Source of the DNA: Anaerolineales bacterium UBA4826
Lineage (GTDB): Bacteria > Chloroflexota > Anaerolineae > UBA4142
Length of the DNA: 64,000 bases
Direction of reading: 5' to 3'
NCBI GenBank assembly: GCA_002400365.1
Contig: DHFK01000087.1
Coordinates: 9,635 to 73,634 of the forward strand
Both the position numbers and the translations under genes were made by a program. Position 1 is the first letter of the stretch, and the number at the start of each line of letters is the position of its first letter. The notes under the pieces are model-generated. The model ran no database searches and was not told the origin of the DNA. It was given only the letters and a program-made list of their open reading frames with translations. Of this stretch, positions 1-64,000 are shown piece after piece.

Positions 1-31
1 TCAAATTGAAACCCCCGTGGGCGCGGTTTCT

Positions 32-60
32 TTGACTTGCGCATCTGCTTGGGCTATAAT
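32..60 (+). promoter_or_regulatory. sigma70-type promoter candidate, TTGACT-17 nt-TATAAT
   Basis: TTGACT at 32-37, 17-nt spacer, TATAAT at 55-60. It lies about 44 nt upstream of the GTG start at 104. A GAAACC...GGTTTC hairpin at 8-30 precedes it. Confidence 0.55.
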
Positions 61-103
61 GATTGGGTAGGATCGGTTCTCACACGACGAGTAAGGATGC
101 CAA

Positions 104-1402
104 GTGAATCCGCTATCGCGTCTCTTCAATCGCTCCGCGTGGAAATGGCTATACATCGGCTTGGGCGTCAAGCGCTGGCTGCTCTTGCTCTCACTTGGCG
201 TGATGGTCCTGGCGCTCGGTTTGGCGTACGGACTGATCACCCTCTACCGCGAAACAACTCCCCCTGCCATGTTGGGCTACCTCACCCTGCAGTTCATTGA
301 CCGTCACGTGCGTGTCGTGCTCTTCGTCGTCGCCGGCGTCGTGGTGATGACAATCGCGATCGTTAAACTGAGCGAATCGCTCGTCTCCGCGTTTGCGAGC
401 GCAGACACGAGTCTGATTGACATCTTGTATCGCAAACGCGCGCGCCGCAAAGGTCCCAAGATCGTGGCGCTGGGCGGCGGCACCGGGCTTTCGACGCTGC
501 TGCGCGGACTGAAAGAGCATACCGATCAACTGACGGCGATCGTCACCGTCGCGGACGACGGCGGCAGTTCCGGGCGCCTGCGCCGCGAACTGGGCGTGCT
601 GCCGCCCGGCGACTTTCGTCAGTGCATCGCCGCGCTCGCCGATTCCGAGCCGCTGATGACTGCGCTGCTGCAATACCGCTTTGGCGCAGGCTCGGGGCTG
701 GAAGGTCATTCGTTCGGCAATCTGTTCATCGCGGCGATGGCGGGCGTCACCGGCAATTTCGAAAGCGCGTTGTTGGAGTCGAGCCGCGTGCTGGCGGTGC
801 GCGGCAAGATTTTGCCGTCCACGTTGCAGAACGTCACGCTGTGCGCCGAGACGCGCAATCCAGAGCCCCCAGCGAATGGATTGCAGCGCGTCGCCGGCGA
901 ATCCGAGATCACGCAGCGCGGCAGACCAATCGAGCGCGTGTACCTGGAACCGGAGCATGTGTCCGCGTATCCCGGCGTCATCCGCGCCATCCTCGACGCG
1001 GATTTGATCATCGCCGGTCCCGGCAGTCTATACACCAGTGTCCTGCCCAACCTGCTGGTCGAAGACGTGCGCGCCGCGCTGAAAGCGTCCAAGGCGCGCA
1101 AGGTGTACATCTGCAATGTCGCGACGCAGCCGGGCGAGACCGACAATTTCTCCGTCGCAGACCATTTCGACGCGCTCACGCAGCACGTCGGCAAGGGCAT
1201 CTTTACGACGGTCATCGCGAACGACAATTGGCAAGTGCGTTTTCCAGAACACGCCCAAAGCCAAATGGTGCGCGTCCAATCCGCACCTCCAGATTTCGAA
1301 ATGATCCGGGGAGATTTGGTGGATGAATCCAAACCGTGGAGGCATGACCCGGCGAAACTGGCTAAAGAGATTTTAGAGTGGTATAACTCGCTGCACGAAT
1401 AA
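104..1402 (+). CDS. YvcK/CofD-family (UPF0052) gluconeogenesis-factor-like protein with N-terminal TM segment
   Basis: 432-aa [17 protein letters not shown] and [22 protein letters not shown] motifs are typical of the YvcK/CofD fold. Hydrophobic N-terminus. AAGGA sits 7 nt upstream of the GTG start. Confidence 0.8.
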
Positions 1403-1427
1403 TTCCGACTCTAGGAGGAGAATCACC

Positions 1428-2438
1428 ATGGCAACACGAATCGGCATCAACGGGTTTGGACGGATCGGGCGGCTGGTCTTTCGCACGATCAAAGCGCGCG
1501 CAGCCGGCAAGGTCGAGGTGGTCGCGGTGAACGACCTGTTCGACCCGGCGACGAACGCGCACTTGCTCAAGTATGATTCGACGTACGGCGCGTTCGACGG
1601 AAAGGTTGAGGTCAAAGACGGCAACCTGGTCGTGGATGGCAAGACGATCAAGGTGACCGCCGAAAAGGATCTGAACGCGATCAAATGGGCGGACCTGGGC
1701 GTGGACATCGTGATCGAGTCCACCGGCTTGTTTACCGACGCGACCAGGTCGCGCGGGCACATCACGTCCGGCGGCGCGAATAAAGTCATCATCTCCGCGC
1801 CCGCCAAGAACGAGGACATTACCATCGTCCTCGGCGTGAACGGCGACAAGTACGACCCAGCCAAGCACCACATGATCTCGAACGCCTCTTGCACCACGAA
1901 TGGTCTCGCGCCGGTCGCCAAGGTGTTGAACGACCGGTTCGGCATTGACAAGGGCATCTTGACTACGGTGCACGCCTATACCAACTCACAGAAACTGCAA
2001 GACCTCGGCGCGAAGGATTTGCGCGACGCACGCGCCGCCGCGCAGAACATCGTGCCGGCGGAAACCGGCGCGGCAAAAGCCGTCGGGTTGGTCATTCCCG
2101 AATTGAAAGGCAGGTTCGGCGGCATGGCATTCCGCGTTCCAACCACCACCGTCTCGGTCGTTGACTTTACCGCGGTTCTGAACCAGGAAGCATCGAAAGA
2201 AACGATCCGCGCGGCAATGCTCGAATACGCGAATGGCTCGATGAAGGGCATCCTCGACGTGACCGACGAGCCGTTGGTTTCCAGCGACTTGCGCGGCACG
2301 ACGTTCTCGTCGGTGTTCAGCGCGATGGACACGCTCGTGATCGGCAACCTGGTCAAGGTGATCGCGTGGTACGATAACGAATGGGGCTACGCCTGCCGTG
2401 TGGCGGATCTGGCGGCGATGGTGGCGAGTAAACTGTAA
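1428..2438 (+). CDS. gap: type I glyceraldehyde-3-phosphate dehydrogenase
   Basis: 336 aa. [12 protein letters not shown]-binding motif and SNASCTTN active-site Cys motif. AGGAGG sits 8 nt upstream of the ATG. Confidence 0.97.
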
Positions 2439-2540
2439 TTGGAGATTGGAGATTGGAGATCGGAAGTTGGAGGTTAGAGGTTGGAAGTTGGACGGATGAT
2501 CCCAGTCCTCCAACATCTAACGTCCAACCGCTAACTTCTA
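2439..2540. repeat. tandem-heptamer hairpin (TTGGAGA/TTGGAAG units x8, with an inverted partial array)
   Basis: Eight consecutive 7-mers at 2439-2494 (TTGGAGA x3, TCGGAAG, TTGGAGG, TTAGAGG, TTGGAAG, TTGGACG). Complementary CTCCAAC/ATCTAAC/GTCCAAC/CGCTAAC units follow at 2508-2540. It fills the gap-pgk intergenic space. Confidence 0.85.
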
Positions 2541-2548
2541 GGTGAACC

Positions 2549-3718
2549 ATGAACAAGAAAACCATTCGCGACATCAACGTCAAAGACAAACGCGCGCTCG
2601 TCCGCGTGGACTTTAACGTGCCGCTGGAAAAGGGCCAAGTCGCCGACGACACGCGCCTCGTCGCGTCGCTGCCGACGATCCGGTACCTGGTCGCGCAGGG
2701 CGCGAAAGTGATCTTGTGCTCGCACCTCGGTCGCCCCAAGGGCAAGGACCAGAAACTGTCGCTGCGCCCGGTCGCGGCGCGGTTGCAGGACTTGCTCGGC
2801 AAGCCGGTCACCTTCGTGGGCGACTGCATCGGGCAGCCGGTCGAGCGCGTGGTGGAAGCGCTGAACGCGGGCGATGTGCTGCTGCTGGAGAACGTGCGCT
2901 TTTACCCCGAAGAAGAAAAGAACGATCCAGAGTTTGCCCGGCGACTGGCGGCGTTCGGCGATGTGTACGTGAACGATGCGTTCGGCTCCGCGCATCGCGC
3001 GCACGCCAGCACCGAGGGAGTGACGAAATATCTGCCCGGCGTCGCGGGCTTGCTAATGGAAAAGGAATTGAACTATCTCGGCAGCGCGCTCGCGCAGCCG
3101 GCAAAACCCTTCGTCGCGATCCTCGGCGGCGCAAAGGTGAGCGACAAGATCAAGGTGATCGAAAATCTCTTGCCGCAAGTTGATTCGCTGTTGATTGGGG
3201 GCGGCATGGCGAACACGTTCCTCGCCGCGCGCGGCTTGAACCTGGGGCAGTCGCTCGTCGAAGCGGACAAACTTGGTGTGGCAAAAGCGCTGATGGACAA
3301 GGGCGGCGCGAAGATCGTGCTGCCAGTCGACGCGGTGATCGCGGACAAGTTCGCGGCGGACGCGCAGAACAAGATCGTTCCGGTCGGCCAGGTGCCGGCA
3401 GACTGGCGCGTGCTCGACGTCGGTCCCCAGACGATCGCTGCGTTCTCGGAAATCTTAGGGGGCGCCAAGACAGTCGTGTGGAATGGACCGCTCGGCGTAT
3501 GCGAGTTCCCCGCGTTCGCGCAAGGCACCGTTGAGATCGCCAAGCGGCTGGCGCAGTCTGGCGCGACGACGATCATCGGCGGCGGCGACAGCGCGGCGGC
3601 GGTCGAGCAAGCCGGCGTCGCGGGCAAGCTGACGCACATCTCGACCGGCGGCGGCGCGTCGCTCGAGTTTCTGGAAGGGCGCGTGCTGCCGGGGGTGGCG
3701 GCGCTGCAGGACAAATAG
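2549..3718 (+). CDS. pgk: phosphoglycerate kinase
   Basis: 389 aa. N-terminal RVDFNVP motif, C-terminal [13 protein letters not shown] motif, and the usual gap-pgk synteny. Confidence 0.97.
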
Positions 3719-3789
3719 CAGGTGCTCGTACTATCGCCCGCGGGTCCGAGAACCAAAGAGCGGCGCGCTGACGCCACGGAAGACGCAAA

Positions 3790-4080
3790 ATGACCCAAGC
3801 AGATGTCCTAAGAACCCTCAAGGCCTTGAAGCCTGAGTTCACCACGCGCTTTAAGGTCAAAGAACTCAGTCTCTTCGGCTCCTTCGTCCGAGGCGAGCAG
3901 ACAGAAGCCAGCGATGTTGACGTTCTGGTAGAATTCGACGAAAGCGCTAGTCTGTTTGATTTGGTAAGGTTGTCACTCTTTTTGGAAGATCAACTTCATC
4001 GGAAGATAGATGTCGTACCAAAGGATTCCTTGCGCATGGAATTCCGAGAGAATATCTTGCGCGAGAGGGTGACGGTATGA
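3790..4080 (+). CDS. mntA: MNT-type nucleotidyltransferase antitoxin (type VII TA)
   Basis: 96 aa. GSxxRG-x-DxD motif (FGSFVRGEQTEASDVDVLV). ATGA overlap with the downstream HepT gene. Confidence 0.85.
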   Translation: MTQADVLRTLKALKPEFTTRFKVKELSLFGSFVRGEQTEASDVDVLVEFDESASLFDLVRLSLFLEDQLHRKIDVVPKDSLRMEFRENILRERVTV

Positions 4081-4445
4081 GAGACTATCGGATTTTTCTC
4101 AAGGACATCTTGGCGGCGATCAAAAGCATCCAGACATTCATCGCGGGGATGGATCTCGAAACTTTCCAATCGGATGACAAGACGACGAGCGCGGTTATTC
4201 GCAAGTTCGAAATCATCGGCGAAGCCGTGCGGGGTGTTCCCGAAGACATTCGCACCGCCTATGCCAAAGTCGCGTGGAAAGAAATGGCGGGGATGCGTGA
4301 TCGCCTGATTCATTTCTATATGGGCGTCAATTATCGGCTTATCTGGAAAACGATTCAAGAGGACTTGCCTACGACCGAAGCGCAGATTCAAAAAATCCTT
4401 GAGGAAAACCCAGCCGACCCGGCAAACGGGCGGGTCTCGGAATGA
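4077..4445 (+). CDS. hepT: HepT (DUF86) HEPN-family RNase toxin
   Basis: 122 aa. Rx4HxY HEPN motif (RDRLIHFY). Translationally coupled to the MNT gene. Confidence 0.85.
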   Translation: MRDYRIFLKDILAAIKSIQTFIAGMDLETFQSDDKTTSAVIRKFEIIGEAVRGVPEDIRTAYAKVAWKEMAGMRDRLIHFYMGVNYRLIWKTIQEDLPTTEAQIQKILEENPADPANGRVSE

Positions 4446-4454
4446 GCTTCGTGG

Positions 4455-5066
4455 ATGATTCCTGTTGATTTCGGCTTGTCCAAGTCAGGAGTAGGAGCGT
4501 TGAGAAAGAACGTCCAGTCCCAGTGGAAAGAAGAAACTCTCCGAATGAAGCCGGGTCACACTTGGAAATCCCAGCCCGGCTACAAGATATTTGTGGCGGA
4601 TCGCGGGGCAGTGCGCTTCCAGATTCCAAAACACTGGATCGTTGAGCCAGATGCGCGGTCTGTCAAATTCTTCGACGGCGCGCCCCCAAACGATAACTGT
4701 CGCTTGGAGTGCTCTTACTTGCGTATACCGTCCTTGGACTGGAGCGGACTGCCTCTGTCGGAACTGATCGCCGTGGCGCTGAAGGGCGATCCGAGAGAAA
4801 CTGTGATGAGTGGAGACATCGTTCAGCCAGATAGACAGGATCTTGAGATCGCTTGGGCAGAGTTTAGTTTCGTTGATTCAAACGAACAGCGTTCTGCCTG
4901 CACGCGAGTTTGCATTGCCCGCGGCTCCGGAATCCAATGTCTGCTCACGCTTGATTTCTGGCCCGAGGATGCTGCGCGAATCAATCCGGTGTGGCTTCAA
5001 GTCATCCGCACCGTGGAACTGGGCAGGTACGTCACCGATCCGACCAAGGGAGAAACTATTCATTGA
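4455..5066 (+). CDS. hypothetical protein (start uncertain; alternative ATG at 4545)
   Basis: 203-aa ORF with no motif I recognise. It lies in the same visibly lower-GC patch as the MNT/HepT pair. Confidence 0.45.
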   Translation: MIPVDFGLSKSGVGALRKNVQSQWKEETLRMKPGHTWKSQPGYKIFVADRGAVRFQIPKHWIVEPDARSVKFFDGAPPNDNCRLECSYLRIPSLDWSGLPLSELIAVALKGDPRETVMSGDIVQPDRQDLEIAWAEFSFVDSNEQRSACTRVCIARGSGIQCLLTLDFWPEDAARINPVWLQVIRTVELGRYVTDPTKGETIH

Positions 5067-5080
5067 ACGTTTTTGGCAAA

Positions 5081-6784
5081 TTACTTCTCCCCCACCACAA
5101 TCAACGACATCGCGTTCGGCGGCATTGCAAATGAAACGCGCGCCGCGCCGTTCTCGATCGCGCTGGCGCTGACTTGAGGCGCCAGTTTCGCTTTCGCCGC
5201 GATCTCCGCGACCTGCGCGCTCGTCGGTGATTTGGGACTGCCGAGCGCGAGCCACGCGCGGTACGCGTTCGCGTGCTCACGGTCAATCCGATAGTGCTTT
5301 AGCGGTACACTGGTCCCAGTAATTCCCTTGACCGTCAACTCGACCCCGACCGGATCACCGGTTCCTGCCGGGTTCTTTTCCTCGAACCGGTAAACAACCA
5401 TCTGTGCTGATCCACCGCGCCGCGCGGCAAAGCCGCGCACGTCTGCGCCCGGCTGCGCGATGTCAACGGCGATGCGTTCCGATCCCAGTTTGCCGAGCAA
5501 CCAGTATGCGTTGAAGATGGGCAGCGGAATGACCTGATCGCCGTAGAGCCGCGTGTGGGCGCGCCAGCCGTTCACCATTTGTCCCCAGCGTAAGAACAAG
5601 TCCACGCGCGCGTCCGCGTTGTTCAAGTTGTTGTCAATCGAACGGCAGAGGAACGCGGCATCGTATTCGCCCAAGACCGTCGGCGATTGTCCGGCGTCGC
5701 TCTGATTCAGTGTTTGTCCCCACTCGTTCTGGTGCAATTCGACTTGCGCCAGCGCGGGGTAACTGCGGACGCGCGCGCGGCGTTTCTTGTTATGCTCCAA
5801 TAATCCCTGGCTCGCGCCGTAGCCGTGCCACGAGATGAAATCAGCGCGCGTGCCGCGCGTGCCGGTCACCGCGTTCGTGCCACTCGTGATGTGATCGAGG
5901 AAGAGCCGGAAAAAGTCGTCGTGTCCGGCAAGCCCAGGTCCCCCCACTCTGATTTGCGAATCTGCCGCCGTCGCGCCATCCACAAAGTAATCGTACATCT
6001 TGTTGAACCGCGCGATGCGTTCGGACGTGAATTTCTGCGGACCTTCCGCGCCGTCAATGAAATAGGCGCGCAAATCCGGCTCGTTCCAGATTTCAAAGTA
6101 CCAGGTCCGCACCTCGTCCGCGCCATAGCGTTCGCCGAGATGCTTCACCGTGTGGTAAATCATCTCGCGCCATTTGGAGTAATCGCGCGGCGTGTTGATC
6201 GCGCCGCCGGAATAGTTGCGGACAAGCGTGCCCTCCGCGAGCGCGTCCGGCATAAAGTCCATTTCGAGGATCGGTTTCAAGCCGGCGCGCTGCCAGATGT
6301 CCAGAACTTGATCGAGATACTCAAAGTTGTAACGCGGCGCGCCGCTCGCATCTTCGGCATAGACGCGGCAGCCGTAGATTTGATCTGGACGCGCGCGCGG
6401 CGCCGCATCGCTGAATGTATTGTGACAGCGGATGTAGCGAAACGCGCGGCTCGCGCGCATCATCTCCCAGACCGGCTGTGTGACGGGCGAGGTCGTGTGC
6501 GCGAACATCGGATCGAAGCCGACGTTGCCCCACAGTTTCGCGTCGCACGCGCCGACGACGCGGCTGATATCTGCGCTCAAGCGCGCGGCGAGGGGCGGCG
6601 ACGTAGGAGACGCCGTTGGAGATGGAGGGACAGAAGTTGGCGGTTGGAAGTTGGAAGTTGGACTGGGCGTTGGCGCAGCGGTGGGAATGTCGGCGGCTCG
6701 GCATCCTCCAAGCATCCAAGCGGCGGCGAGTGATGCCGCGCCGATCCCGACTTGCTTTATGAATTCGCGGCGGGTTGTTCGCAT
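5081..6784 (-). CDS. clan GH-A glycoside hydrolase (GH39-like) with Tat/lipoprotein-type signal
   Basis: WYFEIWNEPD catalytic-acid motif. N-terminus MRTTRREFIKQVGIGAASLAAAWMLGGC. GGAGG sits 5 nt upstream of the ATG at 6784. The ORF-track start at 6820 is probably too long. Confidence 0.75.
   Translation of the reverse strand: MRTTRREFIKQVGIGAASLAAAWMLGGCRAADIPTAAPTPSPTSNFQPPTSVPPSPTASPTSPPLAARLSADISRVVGACDAKLWGNVGFDPMFAHTTSPVTQPVWEMMRASRAFRYIRCHNTFSDAAPRARPDQIYGCRVYAEDASGAPRYNFEYLDQVLDIWQRAGLKPILEMDFMPDALAEGTLVRNYSGGAINTPRDYSKWREMIYHTVKHLGERYGADEVRTWYFEIWNEPDLRAYFIDGAEGPQKFTSERIARFNKMYDYFVDGATAADSQIRVGGPGLAGHDDFFRLFLDHITSGTNAVTGTRGTRADFISWHGYGASQGLLEHNKKRRARVRSYPALAQVELHQNEWGQTLNQSDAGQSPTVLGEYDAAFLCRSIDNNLNNADARVDLFLRWGQMVNGWRAHTRLYGDQVIPLPIFNAYWLLGKLGSERIAVDIAQPGADVRGFAARRGGSAQMVVYRFEEKNPAGTGDPVGVELTVKGITGTSVPLKHYRIDREHANAYRAWLALGSPKSPTSAQVAEIAAKAKLAPQVSASAIENGAARVSFAMPPNAMSLIVVGEK
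6615..6675. repeat. GTTGGAA-type heptamer run inside the GH39-like CDS (encodes a P/T/S linker)
   Basis: GTTGGAG..GTTGGCG GTTGGAA GTTGGAA GTTGGAC. It uses the same unit as the 2439-2494 array. On the minus strand it reads PTSNFQPPTSVPPSPT, just after the lipobox. Confidence 0.7.
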
Positions 6785-6839
6785 GACGACCTCCGACCAA
6801 GTGTACGTGCTTTGGAACAAACGTCAAAATGACGCAAAG

Positions 6840-6869
6840 ACCTGGAAGGCGCTCAAGCACCTTCCAGGT
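6840..6869 (-). terminator. hairpin terminator candidate (ACCTGGAAGG / CCTTCCAGGT)
   Basis: Perfect 10-bp inverted repeat with a 10-nt loop, just downstream of the 6876 stop on the minus strand. A moderately T-rich tract follows. Confidence 0.45.
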
Positions 6870-6875
6870 TTGGCT

Positions 6876-7319
6876 TTACGGTAACGTAATGACCTTGCCC
6901 GTCTCAGTCCACACGCCATCTTCCTTATCGGTGTGGTACTTGCCCTGTCCCCGCAGGAGAAACTTGCCGGTGCCGGTCGCTTCGAGTTTGATGTTCTTGC
7001 CACCCAACGACACGACGATGTTGCTTCCGCTGATCTGCGCTTGCCCATCAAACCCGACATAGATGACGGTGCGGTCGTTGGGTTGGCGCTTGATGCCTTT
7101 GCCGCTGACATTGATGTCCGCGTCACCGGCAAGGTCGCGCATGGACAACACCCCTGACCCACTGAGGGTGATCGAACCGCTCCCTTTCATCGCGGCAAAT
7201 CCATCACCCTCTGCAGTTAGCGAGCCGGTGCCACCACCTTGCTCTGCCGCGGCGATGGCAGTCAGTAGCAAGGCGGCAACCAGTGCGAGAGTGAATGCGA
7301 CGACCAATTTGCCTTTCAT
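6876..7319 (-). CDS. small secreted protein of unknown function
   Basis: 147 aa. Signal-peptide-like N-terminus MKGKLVVAFTLALVAALLLTAIAAAEQ. Strong SD (AGGGAGG) 7 nt upstream. Confidence 0.6.
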   Translation of the reverse strand: MKGKLVVAFTLALVAALLLTAIAAAEQGGGTGSLTAEGDGFAAMKGSGSITLSGSGVLSMRDLAGDADINVSGKGIKRQPNDRTVIYVGFDGQAQISGSNIVVSLGGKNIKLEATGTGKFLLRGQGKYHTDKEDGVWTETGKVITLP

Positions 7320-7345
7320 GGTACACCTCCCTTTGAATCAATGTC

Positions 7346-7468
7346 TCATCGCGAGACAGCCCGAACACTTTTTTGCGACAGACCTAGCCAAATCACGAGT
7401 GCGATGCAAATCAGCGACGAGAGCACGTCCGTAGCCAGTTGGCTCAAGAATTTCTTGACGTTGCGCAT
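7346..7468 (-). CDS. candidate 40-aa small membrane protein
   Basis: Hand-translated as MRNVKKFLSQLATDVLSSLICIALVIWLGLSQKSVRAVSR. One hydrophobic helix, weak SD. It is below the ORF-track length cutoff. Confidence 0.25.
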   Translation of the reverse strand: MRNVKKFLSQLATDVLSSLICIALVIWLGLSQKSVRAVSR

Positions 7469-7486
7469 ACACACTAGTCCCCTCTG

Positions 7487-7555
7487 TCACATCCCCGGCT
7501 GGCGGAGAACCAGCCACGTACCGATTGCGATGATCGAAAACTGATGCTGTGACAT
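7487..7555 (-). CDS. candidate 22-aa small ORF
   Basis: Hand-translated as MSQHQFSIIAIGTWLVLRQPGM. GGGAGG sits 7 nt upstream of the ATG. It lies downstream of the TTTACA direct-repeat site. Confidence 0.25.
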   Translation of the reverse strand: MSQHQFSIIAIGTWLVLRQPGM

Positions 7556-7621
7556 GGTTTTGCCTCCCACCGTCTTATCACGTGGATCATCGCGCTAGCG
7601 GGTTAAGGCGGAATGAAACTG

Positions 7622-7639
7622 CTGTAAAATGACTGTAAA
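7622..7639 (-). promoter_or_regulatory. OmpR/PhoB-style direct-repeat site (TTTACAGTCATTTTACAG on the minus strand)
   Basis: Two TTTACA units spaced 11 bp apart. The site is near-identical to the one at 9976-9993 and sits at a similar distance from a -10-like hexamer. Confidence 0.5.
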
Positions 7640-7641
7640 AC

Positions 7642-7678
7642 AAAAAAGGCGCGACGCCCGTTCGACAGGCGTCGCGCC
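7642..7678 (-). terminator. rho-independent terminator of the histidine kinase gene
   Basis: Perfect 11-bp GC-rich stem (GGCGCGACGCC / GGCGTCGCGCC) with a 9-nt loop, followed on the minus strand by TTTTTTG. It starts 3 nt after the stop at 7681. Confidence 0.85.
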
Positions 7679-7680
7679 TT

Positions 7681-9129
7681 TCAGCGCACCGGCAGATGAA
7701 TGGTGAACACGCTGCCGTGCCCCGGTTCGCTCTTCACCGTGATCGCGCCGCCGTGCGCGGCGACGATTTCTTTGGCAATGGCTAGCCCCAAGCCGGTGCC
7801 GCCGGCGACGCGCGCTTTATCGCCGCGATAAAACCGCGCAAAGAGGCGCGGCAAGTCGTCCGCGGGAATGCCTTCGCCCGTGTCGGCGACGGCGATCCGA
7901 ATCCATCGCTGCGTCGGGGTCTTGCCTGCCGACCACCGCGCGAGCAAAGTGCTTTTGCCAGCGCTTTCTAGCGCTTCGGCTTTGGCGGTCACGGTGACTG
8001 TTCCGCCCGGGCGATTGTACTTGATCGCGTTTTCGACCAGGTTGGTCACGACTTGTTCCAATTGGCCGGCGTCGCCGGTGATTGGAGGGAGGGCGTCAAC
8101 CATGGCGACGATCGTCGCAGCCGGGATGTTCGCGCGCGCGCGGCAACGCTCGATCCAGCGCGGCAAGAGTTCGCCCAAGTCAACCCGGTCCTGCGCGAGC
8201 GCGATTTGCCCGGATTCCAGCCGCGCGAGCGTGAGCAAATTGCCAACCAAGCGCGCCATCCGCCCGGCTTCGTCGAAGATCGTTTGCGCGGCGCGGCGCG
8301 CCCCCGCCAGGTCATAGGTCGTCCCGTCGAGAATCGCCTGCGAAAAGCCCTGGATCGAAGTGAGCGGCGTTTTCAATTCGTGCGAGACGTTCGCGACGAA
8401 ATCTTTTTCCATCTGCCGCGCGCGCTGCATCTGCTCCGCCATCGCGTTGAAACTCGCGCCCAGCCGTCCGATTTCATCGCGCCCCCGGGCGTCGACGCGA
8501 TGAGCGTACTCTCCGCGCGCCAGCGCTTCGGTTGCCTGCGTCAAGCGCGTGATCGGTCGGGCAATCGAGCGCGCCAGCCAGAGCGCGGCGAGCAGCGAGA
8601 CCACTAACGTGATCGCGCCGGCGAGCAAGAGACTCGCGCCGATGTCGTCGAGCACGGCGAAGAAGGGCTGTTCTTTTGCCGCCAAACCCACGTACACCTG
8701 CTGCCCGCCGACCTGGCCTGCCAGCACGGCGACGTACAGCAGCGTGCGATTGAGGTTGCGTTGTGGATGAACGCCCCAGATGAATCCGCGGGGAGTGCCC
8801 GGCTTGTTCAGTGGCGTGAAAGAGATGTTGCGATTGGTCAAGCCATTTGCCGCGTCCGCCAGCACCAGCCCTTTGTCGGTCACGATGATGAGATCGCCGA
8901 CGCCGGTAGTTTGCTGCTGGAGCCGCGTCATCACCTCGCGCGGCGGAACGTTGTTGAGGAGCAGCGCGCGCGCCTGGAACGCCAACGGCACGACGGCATC
9001 CCCCAGGCGCGCGAGTTGGACATCGCGCTGGTACGCGCGCAGAATCACTGCCAGACTCACCGCGACGATCGCGAGCGTGAGCAGGATGACAAAGACGAAG
9101 GTTAGGGCAAGGCGCGTTCTAAGAGACAT
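7681..9129 (-). CDS. sensor histidine kinase (2 TM, HAMP, HisKA, HATPase_c)
   Basis: 482 aa. H-box SHELKTPLTSIQGF. N/G boxes (NAIKYN, DTGEGI, GGTGLGLAIAK). Two hydrophobic segments flank a periplasmic region of about 150 aa. Confidence 0.92.
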   Translation of the reverse strand: MSLRTRLALTFVFVILLTLAIVAVSLAVILRAYQRDVQLARLGDAVVPLAFQARALLLNNVPPREVMTRLQQQTTGVGDLIIVTDKGLVLADAANGLTNRNISFTPLNKPGTPRGFIWGVHPQRNLNRTLLYVAVLAGQVGGQQVYVGLAAKEQPFFAVLDDIGASLLLAGAITLVVSLLAALWLARSIARPITRLTQATEALARGEYAHRVDARGRDEIGRLGASFNAMAEQMQRARQMEKDFVANVSHELKTPLTSIQGFSQAILDGTTYDLAGARRAAQTIFDEAGRMARLVGNLLTLARLESGQIALAQDRVDLGELLPRWIERCRARANIPAATIVAMVDALPPITGDAGQLEQVVTNLVENAIKYNRPGGTVTVTAKAEALESAGKSTLLARWSAGKTPTQRWIRIAVADTGEGIPADDLPRLFARFYRGDKARVAGGTGLGLAIAKEIVAAHGGAITVKSEPGHGSVFTIHLPVR

Positions 9130-9134
9130 CCGAC

Positions 9135-9215
9135 TTTCGATTGCCGATCCTTCGGCAAGCGCAGGACAGGTTTTTCGATTTTCGATTGGGGCGCGCCAGA
9201 AATCGGCAATCGAAA
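9135..9215. repeat. TTTCGAT-unit repeat/hairpin between the kinase and regulator genes
   Basis: TTTCGATTGCCGAT (9135-9148) is the perfect reverse complement of ATCGGCAATCGAAA (9202-9215). An internal TTTTCGATTTTCGATT tandem lies at 9172-9187. Confidence 0.8.
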
Positions 9216-9231
9216 ATCGAACATCGAGAAT

Positions 9232-9900
9232 TCATCCGCCGACAAGTTTGTAGCCGACACCGCTCACCGTTTCAATTTGCGTCCGCGCGCCGGCGAGTTT
9301 CTTGCGCAAATGCGCGACGTGAACGTCCACCGTGCGCGTCTCGCCTGGGAAATCAAAGCCCCAGGCGATTTCCAGCAAGCGTTCGCGCGTCAAGACGATG
9401 CCGGGGTTTTGCATCAGCACCGCGAGCAAATCGAATTCTTTGGCGCGGAGCGCCACTGGCTTGCCCGCCGCCGTGACTTCGCGCCGATCCAGATCCAGAA
9501 CCACATCGCCGACGCTGAGGCGCTGGGTCTTGGGCGCGGGATTGACGCGGCGGAAAATCGCCTTGACGCGCGCGACGAGTTCGCGTGGGTTGAACGGCTT
9601 GGTCAGGTAATCGTCCGCGCCGAGTTCCAGTCCGACGATCTTGTCCACGTCCTGATCGCGCGCGGTCAGCATGATGATCGGCGCGTCGCTTTCCTGGCGG
9701 ATGCGGCGGCACACTTCCCAGCCGTCCAGCCCCGGCAGCATCAAATCGAGGATGACCGCCGCCGGCTTGAGCGCGCGAAAGCGGTCGAGCGCAGTCTTGC
9801 CGTCATACGCGGTTTCAATTTGATAGCCCTCTTTTTCCAGGTACAGGCGTTCCAGTTCGATGATGTTCTTTTCGTCGTCCACCAGGAGCAGCGTGGTCAT
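9232..9900 (-). CDS. OmpR/PhoB-family DNA-binding response regulator
   Basis: 222 aa. Receiver domain (LLVDDE, DLMLPGLDG, KP) plus a winged-helix trans_reg_C domain (LTRKEFDLL-type, VGYKL). Confidence 0.93.
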   Translation of the reverse strand: MTTLLLVDDEKNIIELERLYLEKEGYQIETAYDGKTALDRFRALKPAAVILDLMLPGLDGWEVCRRIRQESDAPIIMLTARDQDVDKIVGLELGADDYLTKPFNPRELVARVKAIFRRVNPAPKTQRLSVGDVVLDLDRREVTAAGKPVALRAKEFDLLAVLMQNPGIVLTRERLLEIAWGFDFPGETRTVDVHVAHLRKKLAGARTQIETVSGVGYKLVGG

Positions 9901-9929
9901 GCGAGACTCCGCGATTCGGTTTCAATGAA

Positions 9930-9958
9930 ATTATAGGACGGACGCGGGGGAATGTCAA
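9930..9958 (-). promoter_or_regulatory. consensus sigma70-type promoter TTGACA-17-TATAAT for the response regulator operon
   Basis: The minus strand reads TTGACA (9958-9953), a 17-nt spacer, then TATAAT (9935-9930). The ATG at 9900 has GGAG 8 nt upstream. Confidence 0.65.
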
Positions 9959-9975
9959 AGGGTTTACTCCGCAAA

Positions 9976-9993
9976 ATGTAAAATCACTGTAAA
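9976..9993 (-). promoter_or_regulatory. OmpR/PhoB-style direct-repeat site (TTTACAGTGATTTTACAT on the minus strand)
   Basis: Two TTTACA units with 11-bp spacing, 18 nt upstream of the -35 hexamer of the regulator's own promoter. Confidence 0.5.
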
Positions 9994-10018
9994 TTCCTTC
10001 TGCCATGCCGCTTGCCAT

Positions 10019-10047
10019 TTGTCACTCGGCGCTTTTGCGGCTATAAT
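10019..10047 (+). promoter_or_regulatory. promoter candidate TTGTCA-17-TATAAT, implying a leaderless mRNA
   Basis: TTGTCA 10019-10024, 17-nt spacer, TATAAT 10042-10047. The ATG at 10055 is only 7 nt after the -10 hexamer. Confidence 0.5.
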
Positions 10048-10054
10048 CGCGGCG

Positions 10055-10807
10055 ATGGATTCGAATGTATCCAACGACTTGGCTGTACGTCCATCCTTTG
10101 CGTTGTCCCCGGTGCCGTGGGGTTGGCGCGACTTGGGCTGGGCGATCCTCCTCGCAGCGGGCGCCATCCTCGCGCTCAACCTCGGCGCGCTGGCGTTGAG
10201 TGTTGGAGTGCGCCTGCCCGTCCACGGAAATGGAGTCATCCTCGCGCTCTTTGTCGTCGTCCAAGACCTGATCATCGTCGTCGCGGCGTGGCGGTTTAGC
10301 GTCGCGCGTTACCGCGTGGGCTGGGGGCAACTGGGCTTGCGCGGGTTCGACGCGGCGTTCGGCTGCCTGACCGGCGCGGCGTTGTTCTTTCTGTCGTACG
10401 TCGTGCGCGTCTGCTACGCCGCGACCGCGCTGGGCTTGGGGATAAAACTGGAACCGCAAGCCGTGCTGGCGCGCCTGGACACCAGCGGCTGGGCATTTTT
10501 CTTGACGCTTCTCAGCGCGGCGGTCTGGGCGCCGGTAGCCGAGGAGATTTTCTTTCGCGGCTTTCTGTACGGCAGTCTGCGCGGGCGCATCGGCGCGCGC
10601 GGCGCGATGATAGCCAGCACGTTCTTTTTCACCGCGCTGCATTTCAGTCTCGACGCCTTTATCCCGCTCTTTGTTCTGGGCTTGTGCCTGGCGTGGCTGT
10701 ACGAAAAGACCGGCTCGCTCTACCCGGGCATGATTCTGCACGCGTCGAACAATGCGGTTGCGCTCGTCGCGTTGTTCGTCACGCAAGCCATGGGGGTCAA
10801 GGTGTAA
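10055..10807 (+). CDS. CPBP-family (CAAX-type) intramembrane glutamic protease
   Basis: EEIFFRGFLY, FTALHF and HASNN motifs, multiple TM segments. I moved the start to the ATG at 10055, because the ORF-track TTG at 10019 coincides with a -35 hexamer. Confidence 0.85.
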   Translation: MDSNVSNDLAVRPSFALSPVPWGWRDLGWAILLAAGAILALNLGALALSVGVRLPVHGNGVILALFVVVQDLIIVVAAWRFSVARYRVGWGQLGLRGFDAAFGCLTGAALFFLSYVVRVCYAATALGLGIKLEPQAVLARLDTSGWAFFLTLLSAAVWAPVAEEIFFRGFLYGSLRGRIGARGAMIASTFFFTALHFSLDAFIPLFVLGLCLAWLYEKTGSLYPGMILHASNNAVALVALFVTQAMGVKV

Positions 10808-10808
10808 G

Positions 10809-10837
10809 ACCTTCCGGGTTTCCAAAACCTGGAAGGT
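10809..10837 (+). terminator. hairpin terminator candidate (ACCTTCCGGGTTT / AAACCTGGAAGGT)
   Basis: 13-bp imperfect inverted repeat immediately after the CPBP stop, followed by a T-rich tract. Confidence 0.45.
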
Positions 10838-10848
10838 TTGCTTCTACT

Positions 10849-10877
10849 TTGCCAAATCGCCCCAATTCTGGTAAAAT
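10849..10877 (+). promoter_or_regulatory. promoter candidate TTGCCA-17-TAAAAT for tRNA-Leu
   Basis: Correct 17-nt spacing. The -10 hexamer ends 14 nt before tRNA position 1. Confidence 0.55.
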
Positions 10878-10891
10878 GACCATAGAGCGTT

Positions 10892-10979
10892 GGGGGTGTG
10901 TCGGAATTGGCAGACGAGCATGGCTTAGGACCATGTGGGCTATAAACCCGTGAGAGTTCGAGTCTCTCCATCCCCACCA
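10892..10979 (+). tRNA. tRNA-Leu (anticodon TAG), class II with long variable arm, CCA encoded
   Basis: Hand-folded. Acceptor GGGGGTG/CATCCCC, anticodon stem CATGG/CCATG with loop CTTAGGA, variable arm GGG..CCC, T arm GAGAG-TTCGAGT-CTCTC, 3-prime ACCA. Confidence 0.93.
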
Positions 10980-10991
10980 ACAGCGAAGGCA

Positions 10992-11068
10992 GAAGGATGA
11001 AGGATGAAGGATGACAAACAGCGCGCTGCGATCAGTTTTCATCCTTCATCCCTCATCCCTCATCCTTT
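10992..11068. repeat. tandem-heptamer hairpin (GAAGGAT x3 / ATCCYTC x4)
   Basis: GAAGGAT x3 at 10992-11012. Complementary ATCCTTC, ATCCCTC, ATCCCTC and ATCCTTT units at 11041-11068. It lies between tRNA-Leu and tig. Confidence 0.9.
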
Positions 11069-11101
11069 TGATCCATAGTCCAAGAGAGGGAAACTAACCA
11101 C

Positions 11102-12565
11102 GTGAAAGTTACCACGGAACGCACCCCGAATTGCAACGCCGTCGTCACCGTCGAGGTGGACGACGACCAAGTCCAACGCGCGTTAAAGAACGCGGCAGTG
11201 CGCGTCTCGCGCATCCGCCCGATCCCCGGCTTTCGCCCCGGCAAGGCGCCGTACGCACGCGTCGAACGCGCGGTAGGCAAGGACCTCTTGCTCGACGAAG
11301 CGATTGACGAACTGGCGCAATCGCTCTACAAGCAAGTTCTGAAAGACGCAAACATCGAACCCTACGACGCCGGCAGCGTCGAGGTCGTGCAAAAGCAGCC
11401 GGTCATCTTAAAGTTCACGGTCCCCACGCGCCCGGTCGTCACGCTGGGCGACTATCGCTCCATCTACATTCAGCCCGAGCCGGTCGAAGTGAGCGCTGCG
11501 GAGGTGAATCAGGTCATCGAGCGCTGGCGCACGGAGCAAGCCACACTCGTGCCAGTCACGCGACCTGTGCAGCTGGGCGATCGCATTACCATCAATGTCA
11601 AAGGTGGGATCGAAAACCAGACGCAGATAGACCGCGAGAGCATGGAAGTGCAGATGGAGCCGGAGAAATTGCTCTTTCCCTGGTTGGAGCAACTCGTCGG
11701 CGCGAACGCCAACACGCCGCTCTCGATTACCTACACCTACCCAGCGGATGCGGCGGCGCCGGTCGCCGGCAAGACGGCGACGTACGCCGTGACCGTCACG
11801 GAAATCAAAGAGACCCAGTTGCCGGAACTCGACGACGCGTTCGCCCAGTCCATCAGCGCGTTCGAAACGCTCGACCAGTTGAAAAGGCGCGTCCGCGCGA
11901 ATCTGCTGGCGGAAAAGCAAGACGCGGAAAACAATCGCTATGCCGACCAGGTGGTGGACGCCGTGGTGGCGCAAGCGCAGATCGAGTACCCCGATTCCAT
12001 GATCGAAGACGAGCTCAACGTCGAGGTCGAGCAATCGAAAGACCTTGCCAAGCGGCTGAGTCTGACCTGGCAAAAGTACCTGGAATTGGCAAAGCAGGAC
12101 GAGAGCACGTATCGTGAAGCCAGCCGCCCGCGCGCGGAAAAGCGGCTCAAGCGCTTGCTGGCGCTGATGCAGGTCGCCGAAGCGGAAAAACTCGCGGTCA
12201 CCGCCAAGGACGTGGACGTGGAAATTGATCTGCGCGCGCAGCAAGACGCGCGCGCCGGCGGGAGCGCGGAGCAAACGCGCCGCGCGCTGGCGACGTCCGA
12301 TTCCCGGCGCGACATCGAGTTTACGCTCAGACTGCGCAAGGCGATCGCCTTTTTGGTCGCTTCCGCCAAGGGCGAGCCGACGAGCGGAAAGATCGTGACG
12401 CCAGACATGGTGCTCGCCGAACGCCGCGCCCGCGCGCAAGCCGCCGCGGCGGCAACCGCCGAGACCGGCGTATCGCCCAGCGGCTTGATCACCGATCCGT
12501 CTCAAGTGCGCGCGGAGGATTGGCCCCGCGGGCTGGACCATCCGCTGCTGCCAGGACAAGAGTAA
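11102..12565 (+). CDS. tig: trigger factor
   Basis: 487 aa. The N-terminal ribosome-binding region carries GFRPGKAP, the signature trigger-factor motif. Usual tig-clpP-clpX synteny. GTG start. Confidence 0.93.
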   Translation: MKVTTERTPNCNAVVTVEVDDDQVQRALKNAAVRVSRIRPIPGFRPGKAPYARVERAVGKDLLLDEAIDELAQSLYKQVLKDANIEPYDAGSVEVVQKQPVILKFTVPTRPVVTLGDYRSIYIQPEPVEVSAAEVNQVIERWRTEQATLVPVTRPVQLGDRITINVKGGIENQTQIDRESMEVQMEPEKLLFPWLEQLVGANANTPLSITYTYPADAAAPVAGKTATYAVTVTEIKETQLPELDDAFAQSISAFETLDQLKRRVRANLLAEKQDAENNRYADQVVDAVVAQAQIEYPDSMIEDELNVEVEQSKDLAKRLSLTWQKYLELAKQDESTYREASRPRAEKRLKRLLALMQVAEAEKLAVTAKDVDVEIDLRAQQDARAGGSAEQTRRALATSDSRRDIEFTLRLRKAIAFLVASAKGEPTSGKIVTPDMVLAERRARAQAAAAATAETGVSPSGLITDPSQVRAEDWPRGLDHPLLPGQE

Positions 12566-12644
12566 TTTCAGATTTCAGATTTATGCTTTAAGATTTGGCG
12601 CGCCCTCAAGTGGACGTGGAAATCATAAATCTGAAATCTGAAAT
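12565..12644. repeat. tandem-octamer hairpin (ATTTCAGATTTCAGATTTATG and its perfect complement)
   Basis: Perfect 21-bp inverted repeat, 12565-12585 versus 12624-12644, each arm made of TTCAGATT-type units. It lies between tig and clpP. Confidence 0.9.
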
Positions 12645-12663
12645 TTAGCAGGAGTCTCAAAGA

Positions 12664-13296
12664 ATGAATCACCTAGTCAGGTCGCCCAACGCCGTCATCC
12701 CCATGGTCGTCGAGAATACCGGGCGCGGGGAGCGCGTGTACGATATTTACTCGCTGTTATTGAAAGAGCGCATCATCTTTCTGGGCACGCCGATTGACGA
12801 CCACGTCGCCAACCTGGTGGTGGCGCAAATGCTCTTCCTCGATCGCGAGGACCCGGAAAAGGAAATCCGCCTGTACGTCAATTGCCCCGGCGGCTCGATC
12901 ACGGCAGGGCTCGCGATGTACGACACGATGCAAATCGTCGGCGCGCCGGTCTCGACGATCTGCGTGGGGCTAGCCGCCAGCATGGGCACGGTGCTGCTCT
13001 CGGCGGGCGCGAAGGGCCGCCGCTACGCGCTGCCCAACTCGACCATTCACATCCATCAGCCGTGGGGCGGCGCGCAGGGCCAAGCCGTGGACATCGAGAT
13101 CGAGGCGCGGCGCATCATGCGCGAGCGCGAGCGCTTGAACCAGTTGTTAGCCAAGAACACCGGGCAGCCCCTCGAACGCATCATCCACGACACCGACCGC
13201 AACTATTACATGGACGCGGCGGAAGCCGTCGAGTACGGCTTGATCGACGAAGTGCTCGCCAGCCCGAAAACGGAAAAGCAGGAAGAGAAAAAGTAA
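12664..13296 (+). CDS. clpP: ATP-dependent Clp protease proteolytic subunit
   Basis: 210 aa. Catalytic-Ser region GLAASMG and catalytic-His region IHQP. AGGAG SD. Confidence 0.97.
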
Positions 13297-13300
13297 GCGC

Positions 13301-14584
13301 ATGCCTAACATCATCCGGCGCGAGGAAGAATACTGTTCGTTTTGCAGTCGCAGTTCGGAACAGGTGAGTCGGCTGATCGCAGGACCGGAATCCGTGTTCA
13401 TCTGCGACGAGTGCGTGGACCTCTGCCGCGAAATCCTGGAGGCGGAAGCCGCGGGCGCCAAGGGCGAGACGCTCTCCATCCAGCGTTTGCCGCCCAAAGA
13501 AATCTATCGGCGGCTGAATCAATACGTCGTCGGGCAGGACCGCGCGAAAAAAGTCCTCTCCGTCGCGGTGTACAACCACTATAAACGCGTCCAGCCCGGC
13601 GCGGCGCCCGACGACATCGAACTGGGCAAATCGAACATCTTGCTGATCGGCCCGACCGGCTGCGGCAAGACTCTGCTGGCGCAAACGCTCGCGAAAATCC
13701 TCGACGTGCCGTTTACGATCGCGGATGCGACCACGCTGACCGAAGCCGGCTACGTCGGCGAAGACGTCGAAAACATCTTGCTCGCGTTGATTCAGAACGC
13801 CGACGGCGACATCGCGCGCGCCGAGCGCGGCATCATCTACATTGACGAGATTGACAAGATCGCGCGCAAGAGCGGCGACAGCCCTTCGATCACGCGTGAT
13901 GTTTCGGGCGAGGGCGTGCAGCAAGCGTTGTTGAAAATTCTGGAGGGGACGGTCGCGAATGTTCCGCCGCACGGCGGGCGCAAACACCCGCACCAAGAGT
14001 TCATCCAGATCAACACCGCCAACATCCTGTTTGTCTGCGGCGGCGCGTTCGAGAGCTTGGACAAGATCATCCTGGACCGCACCACGGATCGCCGGGCGGT
14101 CGGCTTCAAAGGCGAGAAAGAACGCTCCACGCAAGAAGCCAGTCCGGCAGAACTGCTCAAACTCGTCACCGCCGACGACCTGCTGCGCTTTGGATTGATT
14201 CCAGAATTTGTCGGGCGGATTCCGGTGATCGTCAGCGTAGACCCGCTCGATCGCGGGATGCTCATTCAGATTTTGACCGAGCCAAAGAATTCGATCATCA
14301 AGCAGTACCAGCGTTTGTTCGCGCTGGACCAGGTCGAGTTGGCTTTTACGGACGACGCGCTGCAAGCGGCGGCGGAAGAGGCGCTGCGCTACCGCACCGG
14401 GGCGCGCGGCTTGCGCACGATCATCGAAGGCATCCTGCTCGACGTGATGTACGAAATCCCGTCGCGCAAAGACGTGCGCAAGTGCCTCATCACCGCCGAG
14501 ACGATCCGCCAGCGCGCCAAGCCCCTTTTGCTGACGCAGACCGAGCACCCGGTCGAATGGCAAGAGGCGCAAAAGACCGCGTAG
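13301..14584 (+). CDS. clpX: ATP-dependent Clp protease ATP-binding subunit ClpX
   Basis: 427 aa. N-terminal zinc-binding CSFC...CDEC, Walker A GPTGCGKT, Walker [10 protein letters not shown]. Confidence 0.97.
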
Positions 14585-14592
14585 GACAATCC

Positions 14593-14625
14593 AGAAACCA
14601 GGGCGCCTGCAGAAACCTGGTTTCT
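14593..14625. repeat. AGAAACCAGG / CCTGGTTTCT hairpin (GAAACC-family palindrome)
   Basis: Perfect 10-bp inverted repeat with a 13-nt loop between clpX and the AAA+ gene. No T-run follows it. Confidence 0.7.
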
Positions 14626-14637
14626 AGCGGAGACCCT

Positions 14638-15936
14638 ATGGAAGCGACTCCCTCCCCTAACTTTCCGCCGGAACCGCGGACCATCGAAGATACCGGTTTG
14701 AGCATGGCGTTCCTCGCCGACCTCGCGCTCAAGACGATGTACACGCGCGGCTTTATGATGGGCCACGAAATCGCCGATTCGATGAAACTCCCCTTTGCCA
14801 ATGTGGTTGACCGCGTCCTCGACTATTTGCGCCGCGAGCATCTCACCGAAGTGAAAGGTTCGGGCGGCTTTGGCGAATCCTCCTACCAATATGTGATTTC
14901 CGACGAGGGGCGCGCACGCACGCGGGAACTGATGGATCAGAATCAGTACGTCGGGAGCGCGCCCGTCCGCCTGGAAGCCTATACGCGTATGGCGGCGGCG
15001 CAGTCGTTCGGCGGGCACGTCGTTTCCCAGGAGAGTCTCCGGCGCGCGTTCGCCCACCTGGTCCTCAGCGAAGAAATCTTGAATCAGTTGGGTCCCGCCA
15101 TCAACTCGGGCAAATCCATGTTCCTGTTTGGCAACGCCGGCAACGGCAAGACCGCCATCGCCGAAGCCATCGGGACGCTGCTGCCCGGCGCGATTCTCAT
15201 TCCCTATGCGGTCAGCGTGGATGGGCACATTATCCGAATCTTCGACGCGCTGCACCATCAAGCGATCCCGGAACAAGACGATGGCGACAACACCGCCGTG
15301 GGCATTCGCAAAGGCGAACGCTATGACCGCCGCTGGGTGCCCATTCGCCGCCCGTTGATCGTCACCGGCGGCGAACTGATGCTGGAGAACCTCGACCTGG
15401 TTTTTGATCCGACGACGAAATTCTACGAAGCGCCGTATCAGATGAAGGCGAACGGCGGCGTCTTCCTGATTGATGACTTTGGGCGTCAGCAGGTGCGCCC
15501 GCGCGAGTTATTGAATCGCTGGATCGTTCCGCTCGAAAAGCGCGTGGATTACTTGACGCTGGCGACGGGGCACAAGATTGACGTGCCTTTCGACGCGCTG
15601 ATTCTTTTTTCGACCAACCTCAATCCCGACGACCTGGTGGACGAAGCGTTCCTGCGCCGTATCCGTTACAAGATCTACGTGACGGATCCGACGTGGGAGG
15701 ATTATCGAGAGATCTTTAAACGCGTGGCGGCGAAGAACAGCATCCCCTACTCGGAAGAGGGCTTGCGTTATCTCATCACCGAGTATTACATCAAGCCCAA
15801 ACGCAAACCGCGCGCGGTCCATCCGCGCGACATTCTGGAAGAACTCGCGGACATTGCGCGCTTTCGCGGTCTGCCGCCGACCATGTCCAAAGAGTTGCTG
15901 GATCTGGCTTGCCGCACGTATTTCTTGCGCGGGTAA
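14638..15936 (+). CDS. MoxR/AAA_5-like AAA+ ATPase with a distinct N-terminal domain
   Basis: Walker A GNAGNGKT, Walker B-like VFLIDDFG, and LNRWIVPLEKRVDYLTL...FSTNLNP...AFLRRIRYKI, which resembles MoxR-type cores. Start set at the ATG at 14638 (GGAG 8 nt upstream), because the longer ORF overlaps clpX. Confidence 0.75.
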   Translation: MEATPSPNFPPEPRTIEDTGLSMAFLADLALKTMYTRGFMMGHEIADSMKLPFANVVDRVLDYLRREHLTEVKGSGGFGESSYQYVISDEGRARTRELMDQNQYVGSAPVRLEAYTRMAAAQSFGGHVVSQESLRRAFAHLVLSEEILNQLGPAINSGKSMFLFGNAGNGKTAIAEAIGTLLPGAILIPYAVSVDGHIIRIFDALHHQAIPEQDDGDNTAVGIRKGERYDRRWVPIRRPLIVTGGELMLENLDLVFDPTTKFYEAPYQMKANGGVFLIDDFGRQQVRPRELLNRWIVPLEKRVDYLTLATGHKIDVPFDALILFSTNLNPDDLVDEAFLRRIRYKIYVTDPTWEDYREIFKRVAAKNSIPYSEEGLRYLITEYYIKPKRKPRAVHPRDILEELADIARFRGLPPTMSKELLDLACRTYFLRG

Positions 15937-15952
15937 CCCCGAGGAGGAAAAC

Positions 15953-16915
15953 ATGTTCAGTTCGGTTTCAGTCGTGCTGGATGTCGCCATCGGAATTATT
16001 TTCGTCTTTTTGTTGGTCAGTCTCATCTGTTCCCAGATCAACGAAAAGATTTCACAATGGCTACGGATGCGCGCCAAGGGGCTGGAAGACGGGCTGCGGC
16101 AGTTCATCGTTGGCGACCCCAACCTCCAGCAACTGCTCTACAGCAATCCGCTGATCAAATCGCTGACGCCGGAGGATGCGTGGGTGACTCAGTTTCTCGA
16201 AAAGACCCCCGGGTTGAAGCAGTTGATTCGCGCCGACAAAAACCCGGTGAGCATCCCGCCGCGCACCTTCGCCCTCGCCTTGTTCGACATGATGATCCCC
16301 AATGCAGCGGGGAACACCAGCGTCGCGCAGTTACACGCGACGATCGCCACGCTGCCCACCACTTCGCCGATGCGCGCGCCCTTGCTTTCGATCATCTCCA
16401 CGGCAGAAAACAACATTAATACGGTGCGCCAGAACATCGAAGCCTGGTACGACAGCGCGATGACAAAGACGACGGCGCTCTACCAGGGACACATGTGGCG
16501 CTTTGCGTTGGTCATCGCCTCGCTCGTCGCCATCGTGCTGAACGTGGACACGGTCGCCGTCGGCGTCAATCTGTGGAGCGATTCGTCCTTACGCTCCGCG
16601 CTCGTCGCCGAAGCCGGCAAGTACGCGCAAGGCACGCCGCAAAAGGAAGCAGCGCTCAAACAACTCAACTCGCTGAGTCTGCCGATTGGCTGGCAGGTGC
16701 AATTCTCGCCCACGGCAACCGATTGGCTGTCCAAGATCCAATCTATCTCCATCAAGCCGAACGATTGGCTCGCCAAGCCGAATCAGCCGGAGACGACGTT
16801 GGGCTGGCGCAGCGGCTTGTTCAAACTCGCGGGCTGGCTCATCACCGCGCTCGCCGGCGCGCAAGGCGCGCCCTTCTGGTTCGACCTCTTGAAAAAGTTG
16901 ACGCGGCGGGGTTAG
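15953..16915 (+). CDS. membrane protein of unknown function (N-terminal TM, C-terminal GAPFWFDLLKK)
   Basis: GAGGAGG sits 6 nt upstream of the ATG at 15953, 17 nt after the AAA+ stop. Two to three hydrophobic segments. Confidence 0.6.
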   Translation: MFSSVSVVLDVAIGIIFVFLLVSLICSQINEKISQWLRMRAKGLEDGLRQFIVGDPNLQQLLYSNPLIKSLTPEDAWVTQFLEKTPGLKQLIRADKNPVSIPPRTFALALFDMMIPNAAGNTSVAQLHATIATLPTTSPMRAPLLSIISTAENNINTVRQNIEAWYDSAMTKTTALYQGHMWRFALVIASLVAIVLNVDTVAVGVNLWSDSSLRSALVAEAGKYAQGTPQKEAALKQLNSLSLPIGWQVQFSPTATDWLSKIQSISIKPNDWLAKPNQPETTLGWRSGLFKLAGWLITALAGAQGAPFWFDLLKKLTRRG

Positions 16916-16988
16916 TAGGGGCAGTCCTGCGTGACTGCCCAACGCGGGCGACCACATCGGGTCGCCCCTACAAGATCGCGTCCTAAAC

Positions 16989-17026
16989 AATCGCCGCGCT
17001 CGCGAGACATCGCGGGCGCGGCGATT
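16989..17026. terminator. bidirectional terminator hairpin between convergent genes
   Basis: AATCGCCGCGC (16989-16999) pairs with GCGCGGCGATT (17016-17026). TTTCTGTT follows on the plus strand. A compound GTAGGGGC...GCCCCTAC palindromic element at about 16916-16970 precedes it. Confidence 0.6.
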
Positions 17027-17040
17027 TTCTGTTGACTTTT

Positions 17041-19878
17041 TCAGGGCAGGTCGAGCGCCGGAAGCAGCACGCGGTCTTCCGCGGCGCTGGTTTTCAAGCG
17101 CACGCCGGTCGCTGGATCGTACACACCAATTTCGATTGGGTACATGCCCGGCGGCAAATCGGCGGGCAGCGTCAGCGTGTGCGCGTCGGCCATGTATTCG
17201 CCCTCGATCCAGCCGGTCGTCGGGAATTGATCGTTGCCCGGCGGCGCATCGCCAACGGCGATGACGTTGTTCTGCGCGTCGAGCAGGTGCACGAACACGG
17301 TGTACGGCGTATCCATGAGCGCGAGCGCGCGCCAGTACAAAGTCACCTGCGCGGTGGATTGTTTTGAATCTATTTGCAGATCGTAACCCAATAACTTGAT
17401 TTTCTGATCGAACGCCGCTTCCAGCGCGCGCGGAATGTTTGGCGCAGTCATCACCCGCGCGCGATTCTTTATTTCGATGCTTCCCAGGTCAACGACCGTG
17501 GCGCGGAACGGCAGCAAAGGCGTACCCAGCAGTTGATTGTTCCGCGCGACCGCGAGTTTCACCGCGTACTTGCCGTCGGCGACGTTCGCGGGGATACGCA
17601 TCGGGGACCAATCGCGCACGTACGTGTGCGGCTGCCACTGGAAGGGAGGATAGCCAACGCTGATGAGCGTATCGCGGCTAGTGATTTGTCTTCCTTCGGA
17701 ATCATCCAGCCAGATCCGCGCCATCAGATTGTCCGGCAGTTTCAGCGCGCCCGCGCGCCACAACAAGGTCAGCGGGAGCGCGTCGCCAGGTCGCGCCGGC
17801 GCGCTCGCGTCGAGCGCATAACCGACGAGAGACAACACGCCAAAGTCGGCGTCGGCGATCCGCGCGACGTTCCACGCGTCGAGCGAATAGCCGGCGAGCG
17901 ACAGCGCCAAGTACTCGGCGGCTGCGTGCGCGCCGTTCCGCGGGTCGCGGCGCGGCGCTGTAACGTCCGCCTCGAGCGTGATCTTATCGAGATCGCGCTG
18001 ACCGATCACGCCGCCGGAATTCGCGTCGTACAACGTCACGTTGACGATGTACTCGCCGGGCGTGACGCCCAACCACAGCGGCACCGCGTACGTATCAACG
18101 ATGATTTCGCCGGCGCGCCACGCGGTCGTGGGGTACGCGTCGAGCACGGGGCGGTGATCGGTTTGTCCGACGACGCGTCGATCGCGGCGTAGCACTTTGA
18201 CCGAGACCATTACGTCGCTTTCGATTTTTTGCGCGGCGAGCCAATGCAGTGTCACGCGCAGGCCGCGCCCGTTCTCCGCGTGCCAGCGACCGGGAAGCGC
18301 GTTGAGTCGCGCCGGGTCTAATTCGACCCCAAGCAGGGTGATGTCCGCGCCAAAGGACTCGCCGAGCCATTGCGCGTGCTTGGGATCGCCCATGACCGGT
18401 TGCGGGTTCACGCGGATGAGAGGACCGAGCGAACTCAGCGAGTATTTCTTCGCCGCGCCTTTCAGTTGTCGCGTGAGATAGACGACGCGGTTTTGTCTCA
18501 GCGCGTCGGCGATGGCAGCCAGGCGCGCGTCCTCTTTGTCGGCGGCGATCGTCTGGACGTCGGGGCGCAGACCTTGCGTCTCTTGAAAATAACGCAGCAG
18601 CGTCATCTCGCCCTGAATGCCGATAATCGTCGCGTTATTTTCGAGCGGCTGATTCAAGATGTCGAGACCATAGTCGTGGACGTCCCATTTGTTGGCTAGT
18701 TGGTTAGTTGGATAGTTGGCTAGCAACAGGTTAGCGGGAATGAGAAACAGGAGCCATCCAACTAAAAGGGTGAGTGGCGCAAAACGTGAAACGTAAAACG
18801 TAAAGGACTGGAGTGCGTCAATGCCTACGCTGAGGAAGAGCGCGAGCAAGAGAAACATCGTGAGAAAGTGGACTTGCACATTGGCGGTGTGATAATTGAA
18901 CGCAAAGCCGGCTTCGGCGAGCAGCGCGACGGCAAGCAACACCCATTCGCGCGGGCGGCGCAGCAGCGCGACGACGCCGAGCGCGGCGAGCGCGATGCCC
19001 GCGACAGTGAATTGCGCGTTGAATAGCGACCAATAAAAGGCGGCATCGTGTTGGACGTTAAACGGGTTGCCGAAAAAAGTAAAGTACTGTTGCGCTGTCA
19101 CCCACGCGATGAATCCTTGCAGTGTGTTTTCGTACGTGCCGTCGGCGGAGCCAACGCTGCCGCGCAAGGGCAGATATAGGTAAAGCAGCAATGGCGCAAT
19201 GAAAAGCAACGCGGCGCGCGCAAGCGTCTTGAAATCGCGGAGGATGGAGCGATCAACGAGTAAAACGTAAACCGTAATGGCAGGGTAGAGGAGCAAGATG
19301 AGCCGATGGTGAGTCAGCCCCAGCCCCATCGTGAACGCGAGCGCGTAGAACCTGCCCTGAGCGGAGCCGAAGGGGCGGTGGCGCGCGGCATCTGCGTTTC
19401 CGCGCGCGTGCTCTTCACGCCAGGCGAGCGCGAGGTAGAGCAGGATCGCGACGATCAGCATCTGCGTCGAGTACGTTTCCGCGATGACCGCTTGCGACCA
19501 AAAGGTCGGTCCGACCGCGAACGTCAGCGCGCCGATTAGCGCGGCGATGCGGTACGCGGTGAGGTGACGAATGACCAGGTACACCATTGCCACGGCGAGC
19601 GCGCCGTTCAGTGCGGAAAGCAAATTCAGCCGGAACGCGGGGGCGTTGAGCGGCACGATTAGCGTGAACAGTTTGCCGAGAAGCGCGTAAAACGGATAGC
19701 CCGTCTGGTGAATGATGCCGAGGCGCGGGACGACGTACTGAAACTCTAGCGTGTCGTCGAAGAGGAACGCCACCGAGGGCGCGAGTGTGCGCAGGTACAG
19801 CGCGCACGCGAGAAGGCAGATGAGCGCGCTGATCAGCGCGTCGCGGCGAGCGTTCCAGAGATGGGTTAGCGTTTTCAT
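17041..19878 (-). CDS. DUF2723-type polytopic membrane glycosyltransferase-like protein
   Basis: 945 aa. N-terminal DDTLEFQYVVPRLGIIHQTGYPFYALLGKLF resembles the DUF2723/TMEM260 signature. Many TM segments, then a large soluble C-terminal domain. Confidence 0.75.
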   Translation of the reverse strand: MKTLTHLWNARRDALISALICLLACALYLRTLAPSVAFLFDDTLEFQYVVPRLGIIHQTGYPFYALLGKLFTLIVPLNAPAFRLNLLSALNGALAVAMVYLVIRHLTAYRIAALIGALTFAVGPTFWSQAVIAETYSTQMLIVAILLYLALAWREEHARGNADAARHRPFGSAQGRFYALAFTMGLGLTHHRLILLLYPAITVYVLLVDRSILRDFKTLARAALLFIAPLLLYLYLPLRGSVGSADGTYENTLQGFIAWVTAQQYFTFFGNPFNVQHDAAFYWSLFNAQFTVAGIALAALGVVALLRRPREWVLLAVALLAEAGFAFNYHTANVQVHFLTMFLLLALFLSVGIDALQSFTFYVSRFAPLTLLVGWLLFLIPANLLLANYPTNQLANKWDVHDYGLDILNQPLENNATIIGIQGEMTLLRYFQETQGLRPDVQTIAADKEDARLAAIADALRQNRVVYLTRQLKGAAKKYSLSSLGPLIRVNPQPVMGDPKHAQWLGESFGADITLLGVELDPARLNALPGRWHAENGRGLRVTLHWLAAQKIESDVMVSVKVLRRDRRVVGQTDHRPVLDAYPTTAWRAGEIIVDTYAVPLWLGVTPGEYIVNVTLYDANSGGVIGQRDLDKITLEADVTAPRRDPRNGAHAAAEYLALSLAGYSLDAWNVARIADADFGVLSLVGYALDASAPARPGDALPLTLLWRAGALKLPDNLMARIWLDDSEGRQITSRDTLISVGYPPFQWQPHTYVRDWSPMRIPANVADGKYAVKLAVARNNQLLGTPLLPFRATVVDLGSIEIKNRARVMTAPNIPRALEAAFDQKIKLLGYDLQIDSKQSTAQVTLYWRALALMDTPYTVFVHLLDAQNNVIAVGDAPPGNDQFPTTGWIEGEYMADAHTLTLPADLPPGMYPIEIGVYDPATGVRLKTSAAEDRVLLPALDLP
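18691..18805. repeat. two simple-repeat patches inside the DUF2723 CDS
   Basis: GTTGGNTA x4 at 18691-18722, read as LANYPTNQLANK. AAAACGTGAAACGTAAAACGTAAAGG at 18778-18805, read as SFTFYVSRFA, uses the same ACGTAAA unit as the intergenic arrays at 40831 and 43261. Confidence 0.7.
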
Positions 19879-20036
19879 TGCGGCGAGATGATAACACAGA
19901 GTACGGAGAATCGCAAAAGTGAATGGTTTGTTGTATAATCACAGGAGAAATTCGATTCTGGAACAGCGACGCGCGGCACAACCTTGAAGCGGTGTTGGCG
20001 ACGATTTCAGAGAGGTTGCCAGACCGCGCGGAGAAA

Positions 20037-20156
20037 CGTCTTGACAATGTTGGATTAGCCACAGAGCGCACAGAGGACGCAGAGAAAAATCTGTTCTTTC
20101 CTCTGTGTTCTCTGTGTCCTCTGTGGCGGAAAGGAAAATGTAACATTGTCAAGACG
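20037..20156. repeat. 120-nt compound hairpin: 15-bp outer stem plus CACAGAG-unit inner arms
   Basis: CGTCTTGACAATGTT (20037-20051) is the perfect complement of AACATTGTCAAGACG (20142-20156). The inner arms are CCACAGAG CGCACAGAG GACGCAGAG versus CTCTGTGTT CTCTGTGTC CTCTGTGG. Confidence 0.9.
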
Positions 20157-20191
20157 TGAAAACCCTATGTCGTGACATCGAGGAGGATGTT

Positions 20192-20851
20192 ATGCTCCGC
20201 TCACTCTTTCGCTTCCTTTGGCTGAGCATCGCCGCTGCGGCAATCACCTGGTTGATCGGCTGCAGTTCCGCGCCGACGCCGACTATCGTCCCATCGCCGA
20301 CAAGCGTCGTTCTGCCGACTCCAGTGCCGAGCGCGATGCTAACCGATACGCCCACGGCGGCGCCCGCGCTCGCGCCAACACAAACGCCGACTGCCACGCC
20401 AACGGTCAAGACGACGCCCACGCGCACGCCGACGCTTGCCGCGGGCACGATGCGCATCAAACTGTTCTTCGTCGCATTGGAGGACAATGGCAAGCGCGGC
20501 AAAAAGATCGGCTGCAACGACAGCATCGTCGCGGTGGATCGCGTTATTCCCGCGACGACGGCGCCGCTGACCGCCGCGCTCAAAGAATTGTTTTCGATTA
20601 GCGAACGCACTTATGGTCCGTCGGGTCTGTACAACGCGCTGGCTCAAGCCAACTTGAAACTGGACAGCGCCGCGGTCGTCAACGGCAAAGCGACCGTCAA
20701 TATCTCCGGCGTTCTGAAACTCGGCGGCGTCTGTGACAATCCCAGAGCCGAAGCGCAGATCAAGGAACTGGTCATGCAGTTCGCGACGGTCAAACAGGCA
20801 AACATCTTCATCAACAACATCCCGATCGAAAAGGCGCTTTCCGAAAAATGA
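20192..20851 (+). CDS. GerMN-domain lipoprotein
   Basis: Lipobox LIGC after a hydrophobic N-terminus, a P/T-rich linker, then a GerMN-like domain. GAGGAGG sits 5 nt upstream of the ATG at 20192. Confidence 0.65.
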   Translation: MLRSLFRFLWLSIAAAAITWLIGCSSAPTPTIVPSPTSVVLPTPVPSAMLTDTPTAAPALAPTQTPTATPTVKTTPTRTPTLAAGTMRIKLFFVALEDNGKRGKKIGCNDSIVAVDRVIPATTAPLTAALKELFSISERTYGPSGLYNALAQANLKLDSAAVVNGKATVNISGVLKLGGVCDNPRAEAQIKELVMQFATVKQANIFINNIPIEKALSEK

Positions 20852-21492
20852 TTCTGACGCCCCTCCCCCTCGTGCGAAAAATCGAACTGGCTTTGCTCGC
20901 GCCCGAATTAGCGCGGCAGGATGTCGAAACGGGCTGCGCCGCGGCAGTGCGCTTGGATTGCGTGTCGGTGTTCGTCAAGCCGCATTATATCCAAGTCGCG
21001 CGCAAGGCGCTGAAGGATACGCACATCAAGGTCGTGTCGGTCGTCGGCTTTCCGCACGGCGGCGTGACCACGGCGACAAAAATGTACGAGACGCAAGACC
21101 TGATTCAGCGCGGCGCGGATGAACTGGCGATGGTCGTCAACCTTGGCGCGCTGCGCGATCGCGACGACTTGGCGGCGCGCAACGACATCGCCGGCGTCGT
21201 CAGGACCGCGCGGGGCAAGCCGATCACGGTGATTCTCGAAACGCCGCGGCTGACCGACGAAGAGAAAACGCGCGGCGGCAAGATCGCCGAGGCGGCCGGC
21301 GCGTCGTTCATCCAAACTGCCACCGGCTTTGCCGGCGACGCGACCGTTGCCGACGTGCGGCTGTTACGCGCCACCTGTCCAGGTCTAAAGGTGCGCGCGG
21401 CGGGCGGAATCCATTCGCCGGCAGACGCGCTGGCGCTGCTCGAAGCCGGCGCAGAACGCGTCGTTGTAAGCGCGAGCGAAAAGATTCTGTGA
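20848..21492 (+). CDS. DeoC/DERA-fold protein lacking the canonical catalytic residues
   Basis: 214 aa with clear class I aldolase DeoC-like motifs (VVGFPHGG, ADELAMVVN, VILET, FIQTATGF, VRAAGGI). The conserved Asp and three Lys positions read A94, T127, Q156 and R183. ATGA overlap with the upstream gene. Confidence 0.8.
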   Translation: MILTPLPLVRKIELALLAPELARQDVETGCAAAVRLDCVSVFVKPHYIQVARKALKDTHIKVVSVVGFPHGGVTTATKMYETQDLIQRGADELAMVVNLGALRDRDDLAARNDIAGVVRTARGKPITVILETPRLTDEEKTRGGKIAEAAGASFIQTATGFAGDATVADVRLLRATCPGLKVRAAGGIHSPADALALLEAGAERVVVSASEKIL

Positions 21493-21500
21493 TGGCTCGG

Positions 21501-21648
21501 GTCATCATTGCGAGCCAACCCAAGCAATCTCCACAGCACGGGGGGATCGCCTGCTTCGCCCTTGGACTTTGCTCAGGGTCGCTCAGCCCCGCATCGTTCG
21601 ACTGCGCCGCTTTGCGGCTCCGCTCACGATGCTCCTCGCAATGATACG
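21501..21648. mobile_element. MITE-like palindromic element (GTCATTGCGAGCC family), long copy
   Basis: Terminal 11-bp inverted repeat: ATCATTGCGAG (21504-21514) versus CTCGCAATGAT (21635-21645). Its internal GCAATCTCCACAGCAC..GGGGATCGC..CTTCGCC block is shared with the copy at 44369-44465. Confidence 0.6.
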
Positions 21649-21669
21649 GCGCGACAAGCCCTCGCGCAT

Positions 21670-21698
21670 TTGAAATCACTGGGAGAGTAGAGTATAAT
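21670..21698 (+). promoter_or_regulatory. promoter candidate TTGAAA-17-TATAAT upstream of moaC
   Basis: TTGAAA 21670-21675, 17-nt spacer, TATAAT 21693-21698. The moaC ATG is at 21735. Confidence 0.55.
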
Positions 21699-21734
21699 GC
21701 GGGCAACCAAATTTCTTGTGCTTCAAACATCACG

Positions 21735-22223
21735 ATGACCCTCTCGCATCTCGACGAACAAGGGCGCGCGCAGATGGTGGACATCAGCGCAAAAGCCGAT
21801 ACCGAACGCGTCGCCATCGCCAAGTGCCAGGTGACGATGCAAGCCGCGACGCTCGCGCTCATCCGCGCCGGCAAGATCGAAAAAGGCGAGGTGTTCGCGG
21901 TCGCGCGCGTCGCGGGAATCATGGCGGCAAAGCGGACGCACGAACTCATTCCGCTGTGTCATCCGCTGCTCGTCACCGATGTCGCGGTTGACTTTGAAAT
22001 TTTGTCCGCCGGCGACGCGCACGCACGCGCGCGCGTCGGCATCACTGGCACGGCGAAAAACGTCGGCAAGACCGGCGTCGAGATGGAAGCGCTCGTCGCG
22101 GTGACGACCGCCGCCCTCACGATCTACGACATGGCGAAAGCAGTGGACCGCGCGATGCGTATCGAGAATGTGCGTTTGGTGTTGAAACGTGGGGGCAAGT
22201 CGGGGGAGATTCAGTTGGAGTGA
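21735..22223 (+). CDS. moaC: cyclic pyranopterin monophosphate synthase MoaC
   Basis: 162 aa. Typical MoaC sequence ([42 protein letters not shown]). Confidence 0.93.
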
Positions 22224-22248
22224 GCGTGTTGCCCCAACGGAGGTAAGC

Positions 22249-22494
22249 ATGGAGTCGGTTAAGCAAGCATTGCATAGCACAATTGAATTGCTGGGCGACG
22301 AAGAAGCGCGCCAGATTCTGGAATTCGCAAGACGACTGCGAGAAAAGGACGCCGTTTCGCCGACACTGCGACGATTGGCTAACGATCCGACATTCAGAAT
22401 TCCCTCGATGGAAAAACTTGCCTTCCGCGTCGTGCAGCCGATCGAGGGGAAAGGCATTGCAGCATCCAGACTCTTGGTGGAGGATCGGCGATGA
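22249..22494 (+). CDS. putative antitoxin partner of the PIN toxin
   Basis: 81 aa. GGAGG sits 6 nt upstream. ATGA overlap with the downstream PIN gene. No family motif I can name. Confidence 0.55.
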   Translation: MESVKQALHSTIELLGDEEARQILEFARRLREKDAVSPTLRRLANDPTFRIPSMEKLAFRVVQPIEGKGIAASRLLVEDRR

Positions 22495-22979
22495 TTCTCT
22501 ACTACCTCGATGCCAGCGCATGGGTCAAGCGCTATTACCGAGAAGCGGGAACAGATTGGGTGCAGAGTTTGTTTTCGCAGAATTCCATGATAGCTTGCGC
22601 ATCCCTGGGTCTAGTGGAAGTAACAGCGACCTTGTCGCGGAAGCGAAAAGCGGGAGAGATTCCAGCCGAACTCTTCGAGCAGAAATCGCAGGAACTCGAA
22701 GAGGATTGGAATCGCCTGATCCAAGTTCAATTCACCGCCGAGGCAGTAGACGCGGCGAGAAAGTCAGCAAGAGAACTTGCGCTCCGCGGAGCCGATGCCA
22801 TTCATCTCGCATCAGCCGTTTTGCTGAGGGGGCGGCTTGCGGAAGGCGATCAGCTGATGCTTGCCACCTCTGATAGTGAACTGAAGAAGGCGGCTCAAGC
22901 ATCTGGTTTCGCTGTGATTGACCCCGGCGAACAAGACGCGCAGTCTGCTCACAATCTACGATATGGCGAACACGGTTGA
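22491..22979 (+). CDS. vapC: PIN-domain ribonuclease toxin (VapC-like)
   Basis: Acidic PIN residues in the expected order (YLDASA, LVEV, GADAIHLA, TSDSEL). The last ~10 codons read out of frame through a moaC-derived remnant. Confidence 0.82.
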   Translation: MILYYLDASAWVKRYYREAGTDWVQSLFSQNSMIACASLGLVEVTATLSRKRKAGEIPAELFEQKSQELEEDWNRLIQVQFTAEAVDAARKSARELALRGADAIHLASAVLLRGRLAEGDQLMLATSDSELKKAAQASGFAVIDPGEQDAQSAHNLRYGEHG

Positions 22980-23055
22980 CCGCGCGATGCGTATCGAGAA
23001 TGTGCGGTTGGTGTTAAAGCGCGGGGGCACGTTGGGAGAAACCAGACTGGAGTAA
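22948..23055 (+). pseudogene. orphan duplicate of the moaC 3-prime end (last 35 codons plus stop)
   Basis: It aligns without gaps to 22116-22223, with 87 of 108 identical by hand count and a 29-nt perfect core. It translates to [35 protein letters not shown], versus [35 protein letters not shown] in moaC. Confidence 0.85.
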
Positions 23056-23058
23056 CCC

Positions 23059-23505
23059 ATGAACACGCGAACACGCTTGGCTCTGGCTCTCAGCGCATTG
23101 CTTTTCCTTCTGATGGTCGCATGCAGCGAGTCCGACAGTCAAATAGCAGTGACAAAGAATTGGATCAATGCCTGCGAGCGTGACGATGCCACGAGTGCTG
23201 GCAAGTTCTGGAGCAAAGTCAATCCAGGGCTTGGCGAGAAGGAAACCAAGTTTCTCTGTGATCTGCGCAAAGAGACCAAATTCAAACTCCACGCGGTGGA
23301 AAAAAGAGACGGCATCATTGCGCTCTTGCAGTCAGGCGAGCAACGTGGCTTACTTGGACTTACTCTGGTGAACAGCGACAGTGGCTGGGTTATTACTGGC
23401 GTCGTATATTCGATCCAGGGCGCGTCCGGTTCTGGGGATGCGCGCTCCGGGTGTGAAATCGGCGCGAAGAAGATAACCAGTTTTGCAGAGTGTTTTTGGT
23501 ATTGA
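23059..23505 (+). CDS. lipoprotein of unknown function
   Basis: 148 aa. Lipobox LMVAC after a signal peptide. Visibly lower GC than the flanks. Confidence 0.6.
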   Translation: MNTRTRLALALSALLFLLMVACSESDSQIAVTKNWINACERDDATSAGKFWSKVNPGLGEKETKFLCDLRKETKFKLHAVEKRDGIIALLQSGEQRGLLGLTLVNSDSGWVITGVVYSIQGASGSGDARSGCEIGAKKITSFAECFWY

Positions 23506-23511
23506 AGAAGA

Positions 23512-24585
23512 ATGAACACCCCTTCCAAACACATCCGCCTCACCTCCTACGCCGCGTGCGCCGGCTGAGCGTCGAAAATCGGCGCTGCCGAACTGGCGCA
23601 AGTTTTGCGCCCCCTGCGCGACAGATTTCAGCCCAAGGATTTTCCCGCGCTCCTCGTCGGTCTCGGCGTCCCGGACGATGCGGCGGTCTATCGTATCAAC
23701 GACTCGACCGCGATCATTCAGACGATGGATTTCTTTCCGCCAGTCGTGGACGACGCGTACGCGTTTGGCGCGATCGCCGCGGCGAACGCCATGAGCGACG
23801 TGTACGCCATGGGCGGCGAGGCGCTTGTCGCGCTCAACATCGCCGCGTGGCGCGACGATTTGCCGCTCGAACTGCTCAGCGATATTTTTCGCGGCGCGGC
23901 GGACAAGGTCGCGGAAGCGGGCGCGGCGATTGCCGGCGGGCACACGATCACCGACGACGAACCAAAATTCGGCTTGGCAGTCACCGGCGTCGTACACCCC
24001 GACCGCATCATCACGAAAGGCGGCGCGCGCGCCGGCGATGCGCTGGTGCTGACCAAGCCGCTCGGCAGCGGCTTGCTCACGACCGCCGGCAAGCACGGCG
24101 TCGTGTCGGACACACATTTGCAGAACGCGATCGCTTGGATGACGCGCCTGAATCGCGGCGCGGCGCAGGCGCTGCAAGCCGTCGGCGTCAAATGCGCGAC
24201 CGACATCACGGGCTATGGCTTGCTCGGTCACGCGTACGAAGTTGCGGAAGCGTCTCACGTCGCGCTGCGCTTCCACGCCGACGCGCTGCCGATTCTCGAC
24301 GGCGCGCTCGAGTACGCGCGCGAACATCAAATCCCCGGCGGCGCAGGGCGCAACAAACTGTACCTGGAAGGCAAGGTCGAGTTCGCGCGCCCGCTCGCCG
24401 ACGCGCTCTACGAGGTTTTGTTCGATCCGCAAACGTCGGGCGGATTGCTCATCGCCGTCCCCGCCGCGCAACTCGACGCGCTCACGCGCGCGCTCAGGTC
24501 GCGTGGAGTTGAACACTGGGTCGTCGGAGAGATAATAGATGAACGAGGAAAGACGAAAGAAACCACGCGCATTCTAGTCGTTTGA
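23512..24585 (+). CDS. selD: selenide, water dikinase SelD with in-frame UGA (selenocysteine) at codon 19
   Basis: The ORF track starts at 23605, but the same frame from the ATG at 23512 reads [34 protein letters not shown]. This matches the SelD N-terminal Cys/Sec-x-x-K glycine-rich loop. The TGA is at 23566-23568. The remaining 326 aa are typical SelD/AIR-synthase-like. Confidence 0.88.
23581..23611 (+). promoter_or_regulatory. candidate bacterial SECIS hairpin
   Basis: GGCGC (23581-23585) can pair with GCGCC (23607-23611), with an inner GCC/GGC helix. Alternatively GGCGCA (23595-23600) can pair with TGCGCC (23606-23611). The structure starts 13 nt after the UGA. Hand-folded only. Confidence 0.35.
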
Positions 24586-24602
24586 TTTCCTTCTCTTCTT
24601 CT

Positions 24603-24637
24603 CTCTCATCTCTCATCTCTCATCTTTCATCTCTTCA
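24603..24637. repeat. CTCTCAT heptamer run upstream of fabF
   Basis: CTCTCAT x3, CTTTCAT, CTCTTCA. This is the complement of the GAAAGAT/GAGAGAT unit family. It sits directly upstream of the fabF SD. Confidence 0.8.
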
Positions 24638-24652
24638 CGAGGAGGTCGTCCA

Positions 24653-25909
24653 ATGTCGGACAATCAACGGCGTGTCGTCGTTACCGGAATGGGCGCAATT
24701 ACGCCGCTCGGCAATTCCGTCGCCAAGACCTGGGCGAATCTGGTCGCGGGCGTCTCGGGCACGCGACGCATCACGCGCTTTGACGCGTCGCGGTTCGCCG
24801 TGCAGATCGCATGCGAGGTCAGCGATTTCAACATCGAGGATTATGCGGAAATTGACCGCAAAGAGGCGCGGCGCATGGACTTGTTCCTGCACTATGCCAT
24901 CGCCGCTAGCGTGGAAGCGTTACGGGACTCGGGCTTGAAGATTGATGAATCGAATTGGGACGAGGTTGGCGCGCTGATCGGTTCGGGTATCGGCGGCTTG
25001 CAGTTGATGTACGACGGCGCGCGCACGCTGCTCGAAAAAGGTCCGATGCGCGTCAGCCCGTTCACGGGACCGTACATGATTCCCAACATGGCGGCGGGCG
25101 AAATCGCGATCCTCTTTGGCGCACGCGGTCCGAATTTTTCGATTGCGTCCGCGTGCGCGACCGGCACCCACGCGATCGGCGAGGCGTACGAAATCATCAA
25201 GCGCGGGGACGCGCAGGCGATGATTACCGGCGGCACCGAAGCGTCGCTCACTGAATTGGGGCTTGCCGCGTTCCATCGCACCCAAGCCATGTCCACGCGT
25301 AACGATGATCCCGCGCACGCGTCGCGTCCATTCGATTTGCAGCGCGATGGCTTCGTCTTTGGCGAAGGCGCCGGCACTCTGATTTTCGAGTCGCTCGAAA
25401 GCGCGCGGGCGCGCAACGCCAAGATCTACGCCGAAGTGGTGGGCTATGCGGCGACCGACGATGCGTTCCACATCAGCGCGCCGGTCGAAGGCGGCGTGGG
25501 CGCGGCAAAGGCAATGCAGCGCGCGCTGAAGAAAGCGGGCTTGGCGCCGGACGCCGTGGACTATATCAACGCGCACGGCACTTCGACCCAGTTGAACGAC
25601 GCGGCGGAGACGACGGCGATCAAAACCGTTTTCGGCGCGCACGCCTACCAGATTCCAATCAGTTCGTCGAAATCCATGCTCGGGCACATGCTCGGCGCCG
25701 CTGGCGCGGTCGAAGCCATCGCGGCGGTGAAGACGATCGAGACCGGCATGATTCATCCGACAATCAACTATGAATTTCCTGATCCCAAGTGCGATCTGGA
25801 TTACGTGCCGAACCACGCGCGTGCGGCGAACGTGCGGGTTGCGATGTCGAACTCGTTCGGCTTCGGCGGGCACAACGCGATTATTCTTTTCAAGAAATTC
25901 GAGAGATAA
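24653..25909 (+). CDS. fabF: beta-ketoacyl-ACP synthase II
   Basis: 418 aa. Active-site Cys motif (SACATG), HGTST and GHMLGAAG motifs. GAGGAGG SD. Confidence 0.95.
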
Positions 25910-25940
25910 CCCTGACAAGGTGACGGGGTGACACGGTGAC

Positions 25941-26717
25941 ATGGAGAAGGACCTGTCACCCTGGCACCGTATCATTATGGATTTGCAAGACCTCGAAACC
26001 GCGCTCGGCGTCACATTCAAAGACAAATCGCTGTTGACGCGCGCGCTCACGCATCGCTCGTACCTCAACGAGAATCCCGATTTGCCGTACCTCGACAACG
26101 AACGGCTGGAATTTCTCGGCGATGCGATTTTGGATTTTGTCGCCGCCGAGTTTTTGTACCAGCGCTTTCCTGAGATGAGCGAAGGCGATCTCACGTCCCT
26201 GCGCGCCGCGCTCGTCAAGGGCGAAACGCTCGCGCGCTTTGCGGCTGAAACTGGCATGCCGCCGCACCTCTTGATGTCGCGCGGCGAAGAAGCCGCGGGT
26301 GGACGCGAGCGCGCGACCCTGCTCGCCGGCGCGGTCGAAGCGCTCATCGGCGCGCTGTACCTTGACCAGGGACTCGACGCCGCGCGGGCATGGATTCTGC
26401 GCTTGCTCCCCAGCGAGGCGGAGCGCGTGCACCATCAGCGGCTCGACCGCGATGCCAAAAGCATGTTGCAGGAACTGAGCCAGGGCAAGTTGCAGGTGAC
26501 CCCACTCTATCGCCTCGTCGAAACGCGCGGACCCGACCACGCGAAAGAGTTCACCATTCAAGTGGTCATCCAGGAGCGCGTGTACGGACAAGGGACCGGA
26601 CGCAGCAAACAGATCGCGGAGCAAGAAGCCGCGCGGGTTGCCTTGGAAGCGTTACAGCAAGAAATCTCGCAAGCAGATCACGCGGCGTTGATCGCCCTAA
26701 AGGGCCAAGTCGAATAG
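25941..26717 (+). CDS. rnc: ribonuclease III (start uncertain: ATG at 25941 or 25977)
   Basis: RNase III signature NERLEFLGDAIL and a C-terminal dsRBD. The ATG at 25941 lies inside a GGTGACA/TGTCACC hairpin (25935-25960), which is preceded by GGTGACG-type units at 25919-25934. Confidence 0.9.
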   Translation: MEKDLSPWHRIIMDLQDLETALGVTFKDKSLLTRALTHRSYLNENPDLPYLDNERLEFLGDAILDFVAAEFLYQRFPEMSEGDLTSLRAALVKGETLARFAAETGMPPHLLMSRGEEAAGGRERATLLAGAVEALIGALYLDQGLDAARAWILRLLPSEAERVHHQRLDRDAKSMLQELSQGKLQVTPLYRLVETRGPDHAKEFTIQVVIQERVYGQGTGRSKQIAEQEAARVALEALQQEISQADHAALIALKGQVE

Positions 26718-26800
26718 TCGCGTAGTCGCATGGTCAGATAGTCAAACCGACTACGACTATACGACGACTCGACTATCCGACTAAAGACTATGCGACTATT
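26713..26800. repeat. TAGTCG-unit hairpin spanning the rnc stop and the next gene's start codon
   Basis: Left arm AATAGTCGCGTAGTCGCATGGTCAGATAGTC (26713-26743). Right arm GACTACGACTATACGACGACTCGACTATCCGACTAAAGACTATGCGACTATT (26749-26800). The ATG at 26790 is inside the right arm. Confidence 0.8.
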
Positions 26801-27674
26801 GGTTACCGGCGGCAGCGGCTATTTGGGCGCGGCGATCCTAAAGCGCGCGCCTCAAGACTGGGAACTCGCGGCAACGTATTACGCGCATCCACTCGCGCAG
26901 AGCCACGTTGCCGCGTTTCGCGTTGACGTGCGCGATGCGGACGCGGTCAGCCGTCTCTTCTCCACATTTCGTCCCGCGGTCGTGATTCACACCGCCGCGG
27001 CGATGTCCGGCGAGGCGATGCTGGCGACCAACGCGGCGGGCACGCGGAACGTCGCGCGCGCAGCGGCAGACATACGCGCGCGGCTCATCCATCTGTCGTC
27101 CGACGTGATCTTTGACGGCGAGCACGCGCCGTACGACGAGAGCGCGCCGCCGCATCCGCTCACGCCGTACGCCGAATCAAAAGCGCGCGCGGAACGCGCC
27201 GTCATCGAAAAGTATCCGGCGGCGGCGATCGTGCGTACCTCGCTCATTTACGGGTTCGATCCGCTCGACCCGCGCACGCGGCAAACGCTCGCTGGCGAAT
27301 TCCCGCGCCTGTTCACCGACGAGTACCGCTGTCCGGTTTTCGTGGACGACCTCGCGGACGCGCTGATCGAACTGGCGGGACAGAAACCCGTTTTCTCTGC
27401 CCCTCCGCTACGCTCCGGGGTGCTTTGCAAGAAAACGGGTTTCTCCGTGCTGAATCTCGCGGGAGCGCAGCGCGTGAGCCGCTACGAATTCGGCGTCAAA
27501 CTCGCGCGCGCGTTTGGCGTGCCGCCGCGGTTTGAACCCGCGCTCACCGCGTCGTATCCCACGCCCCGCCCGCGCGACTGCACACTCGACGTTTCGCTCG
27601 CGCAAAAGATCCTGCGGACGCGACTGCGCGGGGTGGACCAAGTTCTCGCGGAGGTCAAACGACCAAGCGAATGA
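26790..27674 (+). CDS. RmlD-like SDR (dTDP-4-dehydrorhamnose reductase family) with an internal palindromic-element insert
   Basis: TGGSGYLG Rossmann motif and YAESK catalytic motif. About 21 extra residues (QKPVFSAPPLRSGVLCKKTGFS) coincide with the repeat at 27382-27444. Confidence 0.8.
   Translation: MRLLVTGGSGYLGAAILKRAPQDWELAATYYAHPLAQSHVAAFRVDVRDADAVSRLFSTFRPAVVIHTAAAMSGEAMLATNAAGTRNVARAAADIRARLIHLSSDVIFDGEHAPYDESAPPHPLTPYAESKARAERAVIEKYPAAAIVRTSLIYGFDPLDPRTRQTLAGEFPRLFTDEYRCPVFVDDLADALIELAGQKPVFSAPPLRSGVLCKKTGFSVLNLAGAQRVSRYEFGVKLARAFGVPPRFEPALTASYPTPRPRDCTLDVSLAQKILRTRLRGVDQVLAEVKRPSE
27382..27444. repeat. GAAACCCGTTTTC palindromic element, copy A (inside a CDS, in frame)
   Basis: AGAAACCCGTTTTC (27382-27395) and GAAAACGGGTTTCT (27431-27444). 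Both arms are identical to those of the copies at 33091-33150 and 52518-52581. Confidence 0.9.
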
Positions 27675-27696
27675 AAGTAATTCGCCTATTCGTTTT

Positions 27697-27725
27697 TTGA
27701 TTCGTTGCCGTTCCTGTTGTATACT
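27697..27725 (+). promoter_or_regulatory. promoter candidate TTGATT-17-TATACT upstream of smc
   Basis: TTGATT 27697-27702, 17-nt spacer, TATACT 27720-27725. It is embedded in ATTCG-unit repeats. The smc ATG is at 27771. Confidence 0.45.
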
Positions 27726-27770
27726 ACATCTGCAATTCAATCCTTGCGTTTCACGTTTACGTTTTGATCC

Positions 27771-30407
27771 ATGCATCTCAAACACCTCGACCTGCACGGC
27801 TTTAAGACATTCGCCAATCGCACCAATTTCGTGTTCGACCTCGGCGTAACCGCGATCGTGGGTCCGAATGGCTCGGGCAAGAGCAACATCGCGGACGCCG
27901 TGCGTTGGGTGATGGGCGAGCAATCCTACAGCGAACTGCGCGTAAAAAAGACCGAAGACCTGATCTTTACCGGCAGCGCGACGCGCCCACGGATGGGCAT
28001 GACCGAAGTTTCGATGATGCTGGAGAATCCGAATCCGTGGACGGAGGCCGCCGCAGACGCGGAGCGCACCGGGGATACAGAGAAAACAAAACTCGACCCC
28101 GTGACCGAGTTGCTTCGCTCGAATCCATCCGAGGTGACGATCGGTCGCCGCGCGTACCGCGACGGCGGCAACGAGTACTTTCTCAACGGCGCGCGCGTGC
28201 GCCTGCGCGACATCTTCGAACTCCTCGCGCGCTGGGGCTTGGCGCGCAACACTTACGCCGTCGTCGGGCAGGGCTTGATTGACCAGGCGCTCTCGCTCCG
28301 TCCCGAAGAACGCCGTGCGCTGTTCGAAGAAGCCGCCGGCATCGGTCTCTATCAATCCAAGCGTCAGAACGCGATGGAGAAACTGGAAGAGACCAAGCAG
28401 AATCTCCTGCGCGTCAACGACATCATCAACGAAATCTCGCCGCGCCTACCCGCGCTGGCGCGCCAAGCCGAACGCGCGCGCAATTACGGCAGCGTCGTCA
28501 ACACGCTCGACGAGAAACTGCGCTTGTGGTACGCGTTTCAGTGGGCGCGCGCCCAGCAAGCCGCGCAAGAGACCGCCGCGCGCGAACACGCCGCGCGCGC
28601 CACATTGAACGCGCGGCGCGCGGGGGTGCAGGACCTCGCCGCCCGGCTCGCGCAGTGGCGGCGGCAGGGCCAGGAACTGCGCCAGCAACTTGCGCAAGCG
28701 CGCCACGCGCGGACGCAACTGGAACAGCAGCACGCGACCCACACGCGCGAACTCGCCGTCCTAGAAGAACGCCTGCGCTTGACGACGCAACAGCGCGATG
28801 AAGCCGCCGCCGAAATCGCGGCGCTCGCAGAATCGCAACGCGCGCAAGAACGACACATTGAGCAAGCGGCGAACCAAAGACAAGGGAAAGAGCAAGAACG
28901 GGACGGCGTGGCAGAGCGTCTGAGCAGGAGCGAAAAGGAACTGCGGGAATTGGAACACCGCGCCGCGCACGCCGAGGCGATGCTGGAGGAGAGCGCGCCA
29001 GAGATCCGCGGACTCGCCAAGCAACTCGCGTCGCTGCGTTCGGAATTCGGCATCTACGAAGAGGGCTTGCGCGCGGCCGCCGCGCTCAGCGTCCAAGCCG
29101 ACGCGCTCACCTCCTTTGAATACAAGCGCGCGCAAGCCGAACGCGCGGTCGAAACCGCGCGCGGTCAACTGACCGAGTTGCGCGCCGCGCTCGCGATCGC
29201 CGAACGCGATGTCGCCGGCGCGCGCGCGGAGGAACAGTCGGCGCGCACCGCGCTTGCCCAGTGGAACGCGCAGGTCGCCGCGCGCGCGCGCCGCGTCGAG
29301 TCGTTCACACGCCAGGTCGAAACCTTGACCGCGCAGCGCGATCAGTTGCGAACGCGCGCGGAGGCATCTGCCCGCGCGCTCGCGGAAAACGATCAGAGCA
29401 TCGCACCTGCCGAGACAAAACTGGCGGACGCGGAAAAAGCGCAGATAGATTTGGAGGAGCAGGAGACCGTAGAGCGCGCGCGGCTGGCGGAATTCGAGGA
29501 CGCGCACAATCGCGCGGTGCTGGACGCGGAACGCAGTCGCGCCGAGATCGCGCGGCTCGAAACCGAAATCGAAGACGACCTCGCCTCAGGTCGGATCGTA
29601 TCCGAAATTGTCGTAGACCCCGCTCGCCGCAGCGGGGACGAAAACGGCAACGGGCGCGAGACGGCGATCGTTCTCAACGCCGACCTGCCTACTCAACTGC
29701 GCTTGCAGTTGGGCGACGAAGTGGTCGCGCTGCCGGTCGTGACCGCCGCGCCCGAAGGACTCGAAAAAGAGATTCGCAAATTACGCAACCAGTTAAAGTA
29801 CATGGGCTCGGTGAATCCGAACGCGCCGCAGGAATTCGATGAGTTGAAAGCGCGCCATCAGTTTCTTACCGAGCAAGCCGCCGACGCGCAGCACGCGATC
29901 GAGAAATTGAACGTGGCGATCGCCGAACTCGACGAGATCATGCGGCGAAAATTCCAAGAGACGTTCAAAGCGATCAACGTCGAATTCACCAAGTTCTTTG
30001 CGATCCTATTCGACGGCGGGACGGCGCGCCTGGAACTGACGAATCCCGAAGACCTCACGCAAACCGGGATTGACGTGATCGCCAAGCCGCCGGGCAAGCG
30101 CGCCGCGCACCTCGCCATGCTTTCCGGCGGCGAGCGCGCGCTCACCGCGACCGCGCTGTTGTTCGCGATCCTCAAGGTCTCGCCGACGCCGTTCTGCGTG
30201 TTGGACGAGGTGGACGCGATGCTCGACGAGGCGAACGTCGGGCGCTTTCGCGACGCGCTCAAGACGCTGACCGCCGGCACGCAGTTCATCGTCATCACGC
30301 ACAATCGCACGACGATGGAAAGCGCGGACGCGGTCTATGGCATCACGATGAACGAGGATGGCGTATCGCAAGCGATTTCGTTGCGGTTGGAGTCAACGAA
30401 TGGGTAA
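27771..30407 (+). CDS. smc: SMC-family chromosome segregation ATPase, short form without a recognisable hinge
   Basis: N-terminal head FKTFANRT...[14 protein letters not shown]-terminal head [17 protein letters not shown]...[16 protein letters not shown]...THNRTTME. The ~490 aa between the heads is uninterrupted Ala/Arg/Glu/Gln-rich coiled-coil-like sequence. Confidence 0.85.
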
Positions 30408-30466
30408 CGAATAGACGAATAGTTCCCGCCCATTCGTTCATTCGTTTATTCGTTGGTGATTCGTTG
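30394..30466. repeat. ACGAATAG-unit hairpin overlapping the smc stop
   Basis: CAACGAATGGGTAACGAATAGACGAATAG (30394-30422) versus CATTCGTTCATTCGTTTATTCGTTGGTGATTCGTTG (30431-30466). Confidence 0.8.
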
Positions 30467-30483
30467 AGGTAGTTTTCCAACCA

Positions 30484-31485
30484 ATGCCCATCATCCAAGC
30501 CGAGAACCTCTCCAAAGTTTTCCGGATTCCCCACAAAGACCCTGGCGTCGCCGGCGCGTTCAAAGCGGTCTTGCGCCCACGCTTTGAAGACAAGGTTGCC
30601 GTCAACGGAATCAGTTTCAGCGTCGAGCCGGGCGAAATCGTCGGCTATATCGGCGTGAACGGCGCGGGCAAATCCACGACGATCAAAATGCTCACGGGCA
30701 TTCTCATGCCAACGCGCGGCAACGTTCAGGTGCTAGGTCGCGACCCGCATCGCCAGCGCGTTGCCAACGCGCGCGACATCGGCGTCGTGTTCGGTCAGCG
30801 TTCGCAGTTGTGGTGGGACCTCGCGTTCATCGAATCGCTCAATCTCGTCGCCAAGATTTACGAAGTGCCGCCGGCGCGCTACAAACAACTCCTCGACCAA
30901 TTCGCCGAAACGCTCGAACTCGGGGAACTGCTGCGCGTGCCGATTCGCAACATGTCGCTCGGGCAAAAGATGCGCGCGGAACTCGCCGCGACGCTCATTC
31001 ACGCGCCGCGCATCGTCTACCTCGACGAGCCAACCATCGGGCTTGACCTCATCGTGAAAGAGCGCATTCGCGAATTCATCAAACAACAGAACCGCGCGGC
31101 TGGAACGACGGTGATCCTCACGACGCACGACCTGGGCGACATCGAAGAGTTGTGTCCGCGCGTCATCATCATTGACGCCGGCGCGCTGATTTACGACGGA
31201 CCGATCAGCACGATCAAAGCGCGCTTTGGCAAGTATCGCGAGATCACGTTCGAGACGCTGGGCGACGCCAGCGCGTGCGCCGTTCCGCCCGGCGCAGAGA
31301 TCGTCGGCGCGGAACCGCGCAAACTCACCCTGCGCTTCGACCGCACGCTCACGACGGCGAGCCAGGTCGCGCAGGCGGTAATGAACGCAATCGAAGTCAA
31401 AGACTTTTCGCTCGCCGAGCCGGACCTCGCGTCGGTCATCAAGCAGATTTACGGCGGCGCGCTGCGCGAGCCGGTGACGCCATGA
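30484..31485 (+). CDS. ABC transporter ATP-binding protein (ABC-2 exporter type)
   Basis: Walker A GVNGAGKST, signature LSLGQKMR, Walker B IVYLDEPT. Confidence 0.9.
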   Translation: MPIIQAENLSKVFRIPHKDPGVAGAFKAVLRPRFEDKVAVNGISFSVEPGEIVGYIGVNGAGKSTTIKMLTGILMPTRGNVQVLGRDPHRQRVANARDIGVVFGQRSQLWWDLAFIESLNLVAKIYEVPPARYKQLLDQFAETLELGELLRVPIRNMSLGQKMRAELAATLIHAPRIVYLDEPTIGLDLIVKERIREFIKQQNRAAGTTVILTTHDLGDIEELCPRVIIIDAGALIYDGPISTIKARFGKYREITFETLGDASACAVPPGAEIVGAEPRKLTLRFDRTLTTASQVAQAVMNAIEVKDFSLAEPDLASVIKQIYGGALREPVTP

Positions 31486-32294
31486 TGCAAGCGCTGCGCC
31501 GCCGAATCAAAGTGTACGGCGCGTTCGCCGCAATGGCGCCGAAAGACTATTTTGCGTACACCGCCTGGGTGTGGGTGGAATTCATCGCGCAATTCCTGAC
31601 GATGACGATCTTTGTCCACTTTTGGCGCGCGGTCTACGCCAACACCAGCACCCTCAACGGCCTGAACCTCCCACAGACGCTGAATTACATCATGCTCGCC
31701 CAAGTCCTCGCGCCGCTCGTGCAGACGCGCACCATTTTTCAATTTGGCTTTTTGATTCAAAATGGTCAGATGGCGATCGAACTTTTGCGCCCGGTGGATT
31801 TTCAAGCGCGCGTCCTGGTAGATACCCTCGGCTGGCTCGGCATGTACGCGCTGCTAAAAACTCCCCTGCTCCTCATCGCCGTGATTCTCTTTGGCTTGCA
31901 ATTGCCGACCAGCCCGGCGGTGTGGCTCGCGTTCGGAATTTTGCTCGTCCTCGGTCGCGCGGTCGTGTTCTATTTCGATTGGATCTTTGCCTGCCTCGCG
32001 TTTTACACCACCGAGACCTGGGGGCTTTCCGTCGTCCGGGTCGGCGTGGCGACGTTCTTCAGCGGCATCCTTATTCCTATCGCGATGATGCCGGGTTGGC
32101 TGCAACAACTCGCCGGCGCGATGCCGTTCGCGCAAGCCATTTATGTTCCGACGTCGCTCCTCAGCGGGATTGCGAGTCTCGCCGACGCGCCGCGCGTGCT
32201 GCTAATTCAACTCGGCTGGCTGATCGCGTTGGCGATTCTCTCGCGCGCGGTTTTCAACGTCGCCATTCGCAAAGTGACCGTACAAGGCGGCTGA
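31482..32294 (+). CDS. ABC-2 family transporter permease
   Basis: ATGATG overlap with the ATPase stop. Six hydrophobic segments. The longer ORF-track start at 31275 overlaps the ATPase gene. Confidence 0.7.
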   Translation: MMQALRRRIKVYGAFAAMAPKDYFAYTAWVWVEFIAQFLTMTIFVHFWRAVYANTSTLNGLNLPQTLNYIMLAQVLAPLVQTRTIFQFGFLIQNGQMAIELLRPVDFQARVLVDTLGWLGMYALLKTPLLLIAVILFGLQLPTSPAVWLAFGILLVLGRAVVFYFDWIFACLAFYTTETWGLSVVRVGVATFFSGILIPIAMMPGWLQQLAGAMPFAQAIYVPTSLLSGIASLADAPRVLLIQLGWLIALAILSRAVFNVAIRKVTVQGG

Positions 32295-32297
32295 CCG

Positions 32298-33086
32298 ATG
32301 CGACGCTACCTCACGCTGTATTGGTACTTTCTCCTGCAGCGTTTCAAAATCCTGCTGGAGTATCGCGCCAACTTTATGATTGGCGCGTCGTCCACGATCA
32401 TCTTGCAGATCGCCGGGCTGCTGACGATTTGGGTCGTGATGGGACAGATACCCGATCTGAACGGCTGGGGCTTTGATGAAGTCCTGCTCGTGTATGGACT
32501 CATCACGCTGGCAAAATCCATCAACCACATGTTCGCCGACAACCTGTGGACGATCGGTTGGAGTTACGTTCGGAGCGGACAATTCGACCGCTTTCTCGTT
32601 CGCCCGATTGACCCACTCTTTCATCTGCTCGCCGACCGCTTTTGTCACGATGGCATCGGGAATTTTCTCGTCGGCGCAGCGCTCGTCGCGAAATCCACCG
32701 CGTCGCTTGGGATCGCTTGGACGCCTTTCAACGCGCTGTACCTGGCTGTCGCGGTTCTCAGCGGCGGCGCGATTTTTATCGCGCTGAATCTCATCACGGC
32801 AACCAGCGTCTTCTGGATCACCGAATCCATTCCGGTGACGCAAGTCATTTTCAACACGCACGAATTCGCGCAATACCCGCTCACGATTTACCATCGCGGC
32901 ATCCAAATTCTGCTGACGTGGGTGCTGCCGTACGGCTTGGCGTCGTTCTATCCCGCGAGTTTTCTGCTCGGGCGCGAGGTTGGCGCGCTGGCGTGGCTGT
33001 CGCCGGTGGTTGCGCTGGCTTTGCTGGTGATTGCATTTCGCGTTTGGCTGTTTGGTTTGAGGCATTACTCCGGCACGGGATCGTAA
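32298..33086 (+). CDS. ABC-2 family transporter permease (second subunit)
   Basis: 262 aa, multi-TM, starting 3 nt after the previous stop. Confidence 0.7.
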   Translation: MRRYLTLYWYFLLQRFKILLEYRANFMIGASSTIILQIAGLLTIWVVMGQIPDLNGWGFDEVLLVYGLITLAKSINHMFADNLWTIGWSYVRSGQFDRFLVRPIDPLFHLLADRFCHDGIGNFLVGAALVAKSTASLGIAWTPFNALYLAVAVLSGGAIFIALNLITATSVFWITESIPVTQVIFNTHEFAQYPLTIYHRGIQILLTWVLPYGLASFYPASFLLGREVGALAWLSPVVALALLVIAFRVWLFGLRHYSGTGS

Positions 33087-33090
33087 ATCA

Positions 33091-33150
33091 AGAAACCCGT
33101 TTTCCCAAGCCCCCGAAGCGAAGCGGAGTAGGGTCGAGAAAACGGGTTTC
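33091..33150. repeat. GAAACCCGTTTTC palindromic element, copy B (intergenic)
   Basis: AGAAACCCGTTTTC (33091-33104) and GAAAACGGGTTTC (33138-33150), with a different loop from copies A and C. Confidence 0.9.
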
Positions 33151-33168
33151 GGTGAAGGGCTATTGACG

Positions 33169-34020
33169 ATGGCTCTCCTGCGACGCTTGCAGGGCTACTG
33201 GTTGATGATTCACCCGTTTCCCGTGATGATGGTTATCACGTTCGCGGCGATTCTCGCGATCGTCACCGCGCGCGACGCGCTTGATCTGTCACGACTCGTC
33301 CGCACGGTCGCCGCGCTGTTCTTCTCCCAAGTCGTCGTCGGCATATCAAATGACTATCACGACCGTCTGCTCGACGCGCAGGGGCAGCCGTGGAAGCCGC
33401 TGGCACGCGGCATCGTCACGCCAAACGAAGCGCGCGCGTTGATCGCGCTCGCGTTCGTGCTGATGCTTGCGTGCGCGGTTTTGTTGGGACCGATTGCGCT
33501 GTCGTTCGTGCTGCTCGGTACGCTTGCCGGGCAGATCTACAATTTCCGGCTGCGCGGCACGCCGTTTAGTTGGCTCCCGTACGTTCTCGGCTTTATCATT
33601 CTGCCGATTTTCGTCGGGGTCGCAATGGAACGATTCGACGCGCGGCAACTCGCGCTCGTGCCGATCGGCTTGCCGTTGCTCTTCGCCGTTCACCTCGCGC
33701 AAACACTCCCCGATCTTGAGACCGATCGCGTGCTCGGCGTGCGTGGCGTGGCAGTAACGCTCGGGCATACCCGCGGCGTCACGGCGATGTGGCGCGCGTG
33801 GGCAGGCGCGCAAGCACTTGCGCTCGCGAGCGCGGCGCTTTTGGGCTTGGACCTGGGATTTGTCCTGATAGCAACGGGCATATCGCTCGCACTTGAAGTC
33901 GCAAGCATTGTGATGTATCATCATGGCGCAACGTCGTCAACACTGCGCGTCATTTTTCGATTGATCGCGGCGAGCGCAGTGATTCTGGTTGCAGGTTGGC
34001 TGCTCGGATTAAAATCGTAG
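33169..34020 (+). CDS. UbiA-family prenyltransferase
   Basis: NDYHDRLLD first Asp-rich motif and 8-9 TM segments. ATG at 33169, with an alternative TTG at 33163. Confidence 0.8.
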   Translation: MALLRRLQGYWLMIHPFPVMMVITFAAILAIVTARDALDLSRLVRTVAALFFSQVVVGISNDYHDRLLDAQGQPWKPLARGIVTPNEARALIALAFVLMLACAVLLGPIALSFVLLGTLAGQIYNFRLRGTPFSWLPYVLGFIILPIFVGVAMERFDARQLALVPIGLPLLFAVHLAQTLPDLETDRVLGVRGVAVTLGHTRGVTAMWRAWAGAQALALASAALLGLDLGFVLIATGISLALEVASIVMYHHGATSSTLRVIFRLIAASAVILVAGWLLGLKS

Positions 34021-34028
34021 AGGAACAA

Positions 34029-34925
34029 ATGACACTGAAACTCGAAGGCGTCTTTCCACCGATTCCAACGCCGTTTGACGCGGACGGGAATCTCTTGACC
34101 GAGAAGGTCAAATCCAACATCGCGCGGTGGAACAAAACCGGACTGCACGGTTACGTCGTCCTGGGCTCCAACGGCGAAGCGGTGATGCTCACCGATGCCG
34201 AACGCGCCGCGCTGTGGCAAGCCGCGCGCGCGGCGATTCCGCGCGACAAATTATTTCTCGCCGGCGCCGGCGTCGAGTCCACGCGCGGGTGCATCGCGCT
34301 GGCAAAACGCGCGGCAGAGTTGGGCGCGGACGCGGCAATGTTCGTCACGCCGAACTATTACAAGGCGGAGATGAAACCGGCGACGCTGATCAACCATTAT
34401 CGCGTCATTGCCGACGCGTCGCCGATCCCGACGATCATCTATAACATGCCCGCCGCGACCGGCATGGACATTGACGCGGCAACGGTGATCACGCTCGCGC
34501 AGCATCCGAACATCGTCGGCATCAAGGACAGCAGCGGCAACGTTGCGAAATACGCCGACATGATTCGCGCCGTGCGTCCCGATTTCTCCGTGATCGCCGG
34601 GTCGGGCGGATATTTTTATCCCGCGCTGTGCGTCGGCGCGCAAGGGTGCGTCGCCGCGCTGGCGAACGTTGCGCCGCGCGAGTGCGTGGCGCTGTACGAC
34701 GCGTTTCGCGCGGGGCGGCACGCCGACGCGCGCGCGCTGCAACTCAAACTCATTCCGCTGAATCAAGCCGTCACGACGCGCTGGAACGTTCCCGGCTTGA
34801 AAGCCGCGCTCGAAGAACTGAATCAGGGATTCTACGGCGGCGCGCCGCGCCTGCCGCTGCGACCGCTCGGCGACGAAGACCGCGCCGCGTTGCGGAAGAT
34901 CCTGCGGGAAGCCGGCGTGCTTTAA
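34029..34925 (+). CDS. DapA/DHDPS-family class I aldolase
   Basis: GSNGEAVMLT motif and Schiff-base Lys context GIKDSSG. GAGGA lies upstream of the ATG at 34029. Confidence 0.85.
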   Translation: MTLKLEGVFPPIPTPFDADGNLLTEKVKSNIARWNKTGLHGYVVLGSNGEAVMLTDAERAALWQAARAAIPRDKLFLAGAGVESTRGCIALAKRAAELGADAAMFVTPNYYKAEMKPATLINHYRVIADASPIPTIIYNMPAATGMDIDAATVITLAQHPNIVGIKDSSGNVAKYADMIRAVRPDFSVIAGSGGYFYPALCVGAQGCVAALANVAPRECVALYDAFRAGRHADARALQLKLIPLNQAVTTRWNVPGLKAALEELNQGFYGGAPRLPLRPLGDEDRAALRKILREAGVL

Positions 34926-34939
34926 CATTGACGATGGCT

Positions 34940-34999
34940 GATTTTCGATTTTCGATTGACCCCAACAGGAAATCGAAAATCAGAAATCGAAAACCGAAA
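34940..34999. repeat. TTTCGAT-unit hairpin
   Basis: GATTTTCGATTTTCGATT (34940-34957) versus AATCGAAAATCAGAAATCGAAAACCGAAAA (34971-35000). Same unit family as 9135-9215. Confidence 0.85.
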
Positions 35000-36112
35000 A
35001 TGAGTTTTGACGAACTGCTCTTCCAACTGGATAGCGCCGCATCGCTCAGCGCGAAAAAGCGCATGGTGCGCGAGTTCGCCGCGCGCCAGCCCTCCCCGAT
35101 CGTCGAGGATAACAGCGTCACGTTTTTCTATGTGAGCGAGGACGCCCGCGACGTCGCGTTGGAAGGCGATTGGACCCACTGGCAGCCGACCGCGCCGATG
35201 ACGTATTTGCCGGACACGCCGCTCTGGTATCGCGTCGAGCGATTTCCGCGCGAGGCGCGGCTGGAGTATCGGATCGTCGTCAACGGCACCCGCCGCCTCC
35301 TCGATCCCGGCAACCCGCGCACCGCGCCCAGCGGCTTTGGACTGCACTCTGAACTCGCCATGCCCGATTACCACGCGCCGCGCGAAGTGAGCGACCAGGG
35401 ACGCATCGCGCGCGGCGCGGTCGAGCAGCATTGGATGACCAGCAAGGCGCTGAACGATCGGCGCACGTTCTGGGTCTGGCTGCCGCCGCATTTCAACGCG
35501 CAGAAACCCCACCCGGTCGCGTACTTTAACGACGGCGGCGATTACTTGCGCCTCGCCGATCTGCCGCGCCTCCTGGACTATCTGGTCGAATGGGGTCGCA
35601 TCCCGCCGCTCATCGCCGTGCTCGCGAAACCGAACGATCGGGTCAAGGAGTACGCGCGCAACAACCAGTACGTGCGCTTTCTCGTGGACGAACTCGTGCC
35701 GTGGGTGGATGGCCTGTACCCGACGCGCGATGCGCCGGCGGCGCGCGCCATCATCGGCGCGTCGTACGGCGGATTGTGCGCCGCGCATGTAGCGCGCCGC
35801 CGCCCCAATGTCTTCGGCTTGGTCGGCGGACAATCGGGCTATTACAGTTACCAGAACGATGCGCTGCTGCGCGATTATGCGGCGGCGCAGAACCTCGGCA
35901 TCCGTTTCCACCTGGTCGTCGGCTCATTCGAAACCGATGCGCGCGGCAATGGCAAACCCGAAAGCGACTTGGTAGCGGCGCAGCGTCGCTTTGCGGAACT
36001 GTTACGCGGCAAAGGGTACGACGTGGCGTGCGCCGAGTATCCGGAGGGACATCAATGGGGATTTTGGCGCGCGCACGTCGGCGACGCGCTGAGATTTTTC
36101 TGGGGATGCTGA
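35000..36112 (+). CDS. esterase-D/enterochelin-esterase-like hydrolase with N-terminal Ig/CBM48-like domain
   Basis: GASYGG nucleophile elbow (GxSxG) and an N-terminal VTFFYVSEDARDVALEGDWTHW beta-sandwich-like region. ATG at 35000, with an alternative at 34934. The 34628 start is an artefact running through the dapA-like gene end. Confidence 0.72.
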   Translation: MSFDELLFQLDSAASLSAKKRMVREFAARQPSPIVEDNSVTFFYVSEDARDVALEGDWTHWQPTAPMTYLPDTPLWYRVERFPREARLEYRIVVNGTRRLLDPGNPRTAPSGFGLHSELAMPDYHAPREVSDQGRIARGAVEQHWMTSKALNDRRTFWVWLPPHFNAQKPHPVAYFNDGGDYLRLADLPRLLDYLVEWGRIPPLIAVLAKPNDRVKEYARNNQYVRFLVDELVPWVDGLYPTRDAPAARAIIGASYGGLCAAHVARRRPNVFGLVGGQSGYYSYQNDALLRDYAAAQNLGIRFHLVVGSFETDARGNGKPESDLVAAQRRFAELLRGKGYDVACAEYPEGHQWGFWRAHVGDALRFFWGC

Positions 36113-36182
36113 AGAACAGAGGAGACAGGAAAGATGAAAGATGAAAGATGAAAAACGACCCTCTCCTCTTTCATCTTTCTTC
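36111..36182. repeat. GAAAGAT-unit hairpin between convergent genes
   Basis: GGAAAGATGAAAGATGAAAGATGAAAA (36128-36154) versus CTCTCCTCTTTCATCTTTCTTC (36161-36182). A 13-nt perfect pairing is possible. Confidence 0.8.
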
Positions 36183-37531
36183 TATTTGAGCAACGCGGCA
36201 AGCACTGCATCGCTGACCAGTTGCGGGAACAAACCGAGGACGATAATCGCCGCGACGAGCAGCATCACCACGAACGTACACAGGTACGGCACAAGCTTCA
36301 ATTCGCCGTTTGATTCTAGCGCGCCAGCGCGTTCCGCCATGACACTCCAGACCATGCGCAACACTGCCACCACCACCAACCCGTTGGACGCCAGGAGCAG
36401 CGCGATAAATGCGATGTTCGATCGCGCGAGATCGCGGTAAATCGCATAGCCCGCAGCAAAGCCCAGCGCGGGCGGAAGGTTGGCGAGCGAGAAACCGCCA
36501 AAGAGGATGGCGAGCGCGCCCACGTTCTGCCAACGACGCTCTGGATGATGGCGCACGAAACTAATTCCCCCCGCGACGAGCGCAACGCCGGCGGCGCGGC
36601 TTAACGTCGCCAGCATCGCCCCGGCAAGCCCCAGGCGCGTGCCCAAGCCCAAACCGATCAACGCGTATCCCAGCGGGACGAGCGAAAGGTACGCCAGCAA
36701 GCGCCCTTCGCGCCGCTCCGCTACCGCGAGCAATGCGCCGACCGGGACTGTGATGGCGCCGCCCAAAAGCAAAATGCCGAGCAGCGGCGTTTTGTCAGTC
36801 AGCCAGAGCGCCGCGTCCAGTTGCCGCATGAGCAGCCACAACCCTACGGGCTGCGCCACGCCGACCAGGAACGCGATCCCCAGCAACGGCATCTCGTCGG
36901 CAAGCGGTCCCAGCCAGATACTGAGCGGCGCGACCGCGAGCAACAAGCCGAGACCCAGCGCCAAGAAAATCAGCGCGGCCCGGACCAGCTCGAGATTTTC
37001 CGGCGTGAGCGGATACAAATCCACGAAACGACTGGCGATGAGCAAACTCGCGCCCGCGACGACGATCAGCAAGAGGAATTGCCCCGCGCCGCCGACGCGG
37101 CCCTCGCGTTGGGGATGCGCCAGCAGCATCAGCACGACCAGGCCGATCGCCCAGAACAAGACGGCGAGCGGAAAACTATTCAGCGTGATCGCGACGACGA
37201 GCGGCGCGAGACTCCAGAAGAAGAACGCGCCCTGGGAATTGGCGATGACGGCGGAGGGCGCATTGCTGGCGCGTTCAAACGTCAAGGGCCCGAAGAATGC
37301 CAGCGCGGCGGTGATCGCGATCGCGGGCGCGAGAAACGCGCGCGCGGCGGCGTCGAGCGCGAGCGATCGCCCGAAGAAAAAGATGGGCGCGCCGGCAGCC
37401 GTCGCCAGAATCGCGGCGAGCGCTGTTGCGCCGGCGAGCGAGGCGACAAAAACCAGCCGCGGCCAGCGGCGCAGGACGCGGATCGCCACGCCGGTCGCCA
37501 GGCAGACCGCCGTCATCACGAGAATACTCAT
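36182..37531 (-). CDS. divergent NuoN/MnhD-like (Proton_antipo_M-like) polytopic membrane protein
   Basis: 449 aa, about 13 TM segments. LSIWLGPLADEMPLLGIAFLVG and GRLLAYLSLVPLGYALIGLG resemble the WLPxA..P.SA and KRLLAYSS..H.G blocks of antiporter-like subunits, with key residues changed. Confidence 0.45.
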   Translation of the reverse strand: MSILVMTAVCLATGVAIRVLRRWPRLVFVASLAGATALAAILATAAGAPIFFFGRSLALDAAARAFLAPAIAITAALAFFGPLTFERASNAPSAVIANSQGAFFFWSLAPLVVAITLNSFPLAVLFWAIGLVVLMLLAHPQREGRVGGAGQFLLLIVVAGASLLIASRFVDLYPLTPENLELVRAALIFLALGLGLLLAVAPLSIWLGPLADEMPLLGIAFLVGVAQPVGLWLLMRQLDAALWLTDKTPLLGILLLGGAITVPVGALLAVAERREGRLLAYLSLVPLGYALIGLGLGTRLGLAGAMLATLSRAAGVALVAGGISFVRHHPERRWQNVGALAILFGGFSLANLPPALGFAAGYAIYRDLARSNIAFIALLLASNGLVVVAVLRMVWSVMAERAGALESNGELKLVPYLCTFVVMLLVAAIIVLGLFPQLVSDAVLAALLK

Positions 37532-38262
37532 CGCGCTTCGCCCCGCCGCCGGCGCTGATCAGTTTCCAGGCTAGGGAGCGCGCCCAGATGCGCGATCACG
37601 AGCGCGAGCAAAAGATCGGCGATATTGAGCAACCCGTACAAAAGTAAACTCTCCTCGGTCGCCGTCTCCAGCAAGCACACGCCCCCGGTGAACATCAGAA
37701 TGCCGAGTCCCAGGCGCAATACATCGCGCGAGAGAATCGCTACGAGAACGCCTGCCGCGATCAGCCACACCCCGCTGAACAGAATGTCGGGCGCTAAACC
37801 GAGAAACGTCATGGACGAAGCGATGCCGATGATGGCGACCGCGACCAGCGCGAGCGCGAACAGTCGGAACGGAAAACCGACCATAAAGACTTGCTGGCGA
37901 TAGAGCCGTTCGATAACCGCGCGGGCGGCGTCGTCCTCTGCCTCCTGACAGGCGCGGCGATATTCCTCCGCCTTTTGGCGCAGCGTCAGATACAGAATCA
38001 GCATGGCGAGCGCGCCCGAAAGCGCGCGCACGACGGCGATGGGAAAGGGGACCCACGCGGCGAGCCAAGCCGCCGCGAGCACGTATTGCGCGAGCAGCGC
38101 AAAGAGCGCGCATCGCCAATCGGAAATGAGGACGATGAACGCGGCGGTGACGATCAAGCCGACGAGAATGCTCGCGGTGGAAATCGCTTGTAGATCAGGG
38201 AAAGACAAAACGCAGTTCCTTTGGGGTGGCGAGTGACGGGTGAGCGGGCTTTCCGATGTCAA
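37528..38262 (-). CDS. polytopic membrane protein, partner of the antiporter-like gene
   Basis: 244 aa, about 6 TM segments. Its stop overlaps the start of the downstream gene (ATGA-type coupling). Confidence 0.45.
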   Translation of the reverse strand: MTSESPLTRHSPPQRNCVLSFPDLQAISTASILVGLIVTAAFIVLISDWRCALFALLAQYVLAAAWLAAWVPFPIAVVRALSGALAMLILYLTLRQKAEEYRRACQEAEDDAARAVIERLYRQQVFMVGFPFRLFALALVAVAIIGIASSMTFLGLAPDILFSGVWLIAAGVLVAILSRDVLRLGLGILMFTGGVCLLETATEESLLLYGLLNIADLLLALVIAHLGALPSLETDQRRRRGEAR

Positions 38263-38486
38263 GCGAAAGCAACAACATCAATGCGCCGCTCTTGCGCGAG
38301 TTTTTTACGATGCAGTTTCAACCGTTCAATCTCATGCAGCGTCTCGGCAGTTAGGTAACTCTCACCGCAATGCGGACAGACAACTACAGGGACATTTTCA
38401 ATGGCAAACAGGTTTTCCCCTTTGCCGTAAGTTCGCGTCATACGCCGAATTCGCGCCCCGCTTTTTCTGCAAATATCACAAGTCAT
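38259..38486 (-). CDS. YgiT-type zinc-finger protein (MqsA-N-like antitoxin candidate)
   Basis: 75 aa. CDIC...CPHCGESY zinc ribbon. Confidence 0.78.
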   Translation of the reverse strand: MTCDICRKSGARIRRMTRTYGKGENLFAIENVPVVVCPHCGESYLTAETLHEIERLKLHRKKLAQERRIDVVAFA

Positions 38487-38497
38487 GTCTTCTCCTT

Positions 38498-38779
38498 TTA
38501 CGAACGGTATACCGTAATAAAAACCAATTTGCCCGTTGAACTCAACTTGGTGACCACACTCGCGTCATCGCCCGCAACCGTTTGACCTTTCACGAGATAC
38601 TTCCACTCTGCGGTTGTTTGATCTTTCTGGCGTTCAAAGATTTCGCCAGTGAGAATCACGCTTTCCACGTCGAAGATCGTCAAATCATCTTCGTCCATTT
38701 CTGCTTCACCATGCAAGGTCATGACGTACTCACGGGTACGAACTTTCTCACACATTCGTTTCAGGATTCGCTCAAGCAT
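38498..38779 (-). CDS. DUF4258-like small toxin candidate
   Basis: 93 aa. The sequence style (HGEAEMDEDDLTIFDVESVILTGEI...VVTVYRS-like end) and its pairing with a YgiT zinc-finger gene are both typical of DUF4258 modules. Confidence 0.65.
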   Translation of the reverse strand: MLERILKRMCEKVRTREYVMTLHGEAEMDEDDLTIFDVESVILTGEIFERQKDQTTAEWKYLVKGQTVAGDDASVVTKLSSTGKLVFITVYRS

Positions 38780-38832
38780 GATACTCTCCAGAGCGCGACA
38801 TCACCTTGCAAAGGCATTGCGCCGAACCCCCG

Positions 38833-40806
38833 TCACCCGTCACCCGTCACTCGCCACGCCCTCAGCACTTCCGCCACGCTCCACGCCTGCGCGATGCAGC
38901 CGACCGCGCGGTCCGGCGGCTCCGCTTCAAAGATTTCGCTGAGCGTGCCCAACCCCGCATCGGTCAGGTGCGCCCGAAACGCATCGAGCGCCACGCGCAC
39001 AGCGCGGTCGTCATGCGGCGCGATTTTGAGCCAGGCGTCCACGTACGCGCCGATCAACCACGCCCAGACGATTCCCTGGTGGTACGCGGCGTCACGCGCG
39101 CGCTGATCGCCGTGGTACAGCGCGTGATAATTCGGATCGTGCGGCGAAAGCGAACGTAACCCGAGCGGCGTCAGCAGGTTGCGCGTCACAAGGTCCAAGA
39201 TCATTTTCGCGCGCTCGGGCGCAACCAGGTCATCGGCGAGACTCAGCGCAAACAACTGGTTCGGGCGCAACGACGCGTCGCTGCCATTGGGCGTGTCAAT
39301 GACATCGTACAAATATCCGCCCCCGGCGTACCAAAAGCGATCGAACGACGCGCGCACCCGCGCGGCGAGATCGGCATAGCGCGCCGGCGGCTGCGCCAAC
39401 TGCGCTGCCCAGCGCTCCATCAAGCGCAGCGCGCGGTACCACAGCGCGTTGATTTCCACCGGCTTGCCGATGCGCGGCGTCACCACCCAGTCGCCGACCT
39501 TGGCGTCCATCCAGGTCAACTGTACGCCCGGCTCGCCGGCGTAGAGCAAGCCATCCGCCGGATCAACGTGGATGTTGTAGCGCGTGCCCTGGATGTGCCA
39601 GTCCACGATAGATTCAAGGATCGGAAATACCTCGCGCAACAAAGCATCGTCACGCGTCGCGGCAAGGTAACGGTCGAGCGCGTGCAAGAACCACAGCGTC
39701 GCATCCACCGTGTTGTATTCGACCGGCGCGGCGTCCACCCCGGCGTCGGGGAAACGATTCGGCAGCATCCCGCGATCCACATAGCGCGCGAACGCGCGCA
39801 AGATCTTCGCCGCTTCGATACATCGCCCGGTCACGAGCGTCAGCCCTTCGAGCGCGATCATCGTGTCCCTGCCCCAATCGCTGAACCAGGGATAGCCGGC
39901 GATGATCGTGCTGAGCGGCTGTCCGTCCACTTGCCGCTGGACGATGAACTGGTCCGCCGCGACGTACAATTGCTTTTCGAATTCGTCGCGCGCGTTCTGC
40001 GCGAGCGCCGCTTGCCGCGCGCGTTCGCGCTGCCAAGCCGTCTCGACCGCGCCGTCAACCGAGGCGACATCCTCGGTCGTCGCGACGACGGCGAAGGATG
40101 CGCCGGGCTGCAAATCCACGCGCCACAAGCCGGGCAGATACAAATCCTCGACCGAATCCAAACCGCGCTCTTGTTCGACGCGATGGCGAAAGCGCCAGTA
40201 CCACAAGTCCAGCGGGACGAAACTTGCCGCCGGCAGGGTCAACAGGTGGTACGCTGTCGCGCCGTCGAACGCAGTAATCGTCACGACGCCCACGCGCGCC
40301 TGGACGCCGAAATGCCAATCGCCCGAGCCGCGCAATTCGGCGTGGAAATCGCGATAGGTGCAGAGCGGCAGCAGCGTGAGCCGAATCGGCTGCGCGGTCT
40401 CGGCGAGCGCATAGCGAATGTACGTCGTGTTGCGCGCGTGCTCCATCCAGATCGTTTTGGTCAGGGAAAAATTCGCGGCTTGGTAGAAAAACGTGGGGAT
40501 CATCCCGTCGAGTTCGACACGTTCGAGGAACAAATAGCCGTCGGGGTAGAACACGCCGCTTTCATACTCGTTCGTACCCAGGCGATACGTCGCGCCGCCG
40601 ACCTCGACTTCTTCATCCATCTTCGCGAGCGTGACGGTGCGCGCCGCTGGCGGCTTGAGCGCTGCGACGAGCAGACCGTGATAGCGCCGCGTGTTCGCGC
40701 CGGTGAGCGTGCCAGAGGCATAGCCGCCGAGTCCGTTCGTCACCAGCCATTCGCGCGTGAGCGCGCTGTTGAGGTCGCGGCAAATTTCGCGGGGGATGGT
40801 GAGCAT
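38833..40806 (-). CDS. glycogen debranching enzyme family protein (GDE_N plus amylo-alpha-1,6-glucosidase domains)
   Basis: REWLVTNGLGGYASGT..NTRRYHGLL N-terminal signature and a large (alpha/alpha)6-type C-terminal domain. ATG at 40806 is preferred over the TTG at 40821. The last codons (VTGDG) lie in CGTCACC heptamers at 38828-38856. Confidence 0.9.
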   Translation of the reverse strand: MLTIPREICRDLNSALTREWLVTNGLGGYASGTLTGANTRRYHGLLVAALKPPAARTVTLAKMDEEVEVGGATYRLGTNEYESGVFYPDGYLFLERVELDGMIPTFFYQAANFSLTKTIWMEHARNTTYIRYALAETAQPIRLTLLPLCTYRDFHAELRGSGDWHFGVQARVGVVTITAFDGATAYHLLTLPAASFVPLDLWYWRFRHRVEQERGLDSVEDLYLPGLWRVDLQPGASFAVVATTEDVASVDGAVETAWQRERARQAALAQNARDEFEKQLYVAADQFIVQRQVDGQPLSTIIAGYPWFSDWGRDTMIALEGLTLVTGRCIEAAKILRAFARYVDRGMLPNRFPDAGVDAAPVEYNTVDATLWFLHALDRYLAATRDDALLREVFPILESIVDWHIQGTRYNIHVDPADGLLYAGEPGVQLTWMDAKVGDWVVTPRIGKPVEINALWYRALRLMERWAAQLAQPPARYADLAARVRASFDRFWYAGGGYLYDVIDTPNGSDASLRPNQLFALSLADDLVAPERAKMILDLVTRNLLTPLGLRSLSPHDPNYHALYHGDQRARDAAYHQGIVWAWLIGAYVDAWLKIAPHDDRAVRVALDAFRAHLTDAGLGTLSEIFEAEPPDRAVGCIAQAWSVAEVLRAWRVTGDG

Positions 40807-40812
40807 GGCTGG

Positions 40813-40841
40813 AGTATACAACAGAACAGATAAAACGTAAA
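40813..40841 (-). promoter_or_regulatory. promoter candidate TTTACG-17-TATACT, 6 nt from the ATG (leaderless)
   Basis: Minus strand: TTTACG (40841-40836), 17-nt spacer, TATACT (40818-40813), CCAGCC, then the ATG at 40806. The -35 hexamer is part of the ACGTAAA repeat. Confidence 0.45.
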
Positions 40842-40906
40842 ACGTAAAGATGCCATTACGTTCTGCGCGTTACGTTTTACGTTTTACGCTTTACGCTTTA
40901 CGTTTT
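40831..40906. repeat. ACGTAAA-unit hairpin in a divergent promoter region
   Basis: TAAAACGTAAAACGTAAAG (40831-40849) versus TTACGTTTTACGTTTTACGCTTTACGCTTTACGTTTT (40870-40906). Confidence 0.9.
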
Positions 40907-40925
40907 GCGCCCCGCGTGCTACAAT
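40897..40925 (+). promoter_or_regulatory. promoter candidate TTTACG-17-TACAAT, 6 nt from the folK ATG (leaderless)
   Basis: TTTACG 40897-40902, 17-nt spacer, TACAAT 40920-40925, GTCCCC, then the ATG at 40932. Confidence 0.45.
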
Positions 40926-40931
40926 GTCCCC

Positions 40932-41423
40932 ATGCCGACTCTCTACCTCGCGCTCGGCTCGAACCTGGGCGACCGCGAAAAGAATCTGCGCGACGCGCTC
41001 GCGCGGCTCGGCGAATTCATTGACCTCGCGCGCGTCTCGTCCATCTACGAAACGGAACCCTGGGGCGTGCGCGACCAGCCCTGGTTTCTCAACCTGGTCT
41101 GCGCGGGGACGACGACGCTCTCGCCGGTGGACGTACTGCGCCGCGCCAAGAAAATCGAAATAGAAATGGGGCGCACCGAAGGCATTCGCTTTGGCCCGCG
41201 CCCCATTGATATTGATATTCTGCTGTACGACCGCGTGATCGAACTCTCCCCCGCGCTGACGATTCCCCACCCGCGCCTGCACGAGCGCGCCTTTGTCCTC
41301 GTGCCGCTCGCCGAAATCGCGCCCGACTTGATCCACCCGCGCCTGCGCGTCACGATCCGCGCATTGCTGCGCCGCCTCGCTTCGACAGATCAAGTGCGGC
41401 TGCACAGTAGGACAAGTTTGTAA
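40932..41423 (+). CDS. folK: 2-amino-4-hydroxy-6-hydroxymethyldihydropteridine diphosphokinase
   Basis: LALGSNLGDR start motif, ETEPWG, RFGPRPIDIDIL and IPHPRLHERAFVL motifs. Confidence 0.92.
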   Translation: MPTLYLALGSNLGDREKNLRDALARLGEFIDLARVSSIYETEPWGVRDQPWFLNLVCAGTTTLSPVDVLRRAKKIEIEMGRTEGIRFGPRPIDIDILLYDRVIELSPALTIPHPRLHERAFVLVPLAEIAPDLIHPRLRVTIRALLRRLASTDQVRLHSRTSL

Positions 41424-41434
41424 ACTTGTCCTAC
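41407..41434. terminator. 13-bp perfect palindrome overlapping both convergent stop codons
   Basis: GTAGGACAAGTTT GT AAACTTGTCCTAC. It contains the folK TAA and the complement of the deacetylase TAG. Confidence 0.5.
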
Positions 41435-42393
41435 TTGCCGCTCGCCATCCAGTACTTGAGCCAGTACGCGAATTCGTCCACGGAATAACTGCCGCGCACG
41501 CGGATGCGCCGCAGTTCGAAAATGTCCTCCGTGGCTTGGCGCGCCCCCGCGATCTCCGTTACCGCGGCGAGATACCCGGTCGAACGCAACACCTCCAGCG
41601 TGCGCGCGTCGTACTTGCCCGAGGGATAGCAGAACGACGTGACCGGCGTGCCGATGCGCGCCTCGATCATCGCCTTCGCGCCGGCGATTTCGCTATTCTG
41701 AACCGCCAGCGATCTGCCGCGCAGTTCGATGTGATTCACCGTGTGCGCCCCGATCTCCATCCCCTCGATCGCCATTTCTTCCGCCTGATCCCAGGTCATA
41801 TAGCCGGGACGCTTTTCGTCAATCAATTGCGTGATGAGAAAGAACGTCGCGGGGAATTTATAGTTCTTGAGTATCGGAAACGCGTTTTCGAAATTGTCGG
41901 CATAGCCATCGTCAAAGGTCAGGACGATCGGCTTGGACGGCAACGGCTTGCCGTTCAACAAATGCTCGGTAAGATCAGATAGGCGGATCGGGTGATAGCC
42001 CTCGATGGCGAGGTATTCCATCTGCGCGTCAAAGTTGGCGGGGGTCACGGTGAGATCGAGGCGGTACTTGTCGGCATCGGGCGGGGGAATGCCGAGATAG
42101 TGATACATCAAAATCGGCACGCGCGCGACGCGCAAGTTGGGGTTGCGCGTGGGTGTGAGTGTGCGCGTGGGGGTCGGAGCAAAAGTGGGGGTCTTGGTCG
42201 GCGCGGCGGTTGGCGTCGGCTGAGGCGTCGAGGTTGGCGCGGGACTGGGCGTGACAACCTCTGTTGGCACTAGCGCGCTGACGCCGGCAACCTGGACGAC
42301 GGTACCTGGCGGTGGACCTGGAACATCCGCGAAACCGGCGAAGATCAGGGTCGCCACGATGGGCGCGGCGACGAGAAATCGCTTCAAGTTCAT
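41431..42393 (-). CDS. polysaccharide deacetylase (NodB/CE4) family protein, secreted
   Basis: TFDDGY, HTVNH and P/T-rich linker after a signal/anchor segment. ATG at 42393 is preferred over the one at 42414. Confidence 0.85.
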   Translation of the reverse strand: MNLKRFLVAAPIVATLIFAGFADVPGPPPGTVVQVAGVSALVPTEVVTPSPAPTSTPQPTPTAAPTKTPTFAPTPTRTLTPTRNPNLRVARVPILMYHYLGIPPPDADKYRLDLTVTPANFDAQMEYLAIEGYHPIRLSDLTEHLLNGKPLPSKPIVLTFDDGYADNFENAFPILKNYKFPATFFLITQLIDEKRPGYMTWDQAEEMAIEGMEIGAHTVNHIELRGRSLAVQNSEIAGAKAMIEARIGTPVTSFCYPSGKYDARTLEVLRSTGYLAAVTEIAGARQATEDIFELRRIRVRGSYSVDEFAYWLKYWMASGK

Positions 42394-42438
42394 TGCGCCC
42401 AGAGTATAACACAAACCCGCGAAAAAGCAAGAGCGCGT

Positions 42439-43254
42439 TTACCCGTTCGGCGGCAGCAGGACGATGTGCGGCGCATGCGCGCGCGTGGGATGGTCGGCGA
42501 CCAGAACATCCGTGCCGAAAACGCCCTGCACGCGTTCTTTCGACAACACCGCGCGCGGCGTCCCCTCGGTGATGATGCGCCCATCGCTCAGCAGCATCAA
42601 ACGATCAAAGTAAAGCGCCGCCAGGTTCAAATCGTGCATCGTCGCCAGCACCGTCAGCCCGCGCTCGCGATTCAGTTTGCGGATGAGTTCCAGCACCTCG
42701 ATCTGGTGATTGATGTCGAGATGCACCGTCGGCTCGTCGAGGAGCAGAACGGCGGGCTTGAGCCCTGGATCGAGCAGCACTTGCGCCAACGCCATGGCGA
42801 CCATCACACGCTGCCGCTCGCCGCCCGACAATTCGCCGAACACGCGCGCTGCGAGCGCGCGCGTCTCCGTCAACGCGAGCGCGCGGTCAATCGCGGCGCG
42901 GTCGCGCGCCGATTCGCCGAACAACGGGCGGATGTGCGGCGTGCGCCCCAACAAGACCATTTCCCGCACGGTAAACGCGAACGGCACGTTCACTTCTTGC
43001 GGCACGAGCGCGATCCGCCGCGCAATTGCGCGGCGCGAGAACGCGGCGAGGTTGTCGCCGTCCAGCGCCACGTGCCCCGCGCGCGGGGACAAAATCCCAT
43101 TCAGAATCTTGAGCAGCGTCGTCTTGCCCGAGCCATTGGGACCCAGCAGCGCGACCAGTCCGCCGCGTTCGAGCGCGAGGTCAACGCCGCGCAAGACCAT
43201 GCGACCGTTGTAGGCGAATTCGATCTGGTGAGCGGAAAGCAAAGGATCAGACAT
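42439..43254 (-). CDS. btuD: ABC importer ATP-binding protein (BtuD/FecE type)
   Basis: Walker A GPNGSGKTT, signature LSGGERQR, Walker B LLLDEPT. It sits in an operon behind a cobalamin riboswitch. Confidence 0.85.
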   Translation of the reverse strand: MSDPLLSAHQIEFAYNGRMVLRGVDLALERGGLVALLGPNGSGKTTLLKILNGILSPRAGHVALDGDNLAAFSRRAIARRIALVPQEVNVPFAFTVREMVLLGRTPHIRPLFGESARDRAAIDRALALTETRALAARVFGELSGGERQRVMVAMALAQVLLDPGLKPAVLLLDEPTVHLDINHQIEVLELIRKLNRERGLTVLATMHDLNLAALYFDRLMLLSDGRIITEGTPRAVLSKERVQGVFGTDVLVADHPTRAHAPHIVLLPPNG

Positions 43255-43260
43255 CGTACT

Positions 43261-43326
43261 CTTTACGTTTTACGTTTTAGACGAGGTAAAGCGTAAATCG
43301 TAAAACGTAAATCGCAAAACGTAAAA
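43261..43326. repeat. ACGTAAA-unit hairpin within the btu-like operon
   Basis: CTTTACGTTTTACGTTTTA (43261-43279) versus TAAAGCGTAAATCGTAAAACGTAAATCGCAAAACGTAAAA (43287-43326). Confidence 0.85.
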
Positions 43327-44358
43327 TCAGAATGTGTATTCCCGTTTCGTGCGTCTCAGCAGATAGATAAAGAACGGCGCGCCGACGAGCGCGGTCACCA
43401 CGCCGAGCGGCAACTCGGACGGCGCAAGGACAAGGCGCGCGATCAGATCTGCCAGCACGAGAAAAATCGCGCCGCTCAGGAATGAAGCCGGCAACAGCAG
43501 GCGATGATCGGGCCCCAGCACCAAGCGGACGACGTGCGGCACGATCAAGCCGACGAACCCGACCAAGCCGCTGATCGCGACGGCTGCGCCGGTGAGCAAC
43601 GCGCCAATCGTCAGCGCCAGGAATTTTTGCCGCTCGACCGCGACGCCGAGCGCGGCGGCTTGTTCTTCGCCGAGCAGGAACGCGTTGAGATCATTCGCCA
43701 GCGCGAACGCCGCGAGCGCGCCGACGACAACCAGCGGCGTCACGACCTTGAGCGCGTCCCAGCCGCTGGCGCTGACGCCGCCCATGGTCCACAGCACGAC
43801 GCGTTGGAGCGTATTCTGGTTCATCAGCATCAGGAATGACATGACCGACGCCATCATCGAACTCGTCGCAAAGCCCGCGAGCAACAGCGTCGTGATCGGC
43901 GTGCGCGGACCGACGCGCGCGATCTGATAGACGAGCAGCACTGCGCCCAGCGCACCCATGAACGCGGCAATCGGCACGAGCGTGAACGCAAAGACGCCGA
44001 ACGACGCGGGGACGAGCAAGGCGATCGTCGCCGCGAGCGCCGCGCCGCCCGACGTGCCGAGCAAATACGGATCGGCGATCGGATTGCGGAGCAGTCCTTG
44101 GAACAACACGCCCGCGCTGGCGAGCGCGGCGCCGACGATTGCCGCGCCGCAAACACGCGGCAGGCGCAACTGCCACACGATGGTTTCCTGCGTCTCGCTC
44201 CACGCCGCGCCAATGGACACGCCCAGCGCGCGCTTGAGCGCGATCGCGGCGATGTCGCCCAGCGGAATCGCGACGGTGCCAAGCGACGCCGCTACTCCAA
44301 GCGCGAGGAGCAGCGCGAGCGCTAGCAGCGTGAGAGCGAGAATGGGTTGGCGGCGCAT
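43327..44358 (-). CDS. btuC: FecCD/BtuC-family ABC importer permease
   Basis: 343 aa, about 10 TM segments, with typical FecCD blocks (LGTSGGAALAAT, PLGVVTALVGAPFFIYLL). Confidence 0.88.
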   Translation of the reverse strand: MRRQPILALTLLALALLLALGVAASLGTVAIPLGDIAAIALKRALGVSIGAAWSETQETIVWQLRLPRVCGAAIVGAALASAGVLFQGLLRNPIADPYLLGTSGGAALAATIALLVPASFGVFAFTLVPIAAFMGALGAVLLVYQIARVGPRTPITTLLLAGFATSSMMASVMSFLMLMNQNTLQRVVLWTMGGVSASGWDALKVVTPLVVVGALAAFALANDLNAFLLGEEQAAALGVAVERQKFLALTIGALLTGAAVAISGLVGFVGLIVPHVVRLVLGPDHRLLLPASFLSGAIFLVLADLIARLVLAPSELPLGVVTALVGAPFFIYLLRRTKREYTF

Positions 44359-44368
44359 GGGACTAGGC

Positions 44369-44465
44369 GTATGTCATTGCGAGCCAGCATCTTTTGCCGG
44401 CGATGCAATCCCCACAGCACTCTGGGGATTGCTTCGCCGCTTCGGCGGCTCGCAATGACACATAC
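44369..44465. mobile_element. MITE-like palindromic element (GTCATTGCGAGCC family), short copy
   Basis: GTATGTCATTGCGAGCC (44369-44385) versus GGCTCGCAATGACACATAC (44447-44465). Inner GCAATCCCCA/TGGGGATTGC hairpin. It lies between the substrate-binding and permease genes. Confidence 0.65.
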
Positions 44466-44467
44466 CG

Positions 44468-45529
44468 CTACTTGAACAACTCTGGGTGAATGATCTTCGC
44501 CGCGGCTTCCAAGCCATCGGCGATGCGCGGGCCAGGCCGGCTGACCAGGTTATCGTCAATCGGAAAGATTCGGTTGTTCTTGACGGCGTTGATCGCCGAC
44601 CAACCGCCGCGCGCCTTGACTGATTCGGGCGTCGTGCCGTACGCGGCATCGCTCAGGATGATGAGATCAGGATTCGCGGCGATGATCGCTTCCGCGTTCA
44701 CTTGGGCGTACGGCGTTTTGGCATTGGCGGTTGCGTTGACGCCTCCCGCGAGCGTGATGATGTCGTTGATGAACGAGCCGGGACCTGGCGCGTACGGCTT
44801 GGCGGGATCGGTCGCGTCGAGTTCCCAGTAGACCCGCGGCTTGGCCTGCGCGTTCGCCACCTTCGCTTTGACCGCGTCCACTTTTTGCTTCATCGCGTCG
44901 GCGATCGTTTTCGCTTTCGCATCCGTCCCGGTTGCCTTGCCAACCAGCGCGATGTCCGCGGTCACGCTATCGAACGTCGTGTTCATCGAGCCGACGACGA
45001 GCACGGTTAGTTTGAGATCGGCAAGTTTCTTGATGTCGTCAGGACTCTGGATGCCCGCCGCGAGAACCAGATCGGGCTTGAGCGCGACGATTTGCTCAAG
45101 GTTCAGCGGATACGTTTTGATCTTGGGCAAATCCTTCGTCTCGGCGGGATAATCGGAAAACGAATCCACGGCGACGACGCGGCGGCCCAGTCCGAGCGCG
45201 AACGCGATTTCGGTTGTGCTCGGCGCGAGCGAGATGATGCGTTGCGGTAGCGCAGAGATCGTCACGCTTCGATTCGCGCCGTCGGTGACGGTGATCGGCG
45301 CGGGTGTGGCTGTCGCAGGCACCGGCGTCGGCGCGACCGTTGGCGGGATTTTAGTCGGCGCAGCAGTTGGCGGGACGGGCGTCGCGGTTGGCGCGAGCGT
45401 CGCCGGAATTCGAGTCGGCGCAGCGGTGGGAGGAACGGGCGTCGCGGTTGGCGCGGGCGCGCATGCAACAACCGCGACCAGCATTATCGTCAGGGCAATC
45501 AGCCCGGCGGAAAGTTTTCGAGCGTTCAT
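44468..45529 (-). CDS. btuF: periplasmic-binding-protein (BtuF/TroA-like) lipoprotein of the ABC importer
   Basis: Lipobox VVAC, a P/T/A-rich repeated linker, then a class III PBP domain (RIISLAPSTTEI..). AGGAGA sits 6 nt upstream of the ATG at 45529. Confidence 0.82.
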   Translation of the reverse strand: MNARKLSAGLIALTIMLVAVVACAPAPTATPVPPTAAPTRIPATLAPTATPVPPTAAPTKIPPTVAPTPVPATATPAPITVTDGANRSVTISALPQRIISLAPSTTEIAFALGLGRRVVAVDSFSDYPAETKDLPKIKTYPLNLEQIVALKPDLVLAAGIQSPDDIKKLADLKLTVLVVGSMNTTFDSVTADIALVGKATGTDAKAKTIADAMKQKVDAVKAKVANAQAKPRVYWELDATDPAKPYAPGPGSFINDIITLAGGVNATANAKTPYAQVNAEAIIAANPDLIILSDAAYGTTPESVKARGGWSAINAVKNNRIFPIDDNLVSRPGPRIADGLEAAAKIIHPELFK

Positions 45530-45561
45530 TGGATTCTCCTGTTGTGAATTTAATGCACGAT

Positions 45562-45600
45562 GGAAAAACAAAAATCCCCTTGCCTTTTCGACAAGGGGAT
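45562..45600 (-). terminator. riboswitch expression-platform terminator
   Basis: Minus strand: ATCCCCTTG-TCGAAAAGG-CAAGGGGAT followed by TTTTGTTTTT. It ends 33 nt before the ATG. Confidence 0.85.
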
Positions 45601-45682
45601 CAAGTCGCGTGAGTCATCATCATCCTGCCCCCTTTCTCGCGAAGGTTGCGTCGGGTAAGCGCGATCAGATTGCATCGCGCTC

Positions 45683-45865
45683 TGACAGAGACAGGTTTTC
45701 TGGCTTGCTAGCAGATAACGTATGGCAGATGGCAGATGGCTATTGAGGTTTTTGCCATAAGCCATTTGCTCTTTGCTATCTGCTAGTCCACAGTTGCGGG
45801 ACAGCGTCGGCTTGACCGAACTTGCCCTGTTTGGCTCTCCCTTTCGGAAAGAGTCACCTCTGTCA
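45683..45865 (-). promoter_or_regulatory. cobalamin riboswitch aptamer
   Basis: The minus strand contains GGTGAC..TTCCGAAAGGGAG..AACAGGGCAAG..GGTCAAGCC..GCTGTCCCGCAACTGTGG, then the B12 box AAGCCAGAAAACCTGTC. P1 pairs TGACAGAG (45865-45858) with CTCTGTCA (45690-45683). It is upstream of btuFCD-like genes. Confidence 0.85.
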
Positions 45866-45946
45866 ATTCCTATTGCGTTGAAAATGTACGGATCGCTCAA
45901 CCATCCTCGCAAAGGCCCCAAACCTTCGCAAGGTTCTGGTTCGTGA

Positions 45947-46507
45947 TTATCCGAGGATGTCTGCCACGGCGAGTTCTAAACCAGGCAGGGCTTGCGGACA
46001 AAGAACTTGACCGCGCCTAACTTGCCGAACCTCAGCGTACCCCTTTGCCGAGGGCTGACGGAAGACCTCGATATAATCTTCGCTCAGGTCAACCAGCCAC
46101 AGTTCAGGGATACCGGCTTGCGCATAGAGCGGCGCTTTCGTTTCTCGGTCAAAGTCGGCGGAGGTCTCCGCCACCTCGACGATCAACAACACATCTTCGG
46201 GTTCCGGGTGCGCTCGTTCATAGAAATCATCGCGCGGCTGTAACAAAGCCAGGTCCGGCTGTGGTTCGGAGCGCTTGCTTAGGTGAATCGGGTTCTGCAC
46301 ACTGACGATCGCGCGCGTGCCTATTCGTGCAGAGAAAATTTGATTCAGCCGACGGACACACGCGGCATGGCGACTGCCAATTGGACTCATTTCCAAGATC
46401 TCCCCTTCGATGAGTTCTACCCGGTCGTCCTCCGAAAGGATGCCGCTCCGCGCCATCTGATAATATTCTTCGACCGTAAAAAGTCGTTTCAGAGTTTGAA
46501 GCGTCAC
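45947..46507 (-). CDS. Uma2-family (DUF820) restriction-endonuclease-fold protein
   Basis: 186 aa. FTVEEYYQM...RVELIEGEILEMSPIGSRH...PDLAL...EV..S typical Uma2 pattern. Confidence 0.85.
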   Translation of the reverse strand: MTLQTLKRLFTVEEYYQMARSGILSEDDRVELIEGEILEMSPIGSRHAACVRRLNQIFSARIGTRAIVSVQNPIHLSKRSEPQPDLALLQPRDDFYERAHPEPEDVLLIVEVAETSADFDRETKAPLYAQAGIPELWLVDLSEDYIEVFRQPSAKGYAEVRQVRRGQVLCPQALPGLELAVADILG

Positions 46508-46599
46508 TCCGACCTCCTGCCACGCCGTCCTCTGTATAACACAATCTCACTGGCTCGTCAAATCAACGGTCATCTCATTTGGCGTCATGCGAACATTCG

Positions 46600-48291
46600 T
46601 CACATCGTCTCCGGCGCGCGCACGCCCATCAGGTTCAGCGTCCGCGCGAGCGTGTGCTGCGCGGCGGCGACCAGTTTCAAGCGCGCGCGCGTGAGCGCCG
46701 CGTCTGCCGGATCGGACGAGACGACGCGGCATTGCTTGTAGAACGAGTGGAAGATGCCCGCGAGTTCGATGCCATAATGCGGCAGGTGATGCGGCTCCAG
46801 TTTCGTCGCGGCAAGTTCGATGATCTCCGGCAGGCGCAGCATCGCGCGAATGAGTTCCAGTTCGGCGGGATGCGTGAGCAACGCCACGTCGCCGCCTGCG
46901 CTCGATACACCCGACTCTGCCGCTTTTTTGAGGATACTCGCGATGCGCGCGTGCGCGTACTGCACATAGTACACCGGATTTTCCTCCGACTGTTTGACCG
47001 CGACATCGAGATCGAAATCAAGCGTGGAATTAGCGGACTGGGTGATGAGCATAAAGCGCACGGCGTCGGGACCCACTTCCTCGATCAGTTCATCGAGCGT
47101 GACGAATTCGCCGGTGCGCTTGCTCATGCGCACCGCTTCGCCGCCGCGCCGGAGCGTGACGAATTGGTAAATCACAATCCTGACGCGTTTTTCGTCCAAG
47201 CCGAGCACGCGCGTCGCCGCCAAGAGGCGAGCGACATCGCCGTGGTGGTCTGCGCCCCAGACGTAGATGGCGCGATCGAATTCCCGCAGCGCGAGTTTGT
47301 TCCATACGTACGCGATATCCGACGCCAGATACGTCGGGCGTTCATCCGGTTCGGCGATCACTTGCGGCGAACGGATCAGCACTTCGTCTTTCGCTTCGCC
47401 TAATGCCTGCGCGGCAAACCAGGTCGCGCCATCCTTCTCGAAAACCAGCCCCTGGTCCTGAAGAATCTTGAGCGCCTGCGCAAAGGTGCCATCCTCGTGC
47501 AACGAGCGCTCCGAGAGCCAGGTGTCAAAGCGCACGTTCATGCGCAACAGCGTCTCGCGCAAACTAGCAACCACCACGTCAATTCCCAGGCGCCCCAGTT
47601 CGCGGACGGCTTGGTCGCGCGACATCTTTAGAAATCTGTCGCCGTGCTGCTGCGCCCAGTGCTTGCCCATCTCGACGACATAGCCCCCTTGGTAGCCATC
47701 TGCAGGGAGTTTTTCGTCGCGCCCCAATGCCTGCGCGTAGCGCGCGAAAATGCTTTCGCCAAAGTGCCGCACCTGCGAGCCGTTGTCGTTGATGTAAAAC
47801 TCGCGCTGAACGTCGTGCCCGGCGGCTTGCAAGATGTTCGCCAGCGTGTCGCCGATCGCGCCATTGCGTCCGCTGCCAACGTGCATCGGTCCGGTCGGAT
47901 TGACGCTGACGTGCTCGACCTGGATTTTCAACCGGCGTTCGGGCTGCAGATTGCCAAAGCGCGCGCCCTCGGCAAGGATCGCGTCCACTTGACGCGCGAG
48001 CCAGGCATCGCTCAGCGTGAAATTCACAAAGCCCGGCGCGCGCGCTTCGACCCTGCCGACCGCGTCGTCGGGCGGGACGTGCGCGGCGAGCGCCTGCGCG
48101 ATTTGGAGCGGCGCGCGTTGCGCGGCGCGGGCGAGTTTCAGCGGCAGCGCGGTGGAGAAATCGCCCCACTCTTTTTTCTGCGGACGCTCGACGAAAACAG
48201 CGGGGGCTGGAAACGCGGGGAGCGCGCCCGCGGTCTGCGCCCGCGCGATGGCTTGTTTAACGAGTTCGGCGAGCTGATTTTTGATCAACAT
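46600..48291 (-). CDS. argS: arginine--tRNA ligase
   Basis: 563 aa. HIGH-type motif PTGPMHVGSGRN, MSKRTGE (KMSK-like) and a DALR anticodon-binding C-terminus. Confidence 0.95.
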   Translation of the reverse strand: MLIKNQLAELVKQAIARAQTAGALPAFPAPAVFVERPQKKEWGDFSTALPLKLARAAQRAPLQIAQALAAHVPPDDAVGRVEARAPGFVNFTLSDAWLARQVDAILAEGARFGNLQPERRLKIQVEHVSVNPTGPMHVGSGRNGAIGDTLANILQAAGHDVQREFYINDNGSQVRHFGESIFARYAQALGRDEKLPADGYQGGYVVEMGKHWAQQHGDRFLKMSRDQAVRELGRLGIDVVVASLRETLLRMNVRFDTWLSERSLHEDGTFAQALKILQDQGLVFEKDGATWFAAQALGEAKDEVLIRSPQVIAEPDERPTYLASDIAYVWNKLALREFDRAIYVWGADHHGDVARLLAATRVLGLDEKRVRIVIYQFVTLRRGGEAVRMSKRTGEFVTLDELIEEVGPDAVRFMLITQSANSTLDFDLDVAVKQSEENPVYYVQYAHARIASILKKAAESGVSSAGGDVALLTHPAELELIRAMLRLPEIIELAATKLEPHHLPHYGIELAGIFHSFYKQCRVVSSDPADAALTRARLKLVAAAQHTLARTLNLMGVRAPETM

Positions 48292-49066
48292 TTTTGGCTT
48301 TCCTAAAGTTGTTCTTGGGCGACCAACTCAAGAACGCGTAGATCGGATACAACTGCTCAATGCGCGTCAACACTTCGTCCGCGATGTGCTCCGCGCTCAG
48401 GCGTTTGTCGTTGGAGGGATAGTAAATGCCCAAACGCAAATCGTGTCCGCCGGGCTTGTACTTTTCCATCGTCGCGTTCAACATGCCGACGTTGACCAAG
48501 CGGCTTGCTTTGGCGCGCAGCGCTTCTTCGTAACGCGTGAATCCGTCTTCGCCGCGGATGTACTGCGAGAGCCGCAGCGTGTACTCGCCGCCCAGGTCTG
48601 CGAGCAGCGTTCGAAAATGACCGCGCTGATCCGCGCCGTCGCGCAGGCGCTCCTTGAGATTCTGCCCATCCACCCACGCCTTGTCGCTGACGTAGAGTTC
48701 AACCGCGAAACCCTCTTTGTCAATGCGCGCCGCGATCATCGCGTTGGCGTAAAAGTGCCCAAAGTCTTCGAACAGTTCTTTCTTCATCAACTTGATCGTC
48801 GTCTCGGGCTTGCTATAGCGCAGGGTCATAAAGTCAATGCGCGGCGTCGCCGGCGAAATGCGCGACGCGCTGATCAGCCACTGCGTCATCCAGTGCGGAT
48901 GCAGATCCCATTTGCGTTTGCGAATCTCGGGATAGACCGCACGATGCAGGAACACGAGTTTGTCTTTGACGCGCTCGCGTTCGCCGTCGTAATCGGGATT
49001 GCCGCCGAGTCCGTTTTCAAAGACCGCGTAATCGGCGGGCGAAAAGAACAGTCCGTCTCTAGTCAT
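48257..49066 (-). CDS. hypothetical protein
   Basis: 269-aa ORF with coding-like codon usage and no recognisable motif. It overlaps the argS start by 35 nt and the upstream gene's stop by 8 nt. Confidence 0.5.
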   Translation of the reverse strand: MTRDGLFFSPADYAVFENGLGGNPDYDGERERVKDKLVFLHRAVYPEIRKRKWDLHPHWMTQWLISASRISPATPRIDFMTLRYSKPETTIKLMKKELFEDFGHFYANAMIAARIDKEGFAVELYVSDKAWVDGQNLKERLRDGADQRGHFRTLLADLGGEYTLRLSQYIRGEDGFTRYEEALRAKASRLVNVGMLNATMEKYKPGGHDLRLGIYYPSNDKRLSAEHIADEVLTRIEQLYPIYAFLSWSPKNNFRKAKNVDQKSARRTR

Positions 49067-51791
49067 GGTGGATTCTGTTTCCGTGTCGAAGATAGAAAAT
49101 CACAATGCCGGTCACAATCAAAAGACTTGCGCTGACTGCCGCGCCGAGCATAAACGACATCGGGCGATAATCGAAAACAAGCGTATGCGTCCCCGGTTCG
49201 ATCCGCACCGCGCGGAACAAAACATCCGCGCGATAGAGCGGCGCCGGCTGACCATCCACGAACGCGTTCCAACCCGGATACCATGAATCGGTCAGCACCA
49301 CATAGCCCGGCTGAGCCGTCGTCGCCGCCATTTCGACGCGCTCGGGTTGGTAACGCGTGATGGCGATGGTGTCGGGCGACTCTGGTTGCGGCAACGCCTG
49401 CGCCAAGTCTGCCTCCGCAGACTCTTCACCGAGCAACACCACCTGGTCGGCGCGAAAATTCCTTTCGCTCAAGCGCGCGAGCGCCGCGTCGTCGTTCATC
49501 ACTTTTGCCGCGTGTACGACGAACGCGCGCGGCAGCAGGTCGAGATTCTCCCACGCCGCGACCGTATCGCTCAGATACGCCAGCCGGAACGCGTTCTTGC
49601 CGGTCAGATGCGCGAGCGAAATAGACGCGCCGTTCGCCGCGTTGAACCAGATACTTTCGATCAGCAGGCGCGCGGTCGGCTGCAGTACGCGGACGCCTAC
49701 GCCGACGATCTTGCGCGCCGCCAAGTCGTACCGCGCGAGGTACGTGTGTCCCTCGAACGCGCGACCGAACGCGCGCCAGTACGCTGAGAAAGAGTGTGCG
49801 ATCCGCGCGCGCTGATGCTTGATTTGGTGCGCGGCTTGCTTGCGGTCGTAATCCCAGTCCGCCGTTTCGACGCCGACGCGCAAGGACAAGGTCTTGGTCG
49901 TATCGTCGTCAAAGCGTAAAGTGATTTCAGCCACCGGCGTGCCGTCCGCAAGGTTCGCGGCTTGCTCGGTTGCGGACGCAATGTACATCACAGCCGCCGG
50001 CGTCGGCGCAATGCTAACTTCGTTGTCCAAAATATCCAGCGCGACGGAATCGGCGGGCGTCGCCATCTTCGTCTGCGGTCGTGGCTCGAGGGGGACCATC
50101 CAATAGCGCACGTTCAGCAGGCTCAGCATCGCCGGCGCAAGGTTGTAAAAGTACGCCTGGTGCCTGGCATATTCGAGCGACGTGTACGCCTGCGCGCTCT
50201 CTCGCCCAAAGGTCAGTCCGCTCGACGGAAAGAAACTGCCGCGCAGCGCCGGGAGAGACGGAAAGACCGACAAATCGGTGAACACGCGCTCGGGTTTTTG
50301 CGGCGCGCCCAGCGCAGTCGCCGATCGCGGTACCGTCTCAACGTACGCCGCCGGCGTTAGCGCGTCTATCGTCGCCAAGAACGGCGGGAAGAAACTTGCC
50401 AGGTCAAGCACGGTCAGCCCGACGATCGCGCTCGCCAAGACCGCGCCGTCGAGCCGACGCATCTTGCTCAGTCCAATCAGCGCCACCGAAACGAGCCCGA
50501 GCGGTAACGGGAGGATCTGCCACACCGTGAGCCAAAAGTCGAGGGGTTGCGCGTACGCCAATGCGATGACGCCCAGCGCGAACCCGGTCGCGAGAGTGAT
50601 CGTTCGTTTGCCTAATTCTCGGGTTTGCGCCAATGCGTCTAGCGCGCTCGCGCCCAAAAGCGCTGCCGCAAAAACAAAGATAAAGAGATAGCGCGCCGGC
50701 ACGCGGAACAAGCCAAAGATCGGCAGGCGATAGAGCCAGGCGTACAGCGGATTCTGTCCGCCCAACGCCAGCGCCAACGCGACCAACGCCAAGCACAGCA
50801 GGAAAATCGTCTGACGATTCCGGCGCAGCAACGGCGCAAGCAGCGCGAGCAGCAGCGGCGCGATGCCAAAGTAGAACCAGTACTCGCCGCTCGCTTCCGA
50901 CGGCTCGCCGCGAGCAAAAGGCAAAAGCGCCTGAGAAAGCGCTTCGACCGGCAGCGAATAACTGGCGAAAAACTCTTGGCTCGCTGCGCGGCGAACCGAA
51001 TAGCCGGTCAATTCGCTCGTCGGCAGCAGTTGCGCCGCGGCGATACCACCCCCCAGTATGCCGGGCAGCACCGTAGAGAAAACGACCGCCGCTAGCGCGG
51101 CGCGCCCGTGCGCGCGCCGATGCCACAGCCATCCGCCGGCAATGCCGAACGCGCCGAACGTGAGCGCGTTCAGGAACGCCAACTGCGCCGAGCCGCAGAG
51201 AAACTGGACGCCGAACGCCAGCGTGGTAAGCGCGAACCACACCGCGCGGCGATCGGTCATTGCGCGGAGCGATTTTTGCAGCCGGTCTTGAAAGAAAATC
51301 AACCACGGCAGCCACGCCATCGTCGCGATGACGGAGGGATGCGAGAGATGTCCAAAGATCACGCCGTTGAACGAAAAGACGAATCCCGCCAGGCACGCGC
51401 CCGGCGCGCGCACCCCCAGCGACCGCGCGCAAGCGTACATGCCGACGCCCGCCCACGCCAGGTGGAGCAAAATTCCGTACGACAGCGCGAAATGCGCCGG
51501 CAATAGTTTGTAAAGGAGCCAATTGATCGGATACAGCGCGCCCACCTGCCCTTCCGCCAGTAGCGGAAAACCGGCGAGCAAGCCCGGCGTCCAGAGCGGC
51601 AGCCGCCCCTCGTTCAGCGCGCGCGCCAGTTCAACGCCAAAGGGATGGAACAAGCGCACGACATCCGTCGTGAACCAGACATTCTGCCCGAGCGTCACCT
51701 GCCAGAAATACACCGGCGACCACGCGGCGAGCAACGCAATCGCCCCCACGTCTCCGCTACGGAAGAATCTGAGTTCACGGAAAGCGGACAT
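49059..51791 (-). CDS. YfhO-family polytopic membrane protein (glycosyl-transfer associated)
   Basis: 910 aa. N-terminal LPLWTPGLLAGFPLLAEGQVGALYPINWL is typical of YfhO. It has more than 12 TM segments and one C-terminal TM. Confidence 0.75.
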   Translation of the reverse strand: MSAFRELRFFRSGDVGAIALLAAWSPVYFWQVTLGQNVWFTTDVVRLFHPFGVELARALNEGRLPLWTPGLLAGFPLLAEGQVGALYPINWLLYKLLPAHFALSYGILLHLAWAGVGMYACARSLGVRAPGACLAGFVFSFNGVIFGHLSHPSVIATMAWLPWLIFFQDRLQKSLRAMTDRRAVWFALTTLAFGVQFLCGSAQLAFLNALTFGAFGIAGGWLWHRRAHGRAALAAVVFSTVLPGILGGGIAAAQLLPTSELTGYSVRRAASQEFFASYSLPVEALSQALLPFARGEPSEASGEYWFYFGIAPLLLALLAPLLRRNRQTIFLLCLALVALALALGGQNPLYAWLYRLPIFGLFRVPARYLFIFVFAAALLGASALDALAQTRELGKRTITLATGFALGVIALAYAQPLDFWLTVWQILPLPLGLVSVALIGLSKMRRLDGAVLASAIVGLTVLDLASFFPPFLATIDALTPAAYVETVPRSATALGAPQKPERVFTDLSVFPSLPALRGSFFPSSGLTFGRESAQAYTSLEYARHQAYFYNLAPAMLSLLNVRYWMVPLEPRPQTKMATPADSVALDILDNEVSIAPTPAAVMYIASATEQAANLADGTPVAEITLRFDDDTTKTLSLRVGVETADWDYDRKQAAHQIKHQRARIAHSFSAYWRAFGRAFEGHTYLARYDLAARKIVGVGVRVLQPTARLLIESIWFNAANGASISLAHLTGKNAFRLAYLSDTVAAWENLDLLPRAFVVHAAKVMNDDAALARLSERNFRADQVVLLGEESAEADLAQALPQPESPDTIAITRYQPERVEMAATTAQPGYVVLTDSWYPGWNAFVDGQPAPLYRADVLFRAVRIEPGTHTLVFDYRPMSFMLGAAVSASLLIVTGIVIFYLRHGNRIHHD

Positions 51792-53145
51792 TCCACTTGA
51801 AACCGAAAAATGGAAAACGATTCACGTCGCGCGTCATTTGCAACGGCGGCAGCCAATCCTGCCACGGCGCTTGCGCGCCTTGCAGCGACGAGTACGCCGA
51901 AAGCGCAAGCAGCGGCGCGAACAAGATCCAGCCGACATGCTTCCAGGTGCTTGCGTTCAGCGGCGGCGCATCAAAGATGAACGCGCACAAGGTGGGAATT
52001 GCCGGGATGAACCAACGCTCGCCATAGCCCGTGCCGCCATAGTTGCCTGTTTGCGTCGCCAGGTAGACACTCAACACGATAAAGCCCAACGCCGTAGAAA
52101 TTCCTTCGATCCAAAGTGGGTGTTTGCGCTTCAATCCTACTCCGATCGCGCCGACCAGCGCGAACAACAACAGCGGATTGTAGGCGAACAGCCCTTTGCC
52201 GCCGAGGAACATGCGGAACGCGTACGCCGCGTAATCGTCCGGCGTACCGTTTCCGCCGAACGTCGCGGGAAACGCCGAGCCGGGATAATTATAGCCGTTC
52301 GTAAGCATGTACGGCGGCAGGATCGTCTGCGCGATTTGATAATCGAGCAGCGCGGTCACGAGCATTGGAATCGCCGCGCCGATCAAAAAGAATCCCCAGC
52401 GCCAGCGCTGCCGCGCCAGCGCAATCCCGGCGATACTCGCGGCGACAATACCCGCCAGCACATCGAACGAAACCGCCAGGGCGGCTAGGAATCCTGCGGC
52501 AACGAGGAGTCCGTCGGAGAAACCCGTTTTCTGCGCTTTTTCGATGCATGTCCCGCCTGATGAGGAAGAAAACGGGTTTCTGAAACTGTGCACACTCGCG
52601 TCGCGCGTCGTCAATATATAGAAACTCGCAAAGAGACTTGCCGCCGCCGGAACATGATGGTTGAAAACAAGCGCGAACGGAAACAGCAGCGTGCCCAGCC
52701 CCAACGCCAGTATCCCGATCGCCGCAATCCACACCGGCACCGCGCGGCGCAGCGCGTGATCGAAAAAGAGCCAGAGCATCAGCGCAGCGGGAACGGCAAC
52801 CAGAATCAAAGTGAGCCAGGGGTACGCGCACCTCTGGCAATCAGGCGCGAGCGACGCGCCGAAGCCAAAACGCAAAATCGCGTACACCCCCGCGCCGATC
52901 AGGGTCAGCGCCGGCATTTTGTCGGAATAGAACTTGCCGCCGATCAGGACCTTGTCCTTGGTCGCGTCCACCCAGAGCGAATGGTCAATGGACCACGTCC
53001 CACGTTCCGCCAACGATTCGATCGCGGCGACGCGCGCGATGTCGTTCCACGACTCTGGCTTGCTCTTGATCAGCGTGAGCGCCCCGCCGAGAAACAAAAG
53101 CGCGATTCCCGCGCCGATTACCCTTCGCCATTTGCGATTCGCCAT
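51775..53145 (-). CDS. GT-C-like polytopic membrane protein (putative glycosyltransferase) with palindromic-element insert
   Basis: 456 aa. The DKVLIGGKFYSDKMPALTLIG loop resembles the first periplasmic loop of ArnT/PMT-like enzymes. The start at 53145 lies inside a heptamer array and overlaps polA by 28 nt, so it is uncertain. Confidence 0.5.
   Translation of the reverse strand: MANRKWRRVIGAGIALLFLGGALTLIKSKPESWNDIARVAAIESLAERGTWSIDHSLWVDATKDKVLIGGKFYSDKMPALTLIGAGVYAILRFGFGASLAPDCQRCAYPWLTLILVAVPAALMLWLFFDHALRRAVPVWIAAIGILALGLGTLLFPFALVFNHHVPAAASLFASFYILTTRDASVHSFRNPFSSSSGGTCIEKAQKTGFSDGLLVAAGFLAALAVSFDVLAGIVAASIAGIALARQRWRWGFFLIGAAIPMLVTALLDYQIAQTILPPYMLTNGYNYPGSAFPATFGGNGTPDDYAAYAFRMFLGGKGLFAYNPLLLFALVGAIGVGLKRKHPLWIEGISTALGFIVLSVYLATQTGNYGGTGYGERWFIPAIPTLCAFIFDAPPLNASTWKHVGWILFAPLLALSAYSSLQGAQAPWQDWLPPLQMTRDVNRFPFFGFKWNVRFP
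52518..52581. repeat. GAAACCCGTTTTC palindromic element, copy C (inside a CDS, reading frame maintained)
   Basis: AGAAACCCGTTTTC (52518-52531) and GAAAACGGGTTTCT (52568-52581). On the minus strand it reads FRNPFSSSSGGTCIEKAQKTGFS. Confidence 0.9.
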
Positions 53146-55940
53146 TCGCTATTCGCCATCGCGTCCCAATTCTGCCCGACCGCGACATCCACCTTCAACT
53201 TTGATTCCAGCGCGTACGCGTTCTCCATGATCTCGCGCACGAGCGGCGCAACAACGCGTACCTCGTCGTCGGGACATTCGAGCACGAGTTCGTCATGCAC
53301 CTGGAGCGTCATCCGACTTTTCAAATTGCGCGCGTGCAGTTCGCGCTGCAACCGAATCATCGCCAGTTTAATAATGTCCGCCGCGCTGCCCTGAATCGGA
53401 TGGTTGATCGCTTCGCGCTCCGCCGCGTTCTTCAGCGCGGGGTTGACGCTGCCCTTGCCGCGCAGTTCGGGAAAATAACGCCGCCGCCCCAGGAGCGTCT
53501 GCACGTAGCCATGCTCGCGCGCCTCGCGCTTGGTGCTTTCGATGTACGCCTTGACCCGCGCGAACTGGGTAAAGTAATTGTCAATCAGTTGCCGCGCCTC
53601 GGCTTGCGACAACTCGGTGCGCGCGGCGACACCGTAATCGGTGATGCCGTAGGCGATGCCAAAGTTGATCGTCTTGCCCAACTGCCGCATGGACGCCGTG
53701 ACCTGCTCACGCGGGACGTTGAACAAGCGCGCGGCGGTCGCCGCGTGAATGTCCTCCCCGCGCGCGAACGCGTCGAGCAAACCCGGGTCGTGCGTGATGT
53801 GCGCGAGGATGCGCAGTTCGACCTGGGAATAATCCGCGCTGATGAGTTTGCTGCCGCGCGGCGCGATGAACGCGCGGCGCACCTGCCGCCCCAGGTCGGT
53901 GCGGATCGGAATGTTCTGCAAATTGGGGTTCGACGATGAGACGCGTCCTGTGATCGCGCCGGTCTGGTTGTAATCGGTGTGCACCCGCCCGGTGCGCGGC
54001 AACACCAGCGCGGGCAGCGCGTCCACATACGTCCCTTTGAGTTTCGACAACTCGCGGTGCTCGAGAATCAACGGGATGATCGGATGCGCGGCGCGCAGTG
54101 ACTCCAACACCTCGGCGGCGGTCGAAATCTGACCGGTTTTCGTCTTGGGTAACCCAGTCGTCGGCAGTTTCAGCCGCTTGTACAGCGCATCGCCCAATTG
54201 CTGCGGCGACGCGATGTTGATCGGCATTCCAACGTGCGTGGTGATTTGCTTTTCCAACTCTTGCAGCCGCGCGGCAAGTTCGTCCGACATCCGCGCCAAA
54301 AAGTCGAGATCGAGCAACACGCCGGCGCGTTCCATCTCCAGCAGCACCGGCACGAGCGGCATCTCGACCTCGTTGAACAATTTGTCGAGTCCGTGTTCCG
54401 CCAGTTGCGGCTGGTAGAGTTCGACGAGGCGATAAGTGTAATCGGCGTCCGCGCACGCGTAACGCGACACTTTTGCAGGATCCACCTCCGCCATCGAAAT
54501 CTGGTTCTTGCCCTTGCCGATCAGCGCCTCGATCTCCGTCATCTCGACGCCGAACTTTTGAAAGACCAAACTCTTCAAGCCGATGGATTGTCTCCCCGGC
54601 TCGATCAAATGCGCGGCGATCATCGAGTCGAACGCAAGTCCGCGCAGTTCGACGCCGGCTTCGGCAAGCACCGTCGCGTCATATTTCGCGTTGTGCGCGT
54701 ACTTGATAATGCGCGCATCTTCGAAGATCGGTTTCAGTTTGGCGAGAACGTGATCGCGCTTAAAAGATGAAGGGTGAAAGATGAAAGATGAAGGTACTGT
54801 ATCAAAGGCAAGTTGCCCTTGTTTCCCAACTTCATCTTTCAACTTTCTGCTTTCATCCTTCACGGGAACATAATACGCCTCGCCATTCCCCACGCCGATC
54901 GCCAACCCCACCAACTCCGCGCGCATCGCGTCGGTGTCGGTGGTCTCGACGTCAACGACAAACGCCTTTGCCGATTGCAGACGCGCGACCAATTGGTCGA
55001 GCGCGGCTTCCGTATCAACCGTGTGATAATTCTCGGCGATGGCTTGCGGCTTGGCGGCAACCGAGTCCGGCGGCGCCGGCTTGACGCCGGGCAGTCGTTC
55101 GATCAAACTGCGAAAGCCGAGTTCACGAAAGAGCGCGACGACGCGTTCGCGGTCGTACTCTTCGACGCGGCACGCGGCGAGATCGAGTTTCACCGGCGCG
55201 TCGGTCACGATCGTGACGAGTTGCTTGCCTTGCTCTGCCTGCGCTTGTCCCGCGCGCAATTTTTCTTGCCAGCGTTTTTCGATTTCCTCGAGGTGCGCGT
55301 AGATGTCTTCGACGCTGCCGTACGTCTGCACGAGTTTCGTCGCGGTCTTTTCGCCGATACCGGGGACGCCGGGGATGTTGTCGGACACATCGCCTTTGAG
55401 CGCCTTGAAATCAATCAGTTGGCGCGGCTCGAGTTGGTAGCGCTGCTTGACCGCCGCTTCGTCGTACACAACGAATCCGCCCCCCGACTGCGGCGAGAAC
55501 ATCAGCACGCGCACGTGCGGCCCGATCAGTTGCAGCGTGTCAGTGTCGCCGGTGACGATGAGCGTTTCGATGCCGCGTTCGCTTGCCTGCCGCGCGAGCG
55601 TGCCGAGCAGATCGTCCGCTTCGTACCCTTCCAGCCCGAACGCCGGAATGCCCAACGTCTCCACGACCTGGCGCGAGCGCTGCAACTGCGTCAACAAATC
55701 ATCGCCGAGTTCAGGGCGCGTGGCTTTGTATTCCGCGTACAGCGCGTCGCGAAAACTCTTGCCCACGTCGAACGCGGCGGCGATGTACTCGGGCTTTTCG
55801 TCGCTCAGGACTTTGAGAACCGTCGAGGTAAAGCCGTACGTCGCGTTGGTCGGTTCGCCGCTCGGGCTGGTGAGGTTGGTTTGGATCGCGTGGTACGCGC
55901 GGTGGATCAGTGCGTGCGAATCAAGGAGAACAAGTTTCAT
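53118..55940 (-). CDS. polA: DNA polymerase I
   Basis: 940 aa. 5-prime nuclease domain, 3-prime-5-prime exo-like domain (DVETT, KYAHNAKYD) and polymerase motifs A (DYSQVELR), B (RRAAKTINFGIAYG-like QLGKTINFGIAYG) and C (QVHDEL). Confidence 0.97.
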   Translation of the reverse strand: MKLVLLDSHALIHRAYHAIQTNLTSPSGEPTNATYGFTSTVLKVLSDEKPEYIAAAFDVGKSFRDALYAEYKATRPELGDDLLTQLQRSRQVVETLGIPAFGLEGYEADDLLGTLARQASERGIETLIVTGDTDTLQLIGPHVRVLMFSPQSGGGFVVYDEAAVKQRYQLEPRQLIDFKALKGDVSDNIPGVPGIGEKTATKLVQTYGSVEDIYAHLEEIEKRWQEKLRAGQAQAEQGKQLVTIVTDAPVKLDLAACRVEEYDRERVVALFRELGFRSLIERLPGVKPAPPDSVAAKPQAIAENYHTVDTEAALDQLVARLQSAKAFVVDVETTDTDAMRAELVGLAIGVGNGEAYYVPVKDESRKLKDEVGKQGQLAFDTVPSSFIFHPSSFKRDHVLAKLKPIFEDARIIKYAHNAKYDATVLAEAGVELRGLAFDSMIAAHLIEPGRQSIGLKSLVFQKFGVEMTEIEALIGKGKNQISMAEVDPAKVSRYACADADYTYRLVELYQPQLAEHGLDKLFNEVEMPLVPVLLEMERAGVLLDLDFLARMSDELAARLQELEKQITTHVGMPINIASPQQLGDALYKRLKLPTTGLPKTKTGQISTAAEVLESLRAAHPIIPLILEHRELSKLKGTYVDALPALVLPRTGRVHTDYNQTGAITGRVSSSNPNLQNIPIRTDLGRQVRRAFIAPRGSKLISADYSQVELRILAHITHDPGLLDAFARGEDIHAATAARLFNVPREQVTASMRQLGKTINFGIAYGITDYGVAARTELSQAEARQLIDNYFTQFARVKAYIESTKREAREHGYVQTLLGRRRYFPELRGKGSVNPALKNAAEREAINHPIQGSAADIIKLAMIRLQRELHARNLKSRMTLQVHDELVLECPDDEVRVVAPLVREIMENAYALESKLKVDVAVGQNWDAMANSEWRIANGEG
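53124..53158. repeat. five tandem TTCGCCA-type heptamers at the polA end and the next gene's start
   Basis: TTCGCCA TTTGCGA TTCGCCA TTCGCTA TTCGCCA. On the minus strand it encodes the polA tail MANSEWRIANGEG and contains the ATG at 53145. Confidence 0.85.
54762..54863. repeat. GAAAGAT-unit hairpin inserted in frame in polA
   Basis: AAAAGATGAAGGGTGAAAGATGAAAGATGAAGG (54762-54794) versus CCAACTTCATCTTTCAACTTTCTGCTTTCATCCTTCAC (54826-54863). 17 of 18 bases pair in the core. On the minus strand it reads VKDESRKLKDEVGKQGQLAFDTVPSSFIFHPSSFK. Confidence 0.88.
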
Positions 55941-55949
55941 AAGTCACTG

Positions 55950-56012
55950 CGCCAATCGCCCAATGAACCAATGAGCCAAACGAGCCATTCGTCAAATTGC
56001 TTTGGCTCATTG
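55950..56012. repeat. CCAATGAG-unit repeat/hairpin upstream of polA
   Basis: CCAATCG CCCAATGAA CCAATGAG CCAAACGAG units. CAATGAGCCAAA (55969-55980) is the perfect complement of TTTGGCTCATTG (56001-56012). Confidence 0.85.
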
Positions 56013-56017
56013 CGCAT

Positions 56018-56404
56018 TTATTTATCCAGTCGTTCGAGGTTGCTGACGCCGCTGGTCTGCAATTCCTGATAGCGCGCGTCGGCGTTCCTGGCGCGCCACT
56101 CGACGACGACACGCCCGTCGCCGTTCTTGTACGCGGCGAGCGCCTTGTGCCTCAAGACGCGCTCAAACGCGTTCAGCAGTTCTTGGCTCGGCGCTTGCAT
56201 TTTGAGACGCAAATAATCCTTCGGCTCCCATTCCATCGTAAAAGCGACGTCGCCCCATTCGCCCCGACATTCAAACGGCGCGGTCTCTTTGACGCAACTG
56301 AACCACATGCGGGTCAAGCCCGCTTTCCAAAATGTCAGCCGCAGAGCGTTCTCAATGGCAGAGCGCGAGGGAGGAAAATCGGCGAAAAACCATTGGGCAC
56401 TCAT
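56018..56404 (-). CDS. hypothetical protein
   Basis: 128-aa ORF with no recognisable motif and plausible codon usage. Confidence 0.45.
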   Translation of the reverse strand: MSAQWFFADFPPSRSAIENALRLTFWKAGLTRMWFSCVKETAPFECRGEWGDVAFTMEWEPKDYLRLKMQAPSQELLNAFERVLRHKALAAYKNGDGRVVVEWRARNADARYQELQTSGVSNLERLDK

Positions 56405-56841
56405 TCTGTCTCTCTCCTTTTGAAAACAAAATAATGGCGCGCAGCCGGCGCTCTAGGTCGCGTTGATTTTAGCACAAGAGCGGCATAAAAACAACCTTGC
56501 GAAAAAATGCCGATCGAGATCGAAGCGAATCGCAGGCTCAGTGGGCGGCCCGATGCGCGTGCCGCGGCGTTGGCAGCCCGCGCGGACGCGTTCGTCAGCA
56601 AGGGCAACCCACCCAAAGGATGGTCGGCAATTTTGCGCGCCGTTTGCGTGGTAGGCGAAAAGCAACTTGCCAATGAGATTGACTTGGGCTATTATGGCGA
56701 GCAAGAGTCTGTGTCGCCCCCCTTGGCGACCCATTGGGTTGTCATTTGCGGACGCGAAACAAAACGGCAAGTGCCCCAAGGAATAGGCAAGCGCCAATGG
56801 ACTCGAGAGGTACTGTGAAACCTACTTGTGAAGGAGGCACC

Positions 56842-57330
56842 ATGTCCAAACAGATTTCACTCGACCGATTCACCCAGCCGTTGTTCGAGTTGCTCGACGA
56901 AACATTCGAGAACGTGCACGGCGCGTACCTCGACAAAGGCAACTCGCTCTTTGAAACGCTCGCGCCGGTGACCGCCGAACAAGCGTCGCGCGCCGCGTCC
57001 AATCAGGTGGCGACGATTGCCGCTCAGGTCAAGCACGTGCGTTTCTATCTGTGCGTGTTGCAGGACTATACTCTGAACAAGGACGTCGGGGGCGTGGACT
57101 GGGGGGAGATCTGGCGCACGACCAGGCAAGTCACGCCCGAAGAATGGGAAATCATCAAGCGCGAACTCAGAGAAGCCTATCAGAGCGTTCTCGCCACGCT
57201 GAAAAACCTGGACGGCTGGGAAGGCGAACACAGTATCGAGGGCGCTATGGGGATCGTCGCGCACACGGCGTATCACCTAGGCGAAATTCGCCAAGCCCTG
57301 GGCGTCATCAACGCGGCTCGACAAGGATGA
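56842..57330 (+). CDS. DinB/YfiT-like (DinB_2) four-helix-bundle metalloprotein
   Basis: The C-terminal HTAYHLGEIRQ motif is typical of the DinB superfamily. AAGGAGG sits 5 nt upstream of the ATG at 56842. The longer ORF-track start is unlikely. Confidence 0.78.
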   Translation: MSKQISLDRFTQPLFELLDETFENVHGAYLDKGNSLFETLAPVTAEQASRAASNQVATIAAQVKHVRFYLCVLQDYTLNKDVGGVDWGEIWRTTRQVTPEEWEIIKRELREAYQSVLATLKNLDGWEGEHSIEGAMGIVAHTAYHLGEIRQALGVINAARQG

Positions 57331-57781
57331 AGCATTTCTCGAAACGAAATCCTCCGATCGCGCCACGCGACCTGCAGATTCAGGCTTGCTCACAGATTGG
57401 CGCAAACCGAACCAGCCATCGAGTTCCCAGACGGCTTTGATTTCGTCAAGCGAAAACAGGGTAAGATCGGGATGACCTGGGACGTGCCGCGCGCTTTGAC
57501 CAAGCCAGCCGCATTGGCAGACAAGCGCATGGCTCGCCGCCACCGCGCGTTTGTCTGCCGCCGAGTCGGAGGGTCTGGTGGAGAAAGATGTTCTGCCCCT
57601 TTTCCTACGCGGCAAGGGGAGGGGTGCGCCCCTTCCCTGGGAGGGAAGGGGGTGGGGGTTAGGTCGGACTGCCAGTCAACTGACTCAAGCCCTCGGTGGA
57701 ATGTCAAGAGCCGCGAGGCAGGGGGCAAGAACAAATAAACCTAACCTGCGCCGAGCAGCAGATAGCACTTGGCCTGCTTGC

Positions 57782-60598
57782 TCATTCGATTTTGTACGCG
57801 CTCGGATCCGGCTTGACCGCGCGCGGCATCCACAGGGGTCGGCGCAGATTGGCCGGACCGGGTGCAGGGCGCGTCAGCGCGAGCCATTCCTTGTAGATTT
57901 CGTGGGCGCGGTTCGTGTCCACAAACACATCCCCATAGCGGTCGCCGGACTGCGCTTTGTCGACGCGCACCTTTTGATGCCAGCAGTGCATTCCGCTGAT
58001 CGGGTCGGGATGGACGGGCATAGTCAGATTTTGATGCACGCCGACCTCGTTCCACCACACGCGCAGAGAATCGGGGTCGTTGCTCGCAAAGGGTTTTGCG
58101 CCTTCGAGTTGCTTCATCGTCCATTTGCCGCCGGCGTGTTCCAGTTTCACCGTCGAAGCAAGCCAGCCCGAACCGCTCTGCTTGTCCAACCTCCAGCGTC
58201 CCATGTGATGCGAACACGCAACCACACGCGGATGAATGCTTTCCGTCACCCACACCTTGTCCACGAAATACCCGATGTCGGTCGTCACGCGCACCAGGTC
58301 GCCGGTCTTGACGCCGAGTTGGCGCGCGTCATCGGTGTGTATCCACACGGGGTTCTTGTGCGAAATCTCTGCCAGCCATTTCGAGTTCGCGCTGCGTGTG
58401 TGAATCTGGGTCGGCAGGCGAAAAGTCGAAAGCAAGACGAATTCATTCTTTGCCCGATCCACATTGTCGCGCCGCACGTGACTGGGAATGTATGCCGGCA
58501 AAGCGTACTCCCCCCATTTCCAATCCTGCATCGTACGCGAATAGATTTCAAGTTTGCGCGAGGGCGTCGGAAAGCCGACGTACTTTTCGCCATCAATTTC
58601 GACGCCGATTGCCGCGCCGCCTTTTTTCACCGCATGGGTCGTCGCATCTACGCTCGTTCCTTCAAGTTCCCTCTCCGTTAGTTTCTTCTCGTGGGTCTGG
58701 TAGACCAGGTCTTTGACGGTGAACGCGCCGTACTTGCGCATGAACTCGAGTGGGGTCAGGTTTTCTTGCTGCGCCGCTTCGGGTAAGCCGGGGACACTGT
58801 TCTCAAAAATCCAGCGATAGTAATCCGTGACCGTCATCTTTTCGCCGGGGCGAAAAGGCGATTCAAAATACTTGCGGATGCCCAGCGACCCATCGGGATC
58901 GATGCGCCACGACAACTCGATCCAGAACTCGTCTTCTTCCCAGACCTGACCTGGGTTGGCTTCGTACGTGTACTTGACCGGCTTGCCGATTTTCTCCAGC
59001 GCCACGCGGCGCACCGGTTGCCGGAACGCGATCCATTGCGCGGCGTGCGTTTCATAACTCACCAGGTCGTGCCGCTCCGGTCCCAGTCCCATCGGCAAGA
59101 CGTAGTCGGCGAACCACGCCGTCTCATTCCACGTGGGCGTGAGCGCGGCGTGCAAGCCGACCAGGTTTTCATCGGACAGCACTTCCATCCATGTCGCACC
59201 ATCGGGATTCGTCCACACCGGATTATAGACCCGCGTGAAATAGACGGCGAGTTTGCCGCGTCCCTCCTTCAAGAAATGCGGCAGGAGAAAACTCATTTCA
59301 AAGTACGCCAGCGGATACTCTTTCGGCATCAAGAGTTCGTTCCACACTTTTTGCGGCGGCGGCTTGAGCGGCGGCGTGGGCACGAATTTGTTGAACCCGT
59401 TGGGCGACGTGCCACCGGGCGTTCCCACCGCGCCGACGAGCACGCTCAAAAATTCCAGGCACCGCGCCACCTGCCAGCCGCCGAGATTCGCGGTCGCGGC
59501 GCTGCGCCACACGTGCGTCGCAAACGCCGACCCGGCGCGTCCGATCTCGCGCGCGATTTCGACAATCGTCTGCGCCGGAATTCCCGATTCCTTCTCCGCA
59601 AATTCCGGCGTGAACGAAGCGTAATTCTTTTTGAGACGCTCGATAAAGTCGTCGAAGGAGTAGTTAGCAATTGGAGATTGGAGATTTGGCTCATTGGGCA
59701 ATTGGCTCATTGGCTCATTGATCATGAACTCTTCCCAATTCGTCCAGCGGCGCACGAAATCGCGATTGAACAAATTCTCGTTCAAGATCACGCGCGCCAT
59801 GGCGAGCAGAACCGCGGCTTCCGAACCGGGCCACGTCGGCAGCCAATAGTCTGCCAGCGAAGCCGTGTTTGACAAGCGCGTGTCCAGCACCGCGATTTTC
59901 GCGCCGCGCATTTTCGCTTCGATAATGCGTTGCGCGTGCGGATTGAAATAGTGCCCCGTTTCGAGGTGCGACGAGATGAGCAGAATAAAGCGCGCGTTCG
60001 CATGATCGGGCGAGGGGCGATCAAAGCCATGCCACAAGGAATAGCCGAGGCGCGCCGCGGAGGAGCAAACGTTCGTGTGCGAATTGTGTCCGTCAATTCC
60101 CCACGCTTGCAAAACGCGATCCATGTAACCATCGTGCCCGGGACGACCGACGTGATACATGATTTCGTTGCGCCGTCCTTCCGTCAGCGCTTTGCGAATC
60201 CGTCCGCCAATATCGTCGAGCACTTGGGCCCAGGTCACACGTTCCCATTTGCCTTCGCCGCGTTTTCCGGCGCGTTTAAGCGGAAACAAAATCCGTTCGG
60301 GATCAGTCACCTGGCTGTACGTCGCCGGACCTTTCGCGCAGTTGCGTCCGCGCGAGCCGGGATGTTCGGGGTTGCCTTCGAACTTGCGCACCTGGAGCGT
60401 CTTTTTGTCAATGTACGCAAGCAAGCCACAACCGGCTTCGCAGTTAAAGCAGACGGTCGGCACGAGCATGTAATGCTTCTCGACGCGGCGGGGCCAAGCG
60501 GTGGGCTCGTACTCCATCCAATCGTCCCACTGCTCAACCGGCGGATACGCGGCGAGTTCTGGTTTCGTCGTCACAAAATCAAGCGCAACACGCGTCAT
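57782..60598 (-). CDS. molybdopterin (bis-MGD) oxidoreductase catalytic subunit, no Tat signal
   Basis: 938 aa. N-terminal 4Fe-4S motif CFNCEAGCG...C(AKG). Candidate Mo-ligand Cys in HTNVCSSAARLG. Typical MopB domain order. No RR-x-F-L-K motif in the first 40 aa. Confidence 0.9.
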   Translation of the reverse strand: MTRVALDFVTTKPELAAYPPVEQWDDWMEYEPTAWPRRVEKHYMLVPTVCFNCEAGCGLLAYIDKKTLQVRKFEGNPEHPGSRGRNCAKGPATYSQVTDPERILFPLKRAGKRGEGKWERVTWAQVLDDIGGRIRKALTEGRRNEIMYHVGRPGHDGYMDRVLQAWGIDGHNSHTNVCSSAARLGYSLWHGFDRPSPDHANARFILLISSHLETGHYFNPHAQRIIEAKMRGAKIAVLDTRLSNTASLADYWLPTWPGSEAAVLLAMARVILNENLFNRDFVRRWTNWEEFMINEPMSQLPNEPNLQSPIANYSFDDFIERLKKNYASFTPEFAEKESGIPAQTIVEIAREIGRAGSAFATHVWRSAATANLGGWQVARCLEFLSVLVGAVGTPGGTSPNGFNKFVPTPPLKPPPQKVWNELLMPKEYPLAYFEMSFLLPHFLKEGRGKLAVYFTRVYNPVWTNPDGATWMEVLSDENLVGLHAALTPTWNETAWFADYVLPMGLGPERHDLVSYETHAAQWIAFRQPVRRVALEKIGKPVKYTYEANPGQVWEEDEFWIELSWRIDPDGSLGIRKYFESPFRPGEKMTVTDYYRWIFENSVPGLPEAAQQENLTPLEFMRKYGAFTVKDLVYQTHEKKLTERELEGTSVDATTHAVKKGGAAIGVEIDGEKYVGFPTPSRKLEIYSRTMQDWKWGEYALPAYIPSHVRRDNVDRAKNEFVLLSTFRLPTQIHTRSANSKWLAEISHKNPVWIHTDDARQLGVKTGDLVRVTTDIGYFVDKVWVTESIHPRVVACSHHMGRWRLDKQSGSGWLASTVKLEHAGGKWTMKQLEGAKPFASNDPDSLRVWWNEVGVHQNLTMPVHPDPISGMHCWHQKVRVDKAQSGDRYGDVFVDTNRAHEIYKEWLALTRPAPGPANLRRPLWMPRAVKPDPSAYKIE
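59669..59720. repeat. ATTGGAG / ATTGGCTC simple-repeat patch inside the Mo-enzyme CDS
   Basis: AATTGGAGATTGGAGATTTGGCTCATTGGGCAATTGGCTCATTGGCTCATTG. It combines units found at 2439-2494 and 55950-56012. On the minus strand it reads INEPMSQLPNEPNLQSPIAN. Confidence 0.8.
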
Positions 60599-60685
60599 AA
60601 TTCACTCCCAGGAAAACAACTGAACCGCGAAGAAAACATAGAAAACCCTTGCGGTCTTCGTCTTGGCGGTGAGACTTGGCTTTAC

Positions 60686-62266
60686 TCAACTATTCGGCAC
60701 CCTCTGCCCGGCTTGCACCCAGGCGTGCAGGACCGCATACAATCCGGCGAGCGCGCAGGCGCCCCCGATCGCGCTGACGAATGTCAGCGCGGTGGCAAGC
60801 GCGATGACCGCCAACGCCAATCCAACTATCTCTGCCGCGATGCCGCCCCAGAAAAACGCACCGAAATATCCGTGGGTCATTAGACGATGTCCGTAGCGCG
60901 CGTTCGTCGTCGCGGGTGGAATCGCGAAATCGGCAAGGATTTGTGTGACGATGAGCGCGGCGAGACTGACGACGAATGCCCAGACGAGCGGAGTCGTCGC
61001 CGCAACCGCTAACCCGCCGATCATCGCCGCGATCAACAACGCGCCGCCGCCAGCCGCCCCGGCGTGGAGGAATAGATTGAGCGCAAGCGGCGGCGACTGC
61101 CACAAATCGCGCCCTTCCGCTTGGGAAAAGAGAAACGCCGAATAGATCGCGGAAAAGATCGCGAGAAACGCGGCGGGAAACGTCAACGCGTTTTGCGTTT
61201 GCTTGAGCCAATCCATTGGCAGCGCAATCGTCGCGCGCACGAATGTTTCTTGCGCCACGCTCGCGAGAAACCATAATCCGCCCAGCGCCGTGAATCCCAT
61301 CAAGATGAACGCGCCGCGCGCGAGCCACGAACGCAGCTGCGGGCGCAATACGATTTTCAAGAATCGGCGCGGCTGTTTCAAATCCCAGACGAGGAAAAAG
61401 GTCGTGATGCCGATGAACACAAGCGATAGGCATGCGGCAAGCGCGGCAAACGCGTTGGGGATCGGCAATCCAAATCCCAGGAACAACGCCGGGATAAAAA
61501 ACACGCCCGCGCCGATGGATTTCGTCCACAGGTACGCCGCAACTTTCCAGCCCCAGGGCATTTCGTGCGGCACGTCGTACACGGTTTGCGTCAGCGCGCC
61601 CGCAAACGTGCCCCCGCGCTGAATCGGTCCAGCGTGCCGGCCATTCGGCGCATATGCCGATTCGCCTACGTCTGCCCACATCCACGTTTCGGAACGCGCC
61701 GTCGCGAGCGGATTGAGCGATGCCGCTTCGCCGTCTATGTAGAATACTTTGGGATTCGTGCCTTGCTCCGGTTTGCGCACCGAAACCTGTTCGCGCGCGA
61801 GGAGCCGCGAGACCTGAGAACTGGGATCGTCCACGTCGCCGACGATGATCGCCCGTTCGGGGCAAACGATCACGCACGCCGGCTCCAAACCGCGCTCAAG
61901 CCGATGCGCGCAGAAATGGCATTTCGCCGCGGTGTGCGTTTCCGGGTCAACGTAGATCGCGTCGTAGGGACACGCTTGCAGGCACGCTTTGCACGCGATG
62001 CACTGCTCGCCGTTGAATTCGACGATGCCATCCGGTCGCCGATACATCGCGCCGGTCGGACAGATGCGGACGCACGGCGGATTATCGCATTGATTGCAGC
62101 GCGTGACCTGAAAGTACCGGCGTGTATGCGGAAACTTGCCTTTCTCGACGTACTTGACCCACGTGCGAAACACGCCGAGCGGCACCTGGTTCTCTTCCTT
62201 GCACGCGACACTGCACGCGTGACAGCCGATGCATTTGCGATTGTCAATGATCTTGGCGTATTTCAT
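60686..62266 (-). CDS. fused four-cluster ferredoxin (DmsB/PsrB-like) and NrfD/PsrC-like membrane anchor
   Basis: 526 aa. Four Cys groups (CIGCHACSVAC, CNQCDNPPC, CIACKACLQAC, CHFC...CVIVC) are followed by about 8 TM segments. There is no signal peptide. Confidence 0.88.
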   Translation of the reverse strand: MKYAKIIDNRKCIGCHACSVACKEENQVPLGVFRTWVKYVEKGKFPHTRRYFQVTRCNQCDNPPCVRICPTGAMYRRPDGIVEFNGEQCIACKACLQACPYDAIYVDPETHTAAKCHFCAHRLERGLEPACVIVCPERAIIVGDVDDPSSQVSRLLAREQVSVRKPEQGTNPKVFYIDGEAASLNPLATARSETWMWADVGESAYAPNGRHAGPIQRGGTFAGALTQTVYDVPHEMPWGWKVAAYLWTKSIGAGVFFIPALFLGFGLPIPNAFAALAACLSLVFIGITTFFLVWDLKQPRRFLKIVLRPQLRSWLARGAFILMGFTALGGLWFLASVAQETFVRATIALPMDWLKQTQNALTFPAAFLAIFSAIYSAFLFSQAEGRDLWQSPPLALNLFLHAGAAGGGALLIAAMIGGLAVAATTPLVWAFVVSLAALIVTQILADFAIPPATTNARYGHRLMTHGYFGAFFWGGIAAEIVGLALAVIALATALTFVSAIGGACALAGLYAVLHAWVQAGQRVPNS

Positions 62267-62995
62267 CTAGTCTCCGCCGGAAATTCGTGGGTTGATGATT
62301 TGATCCAAGCGCGAACGATCAAACACTTCCCCAGCGGAATGGCGCAGGGGAATCGTGAGCAAGCCCACGCCGAACAACAGCGACATGAACAGCGCCACCA
62401 CGCCAATGACGATTTCACCGCTGAGCGGTCCAATCGCGCCACGCGCGATGAATTCCTCCCAGGTCGTAACCGCAGTTGGCTGGGTGATATTCTTCAAAAT
62501 CCAACTCGCGATCAGCGTGAGAAAAATCCAACTGTAGTTGCGGCGAAAGCGCCGTCCCAGGGCTTCCCAGAGCGAGATCGGAAACTGCGGATGGCGCAAA
62601 CTGTCTGCCAGTCTTTCTGCCCACTGGGGCGAGGGCTCGTGGGGCGGTACCAACATCGCCGCAAAATAGTTGCACTCCATCAAACGCGCGCGGTACGCCC
62701 ACAACTCATAATAACGATCGCGCCGCGCTTCGATAAACAGAAAGAGGGCGATCAAGAACAGGTTGATGATGATGACGCCGTGATGATGATCCGACGCGGA
62801 GAGCGAGAAGGAAATCGCCGCGCCGGCAGTGATGATCGCCCAGTTGGTTGTGGCGTCGAGCCGCTGGCGCCAGACGTTCGAGCGTTGAATCTCCGCCCGA
62901 TAAAAGTGGACAAACGCCGTGTTGAACTCGCTCGTTTTAAGGTCGAGGTCGCGAAATTTCCAAATCGGTTCGCGTCCCGTTTGAGATTGGGTCAT
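62267..62995 (-). CDS. DUF2270-like integral membrane protein
   Basis: 242 aa. The N-terminal FVHFYRAEIQRSNVWRQRLDATTNWAI block matches what I recall of DUF2270. Four TM segments. Its stop abuts the start of the FeS-NrfD gene. Confidence 0.6.
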   Translation of the reverse strand: MTQSQTGREPIWKFRDLDLKTSEFNTAFVHFYRAEIQRSNVWRQRLDATTNWAIITAGAAISFSLSASDHHHGVIIINLFLIALFLFIEARRDRYYELWAYRARLMECNYFAAMLVPPHEPSPQWAERLADSLRHPQFPISLWEALGRRFRRNYSWIFLTLIASWILKNITQPTAVTTWEEFIARGAIGPLSGEIVIGVVALFMSLLFGVGLLTIPLRHSAGEVFDRSRLDQIINPRISGGD

Positions 62996-64000
62996 GAGGC
63001 AGATTGATCGAGCAGCATCACCGCGTGGGTCAGATCGTCCACGGTCATGCCCGGTGATTGAATGGCGAGGTTGCGATAGACTTCCTCGGCGCGCGCCTTG
63101 ACCGCATTCATATCAAGCGCCGTGCCGCGCAACGCCAGTTCGAGCGCGCCCGGCGCGAATTTCGGCAGCATCGTGAAATCGCCGGAGAGCGTGACGTCGT
63201 CAATGCGTCCCGCGCGCGTGCGCGCGGTTACCCGAATCAAACCGCCGGGCGCTTTGTGCGCCGCTTCGATCACGCGCACGTCTTCGTGAATCTTGACGCC
63301 GACCTGGCGCAGTCCGCCTTTTTGATAGAGCCATTCATCGGTCACCGCTTGCGCGTCCAATTGCGCCGCAATCGCCAGTTCCTTTTCGGTCGGTTCGCCG
63401 GGAACGATCTTGCGTCCCAGCACCGCCTCGACTTGCTCGAGATAGATTTTGACGACGGCGTCACGATCGGGCGTGCGTCCCAGGTGGCGCGTCATCGTCG
63501 TCATGTATTCGTTGAGGGATTGGAAAATCTTGTCGCGCATTTTCTCGGACGACACCTTCAACACTTGCGCCATCAACTCAACATTGAAATCGAACATCAA
63601 TGAGCCGACGACGACTTCGGCGTCGCCCATCTGCGCCGCGCCGGTGCCGCCGATCTTTTTGCCTTGCACGTGAATATCGTTGATCGGGCGATAGGTCGCC
63701 GGAATGCCAAACGCCCGATACGTTTCGACGAGCGGCTTGACGTACAGCGCAAATCGTTCGCCGAGATCGGCAGGCAAAACGTTGCGGTGGAAAATCCATT
63801 GTGTAAAGACCTGGTTTTGGTCGAGGTACACCGCGCCGCCGCCCACCTCGCGCCGATAGATCGGCAAGCCATGTGCGCGGCAGTACTCCACGTCCACTTC
63901 TTTTTCCAGTTCCTGATGAAAACCGATGCACACGTACGGTTCGGTCGGTCCGACGAGGATGATCGTGTCCGGCGAATCCGCATCGAGCGCGTATGCGACG
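62992..64000 (-). CDS. lplA: lipoate--protein ligase (LplA family), 5-prime end beyond the window
   Basis: The frame stays open to the window edge (..AYALDADSPDTIILVGPTEPYVCIGFHQ..). GGGAVYLD and the KKIGGTGAAQ lysine motif are present. ATGA overlap with the DUF2270 gene. Confidence 0.85.
   Translation of the reverse strand, partial: VAYALDADSPDTIILVGPTEPYVCIGFHQELEKEVDVEYCRAHGLPIYRREVGGGAVYLDQNQVFTQWIFHRNVLPADLGERFALYVKPLVETYRAFGIPATYRPINDIHVQGKKIGGTGAAQMGDAEVVVGSLMFDFNVELMAQVLKVSSEKMRDKIFQSLNEYMTTMTRHLGRTPDRDAVVKIYLEQVEAVLGRKIVPGEPTEKELAIAAQLDAQAVTDEWLYQKGGLRQVGVKIHEDVRVIEAAHKAPGGLIRVTARTRAGRIDDVTLSGDFTMLPKFAPGALELALRGTALDMNAVKARAEEVYRNLAIQSPGMTVDDLTHAVMLLDQSAS

Follow-up and report, generated by a model that had tools for sequence, protein, structure and literature searches.

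A VapBC cassette between two copies of the moaC 3′ end in an Anaerolineales genome: a possible scar of host recombination

How chromosomal toxin–antitoxin pairs reach their many sites remains a question, most of them residing in tiny islets that lack mobility genes. A locus in the genome of Anaerolineales bacterium UBA4826 poses this question in concrete form: between moaC and selD, a vapBC-like pair is flanked on one side by the end of moaC and on the other by a second, orphaned copy of that same gene end. Which event could have produced this arrangement, and did it require a dedicated recombinase? In what follows, the window denotes the whole 64,000-nucleotide stretch of DNA that was analyzed; positions are counted from its first letter, and the genes and sequence elements discussed lie on its plus strand.

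The moaC gene (21735–22223) is intact and encodes a cyclic pyranopterin monophosphate synthase of 162 amino acids (Pfam PF01967, E = 3e-52), 77–91% identical to more than 115 Chloroflexota MoaC clusters. Its last 35 codons and stop codon (copy 1, 22116–22223) recur at 22948–23055 (copy 2). The preliminary description had counted 87 of 108 identical bases, no gaps, and a perfect 29-nt core by hand, and all of these figures were reproduced upon recomputation, 29 nt being the longest perfect run; a repeat search recovered the same pair, and apart from low-complexity sequence the 64-kb window contains no other long direct repeat. Similarity between the copies begins abruptly at 22116/22948, right at the joint with the vapC tail, and stops exactly at both stop codons, beyond which copy 1 runs into the spacer ahead of vapB and copy 2 into the CCC-ATG of a lipoprotein gene. 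The junction at 22947|22948 is a novel joint that connects the vapC tail to position −108 of a moaC tail; a possible microhomology of 4–5 nt (GCTCA), noticed by eye only, is shared by the start of the moaC tail and the vapC tail of a related genome, relA. The 29-nt block common to both copies (22146–22174, partner 22978–23006) is a candidate crossover or gene-conversion tract. All nine third-codon positions within it are identical, as against 13 of 26 that differ outside (P ~0.002), so this core is hardly a product of chance.

The two copies have fared differently. Copy 1 retains all clade-invariant residues and is predicted to complete a functional moaC, whereas copy 2 is an orphan already in decay. 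As first described, copy 2 has no moaC body upstream and still translates in frame; four of its substitutions (K>N, A>T, K>T, and S>L) alter residues that are invariant in ~115 MoaC proteins. The peptides DMANTV and GGTLGE in copy 2 were considered as a donor signature and rejected: since the residues in question are invariant K-A and K-S in ~115 relatives, the changes are better read as post-displacement decay. The last codons of copy 2 also provide a GGAG ahead of the lipoprotein ATG.

Between the copies lie 724 bp (22224–22947) that hold an antitoxin-like and a PIN open reading frame (ORF) only, in agreement with the lower-GC pair originally reported. GC content falls from 62.8% in moaC to 55.0% between the copies, 54.6% in copy 2, and 52.3% in the lipoprotein gene, and stands at 64.8% in selD and 60.6% across the window. 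A 25-nt spacer (22224–22248) carries, as read from the sequence, GGAGG (22239–22243) ahead of a vapB-like gene for an 81-residue protein (22249–22494), which is the ORF upstream of the PIN gene and overlaps it by 4 nt. In homologous loci a vapB-like gene is always found upstream of the PIN gene (31–68% identity), and the pair is conserved in ~70 loci. The downstream gene, vapC (22491–22979; 162 amino acids), matches PF01850 above the gathering score (E = 1.2e-8); residues D7, E43, D102, and D128 do not vary across 18 aligned homologues, and its several hundred homologues, 314 of them below E = 1e-5, are named VapC wherever the sources give a name. By its PIN domain with acidic residues and its small, immediately upstream, overlapping partner, the cassette is classified as a VapBC type II toxin–antitoxin system with predicted toxicity. 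It differs from a typical VapBC in that no curated family of Pfam or NCBIfam matches the 81-residue antitoxin, that the short spacer leaves this copy no promoter region of its own, and that the last 10 toxin residues derive from the moaC remnant. The 3′ end of vapC does enter copy 2 by 32 nt in a different frame, as had been noticed, so that its last 10 codons are out of frame with moaC, and VapC homology to relatives stops near residue 148–152.

A promoter-like site upstream of moaC (TTGAAA-17-TATAAT, 21670–21698; 11/12 consensus matches) is the only one in 21500–23700, a region that also contains no plus-strand terminator-like site. On these grounds a single transcript may cover moaC, vapB, vapC, the lipoprotein gene, and selD.

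Could the duplication be a product of assembly? The data are metagenomic and one Logan contig starts exactly at 22116, two points that speak for a collapse or chimera of strain variants. Against this, the same arrangement is found at 99.95–100% identity in three JGI metagenomes, the NCBI MAG GCA_002380735.1, and three Logan assemblies. These make at least seven assemblies, produced by different assemblers from different samples, with contigs spanning both copies. The 21 differing sites also mean that the copies are not collapsed reads of one locus. Assembly collapse or expansion, raised at the outset as a possible refutation, is countered by these independent assemblies, and we consider an artefact scarcely credible.

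The locus lies in an interval that is a variable hotspot in related Chloroflexota, where some genomes hold moaC–vapBC–selD without a remnant and others have no cassette. Its right border is selD (23512–24585), which encodes selenophosphate synthetase and contains an in-frame TGA (23566–23568). In relA (L090–L095) and relB (L096), moaC is adjacent to vapBC with no remnant; L190 has the order moaC, small secreted protein, vapBC, selD, likewise without a remnant, and in both relA and L190 vapBC abuts selD through a conserved junction. The window is collinear with relA through moaC–vapBC until the alignment stops at 22949, to resume at 23504 at selD. The extra DNA relative to relA is the remnant plus the lipoprotein gene (22950–23503). 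Since relA has moaC adjacent to vapBC and no remnant, either the cassette or a tail-plus-lipoprotein piece could be the incoming DNA. The window vapC groups as sister with the relA and L190 genes, yet for rnc, the epimerase gene, and moaC, which belong to the backbone, the cassette-free L103 is a closer match than relA, a discordance that fits horizontal arrival of the cassette.

The lipoprotein gene itself (23059–23505), which starts 3 nt past the remnant stop codon and encodes 148 amino acids with a signal peptide and a conserved Cys22, had been thought to blur the boundary of a foreign island by its low GC content. Homology points elsewhere. A full HMMER scan yielded three clear distant homologues only (33–47% identity), while a word-indexed search and a metagenome scan with the lipoprotein alignment gave no match; homologue P0124 lies between moaC and selD in related Chloroflexota MAGs. 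Since relatives carry distant homology in the same interval, the gene is best placed as a resident of the variable moaC–selD interval rather than as part of a foreign island. Its first 10 nucleotides, ATGAACACGC (23059–23068), duplicate the start of selD, matching the window's own selD start (23512–23521) at 9/10 positions and that of relA at 10/10, which suggests that a further, smaller piece of a gene end was duplicated within this interval.

Other comparisons bear on the history of this interval. Over its first 120 nt, selD matches relA at 92% identity versus 78–82% for other relatives, which suggests that vapC and selD formerly adjoined each other in this lineage. The moaC–vapB spacer weakly resembles the spacer that follows moaC in L103 (p ~0.009), and by this one 26-nt match the cassette may once have been present in this backbone lineage and then been deleted from L103; the remainder of the 87-nt L103 spacer shows no similarity to the cassette. 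An apparent vestige of the remnant in the vapC–selD spacer of relA (p ~0.006) was discounted, as its TTTGG part belongs to a conserved selD leader that is also present in L190 and the rest is possibly chance. The comparison with relatives that had been proposed did turn up cassette-free genomes, and it returned neither an empty site nor a donor genome. Across the 80 moaC loci listed, neither a further moaC tail nor the cassette nor the lipoprotein gene occurs; exact look-up of hypothetical empty-site MoaC proteins (the body with the copy 2 tail, both chimeras) gave no match; a MoaC search of genome contigs reached relatives at 52–71% identity among the matches listed; and a sliding-window comparison of moaC with six relatives revealed no mosaic breakpoint. 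All four proteins of the locus are singletons at 90% identity. An Rfam scan of 19000–26000 gave nothing relevant.

If the interval varies between lineages, did the two tails diverge within one genome or in two? Pairwise tail identities across the clade are 78–93 of 108. Copy 1 has nine lineage-specific changes, seven at third codon positions; copy 2 has 11, distributed 5/2/4 over codon positions 3/1/2; and L105, the nearest relative, has five private tail changes. An in-situ tandem duplication or a replication template switch of the genome's own moaC tail, with differential loss and decay of the downstream copy, would be compatible with several features. The L190 order could be converted by duplication and loss, the private changes of copy 2 look neutral, both copies share a T at offset 44 in the core that occurs otherwise in one of the six relatives compared (relB), and codon-position differences of 3/5/13 are compatible (P ~0.1, an estimate). 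However, a pseudogene since the split from copy 1 would be expected to carry 21–30 changes, and copy 2 has too few (P = 0.013 to 6e-5). Furthermore, copy 2 resembles copy 1 (87/108) no more than it does L105 (91/108), one duplication and two precise losses would be needed, and an aldolase gene end duplicated around a cassette of this family elsewhere differs mainly at synonymous sites. A tandem duplication decaying in place, the other refutation envisaged in the preliminary description, is disfavored by branch-length and codon-position patterns, and we hold this origin to be improbable. Over these 108 sites, the comparisons favor two tails that behave like alleles of different lineages.

We therefore turn to recombination between lineages. 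The account that we prefer, tentatively and with close to an even chance of being correct, is that the locus is the scar of one-ended or Campbell-type homologous recombination between related Chloroflexota lineages, which displaced the moaC tail and left an addiction module guarding the duplication. Lineages differ in content between moaC and selD, and the donor fragment would have comprised a relative's moaC end and the adjacent vapBC cassette, while the recipient would have been a genome with moaC directly followed by the lipoprotein gene; the two would have been homologous on one side of the fragment only. Either a circularized fragment could have integrated through one RecA-type exchange within the moaC tail, the 29-nt block being a possible site, or one homologous crossover could have been combined with one illegitimate joint at 22947|22948. 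Both routes would rebuild a complete moaC (copy 1), place vapBC after it, and push the resident tail (copy 2) downstream, still 3 nt from its native neighbor, with no need for an integrase. The displaced arrangement itself is observed: orphan copy 2 follows the new module and, 3 nt on, adjoins the native neighbor. Direct repeats normally loop out by homologous recombination. Here, by general knowledge of addiction modules, loop-out would mean loss of the module and death of the cell, so the duplication would have persisted while the orphan tail decayed. The enzymology, the direction of transfer, and the stabilizing role of the toxin are what we infer in this account.

Against it, the nearest relatives that bear the cassette (relA, L190, and relB) hold vapBC in the interval without a remnant, such that the simplest pairwise reading is an insertion of the remnant and the lipoprotein gene. 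The transfer would then have run in the opposite direction: into a resident moaC–vapBC–selD block came, from a cassette-free relative, a piece with a moaC tail followed by CCC, the lipoprotein gene, and the start of selD, by a crossover at or close to that start and an illegitimate joint immediately after vapC. Compared with relA, precisely 22950–23503 is extra, and vapBC abuts selD in relA and L190 through the conserved junction. The 92% identity of the selD 5′ end to relA and the sister vapC would fit a vertically inherited, contiguous vapBC–selD block, the possible vapB vestige in L103 would fit as well, and so would the lipoprotein start that repeats the selD start. On the other hand, the backbone genes resemble L103, which has no cassette, more than relA, the lipoprotein family already resides in this interval in relatives, a Campbell-type circle with lipoprotein cargo cannot yield this gene order, and the repeated occurrence of the cassette family between duplicated tails elsewhere is left unexplained. 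A survivor-filter argument could rescue the last point: a clean double crossover would delete the addiction module and be lethal, leaving only recombinants that keep vapBC. We regard the opposite direction as unlikely though well short of dismissible, and the lethality argument attached to it as no more and no less so.

The principal new finding lies in the behavior of the vapBC family in other genomes, and it counts in favor of our preferred account. Strong flanking direct repeats (E ≤ 2.6e-10) surround 12 of 63 metagenomic loci of this family, as opposed to none of 408 control positions with any match below E = 2e-5 (Fisher P = 1e-11). Two loci (L149 and L165) were left out because they resemble genome-wide REP-type repeats, and a third (L154, 32 nt) was counted as weak; once the set had been dereplicated and the two REP-like cases dropped, four independent events remain in 42 lineages (P = 7e-5). 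The duplicates in independent cases are imperfect and 43 to >174 nt long. In three of the four events, the upstream copy forms the 3′ end of an intact, long ORF and the downstream copy stands alone as an orphan; these ORFs encode an AAA/TPR regulator, a class II FBP aldolase, and a product of 306 residues. In the fourth, L147, a minus-strand gene has had its start duplicated together with its upstream region. The aldolase copies differ at nine positions, seven of them third positions. The search for the same cassette beside other gene ends that was initially suggested has thus proved positive at no fewer than four independent loci, three of them with an upstream-gene 3′ end. Cassette copies of at least 84% nucleotide identity are found in unrelated contexts, with homology limited to the segment from ~−45 nt through the vapC stop, and by this comparison the cassette appears to move as a bare unit.

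No dedicated vehicle for such movement was detected. Genes called within ~6 kb on either side of the window cassette include no integrase, which accords with the original observation of two toxin–antitoxin genes and no integrase or recombinase, and no recombinase or transposase occurs within ~3–6 kb of the five loci examined. Among IMG/VR viral contigs the family has no member, and plasmids yielded only distant ones (31–37% identity, on Thermus plasmids). Visual inspection of the cassette ends across loci revealed no evident shared motif. With regard to an integron gene cassette, what comes directly after the window cassette, overlapping the last 32 nt of vapC, is the moaC fragment, and the flanks vary between loci. 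A transposon, insertion sequence, or MITE finds no support: no inverted-repeat pair brackets 22224–22947, and the duplication is 108 nt long and imperfect instead of a short target-site duplication.

A site-specific element would leave a more similar trace. The 108-nt imperfect repeat over a gene 3′ end with a 29-nt exact block is att-like, and the locus could be a CIME-like islet, in which an integrase-bearing element with a replacement moaC tail in its attP integrated into moaC and then lost everything but the addiction module, or else the cassette was mobilized in trans by a recombinase encoded elsewhere, the copies representing attL and attR and the 29-nt core the crossover site. CIMEs, known from the ICESt1/ICESt3 literature, encode no recombinase inside the element. 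An att footprint classically consists of imperfect direct repeats with a gene 3′ end and an exact core, and it is also left by islands, prophages, and ICEs that integrate into the 3′ ends of tRNA or protein genes and bring a replacement tail; toxin–antitoxin modules are expected as last survivors of decaying islands; and the architecture recurs. However, the window element contains only vapB and vapC between the copies, the relatives' moaC loci examined hold no related autonomous element with the same att site, and neither integrase nor element gene fragments occur in or near the five loci. The locus further differs from integrase islands and CIMEs in its lack of an excisionase, its 0.72-kb cargo, its ends without a motif conserved to the eye, and its variable repeat length (43 to >174 nt, with one repeat spanning a gene 5′ end and promoter). 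What is left is always the cassette plus <~200 nt rather than random remnants, the exact block lies mid-repeat and not at the 5′ edge, and the family is missing from viral contigs. We consider a site-specific remnant improbable. The earlier proposal of a footprint left by a gene-end-integrating element therefore survives in part: the displaced gene tail and orphan copy 2 are real, whereas the dedicated element finds no counterpart in a recombinase, an end motif, or IMG/VR.

Recurrence with no integrase nearby points to host recombination as the inserting mechanism, as our preferred reading of the moaC locus has it. A bolder extension is that part of a conserved neighboring gene plus vapBC, as a fragment or a looped-out circle, integrating into related genomes via a single host crossover and so duplicating that part, constitutes a spread route of its own for recombinase-free cassettes. 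The addiction module would select against loop-out, and the duplication, surviving over evolutionary time, could regenerate circles. We offer this as a possible but doubtful scenario.

Parallels exist. In Rhs, CDI, and T6SS effector loci, incoming toxin–immunity modules displace gene 3′ ends and create orphan arrays, for which homology-facilitated illegitimate recombination was suggested as the route (Kirchberger et al., 2017; PMC5361080). The likeness extends to a conserved upstream gene as a one-sided anchor, a two-gene toxin–antidote module, and the old 3′ end kept downstream, along with the sequence behind it, as an orphan. In contrast, the anchor here is not a toxin gene but a housekeeping gene (moaC; an aldolase or regulator elsewhere), an intracellular type II pair makes up the module, no function of the orphan calls for its retention, and successive orphans in arrays are not seen. 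Compact toxin–antitoxin-only islets without mobile-element genes have been described in Photorhabdus, in high-turnover intervals between core genes; homologous recombination in the core genes on either side is proposed to spread them, and addictiveness to make them persist (Mol Biol Evol 2026; PMC13617665). The same study proposes that toxin–antitoxin modules are the last survivors of decaying islands, and describes one system with a duplicated 24-bp res-like palindrome around it; the term "direct repeat" was not found in its text (PMC13617665). The feature added by the loci described here is the long imperfect duplication (43–174 nt) of neighboring DNA. In the literature searched, whose coverage was incomplete, toxin–antitoxin cassettes flanked by duplicated gene ends or direct repeats have not been described as an architecture.

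Taken together, the window locus and at least four independent loci of the same family display a reproducible footprint, a long imperfect duplication that mostly involves the 3′ end of the upstream gene, and this footprint fits host recombination rather than a dedicated recombinase. If the pattern generalizes, it would supply a sequence signature for dating and tracing toxin–antitoxin acquisitions, a natural test of whether addiction modules guard flanking DNA against deletion, and a caution for annotation, in that orphan gene tails beside such cassettes ought not to be annotated as genes or taken as signs of prophages. Should the reading of recombinase-free spread be correct, long imperfect duplications would be a diagnostic signature of toxin–antitoxin mobility and direct genomic evidence that chromosomal toxin–antitoxin pairs stabilize adjacent DNA.

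The moaC gene ends in a stretch that occurs twice, as the preliminary description reported: the last 35 codons and stop of its 162-aa product (PF01967, E = 3e-52), at 22116-22223, recur at 22948-23055 with 87 of 108 positions identical, no gaps, and a perfectly shared block of 29 nt (22146-22174). Among the long direct repeats of the 64-kb window, this pair is the only one that is not low-complexity. Separating the two copies are 724 bp with an 81-aa antitoxin-like ORF (22249-22494) and, with a 4-nt overlap, a 162-aa PIN-domain ORF (22491-22979; PF01850), which does run out of frame into copy 2, terminating 32 nt inside it. A 148-aa lipoprotein gene (23059-23505, plus strand), next to selD, begins 3 nt beyond the stop codon of this remnant. 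The lower GC noted for the antitoxin-PIN pair also holds: the intervening DNA has 55.0% GC, copy 2 54.6%, and the lipoprotein gene 52.3%, versus 62.8% for moaC and 64.8% for selD. Because the same arrangement is found at 99.95-100% identity in three JGI metagenomes, the NCBI MAG GCA_002380735.1, and three Logan assemblies, the probability that it is an assembly artefact is practically negligible. One Logan contig (L006, SRR1563167_131) has its first base at 22116, precisely where copy 1 begins, and another contig (L007) starts at 22143, 3 nt ahead of the perfect core; the assembler k-mer size, which we take to be 31, is longer than that 29-nt core, and these breaks may represent population variants.

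Other repeats populate the window. Short-repeat arrays resembling TTGGAGA / GTTGGAG lie about 4 kb apart at 2418-2507 and 6616-6663, and a 60-nt element in which TTTTCGA / TCGAAAA motifs abound is present in two copies of 75% identity (9172-9231 and 34942-35001); it may belong to a family of dispersed intergenic repeats. An inverted repeat with 31-nt, 84% complementary arms (20058-20127) sits just upstream of a Germane-domain gene; its sole Rfam match, to a plant microRNA family, scores below threshold and reflects chance.

Judged by its substitutions, copy 2 is a decaying orphan of the moaC tail. Across about 115 MoaC clusters of 77-91% identity, DMAKAVDR is present in almost all and GGKSGE in all; copy 2 reads DMANTVDR and GGTLGE, and the residues it has replaced (K, A, K, and S) are identical in every compared MoaC sequence. 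The lysine of D-M-x-K presumably matches a catalytic residue of E. coli MoaC. In a three-way comparison over 108 sites with the tail of the nearest relative, L105, copy 1 carries nine private changes (seven at third codon positions), copy 2 carries 11 (5/2/4 over codon positions 3/1/2), and L105 five, codon-position patterns which indicate gene-like evolution of copy 1 and neutral evolution of copy 2. A duplication in situ is unlikely: neutral evolution since a split from copy 1 would predict 21-30 private changes in copy 2 against the 11 observed (P = 0.013 to 6e-5), and copy 2, at 91/108 identity to L105, is no closer to copy 1 (87/108). These 108 sites are instead suggestive of functional alleles from two related lineages, roughly 90% identical when joined, with about 8% decay of copy 2 since joining.

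The PIN protein can be placed by homology in a large, well-conserved VapC family, with 314 matches below E = 1e-5, the best 60-69% identical, and VapC as the name of those entries that bear one. Its four acidic PIN residues are invariant in the alignment, and homology to relatives stops at about residue 148-152, beyond which C-termini are variable; the toxin body is thus intact, and only a variable tail has been swapped for remnant sequence, from which the last ten residues are translated. The antitoxin-like partner, which precedes the PIN gene at about 70 homologous loci, matches no curated family. One strong promoter-like site precedes moaC (21670-21698); within the region no further one was found, nor any plus-strand terminator-like site ahead of selD, and the genes from moaC to selD may be co-transcribed. 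None of the four locus proteins of this Chloroflexota lineage has a relative above 90% identity.

Related contigs share a conserved frame, moaC ... selD-fabF-rnc-epimerase, within which the moaC-selD interval varies; in more distant Anaerolineae the order, among the matches listed, is moaC-moaDE-fabF. The interval holds vapB-vapC with neither remnant nor lipoprotein gene in relA (loci L090-L095; MoaC 85%), a 93-aa secreted protein and then vapBC in L190, whose contig retains only the moaC tail (86% over the last 28 aa), and vapBC, an aminotransferase, and further genes in relB (L096, GCA_016208315.1; MoaC 80%). It is reduced to 87 nt in L103 (GCA_040960315.1; 89%), and contains a glycosyltransferase and a 414-aa gene in L101 (GCA_020723345.1; 91%), a membrane protein in L105 (91%), whose contig stops before selD, and a 327-aa gene, a lipoprotein homologue, a different toxin-antitoxin pair, and an 80-aa gene in L106-L109 (81%). 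A DUF433 plus PIN_10/DUF5615 pair occupies this interval in L106 (4564-5101) and lies directly downstream of a vapBC homologue in L192 (917-1514); the same spots seem to gather toxin-antitoxin pairs.

The window aligns collinearly with relA over 21731-22949 and again from 23504, so that the extra DNA (22950-23503) consists of the remnant and the lipoprotein gene. A full HMMER scan found only three clear, distant lipoprotein homologues (33-47% identity), and the one with readable context (P0124) lies in the same moaC-selD interval of related MAGs. The lipoprotein gene, whose low GC had left the island boundary in doubt, is on this evidence not foreign, which settles that concern.

This gene opens with ATGAACACGC, a 10-nt duplicate of the selD start (23059-23068) that is identical to the relA selD start and matches 9/10 positions of this genome's own (23512-23521), followed by tandem GAACACGC GAACACGC (23059-23076 in all). 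The match has the look of a further small duplication of a gene end, here the selD 5-prime end, and hints that the interval underwent more than one. The selD gene itself (23512-24585) has an in-frame TGA at 23566-23568 (AACAG-U-ASKIG), probably a selenocysteine codon; GGCTGAGC is conserved in five relatives, and both mechanical ORF calling and public gene calls place the start too late, at 23605. Its first 120 nt (23512-23630) are 92% identical to relA and 78-82% to other relatives, and columns 120-480 are mostly closest to L103 (86-92%) among L090, L103, L101, and L096. By this comparison selD looks mosaic, suggestive of frequent homologous exchange among these lineages.

That the cassette is the incomer is a tentative reading, held with a little less than even confidence. 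It draws on the recurrence of the cassette elsewhere, the residency of the lipoprotein family, the 3-nt remnant-lipoprotein junction, and the contrast between backbone and vapC: rnc (84 vs. 79%), epimerase (75 vs. 70%), and MoaC (89 vs. 85%) are closer to cassette-free L103 than to relA, whereas the sister genes of vapC are those of relA and L190. The reverse direction, in which tail and lipoprotein gene arrived together, is possible though less probable; it would accord with the collinearity with relA, the vapC-selD junction conserved in relA and L190, the relA-like selD 5-prime end (92% vs. 78-82%), and a weak match of the L103 spacer to the window spacer and vapB start (p ~0.009).

The proposal that the same toxin-antitoxin cassette might be found elsewhere flanked by other gene ends proved fruitful. 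Among 80 metagenomic loci encoding vapBC relatives, none of which adjoins moaC or selD, 63 allowed a comparison of 500 nt of flank from either side, and 12 of these have flanking direct repeats (32-174 nt, 85-94% identity, E = 2.6e-10 to 1.7e-69); 408 pseudo-cassettes along 80 unrelated loci yielded 12 hits, all weak and none with an E value below 2e-5 (Fisher P = 1e-11). Two of the 12 have a REP-type look and one further (32 nt) is weak. The remainder represent four independent events among 42 cassette lineages (P = 7e-5). In three, the upstream copy is the 3-prime end, stop codon included, of a long intact ORF, and an orphan copy downstream precedes the next native gene. The ORFs are an AAA_16/TPR regulator of >840 aa (L111, L112, L118, L124; 58-139 nt), a class II fructose-bisphosphate aldolase (L156, L158; 134 nt, 90%, with 7/9 coding differences at third positions), and a 306-aa ORF (L151, L152; 43 nt). 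In the fourth (L147; 174 nt, 92%), what is duplicated is the beginning of a minus-strand gene together with the sequence upstream of it. Similarity between copies always ends at the stop codon or within 20 nt after it.

Neighbours at these loci are ordinary metabolic genes, with no integrase or transposase among them. The original view of the repeat as an integration footprint was broadly right, though at neither the window locus nor the repeat-flanked loci does anything point to a dedicated integrative element; an integrase element that has decayed or is mobilised in trans is unlikely. In the regulator group, read by eye, orphan copies of different organisms share a state absent from either functional copy, which points to one ancestral event that persisted through speciation; L117 and L121, of the same cassette lineage, keep the gene-cassette adjacency and lack the orphan. 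Cassettes in L116 (2555-3344) and L130 (127-915) are 84-85% identical in nucleotides to that of L118 (2714-3500) in unrelated contexts, with homology that begins about 45 nt ahead of vapB and ends with the vapC stop codon (~790 nt, no visible ends); the cassette thus moves as a bare unit of ~0.8 kb. One contig, L157, has two family copies ~2 kb apart (1222-1949 and 3860-4551). IMG/VR viral contigs lack the family, which is represented on plasmids only by 31-37% relatives in Thermus.

The repeat in the window begins at the vapC-tail joint and ends at the stop codons, copy 1 leading into the cassette and copy 2 into the native neighbour, a geometry expected of DNA homologous on one side only. 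A fragment of tail plus cassette could have circularised and entered through one homologous crossover within the tail; at 29 nt, the identical block has about the length such a crossover requires (minimal processing segments). Alternatively, a homologous crossover in or upstream of the tail could have been combined with an illegitimate joint between 22947 and 22948. Direct repeats made by such routes are normally lost by looping out. Selection would act against that loss when the cargo is an addiction module, given the general properties of such modules, and the footprint would then be seen around a toxin-antitoxin pair and survive to diverge. The route with an illegitimate joint has been put forward to explain orphan 3-prime ends and immunity genes in Rhs, CDI, and T6SS loci (PMC5361080). 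For toxin-antitoxin islets of this kind, a 2026 study of Photorhabdus likewise makes the case that they are devoid of mobility genes and addictive and that they spread via recombination at flanking core genes (PMC13617665); a term search of that text finds no mention of "direct repeats," and our non-exhaustive literature search found no description of recurrent gene-end duplication as a feature of toxin-antitoxin islets. Taken alone, the window locus is an ordinary small rearrangement scar; its interest lies in the recurrence of the same scar around this vapBC family in unrelated genomes.

Follow-up and report, generated by a model that had tools for sequence, protein, structure and literature searches.

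A dispersed palindromic hairpin repeat of Anaerolineae found in frame within unrelated genes, a candidate non-autonomous mobile element

The best-documented cases of selfish DNA lying in frame within genes come from Rickettsia, whose genomes are reduced. The Rickettsia palindromic elements (RPE) are, in the summary that PMC10969869 gives of Ogata et al. 2000, palindromic sequences of ~100-150 bp, some of them found in frame in genes. The REP/REPIN of RAYT systems (Bertels and Rainey 2011, PMC3116915; Di Nocera et al. 2013, PMC3733652) are inverted short repeats that form a hairpin around a less conserved spacer. They are mostly extragenic, leave no target-site duplication, occur in mosaic or nested arrangements, and maintain the pairing of the hairpin. 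Bacterial MITEs, among them Nezha, Correia/NEMIS, and ERIC, are short, non-coding, multicopy elements with terminal inverted repeats, typically of 70-300 bp, and in some families insertion within a gene gives an in-frame fusion. Finally, the small dispersed repeats (SDR) of Nostoc and other cyanobacteria, reportedly described by Elhai and colleagues in 2008, are said to measure ~20-30 nt, to be nested in other repeats and in hairpins, and to occur in genomes rich in tandem heptamer repeats.

Here, we analyze a family of palindromic repeats present in a 64-kb stretch of DNA of Anaerolineales bacterium UBA4826 (64,000 nt, hereafter the window). As with RPE, the palindromes are dispersed, some lie in frame in unrelated housekeeping genes, a peptide is added where the protein fold allows it, and the element encodes no transposase. 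However, RPE are restricted to Rickettsia, have a peptide conserved in one frame, and are genic in nearly half of the cases, whereas our element measures 47-67 nt, keeps only a 15-bp stem constant, is read in all three frames across copies, is genic in about 5 of 75 copies, and is hosted by free-living Anaerolineae. The likeness considered here is one of behavior. All the traits of REP/REPIN listed above recur here, but the element lacks the GTAG or CGTC tetranucleotide that REP conserve at one end, is flanked by (T)CA on one side only, has shorter arms (13-15 nt), and includes in-frame genic copies. It shares with MITEs the short, non-coding, multicopy character, the terminal inverted repeats (here of 13-15 nt) and, with some families, the in-frame fusions, although it is smaller, shows no target-site duplication, and has interiors that are unrelated between many copies. 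We know of no parent insertion sequence with the same ends. The nesting of its inner module in varied hosts (see below) resembles the cyanobacterial SDR as they are described, but the host phylum is different and, to our knowledge, the 15-bp outer hairpin has no described counterpart among the SDR.

The window holds three copies of GAAACCCGTTTTC-N33-36-GAAAACGGGTTTC, with an element size of ~63 nt (Table 1). GAAAACGGGTTTC is the exact reverse complement of GAAACCCGTTTTC, and there are no mismatches across the six 13-nt arms. This agrees with a previous reading made from the sequence alone (hereafter the sequence-only reading), which had reported three palindromic copies with identical arms at these positions. 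If the A...T that flanks the arms and the T...A inside them are counted, the stem reaches 15 bp in copies 1 and 3; in copy 2 the right arm is followed by G, not T. What stays constant is a perfect 15-bp stem, in which A-GAAACCCGTTTTC-T pairs with A-GAAAACGGGTTTC-T, and by inspection each arm is also partly self-complementary. Arm matches with at most 2 mismatches number 10 in the window, against 2.0 +/- 1.5 in shuffled sequences, and 0 of 100 shuffles reach 10. A scan of the window for family members beyond the three copies found none. The copies are predicted to fold into hairpins of -24 to -33 kcal/mol (z = -3.1 to -5.1), with -31.8 kcal/mol (z = -4.2) for copy 1.

Table 1. Positions, in window coordinates, of the three copies, their parts, and the two host genes.
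Feature	Position	Strand	Description
Host gene 1	26790..27674	+	RmlD-type SDR, 294 aa; Pfam RmlD_sub_bind 8e-41
Copy 1	27382..27444	+	Sub-family A; 15-bp stem AGAAACCCGTTTTCT / AGAAAACGGGTTTCT; 33-nt interior; in frame in the SDR gene; encodes QKPVFSAPPLRSGVLCKKTGFS
Copy 1 arms	27383-27395/27431-27443		Centre of 35 nt
Module A inner core of copy 1	27403..27420	+	CTCCGCTACGCTCCGGGG; 2 mismatches relative to the widespread core CTCCGCTTCGCTTCGGGG
Copy 2	33091..33150	-	Sub-family A, opposite orientation to copy 1; intergenic
Copy 2 arms	33092-33104/33138-33150		Centre of 33 nt
Module A core of copy 2	33111-33128	-	Exact
Host gene 2	51775..53145	-	Multi-pass membrane protein, 456 aa; GT-C glycosyltransferase fold
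Copy 3	52518..52581	.	Same 15-bp stem; differing 34-nt interior (sub-family B); in frame in the GT-C-fold gene; encodes RNPFSSSSGGTCIEKAQKTGFS
Copy 3 arms	52519-52531/52568-52580		Centre of 36 nt

Copies 1 and 2 are 83% identical over 64 nt, in opposite orientation, and belong to a conserved, oriented sub-family A of 65 nt, of which we found 17 copies in at least 10 assemblies (mean column identity of 86%). The centres had been described as divergent, which does not hold for this pair; that of copy 3 does differ, but it has a relative at locus L012 (~75% identity between centres, aligned by eye). The core of sub-family A, CCCnCTCCGCTTCGCTTCGGGG, is a widely dispersed mini-repeat, and the module A core (~23 nt) occurs in at least 120 metagenome contigs, within many different outer palindromes and heptamer arrays. 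Nesting is also seen in one MAG, where the hairpin lies inside a 115-nt outer inverted-repeat element. The inner region of the element is conserved in sequence, without structural covariation.

Copy 2 is intergenic. On one side an ABC-2 permease gene stops at 33086 and on the other a UbiA gene starts at 33169, which leaves a gap of 82 nt; the copy begins 5 nt past the former and ends 18 nt ahead of the latter. Copies 1 and 3 leave the frames of their host genes open (...LAGQKPVFSAPPLRSGVLCKKTGFSVLNLAG... and ...HSFRNPFSSSSGGTCIEKAQKTGFSDGLL..., respectively), and the ORF translations bear out the sequence-only reading on this point. The same reading held that both genic copies add a similar peptide. 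This is true of the right arms, which give KTGFS in both, and not of the left arms, which are read in different frames (QKPVFS vs RNPFS). Predicted peptides spanning the inserts include PVFSAPPLR, SGVLCK, and NPFSSSSGGTCIEK.

In host gene 1, copy 1 takes the place of a loop between helix 185-197 and strand 219-223. RmlD-family proteins had been expected to be contiguous at this point, which proved mistaken, as orthologues carry there a 6-residue QNDFxG loop that the element replaces. This loop is empty in ~70 of 120 SDR orthologues, and in the remaining ones the site holds a repeat, which is short (arms only), long, or of another type. The occupied orthologues sit in syntenic FabF-RNase III-SDR contexts. 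At the orthologous site, arm type and presence of the interior are found in all four combinations, and GAAACCTGG-type arms are present there in other genomes. Differences between the arms of different lineages consist there of fully compensatory pairs only, one in L072 and three in L070 and L073, and the interiors of the window and of L070 differ at 1 of 33 nt, the surrounding region being ~80% identical. In a neighbor-joining tree of the locus, empty and occupied alleles are interleaved. The replacement of a 6-codon loop, instead of a simple addition, is a point against a mobile element. Such a locus needs many independent events, recombination between alleles, or both.

The Pfam search of host gene 2 gave no match, and Foldseek matched its product to AftB, ArnT, OST, ALG12, and Pmt4 (probability 1.0, TM ~0.5). 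The insert of copy 3 sits in the short loop that joins helices 181-185 and 210-226 and, among 92 GT-C orthologues, is present in the window protein only. No repeat-free orthologue of either host carries the inserted peptide, in line with the insertion proposed by the sequence-only reading. In the AlphaFold models both inserts are coil with a pLDDT of 52-64, the overall models having a pLDDT of 90-93 (for host gene 1, 52-58 across the insert and 90.4 overall). The inserts add 20-25 residues to their hosts and are predicted to be disordered. By alignment with orthologues, both genic copies are lineage-specific insertions into short loops, and the models depict them as floppy surface loops in otherwise conserved proteins.

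Exact arms were found at 69 loci in 28 assemblies, including 20 Chloroflexota (mostly labelled Anaerolineae) and 5 Microcystis. The chance expectation for the 26 specified arm bases in 596 Gb was calculated to be <0.01 matches. The elements at these loci span 47-67 nt, and most exact-arm copies are intergenic. Besides those of the window, three further copies are genic (L024, L028, and L047). One of these is an 18-residue insertion in a glycerol kinase relative to PDB 2d4w, and the others lie in a GT-C-like protein and in an OYE-like reductase, both assigned from their ORF translations. Unpaired single arms are scarce in the flanks (2 vs more than 65 pairs). One MAG carries 14 exact-arm copies with centres of 22-37 nt that are all different and without evident similarity, which counts against a typical MITE. 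The basic unit is the 13-nt arm with a 5-nt linker (18 nt), and L016 and L038 carry such units in tandem, both directly repeated and inverted. We found no paper containing the arm or core sequences and no account of such elements in Chloroflexi.

The search for an insertion signature and for a mobilizer was largely negative. Direct repeats of 2-4 nt at three boundary offsets were seen in 0-5 of 75 copies, vs 0.3-4.7 expected, with no consistent duplication; a candidate "TC" duplication showed no association once the copies were oriented. The flank logos read S-A...T-G, with the (T)CA on one side of oriented copies. CA adjoins the stem on one side and not the other in 53 of the 69 copies, an asymmetry that counts against the mobile-element reading. 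No gene of RAYT, the Y1 HUH transposase that the repeats typically flank in REP systems, was found adjoining any copy in the flanks of the loci, the Pfam-annotated genes of the window include no transposase, and a tblastn search of ~0.6 Mb of flanks with an approximate query of IS200-like TnpA gave nothing at E < 1. All-against-all clustering of the 2345 ORFs of the 69 loci revealed only generic families at variable distances, with no recurring neighbor. All three copies are fixed in contigs 99.9% identical to the window, among which there is no precise empty site at close range and no transposition event was seen. Seeming indels between the window and L076, L077, and L079, which might have suggested presence or absence at the strain level, were scaffolding N runs. 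The arms had no match in IMG/VR, nor did the element in phage and plasmid collections.

We directly observe a repeat family, its distribution, its insertions relative to orthologues, their location in loops, the lack of duplication, and the nesting. These are best read as a REPIN/MITE-like mobile hairpin with a putative mobilizer, behaving like the elements of Rickettsia. It seems rather probable to us that the three copies are a small non-autonomous mobile DNA element, widespread in Anaerolineae. An enzyme supplied in trans would copy the element to new places, recognizing the hairpin stem, probably on single-stranded DNA, and leaving no target-site duplication. Such mobilization would be nearer to REP/REPIN-RAYT or IS200/IS605-type systems than to cut-and-paste MITEs. 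Hairpins already in place may then offer landing sites to further small palindromic modules, or act as their short-homology partners, which would give rise to nested, onion-like palindromes. None of the six reading frames of the arms contains a stop codon. Together with the 18-nt unit, this would allow insertions of suitable length into permissive surface loops to be tolerated and fixed.

The same hairpins could instead be selected cis-acting signals in RNA or DNA (an mRNA stabilizer or processing element, an RNase III site, or the site of a dimeric protein), the genic copies being regulatory. This fits the arms, which are much better conserved than most interiors, change by compensatory pairs, and are partial palindromes as dimer binding sites are. 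It also fits the intergenic majority and the place of copy 2 just past a stop codon, where REP-like stabilizers lie. We nevertheless regard it as unlikely: orientation to transcription is inconsistent even within sub-family A (copy 1 is sense and copy 2 antisense), copies sit in unrelated conserved enzymes whose orthologues manage without them, the hairpin is not followed by a T-tract, and what is conserved in the inner region is its sequence, without covariation in structure. The sequence-only reading had considered that the arms might belong to a conserved structured RNA, but no Rfam family matches them. Copies 1-3 and the whole window gave nothing at the gathering score, and the region 27200-33300 (copies 1 and 2) gave nothing at E <= 10 bar two irrelevant chance matches. 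The probability that the copies are palindromes due to chance, or artefacts of assembly or sequencing, is negligible. Most of the data do come from metagenome-assembled genomes, but the JGI, NCBI, and Logan assemblies, which are independent, have identical versions of the three copies, isolate genomes (Microcystis) contain the same arms, the arm count is above every shuffle, and the inserted peptides are also found in independently predicted orthologous proteins.

Other alternatives concern how the palindromes arise. They might be built and homogenized in place by replication template switching (quasi-palindrome correction or short-homology copying between hairpins), without transposition. The perfectly compensatory differences between orthologous arms around a nearly unchanged interior, the four combinations at a single site, and the tandem units of L016 and L038 speak for it. 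A count of compensatory vs single-sided arm changes over all loci is confounded because the arms are within 3 mismatches of each other and Microcystis has tandem arrays. Yet a 65-nt sequence shared by unrelated loci and by at least 10 assemblies is impossible to create in this way without a donor copy, and the orthologues offer no starting hairpin in the loop occupied by copy 3. As the origin of the family, template switching is improbable; it may act on top of transposition but is unable to account for dispersal. Doubtful too is a self-nesting palindrome system, of which the window would show one layer and in which tiny modules (the 18-nt arm-plus-linker and the ~23-nt module A core) would home into hairpin loops or centres by hairpin targeting or short homology. 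It would explain why one protein loop is re-occupied by different palindromes across lineages, why whole arm sets switch in a compensatory way with the interior unchanged, and why constant arms surround unrelated interiors of 22-37 nt. If true, this would be a new mechanism of transposition or conversion, with protein surface loops under continuous remodeling throughout a phylum.

A few resemblances to other systems were also rejected. A hammerhead-like CUGAUGAG in copy 3 was dropped as a coincidence, the motif being in one copy only. Spacer-like capture of foreign DNA in the centres (31-37 nt) is not supported, given the lack of matches in IMG/VR, phages, and plasmids, and because the centres of copies 1 and 2 form a conserved family. 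As for integron attC or dif-like recombination sites, the element has neither a GTTRRRY core nor a cassette array.

The behavior known from Rickettsia is here seen in Anaerolineae that are free-living and abundant in the environment, and in an element that is much smaller; the proposal of the sequence-only reading, a dispersed element in frame in two unrelated genes with a behavior analogous to that of RPE, stands. Alignments of orthologues show the same permissive loops of conserved enzymes being invaded again and again by several families of repeats. For annotation, such inserts mean unusual peptides of low complexity and proteins of varying length in the proteomes of MAGs, and protein evolution can readily draw on them for new surface loops. 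For the biology of mobile DNA, the case is one of a hairpin element with no duplication, no tag, and an enzyme that is only putative, and the finding does not yet reveal a new mechanism.

Looser palindromes at 8-30, 6840-6869, 10809-10837, and 14593-14625 had been taken as relatives of the element, but they are other hairpin families. The window also carries heptamer hairpins, which behave like the cyanobacterial SDR as these are described.

The feature singled out by a sequence-only reading of the window is real, and that reading was correct in outline. Three inverted pairs are formed by GAAACCCGTTTTC and its exact reverse complement (copies 1 to 3, see table), and, as claimed, all six arms are identical without a mismatch. 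Arm matches with at most two mismatches number 10 in the window, against 2.0 ± 1.5 in shuffled sequences, and none of 100 shuffles reached 10. Because an outer A...T and an inner T...A each add one base pair to the arms of copies 1 and 3, the perfect stem is 15 bp in these copies. Every copy folds as a hairpin, at -24 to -33 kcal/mol (z = -3.1 to -5.1). A scan of the window for every hairpin whose stem spans 11 bp or more revealed no further family members, and the looser palindromes taken for relatives are different hairpins (type ACCTTCCAGGT or GAAACCAGG). Contigs from three independent assemblies (NCBI GCA_002380735.1, JGI 3300014686, and Logan SRR1564103) are ~99.8-99.96% identical to the window. 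Since each copy is unchanged in every such contig covering its position, the elements are not assembly artefacts. No insertion polymorphism among near-identical strains was seen in these contigs.

Copy 1 lies in an RmlD-type protein (hereafter SDR), a label upheld by Pfam (RmlD_sub_bind, 8e-41). The host of copy 3 has no Pfam match; its AlphaFold model (pLDDT 93.2) matches the GT-C glycosyltransferases AftB, ArnT, OST, ALG12, and Pmt4 with a probability of 1.0 and a TM of ~0.5, and the label "GT-C-like" thus holds at the level of the predicted fold. The alignment with orthologues that had been proposed as a check identified both genic copies as insertions. The GT-C insert is found in 1 of 92 orthologues, that of the window, which reads LTTR-DASV-HSFRNPFSSSSGGTCIEKAQKTGFS-DGLL where its closest orthologues (68-69% identity) read LTTR-PAAS/AAGN-RGWL. 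In the SDR, LIELA and VLNIAG are separated by the 6-residue loop QNDFxG in about 70 of the 120 best homologues, and the window protein reads GQKPVFSAPPLRSGVLCKKTGFS at this position. The loop codons are replaced by the element, not simply added to; hence, the view that the flanking segments are normally contiguous is not quite right. In the AlphaFold models of both proteins, the insert is predicted as coil (pLDDT within 52-64) between well-predicted secondary-structure elements.

The states of the SDR site were read from the DNA of syntenic FabF-RNase III-SDR loci of other genomes. The site is empty in L071 and has arms only in L075 (CAGAAACCCGTTTTCTCAGAGAAAACGGGTTTCTCG), in L072, with one compensatory pair change, and in L073, with three (GAAACCTGGTTTT / AAAACCAGGTTTC). 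In L074 it holds a different long palindrome, GTCATTGCGAG...CTCGCAATGAC, and of the hairpin only the right arm remains. The closest SDR orthologue, L070 (75% amino acid identity), combines L073-type arms with the interior of the window copy: relative to the window, three pairs of its arms have changed in a fully compensatory way and its interior differs at 1 of 33 nt, in a surrounding region that is ~80% identical. Plain drift does not explain this contrast, which suggests that the arms were converted, that the interior was acquired independently, or that quasi-palindrome correction took place. Empty and occupied alleles are interleaved in a neighbour-joining tree of the SDR orthologues, which implies many events, or recombination.

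We searched species-representative assemblies for the exact pattern of two 13-nt arms separated by 20-50 nt and found 69 loci in 28 assemblies: 20 of Chloroflexota, mostly labelled Anaerolineae and including Ca. Amarolinea, 5 of Microcystis, one Poribacteria MAG, and one each of Planctomycetota and Nibribacter, both with a single copy that is possibly a chance terminator. Family copies are predominantly intergenic. Besides the two of the window, convincing genic copies occur in three genes: a glycerol kinase (L028), into which it brings 18 residues that PDB 2d4w lacks, and, with labels read off the ORF translations, a GT-C-like protein (L024) and an OYE-like reductase (L047). The element is read in all three frames (ETRFL...ENGFL, QKPVFS...KTGFS, and RNPFS...), and the arms lack stop codons in any frame. 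Arms without a partner are nearly absent from the surroundings of the copies. For the 75 copies, the flanks give the consensus S-A-[arm]-T ... A-[arm]-T-G, and no target-site duplication is present. Of the 69 oriented exact-arm copies, 53 have a CA next to the stem on one side alone, 7 have it on both sides, and 9 have none, a boundary asymmetry of an otherwise perfect palindrome; bases -2/+2 are complementary in 9 of 75 exact-arm copies, which is rarer than chance. The Microcystis genomes arrange the same 13-mer otherwise, in hairpins of B-arm, 5 nt, and A-arm, and in tandem arrays (period ~59 nt) where GAAACCCGTTTTC alternates with GAAATCAGTTTTC. This may reflect either shared ancestry or convergence.

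The centres had been described as divergent. Those of some other genomes do differ, but copies 1 and 2 are homologous (83% over 64 nt, aligned in opposite orientation), and the centre of copy 3 is ~75% identical to that of L012, from a groundwater MAG, in an alignment by eye. Copies 1 and 2 also align with 15 further copies from at least 10 assemblies (86% mean column identity), and together these make up an oriented sub-family of 65 nt. In its consensus fold, the 15-bp stem is joined by a 4-bp inner stem, the inner part being conserved in sequence and not covarying. In one MAG, the 14 exact-arm copies all have different centres (22-37 nt), with no evident similarity; in another, the centres (21-25 nt, one of 40 nt) are themselves hairpins, with varying but complementary stems. 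The core of the sub-family, CTCCGCTTCGCTTCGGGG after CCCn, also exists as a dispersed mini-repeat by itself: when metagenome contigs were scanned for exact matches, at least 120 contained it, and at the 80 of these loci inspected it sits in outer palindromes of many kinds and next to tandem heptamers, with GAAACCCGTTTTC arms at one of them. In the MAG JACQGS, the whole hairpin is nested in a ~115-nt outer inverted-repeat element with ends GCAGGTTGTCGGAGA...TCTCTCCGACAGACTGC, present in 3-5 copies that are 81-95% identical. In L016 and L038, the basic unit of 13-nt arm and 5-nt linker (18 nt) is repeated in tandem, both directly and inverted. The overall picture is one of nested, modular palindromes. 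The TA...TA dinucleotides flanking the JACQGS outer element look like a Tc1/IS630-type duplication.

These data show a family of repeats that is dispersed both within genomes and between them, with lineage-specific site occupancy, absent duplication, and frequent nesting; its hairpin stem is maintained even in coding sequence, where arm changes alter amino acids (V->G, T->P). Most likely, the element would be a non-autonomous mobile hairpin, its stem recognised by a trans-acting enzyme, probably on single-stranded DNA, like REP/REPIN-RAYT or IS200/IS605. Further small palindromic modules may be attracted to hairpins, or exchanged among them, and the genic copies would be survivors of selection, which tolerates permissive loops and in-frame lengths only. 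No mobilising gene was found among the window genes or in the flanks of family copies, and searches of phage, plasmid, and viral collections gave no matches.

The anatomy comes closest to that of REPINs, which likewise have short repeats in inverted orientation around a variable spacer and lack a duplication. Yet, membership is not established, since their GTAG/CGTC tag is absent from the element flanks and no RAYT was seen near the copies. A classical MITE was rejected on the duplication criterion. The sub-family core and the heptamer-repeat hairpins recall cyanobacterial small dispersed repeats and STRR arrays. The parallel drawn with Rickettsia palindromic elements (RPEs) stands for the in-frame insertion in surface loops of unrelated genes, as RPEs are summarised in PMC10969869, whereas the element is much smaller, read in all frames, mostly intergenic, and found in another phylum. 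In its behaviour it resembles an RPE, but it is not classed as one. A literature search for the arm or core sequences gave no match. The element belongs to a known kind, but its family is undescribed. The repeated occupation of orthologous protein loops, the arm sets changing by compensatory pairs, and the nested palindromes are worth following up.

Coordinates and carriers of the repeats and other features (window positions unless a locus or protein is named)
Feature	Location	Strand	Remark
Copy 1 arm pair	27383-27443		within SDR ORF
Copy 2 arm pair	33092-33150		intergenic, 82-nt gap between ABC-2 permease and UbiA genes
Copy 3 arm pair	52519-52580		within GT-C protein ORF
Host of copy 1	26790-27674	+	RmlD-type SDR
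Host of copy 3	51775-53145	-	GT-C fold by AlphaFold model
Heptamer hairpins	2463-2535, 9131-9227, 10986-11070, 12564-12645, 20058-20127, 26708-26782, 30393-30467, 34932-35004, 36129-36183, 40831-40909, 43257-43326, 45708-45786, 54760-54860
Second palindromic repeat type	44373-44459		between two minus-strand genes; inner hairpin 44398-44439
Cobalamin riboswitch	45673-45876	-	Rfam RF00174, 38.5 bits, E = 3e-6
89-nt direct repeat	22116-22204, 22948-23036		86.5% identical
Microcystis arrangement	L010 262-703; L015 4911-5139; L032 5317-5603; L066 2900-3036
JACQGS outer element	L008 115-228; L021 4004-4119; L037 666-781; L061 5378-5467; L030 1257-1340
Other inserts after SDR residue 94	P0034, P0083, P0092, P0111
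Other inserts after SDR residue 141	P0012, P0026, P0045, P0052
Other inserts after SDR residue 142	P0117, P0065, P0076
Other inserts in GT-C loop	P0135, P0140, P0150, P0151, P0158, P0169

The second repeat type, GTCATTGCGAG...CTCGCAATGAC, occurs as an in-frame insert in numerous orthologues of each of the two hosts and reads SLRA..RSNL..EIASS..PRND or LAMT in translation. As orthologues of both hosts carry repeat-derived peptides at several more loops (e.g. FQVSETWKV, PPTPLSKGG, and SGAKHL...), in-frame palindromic inserts look common in the proteomes of the clade. Around 13 window hairpins, mostly between larger ORFs, have tandem heptamers in one arm and complementary heptamers in the opposite one, and resemble cyanobacterial STRR arrays set out as palindromes; the heptamer differs per site (e.g. 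GAAGGAT, TTTCAGA, TAAAACG, and CACAGAG). The cobalamin riboswitch lies upstream of Peripla_BP_2/FecCD/ABC transporter genes. The 89-nt direct repeat is near the 3' ends of a MoaC gene and a PIN-domain gene, the latter looking like a toxin-antitoxin pair with a small upstream ORF.

Follow-up and report, generated by a model that had tools for sequence, protein, structure and literature searches.

A heptanucleotide-repeat hairpin translated in frame within a disordered loop of DNA polymerase I in an uncultured Chloroflexota lineage

Non-triplet simple repeats in open reading frames (ORFs) are usually taken as phase-variation switches or as errors, and contingency loci are phase-variable genes that carry such repeats within the ORF. 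Rickettsia palindromic elements (RPE), said to have been described by Ogata and colleagues in 2000, are reportedly found as in-frame insertions within ORFs; their copies can be aligned from end to end, and orthologues differ in having or lacking one. The in-ORF repeat units of Borg elements are reportedly multiples of 3 nt. Borg tandem repeats create intrinsically disordered protein regions (PMC9879509). The heptanucleotide long simple sequence repeats (SSRs) of prokaryotes (Mrazek et al. 2007), as far as they are summarised in PMC4679880 and PMC4692102, include the STRR heptamers of cyanobacteria and the GGGAATC arrays of Xanthomonas, some of them arranged as inverted repeats. DNA polymerase I (Pol I) of M. 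tuberculosis carries a lineage-specific clamp-binding motif, QLSLLDD, with low-complexity flanks, the clamp-binding consensus being Q-phi-x-[LM]-[FL] or Q-phi-x-[LM]-x-[FL] (bioRxiv 10.64898/2026.09.19.751633).

Here we describe an inverted repeat whose 7-nt units read GATGAAA / TTTCATC in the coding sense and which lies in frame within polA at positions 54763-54862 of the window, by which we mean the whole 64,000-nt stretch of Anaerolineales bacterium UBA4826 DNA that was analysed; the coordinates of its features are collected in Table 1. Like the heptanucleotide SSRs, as the summaries portray them, 7-nt tandem units are strongly over-represented here relative to other periods, are mainly intergenic, vary in length and sequence between close relatives while keeping their position, and include inverted pairs. 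Unlike the SSRs covered by those summaries, nearly every locus here has its own unit, the arrays are mostly inverted pairs, some lie in frame inside conserved proteins, an essential-type polymerase included, and the host is an uncultured Chloroflexota lineage. As with an RPE, a housekeeping protein carries on its surface a peptide read in frame from a palindromic repeat of ~100 nt, but in this case only the 7-nt unit is held in common, the loop occurs in every orthologue and its centre is a conserved protein motif. As in Borgs, disordered stretches of protein are created or reshaped by fast-evolving tandem repeats, whereas the unit here is 7 nt long and read in all three frames, giving a 7-aa period, and a change of a single unit is lethal to the frame. 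Contingency loci (example context in PMC12721329) resemble polA in having a non-triplet repeat within coding sequence, but polA encodes a core replication/repair enzyme and is not a surface or restriction gene, its repeat is degenerate, and no on/off length variants were seen across the assemblies and orthologues examined. Our literature searches for heptamer hairpins in Chloroflexi or Anaerolineae turned up no account of them.

The locus is of interest because a 7-nt repeat hairpin persists in frame in a core replication/repair enzyme across lineages whose proteins are 70-82% identical. Its unit turnover with compensatory changes constitutes a natural experiment on how the reading frame filters repeat dynamics, on disordered protein tethers built from repeat DNA and on the co-evolution of inverted-repeat arms. 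For annotation, low-GC3 periodic gene segments in this lineage should not be read as recent insertions, frameshifts or misassemblies.

Table 1. Positions in the window of polA, its repeat-associated features and the related intergenic hairpins
Feature	Position	Strand	Basis
Intergenic hairpin, same unit class as polA arms (GAAGGAT / TTCATCC), directly after tRNA-Leu	10992-11067		
Intergenic hairpin, related unit class (GAAAGAC / TCTCTCA)	24548-24635		
Intergenic hairpin, unit GAAAGAT identical to that of the polA arm, between convergent genes	36129-36180		
polA, DNA polymerase I, full-length, 940 aa	53118-55940	minus	ORF call and Pfam domains
Second heptamer array in polA, (TGGCGAA)n	53124-53163	minus	Tandem Repeats Finder
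Loop coding segment, residues V360-K394, lineage-specific disordered loop	54759-54863	minus	ORF, Klenow alignment gap, pLDDT
3' arm (coding sense), pyrimidine-rich, CTTCATC TTTCATC TTTCACC CTTCATC TTT, encodes P383-F393	54763-54793	minus	
Loop centre Q376-L-A-F-D-T381, conserved short motif in the loop of the hairpin	54798-54815	minus	Column conservation
5' arm (coding sense), purine-rich, GAAGGAT GAAAGCA GAAAGTT GAAAGAT GAAG, encodes K361-V371	54830-54860	minus	
Octamer array immediately preceding the start of polA	55960-55979		Tandem Repeats Finder

The polA product is an otherwise ordinary Pol I with its proofreading residues intact. Pfam places 5'-nuclease, 3'-5' exonuclease (PF01612, residues 305-508) and family-A polymerase domains; the catalytic residues of ExoI, ExoII and ExoIII (D330, E332, N417, D421, Y494 and D498) are all retained in invariant alignment columns, and an AlphaFold (AF2) model with a mean pLDDT of 86.8 gives target-normalised TM-scores of 0.91-0.93 against Klenow. 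A first-pass annotation, made from the letters of the window, had placed a GAAAGAT-unit hairpin of ~100 nt in frame in this gene, between the ExoI and ExoII blocks of the exonuclease domain, and was right on both counts. The arms, 31 nt each, are 84% complementary with 36 nt between them; Tandem Repeats Finder calls period-7 arrays at 54763-54792 and 54831-54862, counting 4.3 copies in one arm and 4.6 in the other, and so more than the three tandem copies of a 7-nt unit expected of a heptanucleotide SSR. Perfect units number at most ~2.6, and those of the 5' arm are degenerate at places where a perfect GAAAGAT run would give an in-frame TGA, as judged from the sequence and from a frameshift simulation. 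In the same simulation the gain or loss of one unit truncates PolA near residue 371-399, in agreement with the frameshift that the annotation had foreseen.

Folded in the mRNA sense, the hairpin reaches -46.3 kcal/mol against -24.4 +/- 3.4 in dinucleotide shuffles (z -6.4; 0/200 shuffles as good), and folded as DNA it has a z-score of -5.4. GC3 is 0.43-0.53 in the arms against 0.74 in the remaining gene. Four more near-identical assemblies (99.8% identity) share the loop, altered by one synonymous substitution; an assembly artefact is ruled out because the five independent assemblies agree, and no length variant of the polA array occurs among them. An exact-sequence look-up of the window's PolA variant returned no record, while a near-identical protein (P0001) led to four strains. 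An intrinsic terminator was considered and rejected: the hairpin lacks a terminator-like U tract and has an AT-rich stem and a 36-nt loop, and a promoter/terminator scan of 53000-56200 gave no enrichment and did not flag the hairpin. Removal of the segment by splicing or editing was likewise rejected, as it is in frame and stop-free, has a conserved centre and shows neither intron-like features nor an Rfam match, the only match at the gathering threshold being a cobalamin riboswitch elsewhere.

Residues 360-394 of PolA read VKDESRKLKDEVGKQGQLAFDTVPSSFIFHPSSFK, and the arm peptides are repeat-encoded. Alignment with the E. coli Klenow fragment opens a 22-residue gap precisely at this loop, in accord with the ~19 residues in Klenow and ~41 here that the annotation had given. 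AlphaFold puts the repeat-encoded segment on a predicted disordered surface loop, with pLDDT <50 at residues 370-389 (mean 35-40 over 371-390) in a Klenow-like model that is otherwise confident. The distance between the anchors on either side is 45-113 aa in 121/121 orthologues (57-100% identity), all of which keep the reading frame intact at the loop, and 24-32 aa in 71/77 distant Pol I. The extra length relative to Klenow is upheld, but the orthologues go against the proposal that a repeat element was inserted into, and merely tolerated by, the polymerase in the manner of an RPE: the loop is lineage-wide, its centre is conserved as protein, and repeat-free orthologues have a comparable loop. 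Three of these, L165-L167 (57-63% identity), keep loop and centre (QPSLFD, QATLFD, EQLAFDT) with a period-7 self-match of just 0.26-0.33 and 0-1 arrays in the flanks, and L009-L011, L015, L022 and L083 likewise retain loop and centre motif without 7-nt periodicity; such orthologues are what the annotation itself had named as evidence against its insertion reading. Per-column conservation, 0.86 upstream and 0.74 downstream, drops to 0.27 in the left and 0.39 in the right arm but is 0.70 at the centre. These comparisons show that the loop, the site it occupies and the Q-L-A-F-D-T at its centre predate the repeats and are maintained by protein-level selection, and that the flanks are nearly unconstrained in amino-acid sequence. 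The polarity is not strictly settled, in that the entire loop could have started out long ago as a repeat insertion and degenerated afterwards in the deeper clade; judged by its orthologues, the repeat hairpin is not a recent mobile-element insertion.

The codons of the centre differ synonymously among orthologues, 110/121 of which have Q-phi-x-[FL]-acid or Q-x-x-[LM]-F-acid in the loop centre; the latter form is found in 30/121 (deeper clade) and the shorter former in 80/121, the window included. Most likely the centre is a short linear motif on a flexible tether. Accessibility, as expected of such a motif, is indicated by its position within the AF2-predicted disordered segment, and the centre is possibly a beta-clamp-binding motif. 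That role is a conjecture because QLAFD, the centre of the window type, has one residue too few for the pentapeptide clamp-binding consensus and the hexapeptide reading QGQLAF fits poorly, having Gly at the aliphatic position and a first Gln that is not conserved. The motif of Mycobacteriales Pol I is similar in being a Q-hydrophobic-x-hydrophobic-acidic motif of one lineage, set in a disordered segment with low-complexity flanks thought to keep it accessible; it differs in lying between the exonuclease and polymerase domains, whereas the present candidate motif is internal to the exonuclease domain, with ExoI on one side and ExoII on the other, and in its window type has a residue fewer than the consensus. 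The report of the mycobacterial motif is recent, which makes a lineage-specific Pol I loop with a clamp-motif-like centre topical.

Heptamer arrays are widespread in the window. Four loci (10992, 24548-24635, 36129-36179 and 54769-54847) together contain 13 matches to GAAAGATGAAAGAT with two or fewer mismatches, against 0.25 expected. The four GAARGAT hairpins (10992, 24548, 36129 and 54763) have nothing in common beyond the repeated unit, their loops and flanks being unrelated; the kinship with intergenic arrays claimed in the first-pass annotation therefore extends to the unit class, common to three intergenic hairpins, and to no sequence outside it. Near-perfect 7- or 8-nt arrays number 20 in the window against 0.3 in shuffles and, counted by period, 17 arrays fall at period 7, with 0-3 at each of periods 5, 6 and 8-11. 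The density of period-7 arrays per 100 kb is 26.6 in the window but 15.9 in close relatives and 2.1 in distant ones, a ~13-fold difference between the window and the last. They are located in spacers, protein termini and linkers, the majority being inverted pairs that abut stop codons. Unit pairs of identical class at unlinked window loci number 6 against 0.26 expected, and pairs within one mismatch between loci are in excess at a composition-matched P of ~0.004; local slippage does not explain this recurrence. Near-identical strains differ by a 7-nt (one-unit) indel at the intergenic array 45722-45740 (position 45740 in L161). A protein search found a related in-frame repeat insertion in a molybdopterin oxidoreductase, for which tblastn against the fetched loci gave matches in same-species loci only.

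Of the orthologous loop DNAs, 35 are distinct; 21 of these have a 7-periodic left arm, 24 a 7-periodic right arm and 19 both, while at least 11 orthologues have no periodic arm and yet keep loop and centre. At least seven left-arm and at least six right-arm unit families occur, in combinations that are patchy on the polA tree. The arms are complementary in ~12 genomes and clearly non-complementary in 6; these 6 of the 19 with both arms periodic show 4-5 mismatches per 7-nt unit between arms, and in L002, L004 and L007 the arms pair worse than random cross-genome pairs. The pair GATGAAG / CTTCATC is found in the window, L094, L168-L171 and L086, GACGAAG / CTTCGTC in L014 and GACGGAG / CTCCGTC in L001; L093 is one-sided, with GACGAAG on the left and CTCCGTC on the right, the form expected of a step between the L014 and L001 states. 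As read from these units, the series from window through L014 to L001 types is compensatory. The GAAGGAT/ATCCTTC hairpin is kept in the seven lineages with the first pair (polA 70-82% identical; z -1.9 to -6.8). An RNAalifold consensus over eight hairpin-bearing orthologues is weak (-4.5 kcal/mol, with a positive covariation term) because register is ambiguous within periodic arms, and a duplex-energy permutation was substituted together with the unit-level comparison; in the permutation, arms of the same genome pair better than arms from different genomes (p = 0.0017). Given an identical residue, the codon is identical at a frequency of 0.78 in the right arm, compared with 0.59 elsewhere in the gene. 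The arms may be subject to some constraint at the DNA or RNA level, or to inter-locus copying; local slippage leaves unexplained the nucleotide conservation of arms with non-preferred codons.

We assign a probability of roughly 60% to the reading that the heptanucleotide simple-repeat process of this lineage moved into the freely varying spacer arms of an old, disordered loop, which probably displays a short linear motif. The process, which lineage-wide populates linkers, protein termini and the spacers between genes, would have colonised the loop flanks because these need only be in-frame, stop-free, flexible spacers. Within each arm, slippage or conversion among units would produce concerted evolution, and the tracking of one arm by the other in many lineages would reflect either inter-arm copying, through fold-back or template switching, or selection for pairing, with unit turnover and compensatory changes as the outcome. 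The reading frame would act as a filter through which only in-frame lengths survive, and would hold stop-creating units (GATGA in GAAAGAT or GAAGGAT runs) degenerate, which would account for the stem mismatches. The conserved centre would be carried between the arms as a short linear motif on a flexible tether, possibly one that binds the beta-clamp.

Should the nucleic-acid hairpin itself be selected, as an mRNA stem-loop or DNA cruciform with the peptide as a by-product, it could serve mRNA stability, translational pausing between subdomains or attenuation. The strong fold (z -6.4), the hairpin retained in seven lineages, the unit-level compensatory changes with arms that outpair those of other genomes, and arms conserved at synonymous sites in AT-rich, non-preferred codons all speak for such a function; taken as a whole we nevertheless think it unlikely, given the periodic but mismatched arms of 6/19 genomes, three of them below random pairs, the orthologues that dispense with a periodic arm while keeping loop and centre, the weak consensus fold, and the want of an Rfam match or U tract. 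Arrival as a mobile GAAAGAT-family palindromic element, tolerated in polA as a neutral in-frame peptide like an RPE, is improbable, even though the unit class recurs in three intergenic hairpins of the same genome, the segment is in frame, stop-free and on a predicted disordered surface loop, and new in-frame repeat insertions do arise in the lineage, as in the molybdopterin oxidoreductase. The copies are alike in the unit only, neither terminal repeats nor target duplications are seen, all orthologues have the loop, repeat-free ones included, and the two arms cannot have arrived as a single element because the loop of the hairpin is a conserved, protein-selected motif. We give very little credence to a phase-variable switch in which non-triplet slippage toggles between full-length Pol I and a truncated, 5'-nuclease-only protein: a 7-nt array does lie inside the ORF, a one-unit change would stop translation at residue 371-399 and a one-unit indel distinguishes strains at an intergenic array, but the five near-identical assemblies have no polA length variant, 121/121 orthologues are in frame, and arrays so degenerate disfavour slippage.

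Beyond the colonisation of loop flanks by simple repeats, a bolder proposition, to which we attach a rather low probability, is that inverted heptamer arrays are written and rewritten at fixed positions by a process active in the lineage and specific to sequence families, and that in polA this process has reshaped the sequence on either side of a conserved clamp-binding-type motif time and again, always with the frame left intact. It draws on units common to unlinked loci, on their being AT-rich in a 61% GC genome and on the joint change of both arms; if true, these arrays would form a class of repeat not described before, structured and evolving in concert, from which core proteins acquire disordered tethers.

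Repeat arrays also occur at both ends of polA. The second heptamer array of the gene encodes the C-terminal extension NSEWRIANGEG of PolA and overlaps the start of the next gene, and the polA 3' ends of relatives have arrays at the orthologous position with the unit classes AATGGCG, AATGACG and AAATGAC. At the other end, octamer arrays like that of the window are present just upstream of polA in relatives.

The polA gene encodes a full-length DNA polymerase I with three Pfam domains: a 5'-nuclease, a 3'-5' exonuclease (PF01612, residues 305-508) and a family-A polymerase. The catalytic residues of the three exonuclease motifs (D330, E332, N417, D421, Y494 and D498) are invariant in an alignment of 95 orthologues, and an AlphaFold2 model of mean pLDDT 86.8 gives target-normalised TM-scores of 0.90-0.93 against the Klenow and Bst large-fragment structures. 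The enzyme is an ordinary Pol I in which none of the six catalytic residues of proofreading has been lost. The heptamer hairpin that a first-pass annotation had noticed within its exonuclease domain is real. Both arms are period-7 tandem arrays, 84% complementary, and folding the mRNA-sense strand gives -46.3 kcal/mol, whereas shuffled sequences give -24.4 +/- 3.4 (z -6.4; z -5.4 when folded as DNA). The unit pattern is, as had been claimed, common to other loci of the window (13 matches at four loci, 0.25 expected), the peptide proposed was the exact translation of PolA residues 360-394, and the extra length relative to Klenow appears as a 22-residue gap precisely at the loop in a HMMER alignment with the E. 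coli Klenow fragment. Simulated gain or loss of a single unit ends translation at residue 371-399, which bears out the expected frameshift. The loop is identical in four further assemblies of near-identical strains (99.8%) except for a synonymous TTG>CTG at 54842, a mismatch position of the stem, and by the evidence available the repeat is not a phase-variation locus.

The annotation had further proposed that a palindromic repeat was inserted into polA and tolerated there, much as Rickettsia palindromic elements are, and this interpretation is only partly supported. A long loop occurs in all 121 orthologues found (57-100% identity, from Chloroflexota metagenome-assembled genomes), which speaks against recent insertion; their AYYxP-to-HNxKYD anchor spacing is 45-113 residues, whereas 71 of 77 Pol I sequences at greater distance have 24-32. 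In three relatives at 57-63% identity (L165-L167) the loop is equal or longer, with centres QPSLFD, QATLFD or EQLAFDT, and its DNA lacks 7-nt periodicity (period-7 self-match 0.26-0.33; flanks with 0-1 arrays); neither arm is periodic in L009-L011, L015, L022 and L083. Long loops in orthologues devoid of repeat DNA are what the annotation itself had named as refuting an insertion. Alignable copies and presence or absence among orthologues are the two defining features of a mobile element, and the polA hairpin has neither; its likeness to the Rickettsia elements is confined to being a translated palindrome. The evidence best supports a Pol I loop that is old, disordered and specific to the lineage, that presents a conserved central motif, and whose spacer arms were colonised by heptanucleotide repeats.

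Structure prediction places residues 370-389 in a low-confidence segment (pLDDT <50), and column conservation in the close clade falls from 0.86 upstream to 0.27 across the left flank, rises to 0.70 over the centre (QLAFDT), drops to 0.39 across the right flank and recovers to 0.74 downstream. The picture is that of a short conserved motif within a disordered loop. The codons of the centre vary synonymously among genomes (CAA/CAG, CTT/CTC/TTG, GCC/GCG/TCG, TTT/TTC, GAT/GAC), and selection therefore acts on the peptide. The centre resembles a beta-clamp-binding motif; that it is one is a conjecture to which we give perhaps one chance in three. M. tuberculosis Pol I has a lineage-specific motif, QLSLLDD, with low-complexity flanks (bioRxiv 10.64898/2026.09.19.751633), and the central PolA motif likewise has low-complexity sequence on either side. 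The deeper-clade centre, Q-x-[SA]-L-F-[DE], fits the clamp-binding consensus quoted for the mycobacterial enzyme, although the shorter QLAFD of the window type misses it by one residue. In two Ignavibacteria polymerases (L067, L070) the loop at this site has lengthened independently, to 44-47 aa, and includes NSLFS or DSLFD, which recall how a clamp-binding motif looks in its C-terminal half.

Among 35 distinct orthologous loop DNAs, 7-periodicity was present in the left flank of 21, the right flank of 24 and both flanks of 19, with units that differ from genome to genome: GATGAAG, GACGAAG, GACGGAG, GACCGCC, GRACAGT, TCAGTAG and the 8-mer GCAGGGG on the left, and CTTCATC, CTTCGTC, CTCCGTC, CGCCACT, ACGCAAT and GCATCAC on the right. 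Their combinations are patchy across the polA neighbour-joining tree. Because periodicity is retained while units change, concerted evolution within the arms seems evident. The GAAGGAT/ATCCTTC hairpin is kept in the window, L094, L168-L171 and L086, whose polA is 70-82% identical to that of the window, and is probably the ancestral state of this close clade. (In L094, positions 1-80, at the contig 5' end immediately before the loop, consist of low-complexity poly-C/G sequence that is probably an assembly artefact.)

Coupling between the arms is real but not universal. Units are complementary within 2 of 7 positions in 12 of the 19 two-armed loops and have 4-5 mismatches in six; arms of the same genome pair better than cross-genome arms (permutation p = 0.0017), although for L002, L004, L007 and L089 almost every cross-genome combination pairs better than the genome's own two arms. 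A stepwise compensatory series of units leads from GATGAAG/CTTCATC through GACGAAG/CTTCGTC (L014) to GACGGAG/CTCCGTC (L001), and in L093 the right arm alone has changed, the form expected of an intermediate. Such coupling could arise through copying from arm to arm or through weak selection for pairing.

The reading frame leaves its mark on the arms. Perfect repetition of GAAAGAT or GAAGGAT would place TGA in frame. The purine-rich arm escapes this by departing from the unit, with GAAAGCA and GAAAGTT in the window and with GAAGGCG and GAAGGCA in relatives, hence the internal loops of the stem; units that are stop-free in every frame show greater regularity, as GACGAAA and GACCGCC do. A 7-nt unit does not make a whole number of codons, and the peptide encoded by each array therefore repeats every seven residues (DEGRRAN DEGRRTN in L090). 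In the GAAGGAT subset, identical residues share identical codons at 0.78 in the right arm and 0.67 in the left, against 0.59 in the rest of the gene, and GC3 is 0.43-0.53 in the arms against 0.74. These arms are conserved at synonymous sites and something acts at the nucleotide level, and for that reason we retain, as unlikely, the alternative of a functional hairpin. Under the preferred reading, of a colonised spacer, the heptanucleotide repeat process of the lineage would have taken over two arms almost free in sequence.

Such a process is visible throughout the window, which has 20 near-perfect period-7 or -8 arrays (0.3 in shuffles), period 7 being dominant, and 26.6 period-7 arrays per 100 kb, compared with 15.9 in close relatives (309 kb) and 2.1 in distant ones (1.3 Mb). 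Most are inverted pairs within short spacers, frequently starting at a stop codon and with a unit particular to the locus; the remainder occupy linkers and the ends of proteins (the C-terminal extension of PolA, a GH39 N-terminal linker and a TMEM260-like protein). Positions are kept between genomes while units drift, and units are AT-rich (39% GC; window 61%). The same unit recurs at unlinked loci above chance (6 identical-class pairs, 0.26 expected; pairs within one mismatch, composition-matched P 0.0035), as with ACGTAAA (three loci), CGAAAAT (two) and TTGGAGA-like units (four). The inverted 7-/8-nt pairs fold as long hairpins in nearly every short intergenic spacer of the window. Heptanucleotide simple repeats are over-represented in many prokaryotes (PMC4679880, PMC4692102), and the polA arms have the sequence features of that family and behave like it. 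Borg tandem repeats (PMC9879509) likewise make disordered protein segments, although the polA unit differs in being non-triplet. No description of such heptamer hairpins in Chloroflexota was found in the literature searched, coverage of which was incomplete; as a feature of the whole genome they are perhaps new.

Positions of polA, repeat arrays and associated features in the window
Feature	Position	Strand	Remarks
polA ORF	53118-55940	minus	940 residues
polA hairpin arms	54763-54793, 54830-54860		31 nt each, 36 nt between
(TGGCGAA)n array	53124-53163		encodes final ~10 PolA residues, NSEWRIANGEG; overlaps start of next gene, 51775-53145
Heptamer-plus-octamer array	59670-59720		within molybdopterin oxidoreductase ORF 57782-60598 (minus); encodes NEPMSQLPNEPNLQSPIANYS in frame
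Cobalamin riboswitch	45673-45876	minus	Rfam RF00174, 38.5 bits; holds ATGGCAG heptamer array 45722-45740
TMEM260-like ORF arrays	18691-18804		945-aa ORF; encode FTFYVSRF...LANYPTNQLAN
GH39 glycosidase array	6633-6662		N-terminal linker, after lipoprotein-like signal; SPTSNFQPPTS
Tandem repeat	45330-45459		period 60 nt, 2.2 copies, TRF score 183; inside ORF 44468-45571 (minus)
Intergenic array hairpins	2438-2535, 9172-9231, 10992-11067, 12565-12644, 24548-24635, 26748-26799, 30407-30454, 34940-35001, 36129-36180, 40831-40910, 43262-43326

The array at the polA 3' end has positional counterparts in relatives, whose units drift (AATGGCG, AATGACG, AAATGAC). The oxidoreductase array is a genuine repeat-made insertion: it is missing in homologues at 77-80% identity, and in the closest relatives this loop site has other repeat peptides, 0 to ~30 residues long. 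In the intergenic riboswitch array, the near-identical strain L161 lacks precisely one 7-nt unit, among the few indels between such strains. In L163, 45734-45816 (83 nt) is swapped for 12 nt, a net loss of ~71 nt. Compared with L161, otherwise 99.8% identical, a 68-nt stretch of the oxidoreductase gene (59032-59099) has a cluster of 16 substitutions, and a smaller cluster lies at 57603-57710; both may be recombination patches.
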